Of a stretch of 60,539 bases of DNA, positions 1-60,539 are shown piece by piece. A program made the translations under genes and the position numbers. The notes below the pieces were generated by a model, which had not been told where the DNA came from, did not search any database, and saw nothing but the letters and a program-made list of their open reading frames with translations. Origin of the DNA: a virus. Its lineage: Duplodnaviria; Caudoviricetes. The stretch is from positions 1 to 60,539 of IMG/VR virus record IMGVR_UViG_3300044667_000059; one strand, given 5' to 3'. How positions within the stretch are numbered: position 1 is the first letter of the stretch; each line of letters begins with the position of its first letter.

Positions 1-127
1 GCACGGAGATGCCGGGCGCGACTTCCTCCCAGTCCTCACTGCCGGACTCCCGGAAGGTGATGTGGATTTCCGGGATGATGTGGGACTCAGTGATCTTCGG
101 GTGTGGCACGTACTCGGCTTCGAGCCG
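1..127. repeat. Terminal direct repeat (127 bp), identical to 60413-60539; assembly overlap of a circular genome
   Basis: Exact identity of both ends; an ORF continues in frame across the junction. Confidence 0.95.
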
Positions 128-367
128 CGCGGCTTCCTCGGCCCACCGGAACCGAGACTCCCGCAACTCCGCGCGCTCTATGTCGGCTGGCGGCCGGGCG
201 TCGGAGATGAACTCGCGCGGAATGTCGAACCCAGCGGCGTCCAGCGCGGTGTAGACGGACCGCCACACGCGGGCGTTGGACGCGGCGTCGGCTGGGAGCG
301 CGCGGATGACGGCGTAGACGGCTGCCCACACGTCGTCCGGGACGGACGGCTTGGACGGCGTGCTCAC
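1..367 (-). CDS. 5' part of a hypothetical protein (154 aa) spanning the circular junction; continues 60412 to 60315
   Basis: GTG at 367 overlaps the HIT stop (GTGA); MSTPSKPSVPDDVW...EAEYVPHPKITESH reads open into the 60315 ORF. Confidence 0.75.
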   Translation of the reverse strand, partial: MSTPSKPSVPDDVWAAVYAVIRALPADAASNARVWRSVYTALDAAGFDIPREFISDARPPADIERAELRESRFRWAEEAARLEAEYVPHPKITESHIIPEIHITFRESGSEDWEEVAPGISV

Positions 368-744
368 TGTCCCCGCTCCTCGGCCACACGAGCAGCGGCG
401 GTCTGCTGCGGTGTCCACGGCAGCGGTAGACCGTCACCGGCCACGCGGGGCACGACGTGGACGTGGAGGTGGAACACGGTCTGTGTCGCGGCCGATCCCT
501 TGCTGGTGATGATGTTCGCGTCCGGATGCTCGGCCATCAGGTCAGCAGCGGCGGCCATGGTCGCGGCGGTCACGTTCCGGTCGACACCAGCGTTGGCGAC
601 GTGGGTGCGGGGCAGGACGAGGACGTGGCCGTCGTTGACGCCGCCGCGGGGCCGGATCGCGATCGCGTCGGGCCATTCGCGGACGATGGTGGCGGGTGCG
701 GTGCCGGCGACGATGGCGCAGAACACGCAGTCGGTGGCGTTCAT
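364..744 (-). CDS. HIT (histidine triad) family nucleotide hydrolase
   Basis: N-terminal DCVFCAI zinc motif, GHVLVLP, QTVFHLHVHVVPR triad; ATGA overlap with upstream gene. Confidence 0.92.
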   Translation of the reverse strand: MNATDCVFCAIVAGTAPATIVREWPDAIAIRPRGGVNDGHVLVLPRTHVANAGVDRNVTAATMAAAADLMAEHPDANIITSKGSAATQTVFHLHVHVVPRVAGDGLPLPWTPQQTAAARVAEERGQ

Positions 745-989
745 CGCGCACCACCGGTGCGCCTGCCGCCCATGACGACCACCGCGCACACCACGGCCAC
801 AACCACGGCGGCGATCGTGTAGTCGACCAGTCCGGGTGTGGCCACGGTGACGACCGGGGCCGGGAGGTGGGGGTGAAGGTGGGTCAGGGTGGCGAGCAGG
901 CCCAGGAGGGTGGCCAGGGCGAGGGCTGTGACGGCGTGGATGATGGCGACACGGCGCCGGTCGTAGGCCGGCTGATCGGCGGGCGGCAT
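741..989 (-). CDS. Small membrane protein (two hydrophobic segments)
   Basis: 82 aa ORF, RBS-like GGAGAG upstream, coupled to the HIT gene. Confidence 0.7.
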   Translation of the reverse strand: MPPADQPAYDRRRVAIIHAVTALALATLLGLLATLTHLHPHLPAPVVTVATPGLVDYTIAAVVVAVVCAVVVMGGRRTGGAR

Positions 990-1255
990 GGCGGTCGACT
1001 TTCTCTCCTAAGTGGACGCCCAACGTGATCAACAAGTGGCCGCTAACTCGCCTGATAACTCGGCCCACATCGCTCTGACCTGGGCAGCATTAACGCAGGA
1101 ACGCACATCGCGCTAACCGACGGCACTCCGAAGATGCCCGGCGAACCCATGCGCGTCCAACCCAGCCGAGCACGCCGTGCTAGCAGCGGAAACACTCACT
1201 GATGTAGTTGGCTGGTCGCTAGCTTATCGCTAACTCGCCCGATAAGCTAGCCATC
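990..1255. other. Candidate attP / integrase regulatory region
   Basis: Non-coding gap beside int; 18-bp near-direct repeat CGCTAACTCGCCYGATAA (1041-1058, 1228-1245); 12-bp inverted repeat GCTAGCTTATCG/CGATAAGCTAGC (1218-1251). Confidence 0.5.
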
Positions 1256-2155
1256 ATGTCTCAGCCGCTCGATGAGCTGCGCGGCAGCTTCCACCGACAC
1301 CTGCGGGCCGAAGGCCGCGCGGATCGCACCATCAAGATCTACGACCAGGCGGTCCGGTTCTTCGCCGACTGGCTCGTTGCGCAGGGCCGCGCACCGGTCA
1401 AGGACGAGTTGACCCGCGACGCGATCGTCGAGTGGCTGGCTAGCCTGGCTGAACGCGGCCAGGAGCCGGGCACCCGGCAGATGCGCCACCGCGGCCTGTA
1501 CCGGTTCTGCGGCTGGCTGGTCGACGAAGAGGAGCTACCCAAGCACCCGATGGCCGGCCTGCGCCAGCCCGAGCCCCGGGAGCGGCCGGTGGACGTGGTC
1601 ACCGACGCCGAACTGGCGGCGCTGCTCAAGGCGTGCACCGGGAAGCGGTTCTACGACCGGCGCGACGAGGTGGTGATCCGGCTGCTCAACGACACCGGCT
1701 GCCGGGTATCCGAGATCTGCGGCCTGGATCTGGAGGTTGTGGATCTGGAACAGATGCTCGCGCCGGTGACGGGGAAGGGAGGCAAGGTCCGGATCGTGTA
1801 TTGGGGTGCGCGGACGGCGCGGGCGTTGGACCGGTACCTGCGGATGCGGGCGAAGCACCGGCACGCGACGCACCCGCGGCTGCTGCTGGGCGAGCGCGGA
1901 CCGCTGACGCCGGACGGGGTGCGGGAGTTGGTGCGGGTGCGCGCGGAGGCGGCCGGGATCGGGCACAAGCATCCACATCAGCTGCGGCACACGTGGGCGG
2001 CGGATCTGAAGGCGCAGGGGATGAGCGAGGATTACCTGGAGCGGCTGGGTGGGTGGGCGAAGGGCTCGGTGATGACGCGGCGGTATGGAGAGGCTGCGGC
2101 GGATCGGAACGCGGCGTTGATGGTGCGTCGGTTGAATCGTGGCGATCGGGTCTGA
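1256..2155 (+). CDS. int: Tyrosine recombinase / phage integrase
   Basis: TGCRVSE (R), GKGGK (K), HPHQLRH (HxxR), RRYG (Y); SAM-like N-terminal region. Confidence 0.93.
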   Translation: MSQPLDELRGSFHRHLRAEGRADRTIKIYDQAVRFFADWLVAQGRAPVKDELTRDAIVEWLASLAERGQEPGTRQMRHRGLYRFCGWLVDEEELPKHPMAGLRQPEPRERPVDVVTDAELAALLKACTGKRFYDRRDEVVIRLLNDTGCRVSEICGLDLEVVDLEQMLAPVTGKGGKVRIVYWGARTARALDRYLRMRAKHRHATHPRLLLGERGPLTPDGVRELVRVRAEAAGIGHKHPHQLRHTWAADLKAQGMSEDYLERLGGWAKGSVMTRRYGEAAADRNAALMVRRLNRGDRV

Positions 2156-2231
2156 GGTCGCGCGCCCCCGCCGGTGGGGAGTGTCTGGGGGAACCTCGCC
2201 GGCGGGTGCCTTACGCGGACTGCGGTCTCAA

Positions 2232-2471
2232 TTAGGACCGAATGTTGCGGACAATCGTCTCGGCGTCAATATCCTTTCTTGATCCTCTGTTTACGCTGCT
2301 TTTGCAGCCTGCACCCCATGTGATCCATGCGGCGAACATGGCGCCCGTAACGCCGCTGATGATCACATCGCTGCTGAGCGAACCTGATTCGACCACAACG
2401 GTCATCAGCACAGCAAAAGCAATCGTGAGTCCAATCGCGACGCCCAGCAACAAGGGATGACGCAGGTACAT
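2232..2471 (-). CDS. Small two-TM membrane protein in the immunity region
   Basis: GGAGG RBS before ATG 2471; two hydrophobic helices; downstream of and co-oriented with the repressor. Confidence 0.6.
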   Translation of the reverse strand: MYLRHPLLLGVAIGLTIAFAVLMTVVVESGSLSSDVIISGVTGAMFAAWITWGAGCKSSVNRGSRKDIDAETIVRNIRS

Positions 2472-2600
2472 CGGTGTACCTCCCGGGGACACTTTGCAGT
2501 GGACAAGGAACCTTTCCGGAAGGCATTTCGATTGGCGTAACCCAGATGCTACTGCCGCCCTGAAAAGTCACCCAGATGGAGGAGTTCAGTTACAGAGCGC

Positions 2601-3014
2601 TCACCCGGCAGAGCGTTGTTCTCGCTCGATCGCGTCATTGATCGCATCGACATCGCGGCGTAGCCGTTCCAGGGCCTTGTCGCGGCCGACCTTGTCATGT
2701 CCATATTTTGGCAAGTATTCGTGCCGGTACTTGTCAAGTGCAATCTGCTGAAGATCGGTGAATGGTGCTGGCGGTTCGGAACGCCACGACTCCACAAGTT
2801 GATCTATATGTCCGCGGGGCCATTGCAGGGCGTTCTCCAGCCCGGTCTTGGCCAACTCGGTCAGGCTGATGTGTCCTCTGCGGATCTTGTGAAGGTTGCC
2901 CGGGGTCATCTCCGCTCGCTCGGCAACTTGGTTCCAGCGGAGACGTAGCTCAAGCCGGCGCTCGTTCATAGCGCTGTCGAGCCGGGTAGCGATCTCGTCA
3001 CTGTCGGTATCCAT
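2601..3014 (-). CDS. Immunity repressor (XRE-type HTH)
   Basis: RRLELRLRWNQVAERAEMTPGNLHKIRRG HTH; divergent from Cro-like gene; GGAGG RBS. Confidence 0.8.
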   Translation of the reverse strand: MDTDSDEIATRLDSAMNERRLELRLRWNQVAERAEMTPGNLHKIRRGHISLTELAKTGLENALQWPRGHIDQLVESWRSEPPAPFTDLQQIALDKYRHEYLPKYGHDKVGRDKALERLRRDVDAINDAIEREQRSAG

Positions 3015-3032
3015 GTCACCTCCCTCCGTGGC

Positions 3033-3146
3033 ATTACATCTCATTACAACACATGAGACCTCACCCGCGTGAGGGATGGAACCCGGTTGGCCGCGATTCA
3101 CACTTGCCATGACATCTCATGAGATGTAATTTCATCTCATGAGAGC
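3033..3146. promoter_or_regulatory. Repressor/Cro operator sites
   Basis: Perfect palindrome ACATCTCATGAGATGT (3112-3127), second copy CATCTCATGAGA (3133-3144) over the cro ATG, half-site ATTACATCTCAT (3033-3044). Confidence 0.8.
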
Positions 3147-3417
3147 AGCGCAGACCTTCAGCCCCGCAGCGTTGCGACTGGCCCGCCTGCGGAAGGGGCT
3201 GACTCAACTGGAAGTCGCCGAACGGTGTGCTCGTCACGGAGTTCCGGCATCGCAATCCCTGATGAGCCACTGGGAGACCGGTCGCACAGCACCGTCGCCC
3301 GGCTACCTGCCAGCCCTCGCCAAGTCGCTCGGCTGCAAGGTCGACGACTTCTTCGCCGAGCCTGCTTCGCACGGTGACGCTGAGGATCAGCCGACCAGCG
3401 GCAAGGCGGTGGCGTGA
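3139..3417 (+). CDS. Cro-like XRE HTH regulator
   Basis: LRLARLRKGLTQLEVAER...SQSLMSHWETGRTAP...LAKSLGC. Confidence 0.88.
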   Translation: MRAAQTFSPAALRLARLRKGLTQLEVAERCARHGVPASQSLMSHWETGRTAPSPGYLPALAKSLGCKVDDFFAEPASHGDAEDQPTSGKAVA

Positions 3418-3418
3418 G

Positions 3419-3685
3419 ATGTCCCCCGAACAGCGGTCCCTGCGCGCCTCAGCAGCCGCGCACGCCAGTTGGGCACGTACGGCGAACCGCTCCGCCCGCG
3501 TACTGCCTGCGAATCGAGGCCTCGAAGCCCGGATCGCGAAGGAGTACGGCATCCCAGCCGACCTCCCGGCCGCCGAGTACGCGGTGCGGATCGAGTCGGC
3601 CCGCCGTGCCTACTTCCGCAGCCTCGCAGCGAAGTCAGCGAAGACCCGCGCCCGCCGCAAGCAGCAGGGGAGTGACGCGGCATGA
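3419..3685 (+). CDS. Hypothetical basic protein (possible excise/DNA-binding)
   Basis: MSPEQRSLRASAAAHASWA...; first gene after cro. Confidence 0.65.
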   Translation: MSPEQRSLRASAAAHASWARTANRSARVLPANRGLEARIAKEYGIPADLPAAEYAVRIESARRAYFRSLAAKSAKTRARRKQQGSDAA

Positions 3686-3777
3686 CGAGCCCCGACGACA
3701 TCCGCCGCTCGTACGACGACCTGCTGGACGAGATGGACCGCATCGTCGGCGACCAGCAGAAACAGCCAGAGAAGTAG
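3682..3777 (+). CDS. Small acidic hypothetical protein (31 aa)
   Basis: ATGA overlap, GGGAG RBS. Confidence 0.5.
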   Translation: MTSPDDIRRSYDDLLDEMDRIVGDQQKQPEK

Positions 3778-3879
3778 GCCGGCCCGGCCGCTGAGAACGA
3801 CCGGGCCGCCGAAGGGGCTGGCAGCCACCACGCCGCCGGCCACGCCCAGATTACCGAACCGAAGGAGCTGACCCACCAC

Positions 3880-4269
3880 ATGACCACCACCGAACCCCAG
3901 ATCCGCTCCGTCAACGCTGGCCTCGCCGACAGCCTCGAAGCGCTGGCCGACCACCTGCGGGACTTCCCGAACTTCCCGAACGTCATGACGGTCCGCCTGT
4001 CTACGAACGACACGCTCTCCGTGCTGCTGGAGGGCGACCGTGGCGACGGCGACCGCTCGTACCTGCTCGACGCCGCCGCGACCTTGGTGGACACGTCCTG
4101 GTCGGCGGAACTGAACGAGACGAACGGCATCTGGCATGTCGCCGTCGAGGGCTACATGGGCGACGTGCCGCTGCGGGTCAAGGGTCAACTGGACCGGGAC
4201 GCCGCGACGTCGGCCGCCGAACTGTGCAACTGGTTCGCCGCGCAGAACGACGAGGCGGTGGACGCGTGA
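3880..4269 (+). CDS. Hypothetical protein
   Basis: AAGGAG RBS, high-GC3 codon use. Confidence 0.75.
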   Translation: MTTTEPQIRSVNAGLADSLEALADHLRDFPNFPNVMTVRLSTNDTLSVLLEGDRGDGDRSYLLDAAATLVDTSWSAELNETNGIWHVAVEGYMGDVPLRVKGQLDRDAATSAAELCNWFAAQNDEAVDA

Positions 4270-4538
4270 TGACTACCGCAACCCCCGAGCCCCGCGTCTA
4301 CCACCAGGGCGACCCCGAACCTCCGGTCGGCACCACCGTGCTGCGCGCCGACGGCATCCCCGTCACCCGGTGGCAGCTGGGCTGGATGCCCGGCCCCTAC
4401 AACTGGGTCGGGATCACCTCACTCGGCGACGCCACCGAAGTGAAGCCGCCGCGCCAACCGGCCGGCGTCACCATCGAGCTGGTCGAGGGCGCCGCGAAGC
4501 GCGACCGCGTACACCTCGGCGCCAAGGCGGGTGAGTGA
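4269..4538 (+). CDS. Hypothetical protein
   Basis: Translationally coupled (TGATG). Confidence 0.65.
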   Translation: MTTATPEPRVYHQGDPEPPVGTTVLRADGIPVTRWQLGWMPGPYNWVGITSLGDATEVKPPRQPAGVTIELVEGAAKRDRVHLGAKAGE

Positions 4539-4974
4539 CGTGGCCCTGCACGCCACGGCGATCTTCCGGCTGCACGCCCGGAAACCTGAGACCACCTCAC
4601 ATCAGCGGCACTGGTGGAAGCTGCACCGCCGCTCCGTGCGGTCCATCCTCGCGCGGATCCGCCGCGAAGGCGGAGCGGTCCGGCCGCCGTACGGCGTGGA
4701 TCCGCAGTGGGTGCAGACCTTGCGCGAGCTCAACGCGGAAGTGGCCGCCGCCGGGTGGGACCGGGCGATGCTCGTGGCCACCAACGAGATCCCCGCCGTC
4801 GAGGAGGACGTCCGGGAGACGGGTTTCACCGCCCGGCGCGGGGATCTGCCGCTGCCGGTCGAGGAGTTCGACTGGACACTAGCCGAACTGCGGGCCGCGC
4901 CCTACCTGCCAGCCGACTACGCGACCACGGTCGCCCTGGAAGCCGGCGCACGACGGGCAGGCGGTGTCGCATGA
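4531..4974 (+). CDS. Hypothetical protein
   Basis: Overlapping start/stop within operon. Confidence 0.65.
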   Translation: MSDVALHATAIFRLHARKPETTSHQRHWWKLHRRSVRSILARIRREGGAVRPPYGVDPQWVQTLRELNAEVAAAGWDRAMLVATNEIPAVEEDVRETGFTARRGDLPLPVEEFDWTLAELRAAPYLPADYATTVALEAGARRAGGVA

Positions 4975-5324
4975 GCAAGATCGAGGTCACTCTCCAGTTC
5001 ACGCGGCACGTGACGTTCCACATCGACGACACCGACGACCCGGCATACGCGGTGACTCGCGCCGAGGGCGCCCTCATGTACGACGGCCGCACGCCGGACG
5101 ACGAGGACATGCCCGACCTCGAACTGGAACAGATCAAGATCGGTGACCGGGAAGTCCACATCGACTCGCAGATTGACTGGAGCGGCCCGAAAGACGCCCG
5201 GGGCCTACATGGTTGGAAGTACTACGCGTACGAGGGATACAGGCGCCAGAAGATCGCAGAGGGACGTGACCGCGCCGATGTGATCCGCCGGGCATTCGCC
5301 GTCGAGGCGGGTGATCCGTCGTGA
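4971..5324 (+). CDS. Hypothetical protein
   Basis: ATGA overlap; MSKIEVTLQF... Confidence 0.7.
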   Translation: MSKIEVTLQFTRHVTFHIDDTDDPAYAVTRAEGALMYDGRTPDDEDMPDLELEQIKIGDREVHIDSQIDWSGPKDARGLHGWKYYAYEGYRRQKIAEGRDRADVIRRAFAVEAGDPS

Positions 5325-5506
5325 TCCGTGACCTGGTTCTCGTCGCCCGGATCATCGTCCTGGGCACCCGAGACACCGTGGCCGACCTGGTTGGGCGGGC
5401 CGCGCTGTTCGGGATCGCCGTCAGCGCGTTCGTGGCTGCGGTGGCTGCTGCTCGTCTCGGTGGGTGGGTGGTCGGCGTGTACCGGCCAGCAGGGAGGGCC
5501 GCCTGA
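5321..5506 (+). CDS. Small membrane protein
   Basis: GTGA overlap; hydrophobic segment. Confidence 0.55.
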   Translation: MIRDLVLVARIIVLGTRDTVADLVGRAALFGIAVSAFVAAVAAARLGGWVVGVYRPAGRAA

Positions 5507-5631
5507 TGGGCAAGGTCACCCGCCGCGATATCGAGAAGGCCGACAAAGAGGCCAACGAGGAACCCGACCGGTACTGCCCGACCTGCCGCTGCTGGTACCC
5601 GGCCTCGTCCACCGCACACGAGGGGCACTGA
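5506..5631 (+). CDS. Small Cys/His protein (41 aa)
   Basis: MGKVTRRDIEK...CPTC...H; TGATG coupling. Confidence 0.55.
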   Translation: MGKVTRRDIEKADKEANEEPDRYCPTCRCWYPASSTAHEGH

Positions 5632-5632
5632 C

Positions 5633-5821
5633 ATGGACAGTCGAGTCGTGCCGCTCTACGGCACCCCGTGCCCCGACTGTGGCCTGCCGGCCCGCCAGGT
5701 AGTGATCTTCGCCGACAACCTCAAGGTCGTCCACCACGCCCGACCCGACCACCTGCCGGCCGGTGTGCTCCCGCCGACGCCCTGCCGCATCGGGCCGATC
5801 ACGCAGGCGGTGACCCAGTGA
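5633..5821 (+). CDS. Small zinc-ribbon protein
   Basis: CPDC...HH...C. Confidence 0.55.
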   Translation: MDSRVVPLYGTPCPDCGLPARQVVIFADNLKVVHHARPDHLPAGVLPPTPCRIGPITQAVTQ

Positions 5822-5922
5822 GCCACCTCTACGCCGCTGCCTCGCTCGTCCTGCTCGTCGCCGCGCTCTACGCGTTCCGCGTGGCATGGCGCAACTACCG
5901 CCAAGACCGGGGGACATCATGA
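5818..5922 (+). CDS. Small single-TM protein
   Basis: Start/stop overlaps on both sides. Confidence 0.5.
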   Translation: MSHLYAAASLVLLVAALYAFRVAWRNYRQDRGTS

Positions 5923-6695
5923 CCACCCGCAAGGGAATCCACTTCAACGAGAAAACCCACCGCTACTCGATCGACGGTAAGTACGCCGTCTCGGTCACCA
6001 CCGCCCTGAACGGCATCCCGAAAGGCGCTCTCGTGCCGTGGGCAGCCGGCAGTGTCGCGGAGTACGTCGTGGATCACCTGGAGGACGTGCGCCGCCTCGT
6101 CGGATCTGGCGGCCGTGGCCCGGCCATCCAGTTCCTCAAGGGAATCCCCGACCAGAAACGGGACTCCGCCGCCATCCGGGGCACTACGGTGCACGACTAT
6201 GCGGAGCTGATCCTGCCCGGCGGTGAGGTCGAGGTCCCCGAAGACCTCGTCCCGTATGTGCAGGGCTACCTGCACTACATCGAGGACTGGAACCCGCGCA
6301 GCGTCTACAACGAGATCATCGTCGGGTCGCGCACCCACAACTACGCCGGCCGGCTGGACTCCGTCCAGGACGTGCCCGGTCTCGGTCTCGTGATCGTCGA
6401 CTACAAGGCCGGTAACCGCGTCTACGGCGAAGCCGCCTTGCAGGTGTCCGCCTACCGCCACGCCGAGACGTTCATGGACGGCGACGTCGAGAAGCCGATG
6501 CCCGAGGTGTTCGGCACGTACGTGCTGCACATCCAGCCGAACGAGTACGAGCTGATTCCGCTGGACACTGGGCCGGAGGTGTTCGCGAAGTTCCTTGCGG
6601 CCAAGGCGAACTATCTGGAGAACGTGCAGTCCAACAAGCTCGCGAAACTCCTCGGTGAGCCGCTGACGCCTCCCGGACGGGAGGTGGACTGGTGA
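5919..6695 (+). CDS. PD-(D/E)XK exonuclease (RecE/Cas4-like recombination nuclease)
   Basis: HRY...SVTT, RGTTVH, YAGRLD, IVDYK, LQVSAY motifs; adjacent to ERF. Confidence 0.85.
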   Translation: MTTRKGIHFNEKTHRYSIDGKYAVSVTTALNGIPKGALVPWAAGSVAEYVVDHLEDVRRLVGSGGRGPAIQFLKGIPDQKRDSAAIRGTTVHDYAELILPGGEVEVPEDLVPYVQGYLHYIEDWNPRSVYNEIIVGSRTHNYAGRLDSVQDVPGLGLVIVDYKAGNRVYGEAALQVSAYRHAETFMDGDVEKPMPEVFGTYVLHIQPNEYELIPLDTGPEVFAKFLAAKANYLENVQSNKLAKLLGEPLTPPGREVDW

Positions 6696-7333
6696 CTACC
6701 GTCCACGAGGCGCTGTTGAAGGTCCGCCAGCAGGTCGGCGCGATCGGCAAGGGCAGCCGCAACCAGCACTTCAACTTCTCCTTCCGGGGCATCGAGGAAG
6801 TCCTCAACGCCGTCGGGCCGGCGCTCCTGGAAGCGGGCGTGCACTGCTATCCGGAACTGCGGTCGCTGGATTCCCGTGATGTCACCACTGGAGGCGGCAA
6901 GAAGGCCCGCGAGGTCACGGTCACCGTGGCCTACCACTACGTCGGTCCCGAGGGTGACGAGTTCGTGGCCGTGGTGCCGGGCGAGTCCGCCGACGCCGGC
7001 TCGTCCGCCGTGTCGAAAGCGATGTCCGTCGCGCTGCGCATCGCGCATCTTCAGGCGTTGCAGATCCCCACGGCGATGACCGATCCCGAGGCTGGCTCGC
7101 TGGAACGGGCCGACGATCCGCTGCGGAAGGTGAAAGCGGACATCTGGGAGGAGGCCGAGAAGAAGGGCTGGATCATCGGCGATGGTGAGTACACGCCGCT
7201 GGCCGACGACTTCGCCGAATGGTCCCAGGGCGAGAACATCCGCGACGCAGACGTGGACACCTTGCAGAAGTACCTGGTGCACCTTCGGCCCAACCGGAAG
7301 ATGAGCCGCCAGCGTCCGGCAGGTGCGTCGTGA
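6692..7333 (+). CDS. erf: ERF-family single-strand annealing protein
   Basis: IGKGSRNQHFNFSFRGIEEV, GESAD...KAMSVALR signature. Confidence 0.85.
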   Translation: MTTVHEALLKVRQQVGAIGKGSRNQHFNFSFRGIEEVLNAVGPALLEAGVHCYPELRSLDSRDVTTGGGKKAREVTVTVAYHYVGPEGDEFVAVVPGESADAGSSAVSKAMSVALRIAHLQALQIPTAMTDPEAGSLERADDPLRKVKADIWEEAEKKGWIIGDGEYTPLADDFAEWSQGENIRDADVDTLQKYLVHLRPNRKMSRQRPAGAS

Positions 7334-7800
7334 GGAAGTCGCCGCTACGCCGGTACACGCCCCTCAAGGCCAAGCGCGGCTTGGCCACCAGGACCGGGTT
7401 GGAGCGGGGCGCGCGCCTGTCCCGCTCCTCCCGCCTCACTTACCGGCCCAAGAAGATGTCCGATGCCGAGCTGGAAGCCCGGATGCTCGTCACCATCCGC
7501 TCCCGCGGCCGCTGTGAGCTGGACCTGCCGACCGTGTGTACCAAGCGGGCTACGGACTGGTCGCACCGGATCGCGCGTGGCCGGGGCGGGAAGTGGACGG
7601 CGTCTGATGGACTCGCGGCCTGCCGTCCGTGCCACGAGACGATCACCAACACCCGTGGCCAGCGTGCCCGGTTCGAGCGGTGGGGGTTCATCGTCCGCAC
7701 TGGTGCGAACACTGAGGAAGTCCCCGTGCTGCTCGGGTGCTGCCGCTGGGTCCTGCTGGACAACCAAGGAGGACTGACCGATGTGGAGGTGCCGACGTGA
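7330..7800 (+). CDS. HNH endonuclease
   Basis: RSRGRCE...C...SHRIARGRGG...CRPCH. Confidence 0.75.
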   Translation: MRKSPLRRYTPLKAKRGLATRTGLERGARLSRSSRLTYRPKKMSDAELEARMLVTIRSRGRCELDLPTVCTKRATDWSHRIARGRGGKWTASDGLAACRPCHETITNTRGQRARFERWGFIVRTGANTEEVPVLLGCCRWVLLDNQGGLTDVEVPT

Positions 7801-7949
7801 ACCGGGTCCTGCTGTGGATCTACCGGCACTTCCTGTGGCGGATCGTGTGGGAGCTACGCGGTGAGGGGAAGCGGCTGCCGCTGCGGCTGCACCCGGTCGA
7901 GGTGCTGCACATCGAGCGCTACGCCAACGGCGAGGAGGTCGAGCGGTGA
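7797..7949 (+). CDS. Hypothetical protein
   Basis: GGAGG RBS, GTGA overlap. Confidence 0.55.
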   Translation: MNRVLLWIYRHFLWRIVWELRGEGKRLPLRLHPVEVLHIERYANGEEVER

Positions 7950-8143
7950 CCCGGCTCGCCTTGGCCACGGCGACCATCCTCGCCACCAACCACACGACCG
8001 CCGCCGTCCTGGGTGCCGGGATCGCGCTCATGGTCACCGGACTGGGCCGCATGGTCCTGGCCATCGCGAAGTGCCCGGATGGTTGCTACTGCGTGAAGGA
8101 CCGGTGGGTCTGGAGATGCACCGTCTGCGGACATCTGTGCTGA
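7946..8143 (+). CDS. Small TM plus zinc-ribbon protein
   Basis: Hydrophobic N-half; CPDGCYC...CTVC. Confidence 0.55.
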   Translation: MTRLALATATILATNHTTAAVLGAGIALMVTGLGRMVLAIAKCPDGCYCVKDRWVWRCTVCGHLC

Positions 8144-8153
8144 GGAGCTGACC

Positions 8154-8402
8154 ATGGCCTACCTGCGCGGTGATGAGTTGATTGAGGCGCTACTGCCGAC
8201 CGCGGCGGATCTCGTCGTCGCTGTGCACGACCGGGACGCTCCGGCCGTGGAAGCAGCGTTCGCGGTCGCCGAGCGGCTGGCCGGCGATGCGCTCGCTGCC
8301 GCACGTCATCTCGCCGTGGTCCTGGGCGGCATGGCATCGCTCGACTTGTCCATCGCCGACCAGCTCGGCTGGACCTGCACGAAGGGAGCCCCAGCGGCGT
8401 GA
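8154..8402 (+). CDS. Hypothetical protein
   Basis: GAGGAG RBS. Confidence 0.65.
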   Translation: MAYLRGDELIEALLPTAADLVVAVHDRDAPAVEAAFAVAERLAGDALAAARHLAVVLGGMASLDLSIADQLGWTCTKGAPAA

Positions 8403-10396
8403 CAGAGCGGCGACAGTTCAACGGCCGCGAGCGGACAGCGTTGTTCCTCGCGGCTGATGGGCGCTGCTCGAACTGCGGTGTCGAACTGGAGCCGGGCTGG
8501 CACGCCGACCACGTGCATCCGTGGTCGCGTGGCGGCCCAACCGATGTGACCAACGGACAGGCACTCTGCCCTACCTGCAATCTGACCAAGGGGAGCAACC
8601 TAGTGACGCACGCTGATCAGTTCAATCCGCGGCCGTTCCAGAAGGCCGTCATCGAGAGCGTGCTGGACGGTATGGCTTCGGGCCGTGACCGCACTGTCGT
8701 GCTGGCAAGCCCAGGATCGGGCAAGACGTTGGCATACCAGGCTGCTGCTACCTTCGCGCACCGCGAGGGAATGATCGATCTGGTGGCCGTGTTCGTGCCC
8801 CGGCTGATCCTGGCTCGGCAGTGCGAGACCGGCTGGATGCACACCAGTGACGGCGAGACTCGCGGGAACCACGCACTGTTTTCGCCCGATGGGCGACTCG
8901 GGTCGATCCGACACGTCAAGAACGACCCGCCGCTCACCCCTCCCGGACGTACCGGTATCGGATTCGTCACCACCTATGCGGCGCTAGTCACCAACTCTGC
9001 GATCTACACCGACTGGGCACGCCGCAACGCCGGACGCTTCCTGCTCGTTGCCGACGAAGCCCAGTTCTGCGGCGCCGACAATGACAAGAACAACGGAACG
9101 CGCGCTGGCGCCCTGATCGCCGAGTTGCACACCCACGCCGCACACACGCTGCTCCTGACCGGCACGCCGTATCGATCGGACGGCCAGCCGCTTATCCTCG
9201 CCGACTACGACGAGCCCGACGAGGCTGGGCGCCGCGCACTGCTCGCACACGCCGAAGCCAGTTACGCGCACGGCATCAGCGAGTGGTACCTGCGCCGATT
9301 CGAGGCCGTCCTGCATGACGCGCGTGTCCGCTACAAGTACCTCGACAGTTCGGTGGACGAGTACAACCTGTCCTCGTCTGGAATCGATCTGCGAGACGTG
9401 CTGCGCAAGCCGGATGTATGGCAGCCGATCGCCGAAGGCGTGGTCGAAGCGGTTCGTGACAAGCAGCGCACCAATCCGGCCTATCGTGGCCTGATTTCCT
9501 GCATGGAGCAGTCGGAGGCCAAGCACGTCGCTGCCTACCTTCAGGCTCGACACCCAGGGCTGCGCGTGTTGCTCGCGATCTCCGACGACGGGCCGGAAGC
9601 CGAGCGTGTCCTGCGCGAGTTCCAGCACCGCGGTGGTGATGTCCTGGTAACCGTCCGGAAGGCGTTCATCGGGTATGACTGTCCGGAGATCACGGTCGTC
9701 GGCATTCTGACGAACTATCGCGACAAGGGCCATTTGATGCAGCTCGTCGGTCGCGGCCTGCGAATGTGGAGCGGCGAGGACAAGCGGTCGCAGTCGTGCC
9801 AGGTGATCGCACCGGACGACCCGGAGATGCAGGCGTTCATTGATTACATGCGCGGCGAATCCGACGAGGGCCTTCGCGAGCGGGATCGACGCGACGCAGA
9901 GTCGGGCGAAGGTGGCAGCAAAAAGCACCACGACGAACTCGGCTACGTCGAGGCTGCGTGGACGACAACGGCGCGGGCGCTGAGCAATGACGGTGAGCTG
10001 GACAGCGAGCAGTTGATGCTGATCCGTTCGATGGCGCAGGAAGCCGGCCTGCCGGCCAATTCCGACCTCAGCGCGATCGCGAAACTGTTGGAGCTTGCTG
10101 GGCATCGGCTACCGGTCGGCGCGCTTGCTGCCGAACCGACATCTGCGCCACGACCGGTGAACGTTCCGTTGACGGAGCAGGAGCAGATCGAGCAGATCAA
10201 GCGCGAGACCACGATGGTGATCCGGGAGACGCTGTCTGCGCGCGGCATTTTGGGTGGCAACCCGGCATACGGGAAGGCGGTCAGCCGTGCGACCGCGGAC
10301 GTGAACACGCGCGCGGGCCTGACTGCCGAGGAGGTTCGGACGGTTGAGCAGGCGCGAGCACGGTTGGCGGCTGCGCGCGAAATGGCAACACCGTGA
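8399..10396 (+). CDS. HNH nuclease - SF2 (DEAD-like/ResIII) helicase fusion
   Basis: CSNC...HADHVHPWSRGGPT...NGQALCPTCN HNH; ASPGSGKT (I), VADEAQ (II), LTGTPYRSD (III), GYDCP (V), QLVGRGLR (VI). Confidence 0.9.
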   Translation: MTERRQFNGRERTALFLAADGRCSNCGVELEPGWHADHVHPWSRGGPTDVTNGQALCPTCNLTKGSNLVTHADQFNPRPFQKAVIESVLDGMASGRDRTVVLASPGSGKTLAYQAAATFAHREGMIDLVAVFVPRLILARQCETGWMHTSDGETRGNHALFSPDGRLGSIRHVKNDPPLTPPGRTGIGFVTTYAALVTNSAIYTDWARRNAGRFLLVADEAQFCGADNDKNNGTRAGALIAELHTHAAHTLLLTGTPYRSDGQPLILADYDEPDEAGRRALLAHAEASYAHGISEWYLRRFEAVLHDARVRYKYLDSSVDEYNLSSSGIDLRDVLRKPDVWQPIAEGVVEAVRDKQRTNPAYRGLISCMEQSEAKHVAAYLQARHPGLRVLLAISDDGPEAERVLREFQHRGGDVLVTVRKAFIGYDCPEITVVGILTNYRDKGHLMQLVGRGLRMWSGEDKRSQSCQVIAPDDPEMQAFIDYMRGESDEGLRERDRRDAESGEGGSKKHHDELGYVEAAWTTTARALSNDGELDSEQLMLIRSMAQEAGLPANSDLSAIAKLLELAGHRLPVGALAAEPTSAPRPVNVPLTEQEQIEQIKRETTMVIRETLSARGILGGNPAYGKAVSRATADVNTRAGLTAEEVRTVEQARARLAAAREMATP

Positions 10397-11034
10397 CGAC
10401 CGTGCGCCGTGTCGGCATGGCTGAGATGACCGACGAGCAGCGCCGGGTCTCAAGGGCGCGCGACGCTCTACATCGTGATGGTGCCTCTCCGGCAGGTGCG
10501 CTGGATCTGCTTGCGAGCATTGTGGAGGACCGTGACTGGGAGAACGTGACGGACGCGAAGGGTAAGCCATTCGCGGGCTTCCGGGCGTTCGTCCGGGACA
10601 AGGCGGTCGGCCTGGACTTCGACCCCGACCAGTTGCCGAAGGTGCTGGAGCTGCGGCACCCGCGGGAATCGCTGCCGGACGTGGCCTACCGGATGGCGAC
10701 GATGCGGCAGGCCGTGCGGGCGCTGCTGCTGGAAGAGATCCCGGTGGCACCCGCAGCCGTTCACGCTGGACCAGGGCGGGGACTCAAAACCGATTGTGCC
10801 ACAACTGGTTTAAAGCCGGACCGAGCGGAGACGGTGGTTTCCCGTCTGAAGCGCGACGACCCAGGGATGGCCGAGCAGGTCATTCGCGGAGACCTCACAC
10901 CGAACGCCGCCGCCCTGGCCAAGGGCTGGCGCAAGCCGCGGATCGTCGTATCCAGTCCGGCCGCCGTCGCCGCAGCCTTGCGCAAGTACATGACGGAGCA
11001 GCAGCTCGCAGAACTGAGGGAGTTGCTGACGTGA
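10393..11034 (+). CDS. Hypothetical protein coupled to the HNH-helicase, probable C-terminal DNA-binding helices
   Basis: GTGA overlaps; SRLKRDDPGMAEQVIRGDLTPNAAA. Confidence 0.75.
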   Translation: MTTVRRVGMAEMTDEQRRVSRARDALHRDGASPAGALDLLASIVEDRDWENVTDAKGKPFAGFRAFVRDKAVGLDFDPDQLPKVLELRHPRESLPDVAYRMATMRQAVRALLLEEIPVAPAAVHAGPGRGLKTDCATTGLKPDRAETVVSRLKRDDPGMAEQVIRGDLTPNAAALAKGWRKPRIVVSSPAAVAAALRKYMTEQQLAELRELLT

Positions 11035-11984
11035 CCGCTTTCGCCGCCATCAAGTGGGCCAGGGAAGCGCCCGTGGTCCGGCGTGCCGACGGCAAGCCGG
11101 ACTCCACGGCGCATCACGTCCTGCTTACCCTGGCGACGTACGCGGACAAGGAAGGCCGCGCTCGGCCGTCCGTGGCGGCGCTGGCGGACGCGACGACGCT
11201 CGCGGACGACACCGTGATGGACGCCCTGCGGCGGCTGGAAGACGCCGCGCTGATCAAGTCTGAGGGCGCTTACGGCGGCACCGGGCCGGATGTGTGGGTG
11301 CTGGCGATGGACACCGTGCGCTCCGATGGGGACGGCGATCCGCTCGGTCGGCGTGCTCGACAGCGCGCTGCGACGGCTGCGCGGGTGGCTCGGCATCGCG
11401 CCCGCCTCAAGGCTGTAACGGTGTCGGAGGGCGTTACAGAGGATCTTGGTAACGGTGCGGGAGACCGTGACGTAACGGTGCGCGACACCGTTACACCGGA
11501 CCCTGTAACGGTGTCGGAGGGCGTTAGTAACGGTGTCGGAGGGCGTTACGTAACGGTGCCGGACACCGTTAGTAACGGTGCCGACTGCGTTACATCCGCA
11601 GGCCCAGGGCTTAGAACTGCCATTGAACTACCAGTAGAACTGCCAATGAACTGCCACCCGTTTCCGGCGGAAACGGCGAGAGCACGCAACACCTACCCCG
11701 CCGACTTCGAAGCGTTCTGGACCGCCTACGGCCGCAAGGGCGCCAAACGCACCGCCGCCGCCGAATGGGCTCGGGCCACCAAGCGAGCCCCAGTCCCGGT
11801 GATCATGGCCGCTGTCGCGCCGTACGTGGCCAGCACGCCGAACCCGAAGTTCCGCAAGGACGCCGAACGCTGGCTCAAGGGCGACTGCTGGGAGTCCGCG
11901 ATCGTCCCGCTCCAACCCGCCGCCGGGGACTACCGGCCCTACCGCAACCCCACCGACCAGTCGGTCTACGACGAGGACTTCTGA
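11031..11984 (+). CDS. Phage replication initiator (lambda O-like architecture, N-terminal wHTH)
   Basis: HHVLLTLATYAD...RPSVAALAD wHTH; internal iterons; FEAFWTAY...K and ERWL C-terminal domain; followed by loader. Confidence 0.85.
   Translation: MTAFAAIKWAREAPVVRRADGKPDSTAHHVLLTLATYADKEGRARPSVAALADATTLADDTVMDALRRLEDAALIKSEGAYGGTGPDVWVLAMDTVRSDGDGDPLGRRARQRAATAARVARHRARLKAVTVSEGVTEDLGNGAGDRDVTVRDTVTPDPVTVSEGVSNGVGGRYVTVPDTVSNGADCVTSAGPGLRTAIELPVELPMNCHPFPAETARARNTYPADFEAFWTAYGRKGAKRTAAAEWARATKRAPVPVIMAAVAPYVASTPNPKFRKDAERWLKGDCWESAIVPLQPAAGDYRPYRNPTDQSVYDEDF
11415..11593. repeat. Replication origin iterons: 7 copies of GTAACGGTG-N8/9-CGTTAC
   Basis: Copies start at 11415, 11449, 11472, 11505, 11527, 11550, 11572; each has inverted ends GTAAC/GTTAC (with variants). 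Confidence 0.88.
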
Positions 11985-11986
11985 CC

Positions 11987-12646
11987 ATGAAAGATCCGAC
12001 CCTGTTCACACTCCCGGACGCGTTCCCGGACCGGGAATTCGACCGGCACTTCATCGCCGAGGCCATCGAACGCGGCGCGGCGCGGTGCGCGAAGGAGATC
12101 CCGCCGCGGTTCGCCGACGCGACGGCTACCGACCCGGATGTGGCTCGGTGGGTGCGGGCGCTGGCCGAGGCTGCCGTGGAGCGGATGCGCGGCTACGTGG
12201 CTGGCGTGTCGACCGGCCCGTCGCTGCTGCTGCTGGGCCCGACCGGGACCGGGAAGACACACCAGGCGTACGGCGCGATACGCGCGATCGCCGCGTCCGG
12301 CTTGCACTGCGTGTGGCTGGCCACGACCGCGGCCGACGTGTACGCGACCCTGCGTCCGCGGCCGAAGGTGGACGCAGAGCTGGAGTTCGACCGGTTCGCC
12401 TCCGCGCGCCTGCTGCTGCTGGATGACCTGTCCGCGGCGAAAGCGTCGGAGTGGACCGAAGAGGTCAACTACCGGTTGATCAACCACCGGTACGAGCACG
12501 CCCTGCCGACGATCATCACGTCGAACGCGGCACCGAAGGAGCTCGCCGCCGCGGCGGGGGAGCGGGTCGCCTCTCGGCTGGTCGAGATGTGCCAGCGCGT
12601 CGTCCTCAAGGGTGAGGACCGCCGCCGGAACCGGGGTGCGGCGTGA
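11987..12646 (+). CDS. DnaC/IstB-like AAA+ helicase loader
   Basis: IPPRFADA, GPTGTGKTH Walker A, LLLLDD Walker B, TIITSN, RVASRL. Confidence 0.92.
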   Translation: MKDPTLFTLPDAFPDREFDRHFIAEAIERGAARCAKEIPPRFADATATDPDVARWVRALAEAAVERMRGYVAGVSTGPSLLLLGPTGTGKTHQAYGAIRAIAASGLHCVWLATTAADVYATLRPRPKVDAELEFDRFASARLLLLDDLSAAKASEWTEEVNYRLINHRYEHALPTIITSNAAPKELAAAAGERVASRLVEMCQRVVLKGEDRRRNRGAA

Positions 12647-12801
12647 ACCACGAGGTCGTGTCCGCCCGGTTGGAGCGTCTGCTCCTGCTGGAGCGCGAGG
12701 ACGCCCTGCTGCGCCGGATCGGCTCGGCTCGCACGGTCGGCCAGGTGTGGGACCTCACTGCCGAGCTGGAGCGGGTCTACCGAGAGTTGGACGCCCGATG
12801 A
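12643..12801 (+). CDS. Hypothetical protein (52 aa)
   Basis: GTGA overlap; MNHEVVSARLERLL... Confidence 0.55.
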   Translation: MNHEVVSARLERLLLLEREDALLRRIGSARTVGQVWDLTAELERVYRELDAR

Positions 12802-12871
12802 CCGCCCCCGCGTGGCCTCGTCTTGGTTGGTGTGGCGCGTGTGGCCGCCCAGCCGAGCACTGGAGCGTGTC

Positions 12872-13342
12872 ATGAGCATCTGGTGCACGATCCTGGACTT
12901 CGCCGACGACGACCACGACGTGGACCGCTGCGACCGGTGGATTCCCTGCACATCCGAGCAGGCGCAGGCGGCCGGACGCGCTGCCTACGGCACGGACGCG
13001 TGGTGGCTCTACGACGACACCAAGCCGTGCACGTGTGCTGCTGGTCCGTTGGCGTACCAGAAGTCCCACGTGGTCCCGACTGCTGACGGTCCACGGGCCG
13101 GCGTGTTCGATCTGGCCAGCATCGCGCCGCACATTGGCCCGGACTGTCGGTACAGCGAGGACCGGGACGTGCACGGGACGCACTTGCCGTTCCTGCGTGT
13201 CGGGTTGCAGGGCAGTGAGGAGGAGCCGGGTGTGGTCGTGCTGGACCGTCGGCAGGTTGCGGAGCTGCATCGGGTGACGGGGTGGTTCCTGGAGCACTGC
13301 GACCCGGAGCCGGCCGCTGAGGCGGAAGCGAGGAGCGCATGA
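12872..13342 (+). CDS. Hypothetical Cys/His-rich protein
   Basis: MSIWCTILDF...; coupled to neighbours. Confidence 0.65.
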   Translation: MSIWCTILDFADDDHDVDRCDRWIPCTSEQAQAAGRAAYGTDAWWLYDDTKPCTCAAGPLAYQKSHVVPTADGPRAGVFDLASIAPHIGPDCRYSEDRDVHGTHLPFLRVGLQGSEEEPGVVVLDRRQVAELHRVTGWFLEHCDPEPAAEAEARSA

Positions 13343-13668
13343 ACGAGGACCAGTGCCGCCCGGTCGAGGTGGACCTGGACGGCGAGCAGACCACGATCCG
13401 GGTCCGTGGCGGCGTGGAGTTGACACCGGAAGACGTCCAGGCGCTCGCCGCGCTTGTGACCGTGGCCCGCGCCAAGGTGGCCACCGAGCACCCGCACGCC
13501 GGCGTGATCCAGGAGCTGATGTTGGCGTGGATGGCGGTGCGCCGTGCGATGCCGGCGAACGACTCGCGTGTCGGCAGGGACCGGAACGTCGCGGCGGTGA
13601 AGCAGCGGATGTCCGACGCGATCGTCGCTGTCCGTGCGGCGTTGGACGAGCGGGCGGCGGAATCGTGA
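13339..13668 (+). CDS. Hypothetical protein
   Basis: GAGGAG RBS, ATGA overlap. Confidence 0.7.
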   Translation: MNEDQCRPVEVDLDGEQTTIRVRGGVELTPEDVQALAALVTVARAKVATEHPHAGVIQELMLAWMAVRRAMPANDSRVGRDRNVAAVKQRMSDAIVAVRAALDERAAES

Positions 13669-14018
13669 GCCGCCTGATGAGCGTGTCCCTCACGGAGGAC
13701 GCCGTCCTGGCCCGGACGAAGACGGTGACCCGCCGGAAGGGCTGGCTGTTCCTCAAGGCCGGCGACCGCCTGACGTTGTGCCGGAAGGTCATGGGCCGCA
13801 AGCCCGGTGAGCCGCTGGTGCGGATCTGTGACGTCCGGGTGGTCTCCGTGCGCCGGGAGCGGTTGGACGCCATCACGGCCGACGAGGTGGCGTTGGAGGG
13901 CTTCCCTGGCATGTCGCCAGCGGAGTTCGTGCGCCGGTTCTTCGTCGAGGCGCAGGGCATCCAGCCTGGCGCCGAGGTGACCAGAATCGAGTGGGAATAC
14001 CTGGACGGTGCGTCGTGA
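13665..14018 (+). CDS. ASCH/PUA-like domain protein
   Basis: KTVTRRKGW, V-S-V-RRERLDAIT...EGFPG ASCH-type motifs. Confidence 0.75.
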   Translation: MSRLMSVSLTEDAVLARTKTVTRRKGWLFLKAGDRLTLCRKVMGRKPGEPLVRICDVRVVSVRRERLDAITADEVALEGFPGMSPAEFVRRFFVEAQGIQPGAEVTRIEWEYLDGAS

Positions 14019-14455
14019 CTGGGCAGGCACGCCGCGAACTCGGCGCCGCAGTGTGGACCGTGGATGTCCCGATGGTCGCGGCTGACAGCCGGGGCCGCGA
14101 GTGCCCGTGGACAGCGAACATGCGCATCCACTGGACGAAGCGGCGGACGTGGACGCAGAAGATCCGATCGGATGTGGCGTGGCTGTTGAAGGCCGCGAAG
14201 ATCCCGCCGCAGGAGCACGTGACGGTCGTGCTCCACTACCGGCCGGGCGACAACCGCCGGCGTGACCCTTCCAACCTGATGCCCACGCAGAAAGCCGCAG
14301 TCGATGCCATGACCACGGCGGGAATCGTCAAGGACGACGCGCCGCAGTGGGTGACCGAACTGATGCCCGTGATCCACCGGGGCGCGGGTGAGCGGGCGTT
14401 GTGGTTGGAGATTCGCGCGGGCCGGCGTGGCGAGGCAACCGAGGAGCAACCGTGA
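14015..14455 (+). CDS. rusA: RusA-like Holliday junction resolvase
   Basis: RRRDPSNL...KAAVDAM...GIVKDD. Confidence 0.82.
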   Translation: MTGQARRELGAAVWTVDVPMVAADSRGRECPWTANMRIHWTKRRTWTQKIRSDVAWLLKAAKIPPQEHVTVVLHYRPGDNRRRDPSNLMPTQKAAVDAMTTAGIVKDDAPQWVTELMPVIHRGAGERALWLEIRAGRRGEATEEQP

Positions 14456-14676
14456 GGCACGCGGTGGACTGGGCGAAGATCGCGGACGCGCTGGAGATGG
14501 CCTGCGAGATCCGGAACGTCAGCCTGCGCGACGTGGCCCTGGAGATCGGGATCTCGCCGAGTGGTCTGACTCGGCTGCGGCAGGGGCAGCACCTGAACGC
14601 GGACGGCCTCGCTGCCCTCGTGGCGTGGCTGTATCCGCAGCGCATTCCGCACTGGGTTCGGGTGGTCGAGCCGTGA
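14452..14676 (+). CDS. XRE-type HTH protein
   Basis: SLRDVALEIGISPSGLTRLRQG. Confidence 0.8.
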   Translation: MRHAVDWAKIADALEMACEIRNVSLRDVALEIGISPSGLTRLRQGQHLNADGLAALVAWLYPQRIPHWVRVVEP

Positions 14677-14933
14677 CCGCGCCGATCGTGATCCGCCGCT
14701 ACTTCGCCGAGGGCACCCGGAAGCACGGCTACCGGTGGACCTGCCGGCTGTGCGGCCAGTCCGGCACCCACCGGTTCGACCGGTTCACCGACTGGGTGCT
14801 GGCCGACTACGGGAAGCGTGACGTGCATCCGCAGCAGCGGTGCATCGAGGGCGCCGAACGGCACCTGAAGCGGCGCCACGGCACACCCCCAGCGACGGTG
14901 CACGTCCACCTGCACATCGGAGGCGCGACGTGA
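14673..14933 (+). CDS. Zinc-finger hypothetical protein
   Basis: WTCRLC...HLKRRH. Confidence 0.6.
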   Translation: MTAPIVIRRYFAEGTRKHGYRWTCRLCGQSGTHRFDRFTDWVLADYGKRDVHPQQRCIEGAERHLKRRHGTPPATVHVHLHIGGAT

Positions 14934-15124
14934 GACATCGCGCGCTCAACCGTCTCGCCGCTGCCTACGGCTTCGCCCCGGCCGAGCACACCCGGCGTGG
15001 ACACCTGCGGTTCCGGCACGCGTCCGGCGCCGTGGTGTTCGCGGCGTCCACACCGAGCGACCGGCGGGCGTGGCGCAACACGCTGGCCCTGTTCCGGCGG
15101 GTCGCGCGGGGAGGCGCGTCGTGA
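14930..15124 (+). CDS. HicA-like (dsRBD-fold) small protein
   Basis: GF...RRGHLRFRH..GAVVF..STPSDRRAWRN pattern. Confidence 0.6.
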   Translation: MRHRALNRLAAAYGFAPAEHTRRGHLRFRHASGAVVFAASTPSDRRAWRNTLALFRRVARGGAS

Positions 15125-15198
15125 CCGCCCCAGGACGTCTCTGTGCCCCGTCCTCACGCCCGGTGGGGTGTCGGGAGGGACGGGGCACGAGGAGACGC

Positions 15199-15486
15199 TC
15201 AGGAGGCGTACCAGTCGATGTTGACATCGCTGCCGACGACGTTCCCGTCCGGGTCGACCAGTTCGATTCCGGTCCGGTATGCCTTGCGGACAGTGCGGGC
15301 GGTCAACCGGGTGTCGCCCTTGATGATCGCGCTGGCCGTGAAGCCGTAGCCGCTGGCGCACCAGTGCGTGTGGCCGTCGCAGGTCGTGGTCTGGATGACG
15401 AGGCGGTCTTCGTTGACGAGCATCGTGCGCTGGATCTCGGCGGCCTTGGCGACGGCGGCTTCAAGTTCGGCGGCGAAGTTGGTCAC
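15199..15486 (-). CDS. Hypothetical protein
   Basis: GGAGGA RBS. Confidence 0.7.
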   Translation of the reverse strand: MTNFAAELEAAVAKAAEIQRTMLVNEDRLVIQTTTCDGHTHWCASGYGFTASAIIKGDTRLTARTVRKAYRTGIELVDPDGNVVGSDVNIDWYAS

Positions 15487-15516
15487 GGTGGTGTCCTCCG
15501 TGGTGGTTGTGGTGGG

Positions 15517-15981
15517 TCAGGCGGCGAACAGTTCGTCCAAGGTGTCGGCGTAGCTGCTCGGGATGTTCCAGAACGGGTCACGCTCGACGGGGGCGGGTGC
15601 TCCGGGCAGGGCGTAGACCTGGCTTGGCCAGGTTGGCTGACCTGCGACGATGCGCACGGCCTGCTGGTGGTAGCAGGTGCGTCCACGCAGCCCGGCCAGG
15701 CACGTGCAGGTGTTCGCGGCGGTCAGGTAGATCTCCTGGCCGTCGGTGGAGACCGTCTGGTAGACGCCGCGGCGCAGGTGGACCAGGCCGCCGTCCTCGA
15801 TCAGCTCGACAGCCTTGTCGACCTGGGTGGTCGACTCCGTCAGGGCGGCTGCCTTGGCGGCCTCCTGGACCTTCGCCCAGCAGGTGCGGCCGTAGCCCCG
15901 GGCGACTGCCTTGGGGTCCGACAGCAGCCGGTGGCAGCGACCGCAGTGGGTGGTGGCCTGGGCGGTGGTCTTCGGCGTCAT
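15517..15981 (-). CDS. DUF6011-like zinc finger plus SWIM zinc finger protein
   Basis: CGRCHRLLSDP...GYGRTC and CTC...CYH. Confidence 0.75.
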   Translation of the reverse strand: MTPKTTAQATTHCGRCHRLLSDPKAVARGYGRTCWAKVQEAAKAAALTESTTQVDKAVELIEDGGLVHLRRGVYQTVSTDGQEIYLTAANTCTCLAGLRGRTCYHQQAVRIVAGQPTWPSQVYALPGAPAPVERDPFWNIPSSYADTLDELFAA

Positions 15982-15996
15982 GCCGAAAGACTAACA

Positions 15997-16296
15997 CCAC
16001 TAGTGAGTGTAGTGCAACCACTAGTTGGTGGTGTTGGGGTCGCGACCGGCCGCCTTCATGATCGCCAACACGTTGTTGTCGCCCATACCCAGGACTTTCC
16101 CGATCTTGTAGCGCGACCAGCCCGCATCCAGCGCTGCCACGACAGCCTTCTGGCGCCGTGCGCGCGCCTCCTCGGCGGCCTTGACGGCGGCGTGGGACTC
16201 GATGAGTTCGCGCTGGATGTCCTCGTCGTTCATGGGCGAAAGGTACCACGCCCTAGTTTGGTCGAACTAGCTTGTGTAGTCCCACTAGTTGGTGGT
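15997..16296. promoter_or_regulatory. Repeated CCACTAGT(T)G operator-like sites flanking a small HTH gene
   Basis: GTGTAGT-N-CCACTAGTTGGTGGT at 16007-16032 and 16274-16296; CCACTAGTG at 15997-16005. Confidence 0.65.
16021..16233 (-). CDS. Small HTH regulator
   Basis: AVVAALDAGWSRYKIGKVLGM. Confidence 0.75.
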   Translation of the reverse strand: MNDEDIQRELIESHAAVKAAEEARARRQKAVVAALDAGWSRYKIGKVLGMGDNNVLAIMKAAGRDPNTTN

Positions 16297-16336
16297 ACGG
16301 TTCTTCTATCAGCAGGACGGACCACGGAGGACCCCA

Positions 16337-16513
16337 ATGGCCAAGCCCGACCCCCAGATCGACGGAGTGATCGACGCCGTCATGAACAAGATCGAGGAAG
16401 ACCCTCGCGCTGCCGCCTACGTCACCGCGGGCCTCTCGGAGCGGGACTACCGCGAGATGCACGCCGCTCGCATCCGCCACTCGGAGCGGCCCCGCAGCGG
16501 CAAGCTCCGCTGA
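16337..16513 (+). CDS. Hypothetical protein
   Basis: GGAGGA RBS. Confidence 0.65.
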   Translation: MAKPDPQIDGVIDAVMNKIEEDPRAAAYVTAGLSERDYREMHAARIRHSERPRSGKLR

Positions 16514-16576
16514 CCTTCCCGTCCCGGCCCTTCGGGGCCGGGCACCACCACCCCCGACCACGAGGAGTAGCCCCCA

Positions 16577-16813
16577 GTGATCAGCCACACGATGGTCAAC
16601 GCCCGAGACCTGCGCACTGGCGACCTGATGCGCGTAGGCGTCAGTACCAACTACGTGCTCGTGGCGAAGGTTGAGCGCGTGGCCGGCGGCGTGTCGGTCA
16701 CGCTGTACGACGGCAATGGCCAGCCGCAGAACACGCCCTACAAGACGTTTCGCCCGAACGCCCAGATCGCACTGTCGATGCGCGACGCCTCGCCGATCCC
16801 GGTTGATGCCTGA
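16577..16813 (+). CDS. Hypothetical protein (beta-rich)
   Basis: GAGGAG RBS; ARDLRTGD. Confidence 0.65.
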   Translation: MISHTMVNARDLRTGDLMRVGVSTNYVLVAKVERVAGGVSVTLYDGNGQPQNTPYKTFRPNAQIALSMRDASPIPVDA

Positions 16814-17025
16814 TGCTCACCGACCACCGCAACCCGGCCACCGAGGAACTGCCCGCGCCTGAACCGGCTGTCCCGCCGATCTTCTTCGACGAGTCGGTGT
16901 GCGGCGAGTGCGGCTGGACCTACACCGGGACCTACTGCGAGGTGTGCACTCCGTGCGATGACTGCGGCCAGATCCCCGCGCTGTGCTGGTGCGAAAGCGA
17001 TTCGACCGATCCGTTCGACGACTGA
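16813..17025 (+). CDS. Cys-rich small protein
   Basis: CGEC, CEVC, CDDC, CWC. Confidence 0.6.
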   Translation: MLTDHRNPATEELPAPEPAVPPIFFDESVCGECGWTYTGTYCEVCTPCDDCGQIPALCWCESDSTDPFDD

Positions 17026-17091
17026 TCCCCCGACCGGCTGGCCCCCATCTTCCCCGGGGGGCCAGCCACCCCCAAACGACTGGAGATCCAC

Positions 17092-17373
17092 ATGAGCAAG
17101 CGCCCGATGCGGTGGCAAGTGGTTGTGTCGTGGACGGTGTACGCGCTGCCCAGTCGAGCCGAACTCGACGCGTGGACCACCGCCGTCGACGGGCGTATCC
17201 AGCCGCCCGCAACGCTAGTCGAGGACGGCTACCCGAAGCTGTTCTCCGCCGAGATCACCGTCGAAGCAACGACGCTCCGCAAGGCGCTCGCGGCTGGGCT
17301 GGCTCGCGTCGAGGACGCCGTTGGCTACGCCGCCAATGGCGTAACCGCGACCAGAACGACCGCGATCCACTGA
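17092..17373 (+). CDS. Hypothetical protein
   Basis: GGAG RBS. Confidence 0.65.
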   Translation: MSKRPMRWQVVVSWTVYALPSRAELDAWTTAVDGRIQPPATLVEDGYPKLFSAEITVEATTLRKALAAGLARVEDAVGYAANGVTATRTTAIH

Positions 17374-17400
17374 CCCCCAACCACCACAAGGAGCACGCAC

Positions 17401-17580
17401 GTGATCGTCGTCAAGCTGAAGCTGACCGACACGGAGAACGGCTACTTCTTCTCGCGCGTCGTGTGCGAACTGGATGGCACGGCGGAGAACTTGCGCGAGA
17501 TCCATGACCCCAACGTGAACCGCGAGATCGCCACGGCACTGCGTCGGCTGGCCTATGAGTACGAAGCGGATGCGCGCTGA
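17401..17580 (+). CDS. Hypothetical protein (59 aa)
   Basis: AAGGAG RBS; MIVVKLKLTDTENG... Confidence 0.6.
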   Translation: MIVVKLKLTDTENGYFFSRVVCELDGTAENLREIHDPNVNREIATALRRLAYEYEADAR

Positions 17581-17648
17581 TCCCTTCCTCTGTCTCGGCC
17601 CCCTGTGGGCCGGGCCCTGACCCCCGAACCGACTGGAGACACACACCG

Positions 17649-17885
17649 ATGACCACCCTCGCTGGCTACTGGACCGAGAAGCGGATGCAGATCTGGTCCC
17701 ACATGACGCCCGCCGAGCGGGACCACGACCGCTACGTCGGTGTGTACCCGCCGGGAGATAGCGCCTACGAGACCGAAGGCGCACGGGAAGCGGCCGTGAC
17801 GCAGGCCGACGAGATGTACGACGACGCCACGTGCACCTGTCACATCAACCCGCCGTGCACGTTCTGCACGTCGCAGCCCGGCTGA
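17649..17885 (+). CDS. Hypothetical protein with C-terminal CxCH..PPC..C
   Basis: GGAG RBS. Confidence 0.65.
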   Translation: MTTLAGYWTEKRMQIWSHMTPAERDHDRYVGVYPPGDSAYETEGAREAAVTQADEMYDDATCTCHINPPCTFCTSQPG

Positions 17886-17911
17886 CCCCCGACCCCGAGG
17901 AGACCACCACC

Positions 17912-18139
17912 ATGACCACCCAACGCCCGCTGATCGGTCCTGAGCCGTACTACCCCACGCCCTGGCGTGTCGCGGAGAAGCGCGGCAACCACCACGTCAT
18001 CGAGTGCAGTGAGGGCCACTACTGCGCGGAGGTGCCGAACGGAGCGCTGGCCGAACTGATCGTCGCAGTCGTGAACAACGCCGCGCCGGACGCGGACCCG
18101 TCGGTGTGCGCTGCTGCCGGGACGGAGGACGACCGGTGA
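17912..18139 (+). CDS. Hypothetical protein
   Basis: GAGGAG RBS; PTPWRV...AELIVAVVN. Confidence 0.65.
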   Translation: MTTQRPLIGPEPYYPTPWRVAEKRGNHHVIECSEGHYCAEVPNGALAELIVAVVNNAAPDADPSVCAAAGTEDDR

Positions 18140-18366
18140 GCACACCCGATCTGGACCCGTGGCTGATCGAAGCCGCGCAGGACGTCGCGGAGGCGACGAG
18201 CAGCAGCCTGCCCGAAGCGCTCACCGCCGTAGCGCATGTCTTCGACGCGGTGAACAACGCCATGGACGACGAGGACGCGGACGAGTTCTGGCCGCAGCCG
18301 GGTGATCTGGCGCTGCTGGCTCAGTCCATCCGCAACTGCCTCGACGCCGAGGAGCGCACGTCATGA
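18136..18366 (+). CDS. Hypothetical acidic protein
   Basis: GTGA overlap, GGAGG RBS. Confidence 0.65.
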   Translation: MSTPDLDPWLIEAAQDVAEATSSSLPEALTAVAHVFDAVNNAMDDEDADEFWPQPGDLALLAQSIRNCLDAEERTS

Positions 18367-18863
18367 CCGAGATCCCCGACAGTCTCGCCGACGCCTACCG
18401 TCGGGGTGACGCGTACTGCGACGCCTACCACGCCCTGTACGTCCTCGTCCGCACCCCAGGCCTGGCTGATGCGGAGCGGGAGCGCCGGGCCGACGAGATC
18501 CACGCACGGCTCAAGGCCGCTCGTGAGGCTGGGCGGTCACCGGAACCGGTCGAGTCGCGTCCGCACGTGAACGAGACCAGCACCGGCGGATTCATGTCCC
18601 GTGACCGTCTCCCCGGTGAGGGGTATCGGGGAGCGACGAGCGAGCCGCGCAAGCCGACCGTGTGGCGTGTCGACTCGGTGCCCGATCCAGACGACGAGCC
18701 CAACCCGACCGGGTGGCTGTACCGCGAGGACGGCGGCATGTGGCAGGTCAAGACCGAGTCTGGCAAGTGGTCGCTGTCCGGGTGGACCAACCGCAAGGCG
18801 ATGCAGGACGCGGGCTACGTGCTGTCCGAGGTGCTGGCTGAGACACCAGGAGGCGGGCAGTGA
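18363..18863 (+). CDS. Hypothetical protein
   Basis: ATGA overlap. Confidence 0.7.
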   Translation: MTEIPDSLADAYRRGDAYCDAYHALYVLVRTPGLADAERERRADEIHARLKAAREAGRSPEPVESRPHVNETSTGGFMSRDRLPGEGYRGATSEPRKPTVWRVDSVPDPDDEPNPTGWLYREDGGMWQVKTESGKWSLSGWTNRKAMQDAGYVLSEVLAETPGGGQ

Positions 18864-19375
18864 GCGACGAGGAAGATCACGAATTGGCGAGCGACCAGCG
18901 AGCCGATGAGATCATGCGGCTCGCGGAGTGGTACCGCGCCCGCTGGGGCTATGCAGAGATGAACAGTCACATCCTCGACCGGGCGCGGGAGACGCACGAG
19001 GCGTTGGCTGCTGCCGGGTTGCTCGCCGCGCAGCACCCCACCATCCCTGATGACGTTGTGGACGATCTGGTCGACTGGTGGCATGCGTACGGGTCGCTCC
19101 AACCGTGGCGTGTGACGGGTGCCGTGTTGCCGATGGACCTGCGTAAGGCAGCGCAACTGCTGTTCGATCACTTGCTGCCGACGGTGGACGCATCCCTGCC
19201 CGACGAACCCTCGGACGAGACGATCGAACGCGCGGCCGAAGCATCGTGGAACGACTGGTGGCGCAACGTCCCTGACCACACGGCGTGGTCAAACGTGACA
19301 AAAGCCGAGAAGGACGAGTGGCGGTCGTCGGCCCGTGCCGCTCTTGCGGCTATGAAGGAGAAGACCGATGGCTGA
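18860..19375 (+). CDS. Hypothetical protein
   Basis: GTGA overlap. Confidence 0.7.
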   Translation: MSDEEDHELASDQRADEIMRLAEWYRARWGYAEMNSHILDRARETHEALAAAGLLAAQHPTIPDDVVDDLVDWWHAYGSLQPWRVTGAVLPMDLRKAAQLLFDHLLPTVDASLPDEPSDETIERAAEASWNDWWRNVPDHTAWSNVTKAEKDEWRSSARAALAAMKEKTDG

Positions 19376-19625
19376 GTTCCACATCTCTCAGCAGAAAATC
19401 CGCGAAGTCACTGCGTTGAGCGTCTATGACAACCACGTGATCACGACCCACTACCCGGTCGGTGGTCGTCATGAGGCGCGCTGCTCCTGCGACTGGATAA
19501 GTCCTGATGCCTACCGGGATGTGCACGACGCGCGACAAGCTGGCCAGCGACACCAAGAGGACCAGCTGACGCGGGAACTAGCCGAGCTCGGCATTGGTGA
19601 TGGGGAGGCGGCCAACCATGGCTGA
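19368..19625 (+). CDS. Hypothetical protein (CxC...H motif)
   Basis: AAGGAG RBS. Confidence 0.65.
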   Translation: MAEFHISQQKIREVTALSVYDNHVITTHYPVGGRHEARCSCDWISPDAYRDVHDARQAGQRHQEDQLTRELAELGIGDGEAANHG

Positions 19626-20154
19626 CGAGCGGGCCACGATCGAGCAGATCGTCCGGGCGTGGAAGTTCCAGCGGGGCGACGAGCGGGGTCTGGAAGGGCG
19701 CCTCGTTGACGCGCTGGACCGGTTCGTCGCCCCGATCGTGGCTGAGCGGCAGGAGCAGTCGGATCTCGCTGACCGCTGTCACGCCGCCGAAAACCGCGTC
19801 ATCGAGGAACTGGTGAAGGTCCGGGCCGAGCGGGACCGGCTGCGGCGCGACAGCGAACCCACGCTTCTCACCGTGGAGAACGGTTTTCAAGGCTGCACCG
19901 ACCGCAACCCTGACGTCTGTGCGTGCGGCAAGGACGACAGGATCTGGTGCGCGGCCTGCTCCGAGGAGATCGAGGACGGCCAAGAGGCGTACTTCCTGAG
20001 CTTCCCGGAGCACGTCTACCTGTCCATCGATCACCCGGATCAGGAATGGACCACGGTGTGGTGGCACAAGGACTGCGACCAGCGCGACTACGTGGCACCG
20101 CCGGTTGATCACTTGTTGGCGACGGAGGTGGGGAGCGATGGCGCACCTTTCTGA
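19618..20154 (+). CDS. Hypothetical protein with Cys motifs
   Basis: GGAGG RBS; CACG, CAAC. Confidence 0.65.
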   Translation: MADERATIEQIVRAWKFQRGDERGLEGRLVDALDRFVAPIVAERQEQSDLADRCHAAENRVIEELVKVRAERDRLRRDSEPTLLTVENGFQGCTDRNPDVCACGKDDRIWCAACSEEIEDGQEAYFLSFPEHVYLSIDHPDQEWTTVWWHKDCDQRDYVAPPVDHLLATEVGSDGAPF

Positions 20155-21379
20155 CGACGAGCGAGCGGAGTTCGACCGGCTACGCGCGGAGATCGTTGCC
20201 TGCCACGAGTTCCAGAACGGGGTCGCTGCGATCCTGGGCATGGACCATGATTGGGACCCGGACAGCCGGCGTGCACTTCTGGATGCGGTGGACGGCCTGC
20301 TGGCCGAGCGCAACCAGGCGACGCAGCAGGCACAGCGCTACCTGGAAGGCGCCGAGGCCGAGCGGGAGCGCGCGGCATCGGAGGCCCGTGCCGTGGACAC
20401 CCTGCGGCAGGCTTTTCGCGAGATGCGGGAAGACCGCGACGTGGAACGCGGCAAGCGTGCCCAGGCAGAGCACGAGCGGGACACGGCACGGCGCGAACGC
20501 GACGCGCACGTCCACACGCTCGATCACGTGCTGGACGAACTACATAAGGCGTTGGGTGGCAACCCGGAGGACGCAAGTCTGGCCACGTTCCCGGACGCAC
20601 TGGAGACAGTGCACGAGTTGCGGGAGCGTGCGGCCGAGCGGGACCGCTACCGGCTGGCGTGGCAGTCCGCACAACGTCGTGCCCGGGGATGCCGCGACGC
20701 GCGGGACGCCGAACGGCGGAGCCGGTTCCAGGTGATCGCCGCGTGGGAGTCGGCGCGGTCTCGTGTGGCTGTCCTGGAGCAGCGGCTCCAGCAGGCCGGA
20801 GAGTTCCACCGCGAGGTGCGCGACTTGCAGGTCGCGGCAGCGGTGCGGGGGCAGCAGTACCACCTGAAGGCCCAGTATGCCGGCGGGGAAGAGAACGTCA
20901 GCCTGCTGCATCGAGGCTACGAGGCATTCGACTTCAACGTGATGTTGAAAGAACTGCTCGTGCGGTTCGCCGACCTCGCGCCAATCGAACTGACCGTCGA
21001 GGAGGCGCGTGAGGCGTTCGAGGACGAGCGGGGTGCTACCCAACCCGCCGAGACGCCACAACCGGACCCGTGGGGTGGTGCGAACCTCGCCTCGTGTGGA
21101 GACCCGGACTGCCGGTGCGCGGACCTGGTCGACTTCGACGCAGCCCTTCGGCAGGCCGGTCACGTCCCGGATGCCGTGGCTGGTCCCGTGCCACAGGAGC
21201 AGCCCACGCGCGTTCAGATCGGCATCGACGGCCCGGAGATCTGCGGCATACGAGTCGGCGAGCCTGATCGGCTCGGTGGGCGTGCGCTCTGTCCTCTCAA
21301 GCCTGGCCACGTCGGCGACCACGTACCGGATGCCAGCGATGCACCGGATGATCAGCGCGTGTCGGACAGTGAGGAGTAG
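20138..21379 (+). CDS. Coiled-coil hypothetical protein
   Basis: E/R/A-rich heptads; RYRLAWQSA; C-terminal C..GH.G.H. Confidence 0.75.
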   Translation: MAHLSDDERAEFDRLRAEIVACHEFQNGVAAILGMDHDWDPDSRRALLDAVDGLLAERNQATQQAQRYLEGAEAERERAASEARAVDTLRQAFREMREDRDVERGKRAQAEHERDTARRERDAHVHTLDHVLDELHKALGGNPEDASLATFPDALETVHELRERAAERDRYRLAWQSAQRRARGCRDARDAERRSRFQVIAAWESARSRVAVLEQRLQQAGEFHREVRDLQVAAAVRGQQYHLKAQYAGGEENVSLLHRGYEAFDFNVMLKELLVRFADLAPIELTVEEAREAFEDERGATQPAETPQPDPWGGANLASCGDPDCRCADLVDFDAALRQAGHVPDAVAGPVPQEQPTRVQIGIDGPEICGIRVGEPDRLGGRALCPLKPGHVGDHVPDASDAPDDQRVSDSEE

Positions 21380-21383
21380 GACC

Positions 21384-21608
21384 GTGGCAACTGACGAACT
21401 GGCCAAGGCGCTCGTAGACGCGGCCGAGTACGCCATGGACGAGGCGCACATCAACGCCGAGTACGCGAAGGAGCCGAGCGGGCCGGAATTGGCCCGTGCG
21501 GCTGTAGCCGCAACCCTGCGCGTGTTCGTCTCGTGCTGTGACTACCCGACCGATCGGCGGTCGCTGGCGGCCCTGGCCGAGCGTGTGGAGCGTGACCAGC
21601 GTGACTGA
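21384..21608 (+). CDS. Hypothetical protein
   Basis: RBS present; operon position. Confidence 0.6.
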   Translation: MATDELAKALVDAAEYAMDEAHINAEYAKEPSGPELARAAVAATLRVFVSCCDYPTDRRSLAALAERVERDQRD

Positions 21609-21849
21609 CCAGTCCGATGTCGCCGTGCTCCTCGCTTGGCTGAAAGTCGAAGGCGATGTCCTCGAAGCCGTCCGCGACGGCTGGACCGGCGCGGACATCA
21701 CCCACCGCACCATGGACCAGGTCCACCCGTGCCTCCGGTGCGGTCAACAGGCACAACTCGCGTACGTGGCCCACACCGACAAGGGTCCCCGCTGGCTCGA
21801 CCTGTGCCCCCCCTGCGGCTACGCAGCACGCAAAGCGAACGGAGGATGA
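21601..21849 (+). CDS. Zinc-ribbon hypothetical protein
   Basis: CLRC...WLDLCPPC. Confidence 0.65.
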   Translation: MTDQSDVAVLLAWLKVEGDVLEAVRDGWTGADITHRTMDQVHPCLRCGQQAQLAYVAHTDKGPRWLDLCPPCGYAARKANGG

Positions 21850-21852
21850 CCC

Positions 21853-22104
21853 GTGGCTGATCTGGAGACCGAGATCCGGCAACGGCTCGCTGCGCACGCG
21901 CAGGACGAAGGGTTCCTGCGGCACTCCGAAGCCGTGGCCGCTCTCCGTGCCGTGCTGGACCTGCACCCGACATCCGATGTCGACGGTCTGATCGTGAACG
22001 GCAGACCGGCACGCGAGTGCAAATCGTGCGGGCTGCTGCTGGGCGAGCAACGATGCCGAACGGTCCTCGCTGTGGCCCGTGAGCTGGGCGTGGAGACGAC
22101 ATGA
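21853..22104 (+). CDS. Hypothetical protein
   Basis: GGAGG RBS; ALRAVLDLH...CKSC...CRTV. Confidence 0.65.
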   Translation: MADLETEIRQRLAAHAQDEGFLRHSEAVAALRAVLDLHPTSDVDGLIVNGRPARECKSCGLLLGEQRCRTVLAVARELGVETT

Positions 22105-22259
22105 CCGCCGAGCACGGACGCTGCGACAGCGTCTACCACCTGCCACTTCCTCTCGACGTCCGATGCACGGACACGCGTGGCCACGACGGCGAGCACAGGT
22201 CCGGGTGGATGAGCTGGGCCGACGACAACGAACACGCCCGCCGGTTGGAGCCATCGTGA
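22101..22259 (+). CDS. Small Cys/His protein (52 aa)
   Basis: ATGA overlap; C....GHDGEH. Confidence 0.5.
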   Translation: MTAEHGRCDSVYHLPLPLDVRCTDTRGHDGEHRSGWMSWADDNEHARRLEPS

Positions 22260-22308
22260 TCTCCCTGCCGCCCGTCACCCGCCCCACCCGCAACCACAGG
22301 AGACACGC

Positions 22309-22542
22309 ATGACCATGACCGCCGACGAAGTGATGTTGATGTCCATCCTGGTCCACAAGCTCGGCGGAGCCGTGGACATCACCGAACGCGAACTGCGCGA
22401 GTTCGACCGCGCCACCACGCTCGTGACGATGGTCGGGCCGATGGACCGTCCCGGCGTGGGCGTCCGCCTCGAACTGGACGAGCCAGCCATCGTTGTCGAT
22501 GCCGAGCGGGAGCCGGCCCGAGCGATCGAGGCTGCGCCGTGA
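22309..22542 (+). CDS. Hypothetical protein
   Basis: AGGAG RBS. Confidence 0.65.
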   Translation: MTMTADEVMLMSILVHKLGGAVDITERELREFDRATTLVTMVGPMDRPGVGVRLELDEPAIVVDAEREPARAIEAAP

Positions 22543-22687
22543 CGTCGGACCCGGACGGGCCCGACCGGGAACGGGTCAGCGGGCGGCTGGAGCTGGAACC
22601 GGCGGTGATCTACGACCAGCTACGGGACGAGTTTGCATCCGCAAGTGCCACGTTTTCGCAGGTGGCACCCAAACCGAATGGGACATC

Positions 22688-23101
22688 ATGCGACTCTGGC
22701 CAGTAAACCGGACAGAGCTGGAGACCACCCCACCAGCTCCACCGCGCACCTACGAGTTCAAGAGCCGCAACCGCCGCCACACCTGGAAGGTCACTGGCGG
22801 CTACGACCCGGACCAGGACGGCGACGAGCCACGCTGGGGACGCGTCGCCATCGAATGCACCACCTGCGGCGAGACACGCCGCGTCGGCCGTGACGCGTAT
22901 GCGGAGAACGCCATCGGCCTGCGCTACGGCTGCCTGCGCACCTCGACGTCCCCACAGTTCGAACGCGGCGACCTCGTGGCCCTCCCCGATGGGCGGCTCG
23001 ACGAGTTCGTTGCCTACCTGTCCGACGACATGGCCGTCACCTACAACGCTGGTGGCCACAGCCACGAAGAACGAGTGGAAGACCTAAAGGTGTACCGATG
23101 A
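22688..23101 (+). CDS. Hypothetical protein
   Basis: ATGA overlap with next gene; CTTC; start uncertain. Confidence 0.55.
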   Translation: MRLWPVNRTELETTPPAPPRTYEFKSRNRRHTWKVTGGYDPDQDGDEPRWGRVAIECTTCGETRRVGRDAYAENAIGLRYGCLRTSTSPQFERGDLVALPDGRLDEFVAYLSDDMAVTYNAGGHSHEERVEDLKVYR

Positions 23102-23640
23102 AGCGAATCATCCCTACCCTGCTCGCCGGCGCGGCACTCCTCGCCGGCTGCGCTACAACTTCCGTTGGAAGTTCGAGCGCACCGTCCAACGCAATCGCCG
23201 TCACCGTTGGCTCCTGCCACGCCGGCAGCGACCACGGCCAACCCCTCCCCGACCCGAGGTGCACACCGGGAGCGGTCAACCCGGCGGTGACGCAGGCGAA
23301 CATCGCGACAACGATCTGCCGGCGTGGCTGGACGAAGACCGTTCGGCCACCCCAGAGCTACACCGAGACCCTGAAGCGCCAGCAGATCACCCAGTACGGC
23401 TATTCGGACAAGCGGATGGGATCGTACGAAGAGGATCATCTTGTAAGTCTGGAGCTCGGCGGCGCCCCGTCCGACCCGGCCAACCTATGGCCCGAACCGG
23501 GCGCGTCACCCAACCCGAAAGATGCGGTGGAGGGGGCTCTCAACCGCGCCATCTGTTCGCACCGGGTCACGTTGGCTGCCGCCCAGCAGGCCATCGCCAG
23601 CGACTGGACCACCGCCGAAGCGCGCCTCGGGATCGGCTGA
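23098..23640 (+). CDS. Secreted lipoprotein with HNH-like (His-Me) nuclease motif
   Basis: Signal peptide with lipobox LAGC; YEEDHLVSLELGG...NLWPE...KDAVE. Confidence 0.75.
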   Translation: MKRIIPTLLAGAALLAGCATTSVGSSSAPSNAIAVTVGSCHAGSDHGQPLPDPRCTPGAVNPAVTQANIATTICRRGWTKTVRPPQSYTETLKRQQITQYGYSDKRMGSYEEDHLVSLELGGAPSDPANLWPEPGASPNPKDAVEGALNRAICSHRVTLAAAQQAIASDWTTAEARLGIG

Positions 23641-23643
23641 CCG

Positions 23644-23871
23644 TCACTCCTCGGTGTCGGTGGTGTGGTCGTCCTCGTCGTAGATGGTGCGGCCGTGCGC
23701 GCGGCCCCAGGCGACCACTTCGGTTCGCAGCCAGAACACGCCGGCAGTCAGGACATCGAAGGGCGCGGGGAAGTCGGGCTCGCGGGTGAGGTTCTGGGCC
23801 TGCGTCTTGCCGACGCCGAACATCTTCTCGATCTCGGCGCGTCCGACAAGTCTCCCCACGATCGGCAGCAT
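23644..23871 (-). CDS. AlpA/excisionase-like HTH regulator of the transfer module
   Basis: LVGRAEIEKMFGV...DFPAP...GVFWLRTEVVAW. Confidence 0.8.
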   Translation of the reverse strand: MLPIVGRLVGRAEIEKMFGVGKTQAQNLTREPDFPAPFDVLTAGVFWLRTEVVAWGRAHGRTIYDEDDHTTDTEE

Positions 23872-23927
23872 ATGAGCACACTACTGGTCGATCTGCCACT
23901 GTTCGATCGACCAGCTAGAGTGTCGCC
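23872..23927. promoter_or_regulatory. Divergent leaderless promoters with inverted-repeat operator
   Basis: IR CTGGTCGATC (23884-23893) / GATCGACCAG (23905-23914); -10-like TAGAGT (+) and TAGTGT (-), each 6 nt before an ATG. Confidence 0.65.
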
Positions 23928-24680
23928 ATGTCCACCACGCCAGTCCTCGACCGGGCGCGCCAGGCGATCGCCCAGGCGAAAGCCGACGGCGCGCCGGCGC
24001 CAGGCCGGGCGAAGCTGGCGAAACTACTGGACATCAGCCAGTACGAGGCGCGAGTAGCCCTGGAGAGCCTGGCGGCCGAGCAGACGCCCACCGGCACCAG
24101 CACGCCGCCCGTGGCGGACACGCCCGCCAGTGAGCCCGCCACGCCACCAGAACCGGCCGCCAGCGAGGCAGCCAGTCCGCCGCCACCTTCCCCGGGCGAC
24201 GGGGTGGCCGCCGCACCACCCGCCACGTCGGCCGCCAGCGAGACGCCAGGGCGCCGGGGCTGGCCGGTGATCCTGCTCGCCGCGCCCGCGTTCGTCGCCA
24301 TCTGGTCCGGCTGGGTCGGTGTCGGTGCCCTCACCGGCTTCGGACCGGTTCACCTGCTGCCGGGTATCGCGGACCGGTTCACGATCAACTCGGCGATCAC
24401 CCTGCCGATCGGGCTGGAGACCTACGCCGCCTACGCGCTACGGGTGTGGCTGGCCAGCGTTGGCGGCTGGCGGGCGCGGCGGTTCGCCAAGCGGTCCGCC
24501 ATCACCTCGCTCGTGCTCGGCGCCCTGGGTCAGGTCGCGTACCACCTGATGACCGCCGCCCGGGTCACGGTCGCACCGTGGCCGATCACCACAGTCGTGG
24601 CGTGCCTGCCCGTGGTCGTCCTCGGGTTCGGCGCCGCCCTGCATCACCTCGTCGCAGAAGACCAGCGGAGCCGGCCGTGA
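23928..24680 (+). CDS. SpdA/DUF2637-like spread membrane protein with N-terminal HTH
   Basis: PGRAKLAKLLDISQYEAR HTH, Pro-rich linker, four TM segments (FVAIWSGWVG...ITLPIGLETYAAYAL); directly before traB. Confidence 0.72.
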   Translation: MSTTPVLDRARQAIAQAKADGAPAPGRAKLAKLLDISQYEARVALESLAAEQTPTGTSTPPVADTPASEPATPPEPAASEAASPPPPSPGDGVAAAPPATSAASETPGRRGWPVILLAAPAFVAIWSGWVGVGALTGFGPVHLLPGIADRFTINSAITLPIGLETYAAYALRVWLASVGGWRARRFAKRSAITSLVLGALGQVAYHLMTAARVTVAPWPITTVVACLPVVVLGFGAALHHLVAEDQRSRP

Positions 24681-26785
24681 CCGGAGAAGTCGCGAAGCCC
24701 AGCGTCAAGGACATCGACGAGTCGGATGCGGAGCTCGTCGACGGTGAGCTGGTGGACGACGAGCCGCCAGCCAGCGACCGGGCGCCGGCGTGGCTACCCC
24801 GCCAGGACCGCGCCACCCGCCGCCACCCGCGCGCCCGCGTGGCCGCCCTGTTCGCCATCCGCCACGCCATCCTCGTCGCCCAGGGTCACCAGTCGTGGGC
24901 GCAGCGGATGTTGGCGGCCGCCACCCACGGGCACGCCCGGGAGCAGATCGAGCAGGCGAAGGCCGCTGGCGACCACGAGCGCCTGGCTGCGTGGATCGAC
25001 CGGCTCCAGCAGCTCCGCGAGAAACGCCAGGCGCGGATCAAGGCCCTGCCGCACACCGTGCTGGCGGCCGCCCGGATGACGTGCGCCGCTGTCCTGGCGT
25101 TCGCTGCACTGCTGCTGGTGATCGGGATCGTCGCCAAGGTCGGCATGGGCCGCGCCGGGTGGACAGGGTGGTGGCATGGTGTCGCCACCGCTGGCCACGT
25201 GGTGAGCGTCCTGGTGAGTGTTGGCGCCCTGGCGGTCGTGTATGGCGCCATCCCCGGGTGGCTGGCATTGGCCTGGCGGGAAGGCCGGCGGCGCGGGCGG
25301 CCGATCACGTGGGCCATGGCACCCAAGCAGGTCGAGGCGCAGGGCTCGATCATCACGCCGAGCGGGATCGCCGAGGCGCTGAACCACCTGCCGATCGCCG
25401 AACTCAAGCGGGAGATCAAGAAGGGCTGGACGGTGAAGTTCGTCGTGCCACCGGTCAAGGTCGGCGACCGCGGCTACGAAACGATCTTCGAACTGCCGCT
25501 CGGCGTGACCGTCGACATGATCGCCGACGCCCGTCCCGTCCTGGCCCGCAACCTGGCCCGTTCGACGATGGAGGTGTGGCCCACCCAGGAGGAGGACCAC
25601 AACGGCATCTGCCACCTCTGGGTCGCCAACCCCGGGGCCACCAAGCGCCCAGCACCGCCGTATCCGCTGCTCACCAGCGGTGTCGTCGATGTGTTCGCGG
25701 GCGTCCCGTGTGGCGTGTCGCAGCGGGGCGATGTGATCGCGCCGCCGCTGTTCGAAGCGAACTTCGTGTTCGGCGGCCTGCCCGGTCAGGGCAAGTCCAA
25801 CGCGGTCCGGGTGGTCATGCTCGGCGCCGCCCTCGATCCGATCGCGGAGCTGTGGGTGTTCGTTTTCGCAGGTAACGGCGACTTCGACGTCTACCAGCCT
25901 CGCCTGGCCCGCTACCACCGCGGCACCGGTCCCGAGGTGATCGACGCGGCTATCAGCAGTCTGGACGAGCTGTACAACGAGATCGGTCGCCGCGAACAAC
26001 GCATCGCCGAACTGGGGGTCAAGAAGGTCTCGCGTGCGGTTGCCGAGAAACACCCGGACCTGCGGCCGATTGTCGCCGCATTCTCCGAGGTCCACGGCCT
26101 GTTCGGCGCCGGGAAGGCCGGCAAGGCGGCGGCCGAGACGGCGGTGGATGTGGTCAAGCGGGGTCGCAAGGTCGGGATCATCCTGCTGTTCGACACGCAG
26201 TCAGCCCGCAAGGACGCGATTCCCCTGGCGCTGGTCGAGAACGTGTCCAGTAACACCTGCTTCTACGTGAAGACGTGGCGTAACAACGACGGCTTCCTGG
26301 GTGACGGCAGCTTCCAGGCTGGCATCCGGGCGACCGAGCTGCGGTACAACGTGGACCGCGGTACGAGCGTGTCGACGGGTTTTTCGGACGAGGCGTTCGA
26401 AATCCTCCGCTGGTACTACATCGCCGCCGATGACACCGGCTACGACCAGGCCGCAGAGGTCATTGCGCGGGCGATGAAGCGGGTGCACAGGTCGGTCCCG
26501 GTAGGTGGTCGTGGCGGCGTGTTGGCTCCGGAGCGTCGGGACCTGTTCGAGGACCTGGACGAGGTGCTCGACGGAGACCGGGTGAACGCGCCGGATGTGG
26601 CGGCGTGGCTGCGGGAACTGGCCCCGGACTGGGGTCCGTATCGAGCGCTGACGGGTGTCGATCTGAAGCGGCAGTTGGAGGCTGCCGGGATCAAGGTCCC
26701 GACGACCGGCAACAAGTTGTGGATCGATCCGCTGTCGGTTCGCAGGGTCTTGGCGGCTCGCTCGACAGCGGATCTGGACGAGTGA
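24677..26785 (+). CDS. traB: TraB-type FtsK/SpoIIIE conjugative dsDNA translocase
   Basis: GTGA coupling; two N-terminal TM helices; GGLPGQGKS Walker A; AAFSEVH Walker B region; KRGRKVGI...TQ; C-terminal wHTH-like domain. Confidence 0.88.
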   Translation: MTGEVAKPSVKDIDESDAELVDGELVDDEPPASDRAPAWLPRQDRATRRHPRARVAALFAIRHAILVAQGHQSWAQRMLAAATHGHAREQIEQAKAAGDHERLAAWIDRLQQLREKRQARIKALPHTVLAAARMTCAAVLAFAALLLVIGIVAKVGMGRAGWTGWWHGVATAGHVVSVLVSVGALAVVYGAIPGWLALAWREGRRRGRPITWAMAPKQVEAQGSIITPSGIAEALNHLPIAELKREIKKGWTVKFVVPPVKVGDRGYETIFELPLGVTVDMIADARPVLARNLARSTMEVWPTQEEDHNGICHLWVANPGATKRPAPPYPLLTSGVVDVFAGVPCGVSQRGDVIAPPLFEANFVFGGLPGQGKSNAVRVVMLGAALDPIAELWVFVFAGNGDFDVYQPRLARYHRGTGPEVIDAAISSLDELYNEIGRREQRIAELGVKKVSRAVAEKHPDLRPIVAAFSEVHGLFGAGKAGKAAAETAVDVVKRGRKVGIILLFDTQSARKDAIPLALVENVSSNTCFYVKTWRNNDGFLGDGSFQAGIRATELRYNVDRGTSVSTGFSDEAFEILRWYYIAADDTGYDQAAEVIARAMKRVHRSVPVGGRGGVLAPERRDLFEDLDEVLDGDRVNAPDVAAWLRELAPDWGPYRALTGVDLKRQLEAAGIKVPTTGNKLWIDPLSVRRVLAARSTADLDE

Positions 26786-26936
26786 GCCCGCCATGATCGA
26801 GTTAGGTTTCTCACTCCCCACCTCACTGGCGGTCTGGCCTGCGGAAAGTGAGGTCAGTGAGGCGAGTGAGGTCACGGTTTTCGGGGGTCTGGAACCCCCG
26901 GTTTTCACGGTCTGGCGATGGTCGTCGGACCTCACT
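26781..26936. repeat. clt-like cluster of AGTGAG(G) repeats (putative TraB recognition sites)
   Basis: AGTGAGG at 26847, 26856, 26865 (9-bp period), AGTGAG at 26781; inverted copies at 26810, 26821, 26930; immediately 3' of traB. Confidence 0.7.
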
Positions 26937-27029
26937 TTTGAGCGGAAGGTGATCTTCGTGATCTGCAAGAAATGCGGCGAGCCGATTTGGGGTCCGATCA
27001 GTGACCACAACTCCTGAAAGGAGGGACCG

Positions 27030-27182
27030 ATGCCCTCGGTGATCTCCAATGCGGTCGAGTTCCGGCCGCTGCGCTGGTTCGCCGCGGTCGCGCTGCTGTG
27101 CGCGTTCGCGTTCGCGGGTGGCGTCTGGTACCAGGCCAGCCATGCCGTGGGGCCGCAGCCGGCGTGCATGGCACCACGCTGA
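27030..27182 (+). CDS. Small single-TM protein (50 aa)
   Basis: AAAGGAGG RBS; WFAAVALLCAFAFAGGVWY. Confidence 0.6.
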   Translation: MPSVISNAVEFRPLRWFAAVALLCAFAFAGGVWYQASHAVGPQPACMAPR

Positions 27183-27184
27183 GG

Positions 27185-27290
27185 GTGTCCATAAACGAGC
27201 GTCTGTTGACGCCGTAGCTTCGCGGCGCGTCCGCTCCGGTCAGCCGTGTTCCACATGCCGTGTCCGTAATCAACGTTTCATGATCACACC
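27185..27290. promoter_or_regulatory. res-like site upstream of the serine resolvase
   Basis: AT-richer gap with GTGTCCRTAA half-sites at 27185 and 27260. Confidence 0.5.
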
Positions 27291-27301
27291 ACTACCCGTT
27301 T

Positions 27302-27889
27302 GTGAGGCACATCTTGGGGCTCATCGGCTACGCCCGGGTCTCCACCCAGGACCAGAACCTCGACGCGCAACTCGACGCCTTGGACCGCGCCGGCTGCGAC
27401 CGCGTGTTCACCGAGAAGATCTCGGGCAAACTGGAGAGCCGACCCGAACTGGACAAGGCACTGGACTACCTCCGCCCCAACGATGTCCTGGTCGTCACCA
27501 AACTGGACCGGCTCAGCCGCTCCCTACGCCACCTGTTGAACCTGTCGGCCCAGCTCGCCGAGATGGGCGTCGGCCTACGCGTGCTGGACCAGGGCATCGA
27601 CACCACCACCCCAGGTGGCCGGCTGTACTTCTCCATCGTCGGTGCCATCGCCGAGTTCGAACGTGACCTGCTCTCGCAGCGGACCCGGGAGGGGCTGGCC
27701 GCGGCCCGTGCCCGCGGCCGGAAGGGTGGCCGACCGCCGGCACTGTCACCGGACAAGGTGGCTGTCGCCCGCGAGATGATCGACAGGGGTGACCGGACGA
27801 TGGCGCAGATCGCTCATGTCCTGGGCTGCTCCCGGGCGACGTTGTACCGCGTGTTCGGCAGCGACACGACGCGTAGTCAGCCCATGTGA
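27302..27889 (+). CDS. Small serine recombinase (resolvase/invertase family)
   Basis: IGYARVST catalytic Ser, VVTKLDRLSRS, AEFER..LSQRT, GRKGGRP, C-terminal HTH SRATLYR; start may be TTG 27314. Confidence 0.93.
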   Translation: MRHILGLIGYARVSTQDQNLDAQLDALDRAGCDRVFTEKISGKLESRPELDKALDYLRPNDVLVVTKLDRLSRSLRHLLNLSAQLAEMGVGLRVLDQGIDTTTPGGRLYFSIVGAIAEFERDLLSQRTREGLAAARARGRKGGRPPALSPDKVAVAREMIDRGDRTMAQIAHVLGCSRATLYRVFGSDTTRSQPM

Positions 27890-28221
27890 CCGACGGCCAC
27901 GAACACCAACACGACCAGCAACACCGCTACAGGGATCCCCACGAAGATCGTCACCAGCAGTGTGCGTGTCCGGGCCTGTGATGCCATCGACTCCTCGTGC
28001 TGGCGGTGCGCCTGCCACGCCTGCGCCCGCTCCACCTCCGTCATCCGCGCCCACACCACCGGCAGGATCCCCGGCGGGACCTGCGCCTGCGGCGGCCGAC
28101 GGGCGGCGGCGGCGCGTTGCTGCTCGGCTACTGCCGCCCAGTGCGCCTGCGACGCCTGCTGCTCTGCCCACTGCGATTTCGTCAGATACCAGGGCTTGCG
28201 GCTGGGCTGGGCGGTGGTCAT
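27877..28221 (-). CDS. Membrane-anchored hypothetical protein
   Basis: GAGG RBS; Q/A-rich body with C-terminal TM. Confidence 0.65.
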   Translation of the reverse strand: MTTAQPSRKPWYLTKSQWAEQQASQAHWAAVAEQQRAAAARRPPQAQVPPGILPVVWARMTEVERAQAWQAHRQHEESMASQARTRTLLVTIFVGIPVAVLLVVLVFVAVGHMG

Positions 28222-28386
28222 GGCGGGGACCTCACGTGGTGGTCGTGGTGGTGTGGTCGTCCGTGACTATCGCACCGGTCGCCCGACGGGTTACGACGTG
28301 TCCGGTTTCTGTCACCCAACCGGCATAAACTACCCAGCCCGGCACGCCGCAACCACCTACCAGCGATAACCGGTTACCCTGTCCTC

Positions 28387-29616
28387 GTGCCGCTGACACA
28401 GATCACGGTCATCTACGGCGTGAACGGACTCGTCGACCCGGGAACAGGGCAACCAGCAACCGGGTCCATCACCCTGCAACCCGTTGCGGAAACACCCGGT
28501 TCGACCTACACGGTCATCGCGAAATCGGTGACGTTCGCGCTGGTCAACGGGCAAATCAACCCAGCCGCGAACACGCTATACACCAACGGGCAAGCCTTCC
28601 AAGCGTTGATCACCGAAGAAGCCGTCGGCACCGACAACCCACCGCCGTATGTGGTCAGCGTGCCTGCGTCCGGCACCCTGGACCTGTCCACCGCGCCACG
28701 CGGCACCCTCGCTGTCACCACACCGCTGTACATCCCCGTGTCGCTGGTCACCACGGTCGGTGACCTGATCGTCGGCACTGGGAACGCCACCGTGGCCCGT
28801 CTACCGGTCGGCGCGAACGGCCTGGTGCTCACTGCGGACTCCACGAAGCCGGATGGTCTCGCGTGGGAAGCCGCCGGCGCGGGCACCGTCACCTCCGTAG
28901 CGGCAGGCGACGGCACGATCGTCATCGGCGGCACACCCACCGTGACACCCACGGTGCGCGTCGGGACGATCACCGAGTCCCAGGTCACCAACCTGACCAC
29001 CGATCTCGCTGGGAAGATCCCCGCCAGCACCGTCACGACGAAAGGTGACGTGCTCGCCGCAACCGGCTCGGCCGCACTCACCCGGCTCGGTGTCGGCTCG
29101 GACGGGCAAGTCCTCACCGCCGCATCCGGCCAAGCCACCGGCCTGACTTGGCAGACGCCCGCCGTCCCGAACATCCAGTCCGGGTTCATCACCTCCGGCA
29201 ACGTCTCCGCCGTCAATACGGGCGGCGCGTGGGCGGCGATCGCAGGCATGTCCAAGCCGATCCCTGCGGTCGTCGGCGAGCGCCTCACGGCCACGTTCAA
29301 CTTCTCCACCTTGAACATGGGTGCCTCGTACTTCGACGTGGGTGTGATCGGGTCCGGCAGCGCGATCGTCCGGCAGCTCTACGCGCCTGTGACTCCACCG
29401 ACGCAACCGGACTCCACCTACGAGGGCATGCCGGCCGCGATCCAGGACCCCAATGTCCACGGCGTCAGCTCCGAACCGCCCTACTTCACCGCCACATCCA
29501 CCGACATCGTCGGCGGCAACGTCACGTTCTGCCTGCTGTGGAAGAGCGGCGGCACCGGGACGTTCCTGTGCAACGCGGCCGTCCCCGTGTCGTACGTGCT
29601 GAAGAACTTCCACTGA
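28387..29616 (+). CDS. Virion fibre/minor structural protein
   Basis: T/G/V-rich; duplicated VTTxGD(L/V)...TG...RLxVGxxGxVLTA units typical of fibre shafts. Confidence 0.7.
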   Translation: MPLTQITVIYGVNGLVDPGTGQPATGSITLQPVAETPGSTYTVIAKSVTFALVNGQINPAANTLYTNGQAFQALITEEAVGTDNPPPYVVSVPASGTLDLSTAPRGTLAVTTPLYIPVSLVTTVGDLIVGTGNATVARLPVGANGLVLTADSTKPDGLAWEAAGAGTVTSVAAGDGTIVIGGTPTVTPTVRVGTITESQVTNLTTDLAGKIPASTVTTKGDVLAATGSAALTRLGVGSDGQVLTAASGQATGLTWQTPAVPNIQSGFITSGNVSAVNTGGAWAAIAGMSKPIPAVVGERLTATFNFSTLNMGASYFDVGVIGSGSAIVRQLYAPVTPPTQPDSTYEGMPAAIQDPNVHGVSSEPPYFTATSTDIVGGNVTFCLLWKSGGTGTFLCNAAVPVSYVLKNFH

Positions 29617-29618
29617 GT

Positions 29619-29630
29619 GACCTACAGTTA
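29619..29630 (+). promoter_or_regulatory. Putative late promoter element GACCTACAGTTA
   Basis: Identical 12-mer at 51586-51597; contains -10-like TACAGT. Confidence 0.45.
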
Positions 29631-29677
29631 GGTTGAGGTCTGGCCACCCCGGTCAGCGCACACGTCGGGAGGTGACC

Positions 29678-30163
29678 TTGCCGCCACGCATCCCCGATAC
29701 CACCCGGCAAGCCATCCTCACCGACATCCAAGCGAAAGCCGGCAGCACGCGGACCATCGCCGCCAAACACGGCGTCAGCGACGCCACCGTCCGCAAGATC
29801 GCCACCGAAGCCGGAATCACCGACGCCTTCGCGCGCGAGCAGACCGAAAAGGCTACGCGCGCGCGGGTGGCGGACATGAAGGCGATGCGGGCGGCGATTG
29901 CGGCTGAGTTGCTGGGTGATGTGCTGCGGTTGCGGGAGCGGGCGTGGGAGCCGTACACGGTGGCGATGTCGGCGGGTGGCAAGGACGGTGGTATCGAGTT
30001 GGTGACGCTGGAGCGGCCGCCGTTGGGTGAGGTACGGAACGCGTACACGGCGATCGGGATCGCGTTGGATAAGTCGCTGCGGTTGGAGCAGCACGATGCG
30101 GATGTGCAGGGGTTGGCGGCGGTGGATGCGTGGTTGCGGGACATGATGGGTTCGAGTGACTGA
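29678..30163 (+). CDS. terS: Terminase small subunit (HTH)
   Basis: GGAGGTG RBS before TTG; STRTIAAKHGVSDATVRKIA HTH; TGATG coupling to terL. Confidence 0.75.
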   Translation: MPPRIPDTTRQAILTDIQAKAGSTRTIAAKHGVSDATVRKIATEAGITDAFAREQTEKATRARVADMKAMRAAIAAELLGDVLRLRERAWEPYTVAMSAGGKDGGIELVTLERPPLGEVRNAYTAIGIALDKSLRLEQHDADVQGLAAVDAWLRDMMGSSD

Positions 30164-31476
30164 TGGATCTGCGTCCGCTGGTGGGGAAGCAGCGGGAGTC
30201 GGCGCGGCTCGCCACGGCGCGGGGGAACCTCTGGGAAGGCGCGGTCCGCTCGTCCAAGACCATCTCGTCGATCATGGTGTGGTTGCGCTACGTCCGGACC
30301 GGACCGCCGGGGAACCTGCTGATGGTGGGGAAGACCGAGCGGACGTTGAAGCGGAACATCATCGATCCGATCACGGAGATGGTGGGTGCTCGGCGGTGCA
30401 GGTACCGAGCAGGTGCCGGTGAGCTGGACCTGTTCGGTCGGCGGATCTACACCGCTGGGGCGAACGACGAGCGCGCAGCGGACAAGATCAAGGGCATGAC
30501 GTTGGCTGGTGCGTACTGTGACGAGGTCACGACGTATCCGCAGTCGTTCTTCGCGATGCTCGGCACCCGCCTGTCGGTGGAGGGTAGCCAGTGGTTCGGA
30601 ACAACGAACCCGGCCGCACCGACGCACTGGTTGAAACGGGACTATCTGGACCGGGCGAAGTTGCATCTGCAACGGGACGGCACGGTGGTCGAGCACCACG
30701 AGGGTGGCCGGCTGGATCTGCACCGGTTCACGTTCCAACTGGACGACAACCCCACTCTCTCGCCGGCGTACGTCGCGGCGTTGAAGGCCGAGTACGTGGG
30801 CCTGTTCTACCGCCGGTACGTGCTCGGTGAGTGGGTGCTGGCCGAGGGCGCTGTCTACGACATGTGGGACCCAGCGCGGCATGTAGTCACCTGGGACCAG
30901 GTCCCGATCATCCACAGGTGGCTGTCGGTGGGTGTGGACTACGGGACGGTGAACCCGTTCGACGCGATCCTGTTCGGCATCGGCGTCGACCACGCCATCT
31001 ACGGGATCTCGGAGTACCGGCACGACTCCCGCCGTGCCCGCCGGCAACTGACCGACCCGGAGCTGTCGATGGAGATGCGGACGTGGCTGACCCGTGTCCG
31101 CTACCCACGGTCGCAGTTGCGGGGCGTCAAACCGGAGGTGGTGTGCGTCGACCCGTCCGCAGCCAGCTTCAAGACGCAGCTGTTCCGTGACGGCCTGCCG
31201 GCGATGAACGCGAACAACGACGTGTTGAACGGCATCCGCACCGTGTCCGCGTTGCTCGCGGCGGACAAGCTGAAGATCGTCGGCTCGGATTGTCCGTGGC
31301 TGGTCGACGAGATCCCCGGATACGCGTGGGACGACCGGGCAGCGGAGAAGGGTGAGGACGCGGTACTGAAGGTCAACGACCACTCGTGCGACGGCGGCCG
31401 GTACGGGTTGCATTCGACGCGGTCTCGGTGGCGTGGCGAGGTGCTACCAGCCCTGTCCGACAGTCTGGCAGCGTAA
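30163..31476 (+). CDS. terL: Terminase large subunit (PBSX/headful-type)
   Basis: EGAVRSSKT, AYCDEVT, GTTNP, VGVDYG, VDPSA, DHSCDGGRY. Confidence 0.95.
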   Translation: MDLRPLVGKQRESARLATARGNLWEGAVRSSKTISSIMVWLRYVRTGPPGNLLMVGKTERTLKRNIIDPITEMVGARRCRYRAGAGELDLFGRRIYTAGANDERAADKIKGMTLAGAYCDEVTTYPQSFFAMLGTRLSVEGSQWFGTTNPAAPTHWLKRDYLDRAKLHLQRDGTVVEHHEGGRLDLHRFTFQLDDNPTLSPAYVAALKAEYVGLFYRRYVLGEWVLAEGAVYDMWDPARHVVTWDQVPIIHRWLSVGVDYGTVNPFDAILFGIGVDHAIYGISEYRHDSRRARRQLTDPELSMEMRTWLTRVRYPRSQLRGVKPEVVCVDPSAASFKTQLFRDGLPAMNANNDVLNGIRTVSALLAADKLKIVGSDCPWLVDEIPGYAWDDRAAEKGEDAVLKVNDHSCDGGRYGLHSTRSRWRGEVLPALSDSLAA

Positions 31477-31536
31477 CCTCCACCTAAGACGAGGTTCGGG
31501 AGGACGGATGGGCGACGACGGCGAAGACCGGCAGGA

Positions 31537-31863
31537 GTGGAAGCCGTGACCGACGAGGTGTTGACGGAGATCCTGGCCGAGCTGCGGGCGTTGAACGCGA
31601 AGGTCCCCGAACAACCGAAGCCACCCCAGCCGAAGACGCGTGTCTCCCGGCCGGGCCGTGTGTTCTCCAACGGCCAGCTCATCCCGATGGACGTGGACCT
31701 CGTCATCGCCGGCGCGCAGCGGTGGATCCGCATCCGCGTCGACGGCGAACCGAGCGACTTGTGGACTCCGCGTGATGTCGCTGGCCCGGAGTTGTCGTCG
31801 AACGAGTTGCTGTCGAGGGCTGGGCATGTGGTCGAGGTACCCGCACCCGAGGAGCCCGAGTGA
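31537..31863 (+). CDS. Hypothetical protein between terL and portal
   Basis: ORF ends in GTGA overlap with the portal. Confidence 0.55.
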   Translation: MEAVTDEVLTEILAELRALNAKVPEQPKPPQPKTRVSRPGRVFSNGQLIPMDVDLVIAGAQRWIRIRVDGEPSDLWTPRDVAGPELSSNELLSRAGHVVEVPAPEEPE

Positions 31864-33719
31864 CCCGTTCGATTCCGGGTGTCATCGACCCCAACTACGG
31901 TCCCGGCCGCGGCATGGCGACGAACATCACCTCCTCCGGTGCGCCCGTCGACAACCGGATGATGACCCGGCTTCCTGTGGTCAACCAGCCGTGGCCGCCG
32001 CCGGACTACTCACCGGTGTCGTACATGCACCGCATTTGGGACGCTTGGTGGACGGGTGACCGGCAGCGCCTCGCTTGGGTGTACTACAACCTAGGCGCGA
32101 ACAGCCCGGTTGGCAGGAGCTTCTTCTCCAGCACCGGTGAGCCCGGTCAGCCGTCCCCGCGACCAGGCCAGTTTCGTGGCGGTCTCCTCGGTTCCATCGA
32201 ATACAGCTTCTGGGGCACACCAACCCCACCAGGTGAGAAGCGCACCCGCAGTCACGTGCCGATCGCCGGTGACATCGCCCAAACCTCGGCGTCGCTGCTG
32301 TTCTCCAAGCCGCCGGTCATCAGGTCCAGCCTTGACGGCAAAGCGGCGGCGATCAACAACGCGTGGTTCGACACGCTGATCGACGACCCCTTCCATCGTC
32401 GACTGCTGGAAGCCGCCGAGATGGGTGCCGCGCTCGGCGGGAACTACCTGCGGGTCGTGTGGGACACCGAGGTCCAGGAGAAGCCGTGGGTGGTGTCGGT
32501 GCCGGCCGACGTCGGGGTGCCGCTGTTCTCCTACGACCAGCTCAAGGCTGTGACCTTCTGGGCGGTCCTGGAAGACAACGGCGACGACGTCCTGCGGCAT
32601 CTCGAAATGCACGTGCCGGCGCAGAACGCCATCTTCCACGGCTTGTACCACGGCAACCAGACCGATCTCGGTGAGCAGATCCCGATGGACGCGCACCCCA
32701 CGACCGCGGCGATCAAGGCGCGGATCAACGCGGTCAGCCCGGAAGCGGTCGGGGATACGATCGTGTTCCCGGACCAGCCGTTGGACGCCGCGTCCGTCGT
32801 GTACATCCCGAACCTCACGCCGAACAGGATCTTCAGGGACTTGGGTCCGCAGGCGTGGCCGATCGGTCGCAGCGACTTCTCCGGTGTGGAGAACCTGATG
32901 GACAATCTCGACGAGGTCTACTCGTCGTGGATCCGTGACATCAGGTTGGCGAAGTCCCGCATCCTCGTGCCACCGGAGTACCTCGACAACATCGGGCGCG
33001 GGAAGGGCGCGGTGTGGGACCCGGAACGGCAGGTGTACTCGCCGCTGAACATGCTGCACGACGACAACGGCCCGAACAACGGGATCACGTTGAACCAGTT
33101 CAACATCCGGTGGCAGGAGCACAAGGCCACCTGCGATGACCTGATCTCCCGGATCGTGGAGCAGGCCGGGTACTCCAGCCAGACGTTCGGTGAGTACGCG
33201 CAGGGCGGTGGGGCACTGACCGCGACGGAGATCAACATGCGGGAGCGTCTCACGATGATGACCCGCGCCAAGAAAATCAACACGTGGCGGTCCGAACTCG
33301 CCCGCATTATCTACAGCCTCATGGTGATCGAGGTGCAGAACTTCGGCAACACGCTCATCACCCCGGAACTGCCGAACATCGAGTTCGTGGAGACCATCGG
33401 CCCGGACATCACCGTGCTGGCGCAGACCGCCGCGCAACTGGAAGCCGCCGGTGCGGCATCGAAGGAAACCCTGGTGCAGTTGGTGCACCCGGATTGGTCG
33501 CCGGAACAGGTGAACAAGGAAGTCACGAGGATCTTCTCGGAGACGGGTGCCGAGCTGGCCCAGCATGCCCGGATCGCGTTGTCCGCGCCGATGGGTGAGG
33601 ACCTCGGACAGGAGATCGACCAGTTGGCGCAGACACAGCCGGTGGCGCCGGTGCGTGGCCCAGTGCCGGGCGACAACCCGAACGAACCGTCCACCGGTGG
33701 GGCGGACCCGAATGCCTGA
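31860..33719 (+). CDS. Portal protein (SPP1/A118-like)
   Basis: Position; IAQTSASLLF, YIPN, GRSDF, LDEVYSSW, TATEI, HPDW..EQV..EV. Confidence 0.92.
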   Translation: MTRSIPGVIDPNYGPGRGMATNITSSGAPVDNRMMTRLPVVNQPWPPPDYSPVSYMHRIWDAWWTGDRQRLAWVYYNLGANSPVGRSFFSSTGEPGQPSPRPGQFRGGLLGSIEYSFWGTPTPPGEKRTRSHVPIAGDIAQTSASLLFSKPPVIRSSLDGKAAAINNAWFDTLIDDPFHRRLLEAAEMGAALGGNYLRVVWDTEVQEKPWVVSVPADVGVPLFSYDQLKAVTFWAVLEDNGDDVLRHLEMHVPAQNAIFHGLYHGNQTDLGEQIPMDAHPTTAAIKARINAVSPEAVGDTIVFPDQPLDAASVVYIPNLTPNRIFRDLGPQAWPIGRSDFSGVENLMDNLDEVYSSWIRDIRLAKSRILVPPEYLDNIGRGKGAVWDPERQVYSPLNMLHDDNGPNNGITLNQFNIRWQEHKATCDDLISRIVEQAGYSSQTFGEYAQGGGALTATEINMRERLTMMTRAKKINTWRSELARIIYSLMVIEVQNFGNTLITPELPNIEFVETIGPDITVLAQTAAQLEAAGAASKETLVQLVHPDWSPEQVNKEVTRIFSETGAELAQHARIALSAPMGEDLGQEIDQLAQTQPVAPVRGPVPGDNPNEPSTGGADPNA

Positions 33720-33894
33720 CCTCTGGCGGCATGTCGACAGGCGATGGTCTTGGGTCGCCGCCGGATTGGCCGTTGCCAGCCTCGTGCTCGGCGCAGGCAT
33801 CGCCGAGATCGTGTTGTTGCCGGGCTTGGTCCTGGCGGTCGTCGCGTTCGTGTTCGTCGCTCTGGCGAACGCAATCGAGCGGCACGGGCGATGA
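33712..33894 (+). CDS. Small two-TM protein in head module
   Basis: Overlaps portal stop; ATGA coupling to next gene. Confidence 0.55.
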   Translation: MPDLWRHVDRRWSWVAAGLAVASLVLGAGIAEIVLLPGLVLAVVAFVFVALANAIERHGR

Positions 33895-34967
33895 CCGCGC
33901 CGGCCACGCAGCAGACGCCCGGCGGTCAGCGGGAAGACACCGCGCTGGCTGTGGGCATCCTCGTGGCCGGTGTGCTCGAAGCCGTGACGGTGACCTTGGC
34001 CGCGTTTCTCGGTGTCGCCGTAGCGAAGGTGATCCGGGGCAGGAACCGCCGTGCTGCCGCCCGCGCACTGCATGCCGCTGCGGCCGCCGCGCTCGGCCAA
34101 GCCCTCCAACGCGCGGACACCGCGATCGACCGAGCCCAGCAGCGCATCACCCGCGAAACCCTGGACACGCTCAACGCCATCAGCGGGCGCACGTACGGGT
34201 TCTCGCCTGGGCCGCTGGGCTCGTCATGGGACGGTCTCAAGGCGACCCTGCGGAAGGCCGCGGTGAACGCGCTCGCGGACATCGACGACACGTTCAGTCG
34301 CGCGGCCCGGCTGTTGGATGGCACACCGTCTGGTGCTCTCGCCGCGCAGCGGGTGTTGGACGACCTTGCCGAGCGTGGCCCGACCGCGTACGTGGACCGC
34401 GCCGGCCGACGCTGGTCGGTCACGGCGTACGCGACGATGGCCACGCGGACGGCGGCGTCCCGGTTGGCGCTCGCTGTCCAGTTGGGTGCGATGGCGGACG
34501 CCGGCCTGGACCTGGTCATGGTCGACAAGACCACGCTCGCCGAGTCCTGCCCGCGGTGTGTGCCGTTCGAGTGGCAGCTCCTGTCGGTCAGCGGCAGGAC
34601 ACCGGTCGGGATGGCGGCGATGGTCGTGGACCACACGGGGATGCGACAGTTCGGGCACGTCAAGGCCAGTGTGGCGGACGCTGTGGCGCGTGGGCTGCTG
34701 CACCCGAGCTGCCGGCACATGCTGATCCCGTGGGCGGATGGGATGCGGATGACGGTTCCGCTGCCGAGTCAGCGTCGGCTTGGTCCGTCGTATGTGGCGC
34801 AGCAGCGGCAGCGCGCCCTGGAGCGGGTTGTGCGGCGTGAGCACGCTCGGCGGGCGGTCGCGCTCACGGCGGTGGCGAAAGCTCAAGCTAACCGGAGGTT
34901 GGTTGCGGCACGGTCCAACCTGCACAGGCATGTTCAGTCGTACCATTCGAGCAGGAAGGGAGCGTGA
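33891..34967 (+). CDS. Minor capsid / head morphogenesis protein
   Basis: YVDRAGRRW...YATMATRT, CPRC.PFE, GLLHPSCRH. Confidence 0.85.
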   Translation: MTAPATQQTPGGQREDTALAVGILVAGVLEAVTVTLAAFLGVAVAKVIRGRNRRAAARALHAAAAAALGQALQRADTAIDRAQQRITRETLDTLNAISGRTYGFSPGPLGSSWDGLKATLRKAAVNALADIDDTFSRAARLLDGTPSGALAAQRVLDDLAERGPTAYVDRAGRRWSVTAYATMATRTAASRLALAVQLGAMADAGLDLVMVDKTTLAESCPRCVPFEWQLLSVSGRTPVGMAAMVVDHTGMRQFGHVKASVADAVARGLLHPSCRHMLIPWADGMRMTVPLPSQRRLGPSYVAQQRQRALERVVRREHARRAVALTAVAKAQANRRLVAARSNLHRHVQSYHSSRKGA

Positions 34968-34968
34968 C

Positions 34969-35214
34969 ATGGCCGGCGCGAAGAAGAAGACCGAGACCAT
35001 CAAGTCCCCGGGCAAGGACCCGGTCACGTTCAAGAAGGGCGGTCTGCACGAGTCCCTCGGTGTGCCGGCGGACAAGCCGATCCCGGCGGGGAAGATGGCC
35101 GATGCCAAGGCCGGGAAGTACGGGCCGAAGGCGCAGAAGCAGGCGAACATGGCTACGGGCATGCTCGCCGCCGGCCGGCGCACCGCCGCGAAGAACCGGG
35201 GGAAGTCGAAGTGA
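34969..35214 (+). CDS. Small Lys-rich protein
   Basis: KKGGLHESLGVPADKPIP; RBS present. Confidence 0.7.
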   Translation: MAGAKKKTETIKSPGKDPVTFKKGGLHESLGVPADKPIPAGKMADAKAGKYGPKAQKQANMATGMLAAGRRTAAKNRGKSK

Positions 35215-35483
35215 GCGCCACACCTGCACCGCTGCCCGATCACGGGCCGAAGCATGTCCCGACCCCGCAGGGCAACCAGAAGCACCTCGACATGAACGCG
35301 GCCCGTGCCGCCACCGCAGCCGGGGGCACCATGTACGACCAGGACGCCGACGACGGCGTCCCGACCGGCGGGTGGTCCACGAACGACACCGGGTTCGGTG
35401 GCAGCAGCAACGGTGTCAACGCCGCCACCAGACCAGCATCCACGTCCAGTCAGATCCGCCCCGGTGGCGGCGTCACCCCATAG
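35211..35483 (+). CDS. Hypothetical protein
   Basis: GTGA overlap. Confidence 0.6.
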   Translation: MSATPAPLPDHGPKHVPTPQGNQKHLDMNAARAATAAGGTMYDQDADDGVPTGGWSTNDTGFGGSSNGVNAATRPASTSSQIRPGGGVTP

Positions 35484-35493
35484 GGAGCATCCG

Positions 35494-36267
35494 ATGACTG
35501 ATCCGGCCGCCGCGCAGGCCGGCACCGACCCCGCCGCCGGGCAGGGCACGACCACCGCAACACCACCAGCGGCACCCGCGCAGCCGCAGCCACCGGCCAG
35601 CCAACCAGCACTGACCGTCGAAGCGTTCGCGAAGCTCCAGGCCGACCTGGAAGCCGCGAACCAGCGCGCCGCGCAGATGCAGACCGAGGCACGCAAGCAC
35701 GAGGACCGGTGGAAGCAACGCGACACTCAACTCGACGAGCAGCAGAAGACCCTGAAACTGCTGGCGGACAAGCTCGGTGTGCAGGTCGACGACAAGCCCG
35801 ATCCGGCGAAGCTCGCCGCGCAGGCCGAGACCGAACGCAACGGGCGGTTGGCTGCGATGTCGGAGCTGGCTCTGTTCCGGGCTGCGCTCGATGCGGGGGC
35901 GAACGCCAGCGCGCTGCTGGACTCACGCTCGTTCATGGCCAAGGCCGGCGCGCTCGACCCGACGAGTGCGACCTACGGCGAGCAGGTGAAAGCGCTCGTG
36001 GCTGAACAGGTGGCAGCGAACCCGTCACTGGCCATGCAGCAGCCCGCGACCCAACCGGCGGATGGCCAGCCGGCGGCACCACAGCCGACCGTGACGCCGC
36101 TACCGGCCGCGTCCGGCCCGGTCGCGACCGCAGCGCCGGAAACCGGTCGGCAGTGGACCGAAGCGGACCTCGCCGCCGCGTCACCGGAGGAGACGTCCCG
36201 CGCGATCGAACAGGGCCTGTTGGTGAATCTCGGGATCGGCAAGACACGCCGGACTCGCATCCGGTAG
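35494..36267 (+). CDS. Capsid scaffolding protein
   Basis: P/A/Q-rich N-terminus, coiled coil, ALLDSRSF motif; precedes capsid gene. Confidence 0.85.
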   Translation: MTDPAAAQAGTDPAAGQGTTTATPPAAPAQPQPPASQPALTVEAFAKLQADLEAANQRAAQMQTEARKHEDRWKQRDTQLDEQQKTLKLLADKLGVQVDDKPDPAKLAAQAETERNGRLAAMSELALFRAALDAGANASALLDSRSFMAKAGALDPTSATYGEQVKALVAEQVAANPSLAMQQPATQPADGQPAAPQPTVTPLPAASGPVATAAPETGRQWTEADLAAASPEETSRAIEQGLLVNLGIGKTRRTRIR

Positions 36268-36285
36268 CACGCCCCGCGCGACACG

Positions 36286-36321
36286 ACGCCAGACCTCGGG
36301 TTAGCTGGAGGTCTGGCGTTT
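36286..36321 (+). terminator. Stem-loop after the scaffold gene
   Basis: 12-bp stem ACGCCAGACCTC/GAGGTCTGGCGT followed by TT. Confidence 0.6.
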
Positions 36322-36350
36322 CGCATGTCGTGAGCTACCATGACGGCAAC

Positions 36351-36485
36351 CGCCCGCACGGGCGCAGCACCACGACCCGCATGGGTCGAACGAGGACCGC
36401 CCGCACGGGCATGTGACACCCAGTCCCGCACGGGGCATCAGTCAGTCCGCATGGACACGATGCCCGCGAAAGGGATAAAGGGCAT
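36351..36485 (+). promoter_or_regulatory. Array of five GCAY-tetraloop hairpins plus a start-occluding hairpin in the capsid leader
   Basis: Hairpins at 36351-36364, 36373-36388, 36399-36410, 36423-36436, 36445-36456; ATGCCC/GGGCAT at 36460-36485. Confidence 0.7.
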
Positions 36486-37449
36486 GTCCGTCCTCAATTT
36501 CAAGCCGACCGTGTGGAGCAAGGTCATCCTTGCCGCACTCAAGAAGTCCCTCGTCTACGGCTCGTCCGCGATCACCAACGACGACTACGAAGGCGAGATC
36601 TCCGGACCCGGCAACTCGGTTCGGATCACGCAGTTCGGTGACCCCACCGTCAACGACTACACGCCAGGCTCCCCGATCCAGTACCAGGCGCTGCAAGACT
36701 CCGCGCAGGACATGCTGATCGACCAGGCCAAGGCGTTCGCGTTCGAAATCGACGACGTGGACCGCCGCCAGGCCGCTGGCGACATGCAGAGCTACTTGGA
36801 AGACCGTGCCGCGTACAAGCTCGCGGACATCGCCGACCAGTTCATCGCGAACCTGTACACCGGGGTCGCCGCGTCGAACATCCTCGTCGGCCCGTCCAGC
36901 ACGACCACGAACTCGCTGACGCTCGGGAACTACCTACTGCCGCAGCTGTACTCCCCGACCACGCACCCGGCCGACTTCTACACGCAGGTGTTGCTGCCGT
37001 TGGGTGTGGCGTTGGACCAGGCGAACATCCCCAGCAATGGCCGCTACTGCGTCATGCCCTCCTGGTGCGAGGCCCTGGTCCGGCAGACGCAGGCGTTCGT
37101 GTCCGTCACGGACATGCAGGGTGACCCGTCGCGGGTGTTCACCGAAGGGTTCATCGGCCGGGCCGGCGGGTTCGACCTGTACAAGTCGAACAACGCCATC
37201 CAGTTCGACTCCACCCCCGGCACCCAGACCCCAACTGGCGGCTCGGCGACCAGCTACCAGTCCGCGTCGGTGGTGCAGGCCGGCCACAACATGGCCATCA
37301 CCTACGGCGAGCAGATCACCCAGACCGAGGCGCTGCGGTTGCAGACCACGTTCGCTGACGCGGTCCGTGGCCTGCACGTCTACGGCGCGAAGCTCGTCCG
37401 TCCCGACGCCATCGCCGTCGCCGGTGTCGCCCGGCCGCTCGGGATCTGA
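36484..37449 (+). CDS. Major capsid protein
   Basis: NFKPTVWS, DYEGEI..GNSVRI, IDQAKAFAF.IDDVD, FADAVRGLHVYGAK. Confidence 0.93.
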   Translation: MSVLNFKPTVWSKVILAALKKSLVYGSSAITNDDYEGEISGPGNSVRITQFGDPTVNDYTPGSPIQYQALQDSAQDMLIDQAKAFAFEIDDVDRRQAAGDMQSYLEDRAAYKLADIADQFIANLYTGVAASNILVGPSSTTTNSLTLGNYLLPQLYSPTTHPADFYTQVLLPLGVALDQANIPSNGRYCVMPSWCEALVRQTQAFVSVTDMQGDPSRVFTEGFIGRAGGFDLYKSNNAIQFDSTPGTQTPTGGSATSYQSASVVQAGHNMAITYGEQITQTEALRLQTTFADAVRGLHVYGAKLVRPDAIAVAGVARPLGI

Positions 37450-37464
37450 GGGAGGACAACGACA

Positions 37465-37884
37465 ATGGCACGCACTGCTCTGACCCCTGTCAACCTCGTC
37501 CGCGACGGTGGTGTCGCCCAGGGCGCGGGCGCGACCCCGGATGCCACGAACGGCAACACGGTCGCCGTCCCGGGCCCGTTCAACGCGATCATCATCGTGA
37601 AGAACGCGGACTCGTCCAACCACACGCTGAAGCTGCGCAGCGCCAGTTACACCGGCACTCCGGCGGGTGCGGCGAACTCCAGCCTGCTGCCGGCGCAGAA
37701 CGTCGTGTTCACGCAGGGAACCGTCGGCGACCTGTCCGTCACGGTCGCTGCTGGCACCACGCAGATCGTGAAGATCGCGACGACGAACCGGTTCACCCAG
37801 GTCGACGGTTCGATGTGGCTGGACTGGGATGCGTCCACGTCGATGACGGTGTGGGTGCTCACCGAGCCGTACGTGGTGGCGTGA
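37465..37884 (+). CDS. Capsid-associated/decoration protein
   Basis: Directly after MCP, beta-rich, GGAGG RBS. Confidence 0.7.
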   Translation: MARTALTPVNLVRDGGVAQGAGATPDATNGNTVAVPGPFNAIIIVKNADSSNHTLKLRSASYTGTPAGAANSSLLPAQNVVFTQGTVGDLSVTVAAGTTQIVKIATTNRFTQVDGSMWLDWDASTSMTVWVLTEPYVVA

Positions 37885-37886
37885 CG

Positions 37887-38276
37887 ATGCCTCACGTCGA
37901 ACTGCTACTGCCCGGCGGCAGCCGGATGACGGCGAGTCTGCCGCTCAACCAGCACATGCAGAAGCAGCTCAGCAACGGCACGCTCCGGTACGCCGAGGCC
38001 GCGGTATCCCCCGACGTGGCTCTCGACGGGGAGGTCGGCGTCTCGCGCGTGGAGGCGCCGGCACCCGCCGTCCTGTCCCAGCCGGGTGAGCCGGAGAACC
38101 CCGGCCAGCCGGTGGAGGGCGCCGAGGACATTCCCCCGCCGGCTGGGAACGCCACCCGTGAGGAGTGGGCTGCGTACGCGGTGTCGCAGGGGCTGCACCC
38201 GGATGAGGCGGCTCAGTTGAAGCGGGAAGAGATCAAGGCCCGCATCGTCGGCACTGACACCCCGGTCGAGGGCTGA
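37887..38276 (+). CDS. Hypothetical protein with C-terminal helix-loop-helix (Rho-N/HeH-like)
   Basis: PAGNATREEWAAYA...LKREEI. Confidence 0.65.
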   Translation: MPHVELLLPGGSRMTASLPLNQHMQKQLSNGTLRYAEAAVSPDVALDGEVGVSRVEAPAPAVLSQPGEPENPGQPVEGAEDIPPPAGNATREEWAAYAVSQGLHPDEAAQLKREEIKARIVGTDTPVEG

Positions 38277-38279
38277 GTC

Positions 38280-39038
38280 GTGGGCACGACCGCGTTGTAT
38301 CCGAACGCCAGCGCTGATGTGTGGCCTGGCGGTCAGATCACGTTCGCGGTCACCTTCGAGTCGTTCGTCAACTCGAAGATCGGGGTTGCGGCGTCGGGTG
38401 TGACGATCGGGATCACCGCGTCTGGCGCGTCGGACGGCGGCACCGGTACACCGTTGGCACCGACGTCGATCGGTGTGTTGAACGTGGGGACCGGGCTGTA
38501 CCAGTACGTCTGGCACGTCGGCACCAGCGTGGCGCCCGGCTCGTACACGGTGACCTGGTCCGGGACCCGGTCGTCGGACAGCACGCTGGTCACGTACCAG
38601 CAGGTGGTGACGGTCGCCGCGCAACCGGCGGCCGCGCCACTCACCGGGGTGTACGCCACGGTCGCCCAGTATCAGGCCAAGACGGGTGACCAGTTCACCC
38701 CGGCGGCGACTGTCCAGCAGCGACTTCAGTTGGCCAGCGAGCAACTGGACGTCGCCCTGGTCGGTGCGGTGTACGCGGTCGACGCCGACGGCATGCCCAC
38801 CGACCCCGGCCTCGTCGACACCCTGATGCGGGCGTGCTGCGAACAAGCCCGCTACCTCAACGCCCACAACGATGACGCGCAGGTGAAGCGGGAGTACGCG
38901 TCGACGAACGTCGGTGGCGTGTCCGTGTCGCGTGTCGCCTCCATGCAGGGTCGCGCGCTGCCGCCGATCGCACCGCAAGCCCTGGCCATCCTCCGCGTCG
39001 CCGGTGTCCTGCCGGCTGCGCCTCTTGTGAACTGGTAG
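38280..39038 (+). CDS. Head-tail adaptor with N-terminal Ig-like domain
   Basis: YATVAQY...LQLASEQLD...RACCEQ; beta-sandwich N-half. Confidence 0.75.
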   Translation: MGTTALYPNASADVWPGGQITFAVTFESFVNSKIGVAASGVTIGITASGASDGGTGTPLAPTSIGVLNVGTGLYQYVWHVGTSVAPGSYTVTWSGTRSSDSTLVTYQQVVTVAAQPAAAPLTGVYATVAQYQAKTGDQFTPAATVQQRLQLASEQLDVALVGAVYAVDADGMPTDPGLVDTLMRACCEQARYLNAHNDDAQVKREYASTNVGGVSVSRVASMQGRALPPIAPQALAILRVAGVLPAAPLVNW

Positions 39039-39047
39039 GAGATCTCG

Positions 39048-39653
39048 ATGTCAGCACCTCTCGCGCCCGGTGGGCCGGCCAGCATCCAGTACGCCCAGAA
39101 CGCCGTCGCAGGCCAGCCCGACTCGACGTTCGTGTACGCCGCCAACGGTTTGGCCGAGACGATCCCCGCGGCCATGGCCACGACGACCTTGACCCTCGCG
39201 ACCGGCACCGCATCCCTGGCCGCAGTGCACCTCGGCATCGGCACGGTGGTCTCCAACGTCGGGTTCGTCAGCGTCGCCGCCGCGGTCGGTCAGTCGCACG
39301 CCTGGGCCGTGATCACCGACCAGAACGGGATCGTGCTGGGCGCGTCGGCGGACCTGACGACCACGAACCTCGCGGCCACGACGTGGAACACGCTCGCGCT
39401 CGGCACGGCGGTCACCACGAAGTACTCCGGTCTCTACTACCTCGGCGTGATGGCAGCGTTCGCGACCACCGCGCCGACCGTGGCCGGCTCGACCGCACCC
39501 GTCGCGTCGATGACCTCGGGTACGGGTGCGCCGACGCCGAAGCTCGCCGTCACGTCGACGGCATTCGCCACCACCCCACCGGCGGTGGGTGCGTCCATGG
39601 CCACCCTGACCGCTGCGGGCGCGGCGGTCACTCCGTACCTGTTCTGCTCCTGA
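39048..39653 (+). CDS. Virion structural protein (A/T-rich)
   Basis: AGGAG RBS; position in neck module. Confidence 0.7.
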   Translation: MSAPLAPGGPASIQYAQNAVAGQPDSTFVYAANGLAETIPAAMATTTLTLATGTASLAAVHLGIGTVVSNVGFVSVAAAVGQSHAWAVITDQNGIVLGASADLTTTNLAATTWNTLALGTAVTTKYSGLYYLGVMAAFATTAPTVAGSTAPVASMTSGTGAPTPKLAVTSTAFATTPPAVGASMATLTAAGAAVTPYLFCS

Positions 39654-39665
39654 GGAGCCCTTGCC

Positions 39666-39845
39666 GTGCATGTGATCGCGGTCGTCGCCGAGTGGGCCTA
39701 CCAGAACGTGGTGGGCAATCTCGTCGCGTCCGCGATCACGTTCGCCGCCGCGTGGGTGTGGAAGATCCGGCCACTGCACAAGAAGGTCAACCGGTTGCAC
39801 GCCCACCTCATCGAGGGGGTGTGCGGGCATGGTGAAGACCGGTAG
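39666..39845 (+). CDS. Small membrane protein (59 aa)
   Basis: GAGGAG RBS; NVVGNLVASAITFAAAWVW then basic tail. Confidence 0.55.
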   Translation: MHVIAVVAEWAYQNVVGNLVASAITFAAAWVWKIRPLHKKVNRLHAHLIEGVCGHGEDR

Positions 39846-40245
39846 GCACCTGTGGGCGCAGCATCCGCACGTCGACAATGACCTCACCCTCGGCGAGCGG
39901 TGGGCGGACCGGCTCAAGGCCGGGTTCGGCACGTGGTGGTTCCTGGGGATCCTCAATGGCCTGTTCTTCACCTGGGTTGTCGTCGACGCCGTGTCGGGCA
40001 ACAGGATCGACCCGGGCCTGTTCTACGCCAACCTGTTCCTCTCGTGGCTGGCCGGGCAGCAAGGTGGCGCGTTGCAGATCGCCGCGAACCGTGGGGACAA
40101 GAAGGCTGGCGAGCTGGCCCTGTCCACGCACGCGAACGGTGAGACGTTGCTGGACTTGAACCGGCAGCAGATGACGATCCTGAACGAGTTGCGGTCGCTG
40201 CGCGCCGAGGTTGCCGAACAGGTGGAGGGCCGCCATGGTCGCTGA
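39829..40245 (+). CDS. DUF1003-like membrane protein
   Basis: LTLGERWADR...GTWWF...DP...NLFLS..A..Q...NR followed by coiled coil. Confidence 0.7.
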   Translation: MVKTGRHLWAQHPHVDNDLTLGERWADRLKAGFGTWWFLGILNGLFFTWVVVDAVSGNRIDPGLFYANLFLSWLAGQQGGALQIAANRGDKKAGELALSTHANGETLLDLNRQQMTILNELRSLRAEVAEQVEGRHGR

Positions 40246-40570
40246 AGCCGCGAACGCCACCGTCACGATCCTCCGCGCGACGAGTGCGACGAAGTACGGG
40301 CAACCGCAGGGATGGGCGACGTTGTACTCGCACGTGCCAGCGATCCTGGTGGATGACCTGCGGGGTAACCCGAACGTCTCGGACACGACACCGACCGGTA
40401 CGCGGACGGTGGAGTGTCACCTGCCAACCTCCGTGGGTTTGCAGCCCAGTGACCAGATCAAGGATGAAGCGACTGGGTTGCTGTACCTGGTCGGGACGAT
40501 CACGCAGCCGCCGACGTTGATGGGTGCACCGGTGGACACGAGGGTGACGTTGCAGTTGGTGACGCCATGA
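40235..40570 (+). CDS. Head-tail stopper/closure protein
   Basis: TVTILR...KYG, LQPSDQIKDE..G.LY; position. Confidence 0.7.
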   Translation: MVAEAANATVTILRATSATKYGQPQGWATLYSHVPAILVDDLRGNPNVSDTTPTGTRTVECHLPTSVGLQPSDQIKDEATGLLYLVGTITQPPTLMGAPVDTRVTLQLVTP

Positions 40571-41040
40571 GCCTCGACGTCCAAGCGTTGATCAACGCGG
40601 TCCGGGACAAAGCGCTCGCGACTGGACTTTTCGGTGTCATCAACGGGCACGAGCCGGCGACACCGCTGCCGAACGGGTTGGACGCGGCGGTGTGGATGCA
40701 AGCCATCGGCCCGTCCAAGCAGTTCTCGGGCCTGTCCGCGACGGCCGCGTCGGTCATCTTGTGGATGCGGATCTACTCCAAGGCGCTGGACAACACAGCG
40801 ACCCCGGCTGATCTGGACGCGATCGACCCGGCGATCGGTGACGCGACCTCGTCGATGATGGCGTTGCTGTCCGGTGACTTCGAACTCGGGAACACGGTGT
40901 TAGCCGTGGACCTGTTGGGGATGAACGGGGTCCCGCTGTCGTCGAAGGCCGGGAACATCGACGTGTCCGGCACTGTGTACCGGATCGTGGACATCACGAT
41001 CCCGCTGATCATCGATGCCGTGTGGACGCAAGCACCGTGA
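40567..41040 (+). CDS. Tail terminator/completion protein
   Basis: Position; GLF..INGHEP, DFELG, YRIVDITIPLI. Confidence 0.7.
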   Translation: MSLDVQALINAVRDKALATGLFGVINGHEPATPLPNGLDAAVWMQAIGPSKQFSGLSATAASVILWMRIYSKALDNTATPADLDAIDPAIGDATSSMMALLSGDFELGNTVLAVDLLGMNGVPLSSKAGNIDVSGTVYRIVDITIPLIIDAVWTQAP

Positions 41041-41050
41041 GGAGACGCTG

Positions 41051-41377
41051 ATGTGGGAGTGCGAGTCCTGTGGCTGCCAGGGGATCGCGGGTGACCTCGT
41101 GGTGTGCCCGGTGTGCCGTAAGGAACGGCCCGCGGCACCGGTCGGTGACCTCAACTTGGTCGGTGAGCATGGCCCGGAACTGTGGGACCGGAGCAAGTCC
41201 GTTGCGGAGAACCTGCGCGACGACCCCATGCTCGCCGGTGGCGGTCTCGTCTCGCCCGGGGTTACCCCACTGCTCGACGAGCCGGGTCCGGCGCCGTTCG
41301 TGATGCCCAAGCCCACGGTGCCGCCGGACACCGCAACGCCGCCAGCCAGCGAGCAGGGTGGTGACGGGGATGGCTGA
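41051..41377 (+). CDS. Zinc-ribbon protein carrying a VGExGPEL motif
   Basis: GAGGAG RBS; WECESC...CPVC; LVGEHGPEL. Confidence 0.65.
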   Translation: MWECESCGCQGIAGDLVVCPVCRKERPAAPVGDLNLVGEHGPELWDRSKSVAENLRDDPMLAGGGLVSPGVTPLLDEPGPAPFVMPKPTVPPDTATPPASEQGGDGDG

Positions 41378-41807
41378 TGTCACGTTCTCCGGGCCATTCT
41401 TCGAACCGACCGGTGACCAGCTCCTGGCCGACGGCGTCCTGGCCGCCCGGCACGCGGTCGCGGACAAGGGTGTGGAGCTGGTGCGGGCGGTATTCGACGA
41501 ACGCATCCGCGTCAACACCGGTCACCACACGTCGTCGATCACGACGACGGACGAGTCCCGCACGTACACCTCGGACACCGGTCGTAAGGCGTACTCGATG
41601 GACGTGGACGTGCCGGACGACACGACAGTGGTGACGACGTCGAACGCGACCTACGGGCCGTGGTTGGAAGGCGTTGGTAGCCGGAACCCGGTGACACGGT
41701 TCAAGGGCTACCGGGGTTTCGAGGACGCGGCGACCGAGCTGGACGGGCAGGCCGAAGAGATCGCGACCGAGGCGTTGGCGCCGTACATCGAGAAGCTGAA
41801 CGGGTGA
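41370..41807 (+). CDS. Neck/tail completion protein (HK97 gp10-like)
   Basis: TG....SI, YGPWLEG.GSRN..TRFKGY. Confidence 0.7.
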   Translation: MADVTFSGPFFEPTGDQLLADGVLAARHAVADKGVELVRAVFDERIRVNTGHHTSSITTTDESRTYTSDTGRKAYSMDVDVPDDTTVVTTSNATYGPWLEGVGSRNPVTRFKGYRGFEDAATELDGQAEEIATEALAPYIEKLNG

Positions 41808-41811
41808 TCGC

Positions 41812-42747
41812 ATGGCCAAGACTTCCGGGCTTGCCAGTCATTTCTTCGTCGGCGGCTACGACCTGTCCGGCGACACGTCCGCGCTGGACCAGATCCGTGG
41901 TGGCCCGGCGCTGCTAGACGTGACCAGCATCCTCAAGTCTGCGCACGAACGTCTCGGTGGCCTCGCTGACGGTTCGATGCAGTTCACCGCGTTCTTCAAC
42001 AACGGCCCCGGCGCGGAGCATGTGGCACTGTCGCCGTTGCCGCGTACGGACACGATCGGCTCGTACATGGCCGGTTCGACACTCGGCAACCCGGCGGCGT
42101 CGATCAACGCGAAGCAGGTCGGGTACGACCCGACGCGCGACACGAACGGGAACTTGACCGAGAAGGTCCAGTTGCAGGCCAACGGATACGGCCTGGAATG
42201 GGGTGTTGCCCTGACCGCTGGCCCTCGGACGGACACGGTCGCGACGACTGGTACGGCAGTCGACAGCGGCGCGGGGTTCAGCACGCCGGCAGTGCCCGCG
42301 TCGACCACGCCGGTCACGAACACATCGCCGCTACCCGCGACGGTGGTGATCTCCGGCGGCACGTTGACCAACGTGTCGGTCGGCGGCGCCACCGTCGGAA
42401 CCGGGGATGGCACGTACACGGTCCCGGCGGGCTCGACGATTTCGATCACGTACAGCGTGGCGCCGACGTGGACGTGGACGTTGGTGACGACGTTCGGGGC
42501 GCAGGCGTACCTGCACACGACCGCGTTCACGGGCACGTCGGTGGATGTGAAGATCGAGCACTCGGCAGACAACTCCACGTGGGCGACGCTGCTGGACTTC
42601 GGGTCGGTGTCCGCGATCGGCGCGTTACGGGCCACGGTCGCCGGGAACGTGAACCGTTACCTGCGGGCCACGACCGGCGCAGGAACGTTCTCCAGCATCA
42701 CGTTCTTCATCAACTGCAACCGGAATCCCGTGGCGGTGAGCTTCTGA
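41812..42747 (+). CDS. Tail tube-like protein with C-terminal extension (paralog 1)
   Basis: MAKTSGL...DVTSILKSAHERLGGLADG; resembles 43209 ORF. Confidence 0.75.
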   Translation: MAKTSGLASHFFVGGYDLSGDTSALDQIRGGPALLDVTSILKSAHERLGGLADGSMQFTAFFNNGPGAEHVALSPLPRTDTIGSYMAGSTLGNPAASINAKQVGYDPTRDTNGNLTEKVQLQANGYGLEWGVALTAGPRTDTVATTGTAVDSGAGFSTPAVPASTTPVTNTSPLPATVVISGGTLTNVSVGGATVGTGDGTYTVPAGSTISITYSVAPTWTWTLVTTFGAQAYLHTTAFTGTSVDVKIEHSADNSTWATLLDFGSVSAIGALRATVAGNVNRYLRATTGAGTFSSITFFINCNRNPVAVSF

Positions 42748-43205
42748 TGACTGACATGGTTCAGGTGCCGTTCGGGAACACCATGGTGTCCCGAATCCGG
42801 CCAGCGGCCGGCGCCGAACACTACAAGACCTACGGTGCCGTGCTGCCAAGAAAAACCCACTGGGTCTCGGCCACGTGCCAGGAAATCGACTGCGAACCGT
42901 ACCTCAACGGCTGGTCCATCGACTCCACCATCCTGACCGAACAGGACCAGGCGGTGATCAAACAGGCCGGGTACCGGTACATCGTCGTGGACACCCTGTG
43001 GGTGTTCGAGGCCGGGCAACCGTGCTTCAAGTCCTCGCAGCACCAGCGGGAAAACGGTCGGCCGCCGGTGTACTTCGAGCGGCGCGGCGACTGGCGTGGC
43101 GACCCGACCGGTGAAGGTCCGCGCATCCACAAGAACGCGGACGACTGGGTGGACTCCTTCGCAACCAACCTGGACCGCGTCAACGCGGCCATCGAGAAAG
43201 GATGA
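42747..43205 (+). CDS. Hypothetical protein in tail module
   Basis: TGATG coupling; C.EIDC..YLNGW, FEAGQPCF, GDWRG. Confidence 0.7.
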   Translation: MTDMVQVPFGNTMVSRIRPAAGAEHYKTYGAVLPRKTHWVSATCQEIDCEPYLNGWSIDSTILTEQDQAVIKQAGYRYIVVDTLWVFEAGQPCFKSSQHQRENGRPPVYFERRGDWRGDPTGEGPRIHKNADDWVDSFATNLDRVNAAIEKG

Positions 43206-43208
43206 GTC

Positions 43209-43634
43209 GTGGCAAAGACTTCGGGCCTCGGAGCAGTCATTAAGGTGGCGGACGCCTCCGGCACTCCCCAGACGATCACGAATGACATCACCGACTACAA
43301 CTTCGCCACGCCGATGGCCGTGCAGGACGTCACGGGTGTGGACAAGTTCTCGCACGAGCGGCTGCTGCTGTTGGGTGACTTCACGGTCACGTTGAAGGGT
43401 GTGTCGAACTACGCGGCGAACATGAGCCACGCGGTGTTTTCCACGATCTCGTCCACGCGGGTGAACCGGTCGGTGGAGATCGACCCGATCGGCACGACGG
43501 TCGGCAACCCGAAGCTGGTGGTCAACTGTGTGCTGACCGACTACCAGCGGACCCGCGCGAACACCGGTGCCGACACCTGGCAGGTACCCGGGTCACTCGC
43601 CGACGGCAACACGGTCACCTGGACCACCAACTGA
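43209..43634 (+). CDS. Major tail (tube) protein (paralog 2)
   Basis: MAKTSGL...QDVTGVDKFSHERLLLLGDF; directly precedes chaperone and tape measure. Confidence 0.8.
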   Translation: MAKTSGLGAVIKVADASGTPQTITNDITDYNFATPMAVQDVTGVDKFSHERLLLLGDFTVTLKGVSNYAANMSHAVFSTISSTRVNRSVEIDPIGTTVGNPKLVVNCVLTDYQRTRANTGADTWQVPGSLADGNTVTWTTN

Positions 43635-43638
43635 GCCT

Positions 43639-43668
43639 GCGTCGGTGGGTCACGCGGCCCACCGACGC
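43639..43668 (+). terminator. Stem-loop after the major tail gene
   Basis: 11-bp stem GCGTCGGTGGG/CCCACCGACGC. Confidence 0.5.
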
Positions 43669-43693
43669 CTGAACATGAAAGGGGGAACCGGCT

Positions 43694-44113
43694 GTGGGTT
43701 TCCGGGTACCACGCACCGTCTACGCCCTCGTGTTCGACGGCACCCCATTGGAGGGTGCGCACATCCGTGTCGAGGCGATGACGATGGACGAGCGGCTGCA
43801 CGCGTTCTTCGACCTCGAACCGAAGGAGGCCGACACGGTCGCGGAAAAGAAGGCCAAACAGGACCAGCGGTTCCAGATGCTGATCGATCACGTCGTCGAA
43901 TGGAACCTGGAAGACCGTGACGGGCAGCCAGTCCCCGTCACGGTGGAGGGCCTGTTCAAGGCGTGTGAACCGGAGCAGGCCGGCGGCATCCTGGGCGCGT
44001 GGACGTCGGGGAGGCAGTCAGTCCCGGCCCCTTTGGAACCCGAATCTCCCGGTTCCTCGCTGTCGGAGATCCCGATGACTGTCCTGCCGAGTACGCCCGC
44101 GCTCGCTTCATAG
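43694..44113 (+). CDS. Tail assembly chaperone (G-like)
   Basis: Between tube and tape measure genes; VVEWNLED..GQPVPVT. Confidence 0.85.
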   Translation: MGFRVPRTVYALVFDGTPLEGAHIRVEAMTMDERLHAFFDLEPKEADTVAEKKAKQDQRFQMLIDHVVEWNLEDRDGQPVPVTVEGLFKACEPEQAGGILGAWTSGRQSVPAPLEPESPGSSLSEIPMTVLPSTPALAS

Positions 44114-44235
44114 ACCGGATCCTGAAGCGGTACCCCGGTTACACCTACTCGTCGTTGCTGGCCGAGTCGGAAGACCTGCTGTGGCACATGACCCTCGCTG
44201 ACTACGGGAAAGGGGGTGAAATAGCAGGTGAATGA
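44029..44235 (+). CDS. -1 frameshift extension of the tail chaperone (GT-like)
   Basis: In-frame slippery heptamer C CCT TTG (44029-44035); -1 frame open to 44235 (ARFIDRILKRYPGYT.SSLLAES). Confidence 0.78.
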   Translation, partial: PFGTRISRFLAVGDPDDCPAEYARARFIDRILKRYPGYTYSSLLAESEDLLWHMTLADYGKGGEIAGE

Positions 44236-47200
44236 AGTGCAGATCAATGTGACCATGGTCGACGGCACTGCCGCGACCAAGGACGAGATCAAAGCGAAGT
44301 ACAAGGAGTACGCCGAGGGTTTCCAGCCGATCGAGATCACCGCGACGAATCCGATTGATGAGGCGTTCGTCGCGGAGGTCAACGCCGGCCTGAAAGCCGC
44401 CGGTGAAGAGGCGCTGGATATCCCCGTGACCGCCGACACCGAAGAACTGCGGGCGCAGTTGGTGGAGGATCTGGCGTTCTTCCGGGAGCAGGCCGGGGAC
44501 CCAGTGTTGTTGGCCGCGCCGAACACGGATTCGTGGCGTGAAGGCGTGCTGGGTGCGATCGAGGAGATGCGCGCGGAGATCGCGGGCGCGATACCGGATC
44601 TTGAGATCCCGGTGGAGACGAACGCAGCCGATGTCCTAGCCAGCGTGGTCGCGGATGTGGAGGCGACCCGCGCCGAGATCGGCTCGATTGTGGTCCCGGT
44701 CGAGGCGGACACCGCAGCGTTTGGGTCGTTCGCTGGGGAGATCAACGCGTTCTCGGCCTATCCGTCGTACCCAGGTGCAGCTCGGTTGTCACCGTACGAG
44801 GCGCCGTTCGGCGGTCTGAGTGGCTCCTTGGACAATCCCTATGGGTCGATCGGGTACACGCCGGCTGAGTTGTCGACGATGCAGAGTTTCATCCCGCCGG
44901 GGGCGTATGCGGGCGGCTGGCAGAGTGCGTTCCCACCGTTGAGTGGGGGGCCGCTGTTCGGCGGTGGGGAAGACCTGTCTGCGGCGGCGCGGGCACAGAT
45001 CGCGCAGGCCGGGAACGAGTTGACGTTGCCGGTGAAGGCGACGAACCCGATTGATGACGCGTGGATCGCGCAGGTGCGCTCGTCGATCCGGTCAGTCGCG
45101 GTGGACGCGCTGTCGATCCCGGTGAACCCGGAGTTGGAGGACTTCGAGACCCAGTTGGAGGCGACACTCACCCAGTTGGCGGAAACGTCGAAGCTCGATG
45201 TCCCCGTCGACGTCGGCGACGCGATGATCTTCCGTGAGCAGGTGCAGCAGCTCGTCCAGCAGGTCGAATCGTCGGTCAAAGCGGTGATCGACGTGCAGAT
45301 CAGCAACGAAGGTGCGCTGACCGATCTCCAGCAGAAGACAGCGGCCGCGGCTCAGGCTGATCTGGAGTTGGTGGCAGCGCAGGACAAACTGAACCAAGCC
45401 ACGGCATCCGGTGATGACGACGCGATCGTCAAGGCCCGCAACGACGTCGAGGCCGCGACCAAGGCCGACAAGGACGCTACCGAGGCGTTGACAGCAGCGC
45501 AGGCGGCGGCGGCCGAGGGTGAGGAGGTGGTCGCGGACGCGACGAACAAGGCGTCGCTGTCGATGCGTGGCCTCATGGACGCCATGGGCCCACTTTGGAT
45601 GATCATGAATGTTGCGCAGATTGCGATGTTCGCGTTCGGTGGCTCGTCCTCGTCGGCCGCGACCCAAGCGCAGGACGCGTCCTCGCAGATCATCGCGTTG
45701 GGTGAGGCGACCGGGCAGACCGCGCAGAACCTGCTGATGGGCAACCAAGCCACCCAGCAGACAGCCTCCGACCTGAACAAGGCGGGCACGTCGGCAACCC
45801 AGTTCTCGCAGGCGTTCGCGACCGGTGCGGCGTCGGCGAAGGAATACGTGACGTCGCTGCAAGCACAGCAGCAAGCGCTGGCGAACCAGCACACCACCAT
45901 CACGCAGACCATCATGGACAACGCCGACCAGACGAACACGACCGTCCAAACAACCGTGTCGATCGCGCAACTGTCCGGCATGGTCCAGCAGCACACCGTC
46001 GCGTTGAGTGATCTGACGCCGGCACAGCAGAAGGCGGTCCAGCAGTACGACGCGCTAGGCGGGTCCGGTGGTGCGATCGCCCAGGCCCAGAATGCCTTGA
46101 ACGGGCTGCTCGCGACCGAGAAACAACAGGACCAAACCCTGGCCGCGCTCGGTGTGCACCTGTCCGAGGCACAGAAGCTGTACGAGAACTACGGCTTCGG
46201 TGTGCAGTCAGCGGCGAAGGGCCTCGCGGACGCTGAGGCCGGGTCGACGTACCTGGAGGACTCCGTCGACAAGGCGTCGATCGCGGCTGGTCAGGGTGTG
46301 CAGCAGTGGCAGCAGCTACAGGCCGCGGTGACCTCGGCGCGGCAGGCGTACGACGCGGCTGGTCAGGGTGTGGCTAATGCTGAGCATTCGGTGGAGCAGG
46401 CGCAGCAGGGTGTGGCGTCGGCGATCCATGCGGAGCAGCAGGCTGTGTTGGCGGTCCAGGCGGCGCAGACCGCGTACACGAACAGCTTGTATCAGGAGGG
46501 GCAGGCGCAGCAGGCGGTGACGGCGGCTCGTGCGGCAGCCGAGCAGCAACTGATCTCGCTCCAGTTGCAGGCGAACGACGCTGCGACGTCGGTGGACAAC
46601 GCGAACCTGAGCTTGTTCAACGCGCAGCAGAACGCCGGGAAGTACGGGGTGAACGCTGGGAATGCGCAGCAGATAGCGGACACCCAGAACATCACGGCCG
46701 CAAACGCCGCGCAGGTCCAGGCCGCGATCCAACTGGTCCAGGCCGAGAACGCACTCGCGGACGCGCAGAACTCCAGTACGAACGCGCAGTCGTCGCTGAA
46801 CACCGCTCGGCAGCAGGGCGTCGACGGCAACCCGCAGGTCCTGGCGGCTGAACACGCGCTCCAGCAGGCGCAGGATGCGGTCGCGACGGCCGCGCAGGGT
46901 GTCACCAATGCGCAATACGCCCAGCTGCAGGCCGCCCAACAGGTGGGCAACGCGGAATGGTCCCTCCAGGCGGCGAGCCTTGCGGTCGGACAGGCGGAGA
47001 ACGCTGAGGCGAGCGCGGCGGCCGCACTGAACACGGCACAGCAGAACCTTGGGCTCTCCACGGACGGCCACACCCGCTCGGTGGACGCGAACACGCTGGC
47101 GGGTGCGCAGAACCGGCAGGAGCTGGCGAACCTGTTCATCGCGTTGCAGAACGCGACCGGGAATACGCAGATCGCGACGCAGTGGACCGAGCAGTACGGC

Positions 47201-48247
47201 GGCCAGATGGACTTCTCGAAACAGAGCATCGATAACGTTCTGGGCTCGTTGAAGGGTCTCAACGGGACGAACGCGAAGTTCTCCATCGAGGGTGACCCGT
47301 CGATCAACATGATGCAGTTGAGGCAGGACGCGCTTCAGATCGGTCTCGACGTCAACGCCCTGTTCGGTGGCGGTCACGCGGTCGGCGGCCCGGTTGGCAG
47401 CGGTATCGCCCTGGTGGGTGAGCAGGGACCAGAGCTGGTGCACCTGGCACCTGGATCGACGGTGATGCCGTACGCGAACACGCAGAAGATGTTGAAGGGT
47501 TTCGCGGCCGGCGGGTCGGTGGGGTCGCTGGACAACCCGATGAACGCGCTGACGGCGAACTTCCCGATGGCGGCCGGGTGGGCGGCATGGGATGCCGTGG
47601 CGCAAACCAACCACGTCCTCGGGGGTGGCCCCACACCCCAGTTGCCGGCGCCGGGAAACAACGATCTTGGCCCGTTCGCGGCTGGGGCAGCAGCGGCTGG
47701 TGGTTCCATGGCGGCATCGTCCGCGATCGCGGCGGCGGCGCAGGCGTACGCGGCGAGTCGCCTCGCGGCGCACGGGTGGGGCCCGGACCAGATGCCCCCG
47801 TTGATCAAATTGTGGAATCAGGAGTCGGGGTGGAACCCGTACGCCGTCAACCCGAGCAGCGGCGCGTACGGCATCCCCCAGTCGTTGGGCCACGGGCACC
47901 CGTACGACCTCGGCGATTACGTGGCCCAGGTCAACTGGGGCGAGGACTACATCGCCGGCCGCTACGGCAGTCCAGCGGCGGCGTGGGCGCACGAGCGGGC
48001 GTTCAACTGGTACCGGGCAGGTGGATCGTCCGGTGGTGGTCTCGCGATGGTCGGCGAGGAAGGCCCGGAACTGGTGACGGTCGGCGGTGGCACGCCGGTG
48101 GCGGCGCCCGGACAGCATGCACCGGGTGTGATGCGGATCGAGTTCGGTGGCGGCGCGGACGGGTGGATGGCGTCGGCGTTCAAGAACGCCGTGCGGGCCG
48201 GACAGATCCGGTTCACCCTGAACGGGACGCAGGTGGTGGTGGGATGA
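44228..48247 (+). CDS. Tape measure protein with C-terminal lytic transglycosylase-like domain
   Basis: 1339 aa, A/Q-rich helical; LWNQESGWNP.A.NPSSGAYGIPQ...YIAGRYG; two VGExGPEL motifs. Confidence 0.92.
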   Translation: MNEVQINVTMVDGTAATKDEIKAKYKEYAEGFQPIEITATNPIDEAFVAEVNAGLKAAGEEALDIPVTADTEELRAQLVEDLAFFREQAGDPVLLAAPNTDSWREGVLGAIEEMRAEIAGAIPDLEIPVETNAADVLASVVADVEATRAEIGSIVVPVEADTAAFGSFAGEINAFSAYPSYPGAARLSPYEAPFGGLSGSLDNPYGSIGYTPAELSTMQSFIPPGAYAGGWQSAFPPLSGGPLFGGGEDLSAAARAQIAQAGNELTLPVKATNPIDDAWIAQVRSSIRSVAVDALSIPVNPELEDFETQLEATLTQLAETSKLDVPVDVGDAMIFREQVQQLVQQVESSVKAVIDVQISNEGALTDLQQKTAAAAQADLELVAAQDKLNQATASGDDDAIVKARNDVEAATKADKDATEALTAAQAAAAEGEEVVADATNKASLSMRGLMDAMGPLWMIMNVAQIAMFAFGGSSSSAATQAQDASSQIIALGEATGQTAQNLLMGNQATQQTASDLNKAGTSATQFSQAFATGAASAKEYVTSLQAQQQALANQHTTITQTIMDNADQTNTTVQTTVSIAQLSGMVQQHTVALSDLTPAQQKAVQQYDALGGSGGAIAQAQNALNGLLATEKQQDQTLAALGVHLSEAQKLYENYGFGVQSAAKGLADAEAGSTYLEDSVDKASIAAGQGVQQWQQLQAAVTSARQAYDAAGQGVANAEHSVEQAQQGVASAIHAEQQAVLAVQAAQTAYTNSLYQEGQAQQAVTAARAAAEQQLISLQLQANDAATSVDNANLSLFNAQQNAGKYGVNAGNAQQIADTQNITAANAAQVQAAIQLVQAENALADAQNSSTNAQSSLNTARQQGVDGNPQVLAAEHALQQAQDAVATAAQGVTNAQYAQLQAAQQVGNAEWSLQAASLAVGQAENAEASAAAALNTAQQNLGLSTDGHTRSVDANTLAGAQNRQELANLFIALQNATGNTQIATQWTEQYGGQMDFSKQSIDNVLGSLKGLNGTNAKFSIEGDPSINMMQLRQDALQIGLDVNALFGGGHAVGGPVGSGIALVGEQGPELVHLAPGSTVMPYANTQKMLKGFAAGGSVGSLDNPMNALTANFPMAAGWAAWDAVAQTNHVLGGGPTPQLPAPGNNDLGPFAAGAAAAGGSMAASSAIAAAAQAYAASRLAAHGWGPDQMPPLIKLWNQESGWNPYAVNPSSGAYGIPQSLGHGHPYDLGDYVAQVNWGEDYIAGRYGSPAAAWAHERAFNWYRAGGSSGGGLAMVGEEGPELVTVGGGTPVAAPGQHAPGVMRIEFGGGADGWMASAFKNAVRAGQIRFTLNGTQVVVG

Positions 48248-51078
48248 CCACGTTCCCCGCGTCGTTCCCGACGACATCGGTGCTGCCGGTGACGTGTGAG
48301 ATGTTCGCCGCGAACGACTGGCACGACATCACGTCGGACGTGCTGACTCGCGAGTCGGGCAACATCACCATCACCCGCGGGCTGCCGAACGAGGCGACCA
48401 GCATCACAGCGTCGCAGTGCCAGTTCGAGGTCAATAACCGGCTCCACAACGGCGAATCCGGGCTGCGGTACTCACCAAACGACCCAATGGGGCCGTTCTA
48501 CGGCAGCATCGGCCGGAACACACCGGTGCGAATCAGCATCGGCGCGGAGGTGGACACGTTCGCCCGGACGGTGTCGAACGGGTGGGGAACCAACGACTCT
48601 GGTGACTCGTACAGCTACGTGTTCGCCGGGTCCGGTGACGGCACGAATAGTTTCGCCGTCAGCGGCGGTGTGGGCACGCAGACCGTGTCCAGCACCGCGG
48701 CGTACGTGATAGCACACACGACGCAGACGTGGTCGGACGTGGACGTCGCGGTCACCGTGTCCGTCCTGCCGGGTGTCGGGGTGACCGGCGGGCAGATCGA
48801 ACCGGCGAACATTGTGCTACGCGGCCAGTCCTCGACCCTGTACTACATGGTCCGGTGCACCATCCAGACCGGTGGCGCGGTGACGCTGCAACTGATGGAC
48901 TACAACAACACCGCCATCGCGAGTGCGGTGACCGCCACGGTGACTCACTCGGCGGCGACGTTGCGGGTCCGGGCGCAGGTGGAGGGTGGCACGCTCCGCG
49001 CGAAGGTGTGGGACCCGTCCACGACGGAACCGTCCGGGTGGCTGGTGGTCGGGAACTACATGGACGGTGTGATCAGTTCGGGGATGCAGCAGATCGACAC
49101 CGCCGGTTGGGTGGGTGTTCGGTCCGGTATCTCGGCGGGGAACACGAACGCGAACCCGATCGTGTTCTCCTACAGCAACCTGGTGATCCGGGTGCCGCGT
49201 TACGCCGGGTACCTGTCGTCACTGGTTCCCACGTCGGACGTGTCCGGGATCGACAAGTACATGCACGCCACCGTCGCCGGGCCGCTACGGCAACTGAACC
49301 AGGGACAGTTGCCCGGGCAATCGACGCTGCGGCACGACATTCCAAGCCTCGCGAACCTGGTCGCGTATTGGCCGTGCGAAGACGGGTCCGCCGCGACACA
49401 GTTCGCTTCCGCTTTCCCTGGTGGGACGCCGATGGCGTTGGGGATCAACACGACGGGGACACCTCCGACGCTCGCGTCGGACTCGACGTTTGTCGGCAGC
49501 GCGCCGCTGCCCGTGGTGAACGCGTCGTCGTGGCTGGGCTACGTCGGGTCGTACCTGGTGCCGGTGCCAGCGGCGGTGCAGGTGCGGTGCCTGGTGCACC
49601 TCCCAGCCGCCGGGACACTCGCCGACGGAACGTCCATCATCCGATTCTGGACCTACGGTCAGGGGTCGGGCACCACCCGGTGGTTGATCTACTACGGCAA
49701 CGTCGGTTCGAGCGGCAATCTCGGTGTGACGACCATCGACCCGCTCGGGAACGTGGTCAATGACACGGGAGAGATCGCGTTCGGCTTGGACGGGAAAGCG
49801 TTTCGACTCGGCTTGTCGATCACTCAGTCCGGGTCGAACCTGAACTGTCAGCTGTCGGCCTACACGCAGAACGCGCCGGCCGCGGGCTACACCAACTTCA
49901 CGATCAACAACTATGCGGTGACCTCGGTGCAGGCGGTGCAGGTCGGTTCGTCGGACCTGGGCTTGACGCAGACAGCGGTGGGTCATGTGACGGTGGAGGA
50001 TGCCGCGACCGACATTTTCGCGTTGTCGCAACAGTTCAACGGGTTCGTCGGCGAACACGCGTCCGACAGACTCAAGAGGCTGTGCGGGTATATCGGTACG
50101 GAGTTCAACTATGTCGGCGACTCCACCGCGAAATCGGTGCAGATGGGTCCGCAGCCGGTTGACACGATCCTGAACCTGATCACGTCGTGTGCGACCACGG
50201 ACGGTGGCCTGTTGTATGAGGGGAAGGGTAGTCCGGCGCTTGTGTACCGGACGTCAGGCGGGCACCTGAACCCTGGTGGCGCGCAAGTCGCGCTCGACGC
50301 AGGCCAGAATCAGCTGTCGGCGTGGCCCCAGGTCACCTACGACGACTTGCAGCTGCACAACGACATCATCGCGCAGCGCACCGGTGGGTCTTCGTACGAG
50401 ACGAGCCTCACCACGGGCGCGCTGTCGACGCAGGCACCACCGAACGGTGTCGGTATCTACTCGAACTCGCTGACGGTGAACACCCAGACAGACCTGATGC
50501 TCGTCGACGTAGCCGGGTGGGCGCTGCACCTCGGGACGGTGCCGGACGCCCGCTACCCACAGGTGTCGATCAACATGGCGTCCACGCACCTCACGGCGAA
50601 CGCGGCGTTGTGGTGGGCGATCCTCGGTCTGAACCCTGATGACTTCGCGACCATCGCGAATCTTGCCGCCGACACGGTGACACTGCTGGTGCGCGGCTAC
50701 ACCGAGGTGCTGACACAGCTCAGCTACACCTTCGTGTGGAACTGCGCGCCCGGCAGCCCATACACGGCTGCGATCCTGGACCAGAGCTTCCGGTTGGACT
50801 CGGACGGGACCACGTTGCACGCGGTCATTAACACCACAGCGAACTCGTTCCAGGTGGACATTTCCGACGGCACCCTGTGGACCACCGTCTCGTCGGACTG
50901 GCCGTTCGACGTTGTTGTGGACGGTGAGCGGATGACCGTTGGCTCAGTGTCCGGCACCTCCTCGCCGCAGACGTTCTCATCGGTCACTCGGTCGGTGAAC
51001 GGCGTGGTCAAGACCCACTCGGCCGGGGCGAAGGTGTCCCTGTTCACGCCGTGCTACCTGGGGATGGGGGGCAACTGA
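48244..51078 (+). CDS. Large minor tail/baseplate protein (LamG-like domain)
   Basis: ATGA overlap; WHDITSDV...ITITRG; LVAYWPCEDG; C-terminal VDGERMTV...TRSVNG. Confidence 0.85.
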   Translation: MTTFPASFPTTSVLPVTCEMFAANDWHDITSDVLTRESGNITITRGLPNEATSITASQCQFEVNNRLHNGESGLRYSPNDPMGPFYGSIGRNTPVRISIGAEVDTFARTVSNGWGTNDSGDSYSYVFAGSGDGTNSFAVSGGVGTQTVSSTAAYVIAHTTQTWSDVDVAVTVSVLPGVGVTGGQIEPANIVLRGQSSTLYYMVRCTIQTGGAVTLQLMDYNNTAIASAVTATVTHSAATLRVRAQVEGGTLRAKVWDPSTTEPSGWLVVGNYMDGVISSGMQQIDTAGWVGVRSGISAGNTNANPIVFSYSNLVIRVPRYAGYLSSLVPTSDVSGIDKYMHATVAGPLRQLNQGQLPGQSTLRHDIPSLANLVAYWPCEDGSAATQFASAFPGGTPMALGINTTGTPPTLASDSTFVGSAPLPVVNASSWLGYVGSYLVPVPAAVQVRCLVHLPAAGTLADGTSIIRFWTYGQGSGTTRWLIYYGNVGSSGNLGVTTIDPLGNVVNDTGEIAFGLDGKAFRLGLSITQSGSNLNCQLSAYTQNAPAAGYTNFTINNYAVTSVQAVQVGSSDLGLTQTAVGHVTVEDAATDIFALSQQFNGFVGEHASDRLKRLCGYIGTEFNYVGDSTAKSVQMGPQPVDTILNLITSCATTDGGLLYEGKGSPALVYRTSGGHLNPGGAQVALDAGQNQLSAWPQVTYDDLQLHNDIIAQRTGGSSYETSLTTGALSTQAPPNGVGIYSNSLTVNTQTDLMLVDVAGWALHLGTVPDARYPQVSINMASTHLTANAALWWAILGLNPDDFATIANLAADTVTLLVRGYTEVLTQLSYTFVWNCAPGSPYTAAILDQSFRLDSDGTTLHAVINTTANSFQVDISDGTLWTTVSSDWPFDVVVDGERMTVGSVSGTSSPQTFSSVTRSVNGVVKTHSAGAKVSLFTPCYLGMGGN

Positions 51079-51578
51079 TGGCTTACTGGGCAGCGGGCAT
51101 GAAGCTCACCGGCGCGCGGATGAACGCCGCGCCGGGCCGGTACCCGGTCGGCGGCGACCAACGCGGCACGGGCACGGTGTCCACGTCGGGCACCACCGAG
51201 TTGGCGGTGTGCACCACGGACGTCCTCGCGCTCGACGCCAGTTCGCTGTACGTGATCACGTTCGCGACCCAGGCGGCCACTAACAGTTCGACCGCTGAAC
51301 GCTGGATTCAGCGGATCCGTAAGACCAACGTGACCGGGACTCAGCTCGCGGTGGACCATCTCTCGCCGGCCAATGAGGCCGGGGAACCGATCGGCGAGGT
51401 GCTTACCTGGCTGTACCCGACGACCGCGACGGAGAACACCGCGTTCTGTGGGACGTTCGTGCGGGACACGTCCAACAGTGCTGGGAACACGGCGACGTTC
51501 GGCGGCTCACCGGCCAGCGGTACGTACATTTTGGTGGAGAAACTGCTGTTCTTGAACGGTGTCATGGAGACCACGTGA
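51078..51578 (+). CDS. Minor tail protein
   Basis: TGATG coupling; WAAGMKLTGARMN N-terminus. Confidence 0.75.
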   Translation: MAYWAAGMKLTGARMNAAPGRYPVGGDQRGTGTVSTSGTTELAVCTTDVLALDASSLYVITFATQAATNSSTAERWIQRIRKTNVTGTQLAVDHLSPANEAGEPIGEVLTWLYPTTATENTAFCGTFVRDTSNSAGNTATFGGSPASGTYILVEKLLFLNGVMETT

Positions 51579-51621
51579 CGGTCAGGACCTACAGTTAACT
51601 GGAGCTTGGAAGGAGGCGAGC

Positions 51622-51840
51622 TTGAGTGGCCTGGGCACCCTCTTCGTTGGCATCGCGGCAATCATCAGCTCGCTCGTCTCGGCCGGTGCGCTGCTGGTCA
51701 GTGTCCGGCGTGGTAGCAACCGGGAAAACCAGCGCGCGGCGGAGGTCGCTGTCCAGGTGGTCCAGAACGCGTCCTCACCGGAGGGTGACAGCAACGTGGT
51801 CGTCATCGACCCGAAGGAGCGCGGTGTGAATGGACACTGA
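51622..51840 (+). CDS. Small single-TM lysis-cassette protein
   Basis: AAGGAGG RBS before TTG; N-terminal TM. Confidence 0.65.
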
Positions 51841-52471
51841 GCGGGTCGTTGAGCACGCTGCGGTTGCCGCGCGTGACCCGAAGTGGCGTCGCCTCGCCAC
51901 CGTGTTCGCTGGGCTGATGGTGGTGGCCACGGTCGCGGCGGTTGTGTTGGCGTTCTTGAACTTCGCGGAGGCGCAACGCCTGGCGCAACAGCAGGCCGAT
52001 GCGGCGCTTGCGGCGCAGCAGTTGGCGCAGCAGGTGCGGTCGATGGGTGGCGTGCCGGCTGTGTCGCCGCCGGCGCCGGTGACTGGCCCGGTGGGTCCTG
52101 CTGGGGCGGCTGGCCAGAACGGCGCACCAGGTCCCCCTGGACCGCAGGGCCCGGAGGGTCCGCCTGGGCCGACGGGCCCGACTGGCCCGGTTGGGTTGGC
52201 TGGGCCGGCCGGCGCGAATGGTGTGAACGGCCAGCCTGGCGTGGATGGTCCCAGTGGCCCTGCTGGGCCGTCCGGTGTGCAGGGGCCTGCTGGGCCGGCT
52301 GGCCCGCAGGGGGCACCTGGCCCGACTGGTCCCGCAGGGCAGGACGGTAGGCCGCCGTCGGGTTGGTCGTGGACGGACAAGTTCGGCACGACGTACACGT
52401 GCACCCGCGACAACACGGATGACTCGAATCCGACGTATGCCTGTACGGCGACGAAAGGACCTCTGGGATGA
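51830..52471 (+). CDS. Membrane-anchored collagen-like protein
   Basis: TM helix, coiled coil, long Gly-X-Y run, C-terminal YTC...YAC. Confidence 0.85.
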
Positions 52472-53493
52472 CGACCCCTACCCGCACGCCCGGCCGGTAC
52501 GGCCGCAAGCCGAACGACCCCACACGGGACCGTGTTTGCCTCACTGCGGCGCACGTTCCCGCGTCCTACTCGCCGCCAGCCACCGTGGACCGCTACTCAG
52601 CGGTGCCGGCCGCGTCGTGGGGCATGGACGGTAACGACTCGGTCGGCGATTGCACGTGCGCCGATGTGGACCACGAGGTGAAGGCGGCACAGGTCGCGGC
52701 CGGCAACCCGCAAGTGCAGTCCACGGCGGCCGAGGTGCTCGCGGCGTACTCGGCGATCACCGGCTACAACCCGGACGACCCGTCCACGGATCAGGGCGCG
52801 GAGATGCAGGCCGTGCGGGACTATTGGCGCACGACTGGGTTCACGCTCGGCGGGACCGTGCACAAGGTGGTGTTGTTCGCGGAGCTGCCGTGCCAGGACA
52901 CCACGACGGTGCGGTGGGCATTGGACCAGTTCGGCACGGTCGGTGTCGGGGTGAACCTGCCGGCCGCTGCGCAGCAGCAGTTCGCGGACGGGCAGCCGTG
53001 GGATGTGGTCGCGGACGACGGCGGGATCGACGGTGGCCACGCGGTCGCCCTGGTGGGCTACGACACCGACTACGCGTACGTGCTGACGTGGGGTCAGGTG
53101 CAGCGGGCGACGTGGGCATGGTGGGCCCGCTACGTCGAGGAGTGCTGGACCACGTTGGACGAGGACTTCGTCAACACCGCCTCGGGCAAGGACGAGTTGG
53201 GTGGGACCCTGTATGACCTCGGCGCGCAGTTCGAGAGGGTGACCGGCCAGCCCAATCCGTTTCCGGCGCCACAGCCTAGTCCAGCTCCTGTGCCTGTTCC
53301 TTCGCCGACTCCTGAACCGGTGCCGCAGCCTGTTCCGCCGTCACCCACACCGGGGCCGGCGCCGGACACCGATCCGGTCGATCTCGCGTTGGTGGCCGTG
53401 GCGGGGCCGTGGGCGAACGAGGAGCACCTGACCCACACTGCTCGCGCGGTCGCGCGGGCGATCCGTACGTGGCGCCAGAGCAAGGGCTTGTGA
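52468..53493 (+). CDS. Papain-like cysteine peptidase
   Basis: [11 protein letters not shown] (Cys), [11 protein letters not shown] (His), LTWG; Pro-rich linker and short C-terminal domain. Confidence 0.75.
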
Positions 53494-53502
53494 GGTGGTC
53501 GC

Positions 53503-54330
53503 ATGGTCCTGATGTACGACAGCGTCACCCCGTCCGCGATCCCGTCAAACGCGGCAGCGGTGGCCGGGTACGTGGATGGCGCGTACCGGTGGTCCGATGC
53601 GGACTGGGCGCGGTTTCCCGGCGCGGTGAAGGTCCGCATTGCGGTGTTCCCTTGGACCCCTGACGGGCATGTGCTGGATGTCGAACGGGGTGACGCCACG
53701 CCGGGTCAGGCTCCGGGGTGGGTGGCGATGCGGCAGCGGGCTGGCCTGAAGCAGCCGCAGATCTACTGCAACGCCAGCACGCTGCCCGCTGTCCGTGCCG
53801 CGTTCGCCGCTGTCGCGATGCCGGTGCCGCCGATCTGGGTGGCGCAGTACGACGGCGTGCCCACCATCCCGGCCGGGTGCGTGGCGAAACAGTACGCCGA
53901 CCCGCCTTCGTCGGGCGGGAACTACGACGTGTCCAACGTCAGCCAGGCGTTCTTGGACGCCGTGACAGGAGGAACCGTGACCGCACCATCCGCAAACGAC
54001 AACGCCACCACCCTCATCAACTGGCCACTGGCCACGCCGGAAGCCCCGGCGGGCACCAAGGGGCGTCAGCTCGGCGACGTGTGGGCCGACGCCGAGCGCG
54101 TCAAGGACCTCACCAACGGCACCGTGATCCCGCTGCTGAAGGCGATCCAGGCGGCCGTGACCCAGACCGACGCGGACGTGAAGACCAGCACCAGCAGCAT
54201 CCTCGCCGCCGTGGCGGCCGGAGTGCAGGTGACCCTGACCGCCGAGCAGGCCGCCCAGATCGAGGCGCAACTGGCGCACGCGCTGCCCGGTTACGTCGTC
54301 AACATCACCCCGGCCCCGGCCGCGAACTGA
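53503..54330 (+). CDS. Endolysin, GH25-like muramidase
   Basis: MYDS...AGYVDG, LDVERGD (DxE), PQIYC, WVAQY, KQY, YDVS; precedes holin. Confidence 0.75.
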   Translation: MVLMYDSVTPSAIPSNAAAVAGYVDGAYRWSDADWARFPGAVKVRIAVFPWTPDGHVLDVERGDATPGQAPGWVAMRQRAGLKQPQIYCNASTLPAVRAAFAAVAMPVPPIWVAQYDGVPTIPAGCVAKQYADPPSSGGNYDVSNVSQAFLDAVTGGTVTAPSANDNATTLINWPLATPEAPAGTKGRQLGDVWADAERVKDLTNGTVIPLLKAIQAAVTQTDADVKTSTSSILAAVAAGVQVTLTAEQAAQIEAQLAHALPGYVVNITPAPAAN

Positions 54331-54341
54331 AGGAGCCACCC

Positions 54342-54542
54342 ATGTCCCGCTACTCGAAGGCCATCGCCGCGCTGCTGGGCGGTCTCACCCCGGCTGTCGT
54401 GATGGTCCTGCTCGGCCTGGTCGGTGTGCACGTGGGTGTGACGGTGGCGACGGGGATCTGCACGGTCGCCGCGACGCTCGCCACCATCCTCGCCCCGGCC
54501 AACGCGACGGCGCGGCCGCCTGTGGTCAACCCGAAGCCCTGA
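54342..54542 (+). CDS. Holin-like two-TM protein
   Basis: AAGGAG RBS; RYSKAIAALLG..., two TM helices, PAN tail. Confidence 0.75.
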   Translation: MSRYSKAIAALLGGLTPAVVMVLLGLVGVHVGVTVATGICTVAATLATILAPANATARPPVVNPKP

Positions 54543-54544
54543 CC

Positions 54545-55663
54545 GTGTTACCTCTGCGCCGACTGGCCGCGGTCGCCGCTGTCCTGGCTGCGGTCCTCGG
54601 TGGTGTCGGTGCACCGGTGGATGCGGCGGCGGTCCCGGCACCGGTGACGATCAGCGGCCTGGACCTGCACGACGGCAGCGTCGCCCAGTTCGGCGGGACG
54701 CTGTACGCGTACGGCACGGAGTACGACTGCGGCTTCAGTTGGCGGTCGTCGTCACCGTGGTGCGGGTTCGGTGTCAGCACCGCGCCGTCGCTGGCTGGAC
54801 CGTGGTCGCCGCCGACGCTGTTGTTCTCCCCATCGGACACGATTTCCGCTCAGCCCGGCTGGGCTGACGACGCCTCGACGTGGCAGACCTTGTGCGGGTC
54901 GACCGGTGCCGGGTGCTTCAACCCCCGCATGGTCATGAGGACAGACGGTGTCTACGTCCTGTGGTTCAACGCCCCAGCGGATTCCGTGCGCGGGAACGGG
55001 TTCTACGCGATGGGCTGCAACGGGCCGACCGGCGGGTGTGGCGCGCACGCCGGCGCCCCGCACGGCACGACCCGGAAGCCGAGCTTGTGGGTGTGCGGCG
55101 CGGCTGACGGCGACTTCAGCGTCGTCGGCGCGGAGACCGGTAGCCCGGTGCTGATGTGCGGTGACGACTCCGCCACCAATGGCATCGACCTGGAGCAGTT
55201 GGACGGGTCGTGGGTCAACGGCGACGGCACCGGGTCCACCAACCTCGCGGGCCTGGGCACACCGGCCGGCGTGGAGGGTGTGGGTGCCTACCACGACCCT
55301 CTGACAGGCACGTGGGTCATGATCGCGTCCGATCCGGCCTGCGGGTACTGCGCGGGCACCGGGTCGACGTACGCGACCGCACCGGCACTGCTCGGGCCGT
55401 GGAGCTACCCGGCCAACCTGTTCCAGGCCGGCGGACCGCCGCACGCCCGCGCCATGTTCTCGGCGAGCAGTTGCGGTGGCCAGCCGCGCACGGCCTTCGT
55501 CCTCGGCGGACAGCCCTACGAATGGATCGATATGTGGACCGGTACCGCCAACGAGGCGGGCGCCACGGTCCGGTTGGAGCCGCTGACCTACACACCCTCG
55601 ACCCGACACGCTGGTGACGGCCAACCGTGGATTCCGGAGCTCGCCCCGTACCAGTGCTCGTGA
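54545..55663 (+). CDS. Secreted GH43-like five-bladed beta-propeller glycoside hydrolase
   Basis: Sec signal peptide; DLHDGSVAQFGGTLYAYGT, FNPRM..R.DGVYVLWFN, DGDFSV, VEG; Cys-rich. Confidence 0.68.
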   Translation: MLPLRRLAAVAAVLAAVLGGVGAPVDAAAVPAPVTISGLDLHDGSVAQFGGTLYAYGTEYDCGFSWRSSSPWCGFGVSTAPSLAGPWSPPTLLFSPSDTISAQPGWADDASTWQTLCGSTGAGCFNPRMVMRTDGVYVLWFNAPADSVRGNGFYAMGCNGPTGGCGAHAGAPHGTTRKPSLWVCGAADGDFSVVGAETGSPVLMCGDDSATNGIDLEQLDGSWVNGDGTGSTNLAGLGTPAGVEGVGAYHDPLTGTWVMIASDPACGYCAGTGSTYATAPALLGPWSYPANLFQAGGPPHARAMFSASSCGGQPRTAFVLGGQPYEWIDMWTGTANEAGATVRLEPLTYTPSTRHAGDGQPWIPELAPYQCS

Positions 55664-55686
55664 CCCAAATCTCGTTTTGCGCCAAC

Positions 55687-55813
55687 GCTTTCCGCTCTGT
55701 CCGAGTAGGATTGTAGCAGGCGGAAAGCCTTTCGACTCCCGGCTGGTTGCCTGAGGGGACGACCAGCCGGGTCTCACGTTGCTGTTCCCCTCATCCCCTC
55801 ACTGGAGAAGACA
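55687..55813 (+). promoter_or_regulatory. Antirepressor leader: operator IR around -10, hairpin and potential pseudoknot
   Basis: GCTTTCCGC/GCGGAAAGC flank TAGGAT; stem CCCGGCTGGT/ACCAGCCGGG; loop TGAGGGGA complementary to TCCCCTCA at 55786 and 55794. Confidence 0.55.
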
Positions 55814-56506
55814 TTGTCCGAGATCGTTCACATTCCATTCCACGGTGACGACCTACTCACGACGGACTACGCGGGCAAGCCGCACATCGTGCTCAAGCCA
55901 GCCATCGAGGCCATCGGACTGAGCTATGACGCACAGCGCGTCAAGCTGCAAGGCAAGTCATGGGCACGCACCGCGCTGATCGCGGTGCGTCAGGGTGACG
56001 GTCGGTTGCGGGAAGTAGTCGCCGTCGATGTGCGCACCTTCCTGATGTTGCTCGCCACCGTGGACGAGAAACGGGTCGCCGAGCACGTCCGCCCGAAGCT
56101 CGTCGCCTATCAGTCCGAGGTCGCTGACGTGATCGAGGCGTACTGGACCCGTGGCCACGCCGTGAACCCGCGTGCCGTACGGCAACTCGGCCCGGTCACC
56201 TACGACTGGGACGAGGCTGCCGCCGTGATGCGGCAGGACTTCGACCGCGACATCACCACGCACGAACTGACGCGGCTGCTGCGGGCGGCTGGTGTGCTGA
56301 AGATGGACTGCCGGCACCCGCGCGAGAAGTTCAAGTACCTGTTCTGGTTCACCGGCACGCACTGGGAGATCCACCAGCACGCCGTGCCGTTACTGCTGCG
56401 CAAGGCTGAGGATGTGGGTCGGCAGTTGCAGGAGTACCGGTTCATTCAGGGCCGGTTCGAGTTTGACGAGCTTGACACCGCATCGCCTCCTCGGCTGGCG
56501 TCGTAG
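55814..56506 (+). CDS. ant: Phage antirepressor (P22 Ant N-terminal domain)
   Basis: IPFHGDDL...LKPAIEAIGL..DAQRVKL, KLVAYQSE...IEAYW. Confidence 0.85.
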   Translation: MSEIVHIPFHGDDLLTTDYAGKPHIVLKPAIEAIGLSYDAQRVKLQGKSWARTALIAVRQGDGRLREVVAVDVRTFLMLLATVDEKRVAEHVRPKLVAYQSEVADVIEAYWTRGHAVNPRAVRQLGPVTYDWDEAAAVMRQDFDRDITTHELTRLLRAAGVLKMDCRHPREKFKYLFWFTGTHWEIHQHAVPLLLRKAEDVGRQLQEYRFIQGRFEFDELDTASPPRLAS

Positions 56507-56533
56507 CTGGCCGGCGTCCCCCACCGGCCGGAA

Positions 56534-56600
56534 GGCCCCTCCTCGCTGTCGCTCAACCGTCTCGCCACGGAACGGGAGCAGTGCGAGGAGGGGCCCTTTT
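56534..56600 (+). terminator. Rho-independent terminator-like stem-loop
   Basis: 13-bp stem GGCCCCTCCTCGC/GCGAGGAGGGGCC then CTTTT, between convergent genes. Confidence 0.6.
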
Positions 56601-56698
56601 CGTGTGCGCACAGGACGTCTGCGCGTCCTGTCCGAGGGGTTGCGCACACTCACCTACCGCGGTCCCACATCGGCCGTGGGGCCGCGGCAGGTCTGGGG

Positions 56699-56893
56699 TC
56701 AGCGGCCGATGCCGTGTCGGGATCGCCATCGAGCGATCAGACGACTGCGGATGGGCCACGTGACGATCGCGGCCCAGCGGGGTAGGTGGATCTGGTGGTG
56801 GCCGATCAGGTAGTACCACTCGGTGCGGTGGCCGCAGCCGATGCCGTACACGGTGAGCCCCCTTTCCTTGTGGGCCTCGTGCAGCCCCCACAC
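56699..56893 (-). CDS. Hypothetical protein
   Basis: ORF in leftward operon; weak support. Confidence 0.4.
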   Translation of the reverse strand: MWGLHEAHKERGLTVYGIGCGHRTEWYYLIGHHQIHLPRWAAIVTWPIRSRLIARWRSRHGIGR

Positions 56894-56936
56894 TCACGCC
56901 CCACCTGGGGGGTTTCCCAGGGGGCTGCACGAGGGT

Positions 56937-57053
56937 CTATTTCGTGCCCGTGCCGTGGCAGCGCGGACAGGTGATTGTCTTGGCCACGCCACTGCTGTCC
57001 TGGGTCACAACCGTCCTGTTGCCGTTGCACCGGGGACACGCGTCGTCGGGCAT
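56937..57053 (-). CDS. Mini DnaJ-type zinc-finger protein (38 aa)
   Basis: MPDDACPRCNGNR...TCPRCHGTGTK. Confidence 0.65.
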   Translation of the reverse strand: MPDDACPRCNGNRTVVTQDSSGVAKTITCPRCHGTGTK

Positions 57054-57056
57054 CGG

Positions 57057-57326
57057 TCAGAACCCCCGCTGCTGTTCGGCGGTGTCGGTTGCGGTCATCT
57101 GTCGGGCTACCTGCTCGCCGAGCTCCAGTGCGGCGCCGATAAGGCACATCGGACAGCGGCCGTGGCTGTCGGTCGGCGCGGCTAGGTCCGCGCGGGCCTT
57201 TGTGCGGCCGCAGAAGGACTCTTGTTGGTCGCCGCCGCGCCAGGCGTGGGGGGTGTGGTCGGTGTCGTCGAGCCAGACACCGCCGAGCACCTCAACCGGA
57301 TCGGTCGGCCGTGGGGTGCCGGTCAC
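57057..57326 (-). CDS. Zinc-finger protein
   Basis: GTGA overlap; HAW...SFCG...RCPMC. Confidence 0.65.
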   Translation of the reverse strand: MTGTPRPTDPVEVLGGVWLDDTDHTPHAWRGGDQQESFCGRTKARADLAAPTDSHGRCPMCLIGAALELGEQVARQMTATDTAEQQRGF

Positions 57327-57556
57327 CGGGATCTTTCCTTGCGTAGGAAGTCCGCTTCGTCGGCGGCTACGCATTCCGAGGGCAGGAGCATGCGTTGGAT
57401 CTCGCCGACGTCGTCCCGGACCGGGAAGGTGTAGCCGCCGCCTGGTTCGTAGGGCTGGACTTCGCCGGTGCGGACGCTCCCGTCGACCCGGTAGGCCACT
57501 CGAATGCCGGGCTTAGGGCGGTCGGTGAGCCGACCCATGGTCGTCGCGGTGGTCAT
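57323..57556 (-). CDS. Hypothetical protein (SH3-like)
   Basis: PGIRVAYR...TGEV; coupled to neighbours. Confidence 0.6.
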   Translation of the reverse strand: MTTATTMGRLTDRPKPGIRVAYRVDGSVRTGEVQPYEPGGGYTFPVRDDVGEIQRMLLPSECVAADEADFLRKERSR

Positions 57557-57641
57557 CGCTGTGTCCGGGGTGGGACCGCGGACCGGTCGGGGTCGGGGGA
57601 TTCGGGGTCTCCCGACCGGTCCGCGGAGATCATGGTGGCGG

Positions 57642-57869
57642 TCACGATGTCTCGCCGCCTGTGGGTTCGCTCGTCAGCGTGCTGATCGCTGAGGCGAGAG
57701 TGAGCCGGATCATCTGAGCGTCCATCAGGCTCAGTTCGGTGAAGTCACCCGGATTGCCGTCGGCGTCGCGGAATCGCATCCGGATCTTCTTCGGCTGACC
57801 CGGGTCGGAGGTCTCGATGTCGACCTCCCGGTCACCGACCGGATGGGTCCACTTCGCCATGTCCGTCAC
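57642..57869 (-). CDS. Hypothetical protein, first gene divergent from the XRE regulator
   Basis: ORF; start GTG 57869 or ATG 57860. Confidence 0.6.
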   Translation of the reverse strand: MTDMAKWTHPVGDREVDIETSDPGQPKKIRMRFRDADGNPGDFTELSLMDAQMIRLTLASAISTLTSEPTGGETS

Positions 57870-57901
57870 CGTCCCCGCTACGCTGCCTACGACTCCACAG
57901 G

Positions 57902-57935
57902 TGGTCTAAGACCAGAGTGATGGTCTGAGACCAGA
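57902..57935. promoter_or_regulatory. Tandem palindromic direct repeats TGGTCTRAGACCAGA (probable XRE binding sites)
   Basis: Copies at 57902-57916 and 57921-57935 in the divergent intergenic region. Confidence 0.7.
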
Positions 57936-57996
57936 TAGGCAATGCCCCGATCGGGGGATGCGGAATCCGGCGCCGCAAGGCTCTACGCTGTGGTCT

Positions 57997-58848
57997 ATGA
58001 CCGAGACCAGTCCGAGCCGCAGTGCCCTCGTCCGCGAACTGGGCGCCGAGGTCAAGCAGGCCCGCGAGGGTGCTGGACTCGGGCAACGGGAACTGGCCAA
58101 GGCCGCCGAGATCAGCAGCCACTCACGGATCTCCGAACAGGAGTCCGGCAAGCGGCTACTGCCGCCTGACGAACTCGGCCGGATCTTCACCGCACTCGGC
58201 CTGCCTGATTCGGAACGGGAACGGCTGCTCGGCTTGGCGCGGGCCGCCGAAGGACCGGGCCAGCTCAACACCGGCCAGCCGGGCATCGACGCCACGCTCG
58301 CCCAGCTGATCGATCACGAACGCGCGGCCACGAGGATCATCGACGCGTCACCTCTGCTGATCCCCGGCCTGTTGCAGACCAGCGCCTACGCCCGCGCAAT
58401 CATGGGTGACGAACCGGATTCCGAACTGCGGGTGACGCTCCGGTCCGGGCGGCGGGACATCCTGATCAGGCCGCGTGATCCGGTGCAGCTGTTCGCGTTG
58501 ATCGACTCCGAGGCGCTGGTTCGGCCGATCGCGCCACCGCTGGTGATGCTCGACCAGTGGCGGCACATCCTTCAACTGGCCGAATTGGACAACGTGACGG
58601 TGCAGGTCGTGTCCAGCATGGTCCCCGGCTACCATCCGATGCTCGCCGGCCCGTTCGAGGTGATCTTCTTCGAGAAGGCCGCACCCATTGTTCTCCTCGA
58701 CCACTACGCGTCCTCAGCGTTCCTGTGGAAGGAAGACGCGCTCAAGTTCGTCGAGGCGGCAGAGGAGATCCGCACCAAGGTGGCGATGACCCCGGAGGAG
58801 TCGACCAGGGTCATCGCCGACATCGTCCGTGGACTGGAGACGACATGA
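57997..58848 (+). CDS. XRE HTH plus DUF5753 regulator (WhiJ/Scr1-like)
   Basis: LGAEVKQAREGAGL HTH; LIPGLLQTSAYARAI, ALIDSEAL.R, LAELDNVTVQV, AMTPEES. Confidence 0.92.
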   Translation: MTETSPSRSALVRELGAEVKQAREGAGLGQRELAKAAEISSHSRISEQESGKRLLPPDELGRIFTALGLPDSERERLLGLARAAEGPGQLNTGQPGIDATLAQLIDHERAATRIIDASPLLIPGLLQTSAYARAIMGDEPDSELRVTLRSGRRDILIRPRDPVQLFALIDSEALVRPIAPPLVMLDQWRHILQLAELDNVTVQVVSSMVPGYHPMLAGPFEVIFFEKAAPIVLLDHYASSAFLWKEDALKFVEAAEEIRTKVAMTPEESTRVIADIVRGLETT

Positions 58849-59021
58849 AGACCATAGACCGCGAGTGGCGCAAGTCCACCCGCAGCGCCAATCAAGCCAA
58901 CTGTGTAGAGGTCCGAAGCACGCTGGATCGGGTGCGGGACAGCAAGAACCCAACCGGCCCGACGCTGGCCGTGAACGTGACCGGGCTGGTCGCGGCGATC
59001 CGGGACGGCCGGATCGGCTGA
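58845..59021 (+). CDS. DUF397 (BldB/Scr2-like) protein
   Basis: WRKSTRS...NCVEV...VRDSKNP.GP.L. Confidence 0.92.
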   Translation: MKTIDREWRKSTRSANQANCVEVRSTLDRVRDSKNPTGPTLAVNVTGLVAAIRDGRIG

Positions 59022-59041
59022 TCTGAAGTCGACCTGAAGTG

Positions 59042-59084
59042 ACGAGACCCCCCGGAGCCATGGCATCCGGGGGGTCTCGTTTTT
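59042..59084 (+). terminator. Rho-independent terminator
   Basis: 15-bp stem ACGAGACCCCCCGGA/TCCGGGGGGTCTCGT followed by TTTT. Confidence 0.8.
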
Positions 59085-59211
59085 GCGGCCCCTATTGGCG
59101 TAGGGAGTCCGCGTTCTGCCGCACACACTCCGGTCTGGCGAGACCGGCACCGCCGTACTCCACTCCAAGGAAACGAGGCTTTGTTGTGCGCAGCATCGCT
59201 AGCGTACCAGC

Positions 59212-59508
59212 CTATCCGTCCATCAGTGCGGGGATGTCCAGCGGCACATACGTGTCACCGCCGTAGGCGATCCGGTCGGCTCGGCAGGTGCACAGGTGCC
59301 AGGTGTGGTGCTCCTCGTCCGGCCAGCAGATGCCGCACGTCAGGTAACGGCGTTGCCCGTCCCACCCGTACGTGGAGCCTTTGGGCATGGGGTGGTGGCC
59401 GTTGGGGCAGGTGTCGGGGGCGATCTCGCGGAGCCCACCGGTGGCGGTGAGCTCGTAGCCGAGGTGCCCGTCAGTGTCCGGCAGACCGCCTACGCATCTC
59501 GAACTCAT
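59212..59508 (-). CDS. LexA-boxed small Cys/His-rich protein
   Basis: CPNGH...CGIC...HLCTC; leaderless ATG inside the SOS box. Confidence 0.65.
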   Translation of the reverse strand: MSSRCVGGLPDTDGHLGYELTATGGLREIAPDTCPNGHHPMPKGSTYGWDGQRRYLTCGICWPDEEHHTWHLCTCRADRIAYGGDTYVPLDIPALMDG

Positions 59509-59514
59509 GTTCGA
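59499..59514. promoter_or_regulatory. Actinobacterial LexA (SOS) box
   Basis: TCGAAC-TCAT-GTTCGA, a perfect TCGAAC-N4-GTTCGA; -10-like TACCGT adjacent on the minus strand. Confidence 0.8.
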
Positions 59515-59522
59515 ACGGTAGC

Positions 59523-59630
59523 TCACCGCCGCCTGGACCGCAGCCGCCTACGGAGCGCCGCGGCCAGTGGTGGCAGGGTGAGCGCGACCGCACAGGTGAT
59601 GCCGACCGCGACCGCCCCGACCGTGGTCAC
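59523..59630 (-). CDS. Small single-TM protein (35 aa)
   Basis: GTGA overlap with upstream gene. Confidence 0.45.
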   Translation of the reverse strand: MTTVGAVAVGITCAVALTLPPLAAALRRRLRSRRR

Positions 59631-60052
59631 CGGATCGCCCCGTCATCGCGGCACCGTGCCAGCGCCGGGTGATCGGCCGGCACGCCGTTCGCCACGGCCA
59701 TGGCCCGGTAGGACGCGTACAGCTCCCGACCGCCGTCGGACACGGTGTCCGGGTCCACCGAGGACATCCGCATCCCGAGGTTGTGCGCCGAGCCAGCCAG
59801 GATGAACCCCGCGCACGTAGTTGGCACGTCCGCGCCGGACGTGTGGCAGCCGAAGGTGTGCGTCGCCAGGTCGTACGCCGTCCGGGCTGACTCAATGAAC
59901 GCCTCGGGCGGGAACGCGCCGACCGGGCTGTCCTTCGCCCACGGGCAGGTGGCGCATGGCTTGCGCCGGTACCGTCGGTCCCCGGCCGGTGAGGCGACTT
60001 CGTAGACGCCCCACGTGTCGTCGGCCGGGCGGACGGACAGGATCTCGCTCAC
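59627..60052 (-). CDS. DUF6283-like Cys-rich protein
   Basis: KPCATCPW...FPPEAF...TAYD...FGCH...CAGF...HNL. Confidence 0.65.
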   Translation of the reverse strand: MSEILSVRPADDTWGVYEVASPAGDRRYRRKPCATCPWAKDSPVGAFPPEAFIESARTAYDLATHTFGCHTSGADVPTTCAGFILAGSAHNLGMRMSSVDPDTVSDGGRELYASYRAMAVANGVPADHPALARCRDDGAIR

Positions 60053-60315
60053 GGCGCCGTCTCCTCGCCTGCCTCAGCGAAGCCCACCGGGTCCGGCCCG
60101 GCATCCTGGTCAGCGCGCCACCTGGTGAAGTTGCGGGCATAGACCGTGCCATAACAGACACACGACACCAGAAACCCCCACTGTCGCGTCACGATCGCGT
60201 ACGCCAGCCACAAGCCCTGCGCGCCGAGGCCGATGGCCCAGCCCAGCGCGCGTTTCCGGCCGGCGAAGTAGAGGCCGGTGACACCGACCACGGTGAGGAG
60301 CCAGGACCACCACAT
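60049..60315 (-). CDS. PnuC-like small membrane protein
   Basis: Three TM helices; WSWLLT..GV.GL..AGRK...GW.IG...Q.LW..YA. Confidence 0.6.
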   Translation of the reverse strand: MWWSWLLTVVGVTGLYFAGRKRALGWAIGLGAQGLWLAYAIVTRQWGFLVSCVCYGTVYARNFTRWRADQDAGPDPVGFAEAGEETAP

Positions 60316-60539
60316 CAGGTGCCCTCCTCGTCTTCAGTTGAAGACCGACGCGCGGCGGCGTGTTTCCACGTCTCGACCTCGATACACGCCAGCCGGCCCA
60401 GCTCGTCCTTCTGCACGGAGATGCCGGGCGCGACTTCCTCCCAGTCCTCACTGCCGGACTCCCGGAAGGTGATGTGGATTTCCGGGATGATGTGGGACTC
60501 AGTGATCTTCGGGTGTGGCACGTACTCGGCTTCGAGCCG
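60315..60539 (-). CDS. 3' part of the junction-spanning hypothetical protein (starts at 367)
   Basis: Same frame as the 1-367 ORF through the 127-bp overlap. Confidence 0.7.
   Translation of the reverse strand, partial: RLEAEYVPHPKITESHIIPEIHITFRESGSEDWEEVAPGISVQKDELGRLACIEVETWKHAAARRSSTEDEEGT
60413..60539. repeat. Terminal direct repeat identical to 1-127
   Basis: Exact identity. Confidence 0.95.

Follow-up and report, generated by a model that had tools for sequence, protein, structure and literature searches.

The window described here is the whole stretch of DNA analysed, the 60,539-bp IMG/VR virus record IMGVR_UViG_3300044667_000059, which has a 127-bp direct terminal repeat. The locus of interest lies between the early genes and the terminase, and its features, together with the recombinase near the left end, are as follows:

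1256..2155, plus strand: Xer-like tyrosine recombinase, 299 aa (Pfam Phage_integrase 2.6e-23; NCBIfam XerC 138.5 bits, below cut-off)
23644..23871, minus strand: AlpA/Xis-like HTH protein, 75 aa (Pfam Phage_AlpA E 0.0063, a weak match of 16.8 bits against a cut-off of 21; phrog_66 1e-5; GC3 0.89)
23659..23674: 16-nt perfect direct repeat, left copy, bracketing a 4.6-kb block
23884-23893 and 23905-23914: arms of a perfect inverted repeat, CTGGTCGATC/GATCGACCAG (10-nt arms, 11-nt spacer, 100% complementary)
23928..24680, plus strand: membrane protein, 250 aa (soluble N-terminal part, Pro/Ala-rich linker, C-terminal core of about four TM)
24677..26785, plus strand: TraB/Tra-type membrane dsDNA translocase, 702 aa (N-terminal coiled region, two TM helices, FtsK-like motor, conserved C-terminal domain of ~80 aa)
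26780..26940: clt-like array of 8-bp repeats in both orientations, consensus (G)AGT(G/T)AGG, beginning at the traB stop codon
27030..27182, plus strand: possible 50-aa single-TM ORF, uncertain as a gene (GC3 0.88)
27302..27889, plus strand: small serine recombinase of resolvase/invertase type with C-terminal HTH, 195 aa (Pfam Resolvase 1.7e-47, HTH_7 6.7e-10)
27877..28221, minus strand: 114-aa ORF with a C-terminal TM helix (no family match in Pfam, PHROGs or NCBIfam)
28247..28262: 16-nt perfect direct repeat, right copy, bracketing the same block
29633-30163, plus strand: terS-like gene, start of the late operon
30163-31476, plus strand: terL, late operon
within 29633..33719, plus strand: small ORF between terL and portal, late operon
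31860-33719, plus strand: portal (SPP1_portal 5e-14)

The AlpA-like gene is divergent from the tra operon across an intergenic region of 56 bp, in which the inverted repeat (23884..23914) is a candidate operator. The phage family that it matches, phrog_66, is annotated as "excisionase and transcriptional regulator", and the protein may act as a repressor (Kor-like) or as an RDF-like regulator. An earlier sequence-only reading of this DNA had described a divergent AlpA-like regulator with an inverted-repeat operator, and both are present as placed there, the family match being weak and the operator a candidate.

The 250-aa protein is, judging by its homologues, a divergent DUF2637-like partner of TraB. 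It shares 46-57% identity with the product of the gene immediately before traB in three loci (L016, L058, and L068), has tblastn matches just upstream of traB in L047 (an AICE), L053, and L076, and matches a protein of L050 (phmmer 4e-9) that is itself DUF2637 at 2.6e-10. A DUF2637 match was found in 8 of the 12 aligned upstream proteins, the window's own protein having none, and a DUF2637-like gene directly upstream of traB is kept in both AICE and phage contexts. The earlier reading had named this protein SpdA-like, where the homologues point to DUF2637, and had ascribed four TM segments to it; two of them (112-135 and 213-243) are clear from hydropathy, while the two between are suggested by the homologue alignment as read by eye. 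Its coupling to the ATPase gene can be read directly at 24677-24680, where the stop of the 250-aa ORF overlaps the start of traB in the GTGA that had been pointed out.

The membrane FtsK/SpoIIIE ATPase of ~700 aa that was expected downstream is a 702-aa protein with TM segments at 127-161 and 168-200, a Walker A motif GGLPGQGKSN, and matches to Pfam FtsK_SpoIIIE (24.1 bits against a cut-off of 24) and phrog_1358 (1e-14). Its AF2 model matches FtsK motor domains (Foldseek E 1e-13), the next match being the conjugation coupling protein TcpA, and all 28-way invariant motor residues are kept. A C-terminal winged-helix-like domain had also been proposed; it is at most a candidate, suggested by the order of secondary-structure elements in a model, and a profile search of PDB sequences gave matches at chance level only.

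TraB is 57% identical over 689 aa to that of a Lentzea AICE (L028), whose traB adjoins RepAM (DUF3631, 8e-64) and Int. The same layout is found in L030, L031, L034, L036, and L047, with Prim-Pol instead in L032 and L049; its nearest relatives, from Lentzea, Saccharothrix, Actinosynnema, and Kutzneria, are flanked by DUF2637 on one side and RepAM/Prim-Pol-Int genes on the other. The AICE label, given from Rep seeds, applies to 21 of the 56 genome loci. In the TraB tree, a clade of 13 rows (SH-aLRT 100) unites the window with nine AICE and three unlabelled rows; the window's terminal branch is 0.6 vs. a median of 0.23, and a separate clade of 11 rows is all-phage. The plasmid records matching the window's TraB number 36, all Actinomycetota, and a TraB-family profile found no PDB FtsK or EccC sequence at E <= 0.01. 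From this kinship the ATPase is judged to be a true Tra protein of the AICE/plasmid type and to stand apart from chromosomal FtsK and from EccC, a comparison that the earlier reading had called for.

The array after traB contains terminator-like hairpins. The word AGTGAGG occurs 15 times in the window, 5 of them within 116 bp (26821-26936), against 6.6 expected for the whole window (sd 2.6); 15 copies were reached in 0 of 100 shuffles. Across 74 homologous loci, G[AG]GT[TG]AG has a mean of 3.08 copies in -100 to +400 bp of the traB stop vs. 0.18 per 500 bp elsewhere, with at least three copies in 39 and at least four in 33 of them; at least three were also present in 14 of the 25 IMG/VR loci counted. 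AICE and phage loci share conserved repeat positions and orientations. On this recurrence, the short-repeat cluster previously noticed right after the traB stop is a conserved clt-like array and a candidate for TraB binding.

The serine recombinase (phrog_125 DNA invertase, 4e-70) had been counted as part of the same module. The gene is present, and its membership is not upheld: none of the 161 other TraB-family loci (81 from viral/genome contigs and 80 from metagenome contigs) has a homologue, and a 57% homologue lies upstream of terL in L150; by this comparison the resolvase lies outside the conserved TraB cassette. The 50-aa ORF likewise had no homologue in the other TraB-family loci (viral/genome contigs) or in PHROGs.

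The virion genes of the window recognized by Pfam and PHROGs are terL, portal, MuF-like, capsid, tape measure, and tail, and the closest structural relative is L095 (portal 84%, capsid 72%). The late operon starts at 29633, 2.8 kb downstream of traB, and its terS-terL-portal block (29633..33719) matches Terminase_6N at 7e-11 and phrog_5536. The Xer-like protein is the only tyrosine recombinase in the window and is predicted to serve integration or dimer resolution. Pfam searches found no Rep, Prim-Pol, relaxase, T4SS, or ParA family in the 94 ORFs of the window and no ParA/ParB or plasmid Rep family; none of the 10 AICE Rep/Prim-Pol seed proteins matched it at E <= 1e-3, and its replication genes are of phage type only by Pfam, PHROGs, and these seeds. 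The view that this is a whole tailed-phage genome, devoid of Rep, primase-polymerase, relaxase, and T4SS genes, and not an inserted autonomous AICE, agrees with these results. Head and tail genes, described as intact, are present; for the lysis genes, included in the same statement, there was no Pfam or PHROGs match in the window, and 0 of 12 endolysin seeds matched. Lysis candidates were picked out by eye only.

Head, tail, or lysis genes lie within 10 kb of traB in 19 of the 26 IMG/VR TraB loci, so traB beside tail/lysis genes is a recurrent feature of actinophages. In most IMG/VR relatives, traB belongs to the accessory genes on the lysogeny side, with int to one side and the lysis/tail end to the other. 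The architecture of the window, with traB upstream of terL, recurs in L130, L148, L010, and L007; the first two are terL relatives with traB 6-7 kb upstream of terL, and they are the only 2 with traB of ~39 terL-relative loci having at least 7 kb upstream. The cassette is also absent from the 6.5 kb of upstream sequence of L095. The cassette is thus sporadic in the phage lineage and, therefore, dispensable for the phage.

The best explanation is that the window is a complete temperate siphophage genome from a mycelial Pseudonocardiaceae-like soil actinomycete, with a captured AICE-type DNA-transfer cassette that plausibly spreads phage DNA. Taken jointly, this has about an even chance of being right, a judgement that blends the identity of the cassette parts, of which we are highly confident, with their proposed function in phage DNA transfer, which is held tentatively, at slightly less than an even chance. 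TraB is known to bind 8-bp clt repeats and to pump dsDNA (as described in part of PMC4447253). For the window, we infer DNA binding by TraB, pumping, the substrate, and the timing of cassette expression. TraB hexamers anchored in the hyphal membrane would bind the GAGT(G/T)AGG array via the conserved C-terminal domain and would drive the phage genome, as circular double-stranded DNA, into the next compartment of the hypha or into another mycelium in contact with it. The phage genome, as the only replicon carrying this clt, would be the substrate, and its own replication and recombinase genes would establish it in the recipient. Since the donor is normally killed when a phage is induced, transfer presupposes a circular form that does not lyse the cell. 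With this proviso, conjugative transfer of a 60-kb phage circle is plausible, and if it takes place, the phage would spread without virions and without a receptor.

Several observations speak against transfer. The long terminal branch of TraB may be a sign that its function is relaxed or has changed; the regulator differs from the usual GntR Kor; and an Spd operon of the pSVH1 kind was not found in the window. The 16-nt direct repeat brackets the block, which also holds the serine recombinase, so the cassette might serve itself, not the phage.

This last point leads to a reading of the 4.6-kb block (AlpA-like gene, DUF2637-like gene, TraB, clt, serine recombinase, and 114-aa ORF) as a small, self-contained integrative mobilisable element inserted in the phage, from which the recombinase and 16-nt repeats would excise a circle for TraB and clt to move; otherwise it would simply be carried along by the phage, and in neither case would it serve phage spread. 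In either form we consider it quite unlikely. The direct repeat has its sole two copies in the window at the block edges, and simulating the 5.6-kb region 300 times with a Markov-2 model gave an exact repeat of at least 16 nt in 10 cases, but the repeat is only marginally unusual with boundaries set after seeing it, and is low-complexity and GGT-rich with similar near-repeats close by. It is a possible insertion scar, though a weak one. The block also holds a resolvase-type recombinase and an Xis/AlpA-like gene, its GC is 0.70-0.715 over 23-26 kb vs. about 0.67 around, and L095 has no cassette; however, an excised 4.6-kb circle could not replicate because the block has no Rep, the lack of the resolvase at 161 other TraB loci indicates that the resolvase-TraB combination is not a recurring element, and no joint skipping 23,659-28,262 is among the contig joints listed. 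A mis-joining of an AICE fragment to a phage contig is extremely unlikely, although the record is metagenome-derived and the Logan contigs break left of the cassette, leaving 21,890-23,268 unbridged. A 30,150-nt Logan contig from a second assembler links the cassette physically to the late genes, running from 23,269 through it into terL and portal, beyond 33,000, with 0 differences. Its depth is 24.9 vs. 24.7 for the early-gene contig, in runs X1 and X2 that are probably the source sample, the reads thus not being independent. On the late-gene side, one of the two places where an even-coverage check had been advised, this contig contradicts a chimeric join, as does the recurrence of traB upstream of terL in four other loci.

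TraB may alternatively be a lysogenic-conversion or competition gene, a translocase with decoy or regulatory repeats that hampers incoming AICEs, plasmids, and superinfecting phage DNA, or it may help to distribute phage DNA among the compartments and spores of the hyphae, or to resolve it there, with no transfer between cells; we regard both forms, taken together, as unlikely. PHROGs places phage FtsK/SpoIIIE-like proteins (phrog_1358) under "moron, auxiliary metabolic gene and host takeover", the lysogeny-side position in most IMG/VR relatives would suit such a role, the divergent gene and its operator-like repeat would give the cassette a regulation of its own, and the relevant passages of two Streptomyces phage papers name FtsK-like genes as possible replication or development factors only (PMC11536984, PMC13587820). 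Against this, the closest TraB homologues are AICE transfer genes, and phages keep the full cis-acting array with TraB, which fits a transfer substrate and not a mere exclusion protein. That the cassette is a recent functionless capture, a decaying AICE fragment being lost, is very unlikely. The long TraB branch, the sporadic occurrence among relatives, and the absence (by Pfam) of the Spd, Nudix, and GntR genes of the donor AICE type fit decay, but the 702-codon ORF is intact, with GC3 0.84 over its containing frame (24446-26785), the invariant motor residues, GTGA coupling, and repeat array are all preserved, and the 11-row phage-only clade indicates that such cassettes persist in phages.

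Conjugal movement of phage DNA has precedents. In streptococci, the conjugative prophage Phi1207.3 and phage-ICE tandems are described as prophage DNA moving by conjugation (PMC4260502, PMC13651849); these are Firmicutes systems that are not TraB-based, and the conjugation genes of the tandems belong to a separate ICE. In Streptomyces, the plasmid-phage pZL12/phiZL12 (Zhong et al. 2010, J Bacteriol 192:3747) combines virion proteins with conjugal transfer, for which a major tra gene is needed together with adjacent genes, and its prophage is a plasmid equipped with ParA and ParB, according to excerpts of later papers (PMC3583192, PMC4487206). Like pZL12, the window is one element with virion genes and a tra gene; unlike pZL12, it has no ParA/ParB or plasmid Rep and carries an Xer-like recombinase instead. 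The size of pZL12 is about 90 kb. The 36 plasmid matches of the window's TraB include none of that length, and no phage record matched at 1e-5, so either the Tra lineages differ or pZL12 is outside the collections searched. For actinophages, Thoma et al. (2015) had already suggested a role of Spd homologues in the spread of phage DNA (PMC4447253), and with pZL12 this means that movement of virus DNA by Tra is not a new idea.

The pMEA300-type AICEs of Pseudonocardiaceae contain RepAM/DUF3631 or Prim-Pol, Int, GntR, Nudix, and Tra (parts of PMC2440964 and PMC3218068). They share with the window the DUF2637-like gene, TraB (54-58% identity), and a GAGT(T/G)AGG array right after traB, with gene order and array layout conserved, whereas the window's cassette has no Rep, Nudix, GntR, or tRNA-type Int adjoining and lies within a 60-kb virion-encoding genome. 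The TraB of pSVH1 is described as a membrane-anchored FtsK-like hexameric pump whose C terminus reads 8-bp clt repeats beside traB, the gene being paired with a repressor (PMC4447253, in part, citing Vogelmann 2011). The window has the same TraB/clt/regulator architecture with a different repeat word, an AlpA-like regulator and not GntR, and no spdB3-spd79-spdB2 operon found. To the TraB of NC_007431.1, which we take to be pSVH1, the window's TraB is 27.7% identical over residues 267-610 (E 6e-18). The actinophages phiC31 and VWB have an Spd homologue only, as cited by Thoma et al. (2015) in the part concerned (PMC4447253), while the window has the motor TraB together with a clt-like array.

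The gene map of the window, compiled from Pfam and PHROGs scans of its 94 ORFs, is that of a tailed temperate phage, with terL, portal, major capsid, tape measure, recombinase, and regulator genes all found. In IMG/VR the record is classed as bearing direct terminal repeats, its CheckV estimate is 78, and the two ends carry an exact 127-base repeat, so that the assembly closes upon itself. GC content is approximately 0.67 overall, with GC3 of 0.8–0.9 in the coding frames. The genes recognized outside the TraB cassette are listed below.

Genes outside the cassette (Pfam and PHROGs map)
1256-2155: Xer-like tyrosine recombinase
Exonuclease and ERF annealing protein
HNH-helicase
Phage-type replication initiator (phrog_270) and DnaC/IstB-like loader
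Long array of small genes
28387-29616: tail-fibre-like gene of 409 aa upstream of terS, with weak PHROG tail-fibre and virion matches
terS-like, terL, portal, MuF-like minor capsid, and major capsid genes
Tape measure gene with a transglycosylase end
Large tail protein (phrog_5313)
Collagen-repeat protein
P22-type antirepressor domain protein
XRE/DUF5753 regulator

The 299-aa Xer-like protein is the sole tyrosine recombinase of the window and scores 127–138 bits against the XerC, XerD, and XerA models, below their cut-offs; it is compatible either with lysogeny by integration or with a plasmid-like state with dimer resolution. It is followed by a lower-GC region of 1.7 kb. The window contains no tRNA, hence no hint of attP from one. 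Head, tail, lysis, replication, and integration genes had all been judged intact by the sequence-only reading; virion, replication, and recombinase genes are indeed there, but Pfam, PHROGs, and seed searches recognized no lysis genes in the window. By eye, 52468-54542 holds a Cys/His peptidase-like protein of 341 aa, a 275-aa protein, and a small two-TM ORF that could form a lysis cassette; none of these has a Pfam match, and the 341-aa protein alone matches a PHROG, of unknown function.

Searches with terL confirmed 186 relatives in IMG/VR, of which 80 were kept, and the best terL matches among deposited phages are Streptomyces siphophages at approximately 48% identity. The closest structural relative, L095, matches the window at 84% in the portal and 72% in the capsid. 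The 409-aa tail-fibre-like gene adjoins an invertase-type serine recombinase, and its L095 homologue (L095:5489-5917) lies on the opposite strand. An invertible tail-fibre segment under the serine recombinase was considered and rejected, as no convincing inverted repeats were found, the best being 21 nt at 81%.

The cassette itself contains every element that had been listed from the sequence, each at the position assigned to it.

Elements of the cassette, 23,644-27,889
Minus strand: 75-aa ORF, weakly AlpA/Xis-like (Pfam E 0.0063, below cut-off; phrog_66, 1e-5)
Divergent spacer of 56 bp with a perfect 10-nt inverted repeat, 11 nt between arms
23928-24680: 250-aa ORF, the TGA of which overlaps the GTG of traB (GTGA, 24677-24680)
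24677-26785, plus strand: 702-aa ORF, TraB
26821-26936: five of the 15 AGTGAGG copies in the window, in a cluster beginning at the traB stop
195-aa serine recombinase, unambiguous by Pfam

The last of these had been counted as a cassette component (the resolvase), which the comparison does not bear out: it has zero homologues at the 161 other TraB loci searched and is therefore placed outside the conserved cassette. NCBIfam gave no match for TraB or the neighbouring ORFs, and a sigma-70 scan of 22.8–29.7 kb, uninformative for actinomycetes, gave no sigma-70-like promoter. Immediately left of the cassette (23098-23640) is a predicted lipoprotein of 180 aa with a signal peptide and a Cys lipobox and no family match. 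A perfect 16-nt direct repeat (23659-23674 and 28247-28262), present in just two copies in the window, flanks the block from the AlpA-like ORF to a 114-aa ORF. An exact repeat of at least 16 nt was seen in 10 of 300 simulations, and the repeat could be either the scar of an insertion or a coincidence of low-complexity sequence. Each copy falls at the 3' end of a minus-strand ORF, and the two ORFs have similar Asp-Asp-His-Thr-Thr tails.

The 702-aa protein carries an FtsK/SpoIIIE-type motor (PF01580, 24.1 bits, barely over the cut-off of 24) with a Walker A motif, GGLPGQGKSN, that is invariant across 28 sequences, and a predicted N-terminal membrane anchor formed by hydropathy segments 127–161 and 168–200, both helical in the model. 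The AlphaFold model, built from 28 homologues, has a mean pLDDT of 72.7, and Foldseek placed FtsK motor domains first (E ~1e-13), then the clostridial coupling protein TcpA, and then EssC/EccC. Residues 623–697 are modelled at a pLDDT of approximately 90 with the element order H-b-H-H-b-b-H, and this C-terminal domain is kept in 36 sequences. PDB sequence searches with the profile of this domain and with the family profile returned chance-level matches only (E 0.02–3), and at E <= 0.01 the family profile picked up neither FtsK nor EccC.

Of 8000 candidates scored in the TraB family search, 283 proteins reached E <= 1e-5, with named members in Lentzea, Pseudonocardia, Amycolatopsis, and Actinomadura. 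Single-protein scans of viral and genome contigs missed close relatives, so an alignment was needed as query, and the 28-sequence alignment recovered 55 loci from representative genomes. The nearest JGI proteins (P0003 and P0004) are 58–61% identical to the window TraB and are encoded on 52–55 kb contigs; neither was recovered by the metagenome scan. The 50,697 deposited phage records gave no match to the cassette or TraB (megablast; tblastn at 1e-5).

The neighbourhoods of the closest homologues, described by Pfam on 131 ORFs at 28 loci, have the textbook layout of an actinomycete integrative conjugative element (AICE). Six loci (L028, L030, L031, L034, L036, and L047) share the order GntR, Nudix, DUF2637, TraB, and then RepAM (DUF3631) with an integrase; Prim-Pol takes the place of RepAM in L032 and L049, and DUF3987 in L050. 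For instance, the TraB of a Lentzea albidocapillata AICE with RepAM and Int is 57% identical to that of the window over 689 residues. The Nonomuraea hit H3 proved an ordinary AICE, with TraB, Prim-Pol, and Int beside gyrB, gyrA, and dnaN and no virion genes in 41 kb. The seed tally over 56 genome loci was 21 AICE, three phage, and 32 neither, where the seeds were drawn from the same loci, so that the AICE figure is a lower bound and partly circular. PLSDB contributed 36 matching records, all from Actinomycetota and mainly small Streptomyces plasmids (best E 5e-45), among them a 12,652-bp S. venezuelae plasmid (E 6e-18), which we take to be pSVH1. None of the particular AICEs and plasmids matched here is known to have been characterized experimentally. 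As far as sequence and context tell, the window ATPase is a conjugative Tra protein. Since its homologues sit in AICEs and plasmids and its family profile meets no FtsK or EccC in the PDB at that threshold, it does not group with non-conjugative FtsK/EccC, the result that the sequence-only reading had named as fatal to its proposal.

The 250-aa protein encoded just before TraB comprises an N-terminal soluble part, a Pro/Ala-rich linker, and a hydrophobic core. It is 46–57% identical to the ORF that immediately precedes traB in L016 (phage context), L058, and L068; in L047 (an AICE), L053, and L076, tblastn locates homologues just before traB, and phmmer links it to the DUF2637 protein of L050 at 4e-9. 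DUF2637 itself is matched by eight of 12 aligned upstream proteins and not by that of the window, for which "DUF2637-like TraB partner" is the name that these similarities support. The soluble HTH-like part is N-terminal in the window protein, whereas it is C-terminal in most relatives (compared with L031, L036, L030, and L020), which looks like a domain rearrangement around a common 4-TM core. Among the partial texts returned by a literature search, no paper about the function of DUF2637 was found.

Downstream of traB, the repeats form an array that is shared with AICEs. None of 100 whole-window shuffles gave as many as 15 AGTGAGG copies. With one degenerate position allowed, copies fall at -7+, 12+, 21-, 33-, 59+, 68+, 77+, and 142- relative to the traB stop, and two terminator-like hairpins lie inside the array. 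Across 74 loci, the motif G[AG]GT[TG]AG averages 3.08 copies in the 500 bases that span positions -100 to +400 relative to the traB stop, compared with 0.18 per 500 bases elsewhere in the same loci; the motif was picked after viewing the top 7-mers, and the control is this 17-fold contrast with the remainder of each locus. At least three copies occur at 39 of the 74 loci and at least four at 33. The predominant word is GAGTGAGG in the window and GAGTTAGG or GGGTTAG in relatives. Three AICEs (L028, L030, and L032) have near-superimposable arrays (+13, -79, -96, +144, -153, -172), those of L019 and L023, both in phage context and highly similar, superimpose nearly as well, and that of L037 resembles the window in layout. 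By eye, and as an impression, the "TTNTGNVP" type of the putative C-terminal wing tends to go with GGGTTAG and the "VPSTGNRYP" type with GAGTTAG, with exceptions. The clt regions of pSVH1, pIJ101, and pJV1 are described as containing direct 8-bp repeats read by the C terminus of the cognate TraB (PMC4447253; PMC3583192). The window array appears to fit this description, with short 8-bp repeats beside traB, and is a conserved candidate clt-like array of 160 bp.

TraB recurs in other phages. Among 26 IMG/VR TraB loci, 18 lie within 10 kb of a gene that PHROGs labels as head, tail, or lysis, and L016, which has only a large tail-associated phrog_5313 protein, raises the tally to 19. The common phage layout is recET, int, a DUF2637-like gene (often phrog_733), and traB, after which genes for endolysin, tail, and tape measure run on the opposite strand. 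In L007, L010, L130, and L148, as in the window, traB precedes terL. Relatives carried by prophages also occur in named cultured genomes: L053 belongs to an Amycolatopsis strain, and some IMG/VR records, among them loci L019-L021, stem from the genomes of isolates. Within the terL lineage of the window, the cassette is sporadic: approximately 39 terL-relative loci have at least 7 kb upstream, traB is present in two, and L095 lacks the cassette.

In a quick IQ-TREE tree of 47 TraBs, 11 IMG/VR rows (L013, L015, L017-L019, L021-L025, and L027) form an all-phage clade with an SH-aLRT of 100, as if the cassette had resided for a long time within a single group of phages. The order typical of this clade is int, a DUF2637-like gene (phrog_733), and traB, with endolysin and tail genes after them on the other strand. 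Another clade mixes nine phage and three AICE rows, and the window, on a long terminal branch (0.6), is the sole phage member of a 13-row group (support 100) within an AICE-dominated clade. At least seven changes between phage and AICE context are required, four of them forced by well-supported branches, and the AU test rejects a single origin of every phage-borne copy (delta lnL 611, p-AU 0.001). Joining the window with the 11-row phage clade is not rejected by the AU test (delta lnL 3.9, p 0.46) because the long stem of that clade can re-attach beside the window; capture of the window cassette independently of that clade is accordingly no more than possible.

An autonomous AICE is recognized by carrying, next to Tra and Int, an initiator of its own (RepSA, RepAM/DUF3631, or Prim-Pol), as set out by Ghinet et al. 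(2011; PMC3218068). No such Pfam family occurs in the 94 ORFs and none of 10 Rep seeds matches the window, in a search that covered families with a Pfam model or seed and not RepSA, which has no Pfam model; the replication genes are of phage type only. The window is thus, as the sequence-only reading had held, not an autonomous inserted AICE. The assembly was checked against Logan, where two runs carry the entire stretch; they are probably the source sample, and possibly a single data set filed twice, so that their reads are non-independent. One 30,150-nt contig (depth 24.9) begins at 23,269 and continues, with zero differences, across the cassette and the recombinase into terS, terL, and portal, and the late-side join is thereby reproduced by a second assembler from these non-independent reads. 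A 4,925-nt contig (depth 24.7) covers early genes to 21,889. The early-side join rests on a 371-base overlap with the lipoprotein-like gene, the sole early-side gene on the 30-kb contig, and on equal depth. Among the contigs listed, no long one covers 21,890-23,268 in runs otherwise at a depth of approximately 25, which is not evidence of a break; two further runs (X3 and X5) hold short, diverged fragments only. The window is very probably neither an AICE inside a phage nor a chimera, and mis-assembly is retained as barely credible.

TraB in this setting would move the phage genome, as double-stranded DNA, from one hyphal compartment or mycelium to another. This is the best-supported reading; as a functional claim it falls a little short of an even chance. 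A phage circle, one clt-like array, an intact TraB with its membrane partner, an operon under its own regulation, and the lack of a further replicon together leave the phage genome as the sole plausible substrate. The same cassette could instead serve lysogenic conversion, exclusion, or segregation, a role for TraB that we consider unlikely beside the AICE-type homology and the array. A self-serving 4.6-kb insert draws on the perfect 16-nt direct repeat that brackets the block and is rather doubtful, and a decaying remnant, to be set beside the intact TraB, is improbable.

Movement of phage DNA by TraB leads to a broader and more tentative proposal, that temperate phages of mycelial actinomycetes are dual-route elements in which phage TraB and a phage clt would export circular dsDNA across hyphal contacts or septa independently of virions and receptors, like a viral movement protein, with TraB-clt cassettes repeatedly exchanged between AICEs and phages; we hold this as possible rather than probable. 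If TraB does move the phage genome, neither receptors nor virion production would limit how far temperate actinophages spread and which hosts they reach, and prophages would have to be included with conjugative elements when gene flow among antibiotic-producing actinomycetes is estimated. The question is directly testable with the 160-bp candidate clt, the conserved candidate C-terminal reader domain, and the cultured prophage-bearing genomes.

Papers on new Streptomyces phages name FtsK-like genes and, in the portions available, assign them no role (PMC11536984; PMC13587820). Among the papers returned by literature searches on TraB, prophages, actinophages, and conjugative phages, none surveys TraB-clt cassettes of the AICE type in integrative actinophages. 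Thoma et al. (2015; PMC4447253) had, however, suggested that actinophage homologues of Spd proteins help to spread phage DNA. The idea has a cultured precedent in the plasmid-phage pZL12, according to PMC3583192, PMC4487206, and PMC5431353, so the earlier interpretation stands on identity, an AICE-type TraB and a clt-like array in a whole phage, but not on novelty. What is added here is a new lineage and comparative evidence, not a new principle, namely, a clt architecture common to AICEs and phages and evidence of repeated exchange between them. The window cassette is of a pMEA-type AICE lineage, and its carrier is a siphophage that has a Xer-like recombinase and Pseudonocardiaceae-like hosts. 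The window shares virion genes and tra with phage-plasmids of the pZL12 kind and differs from them in that Pfam finds no ParA, ParB, or RepA family in it.
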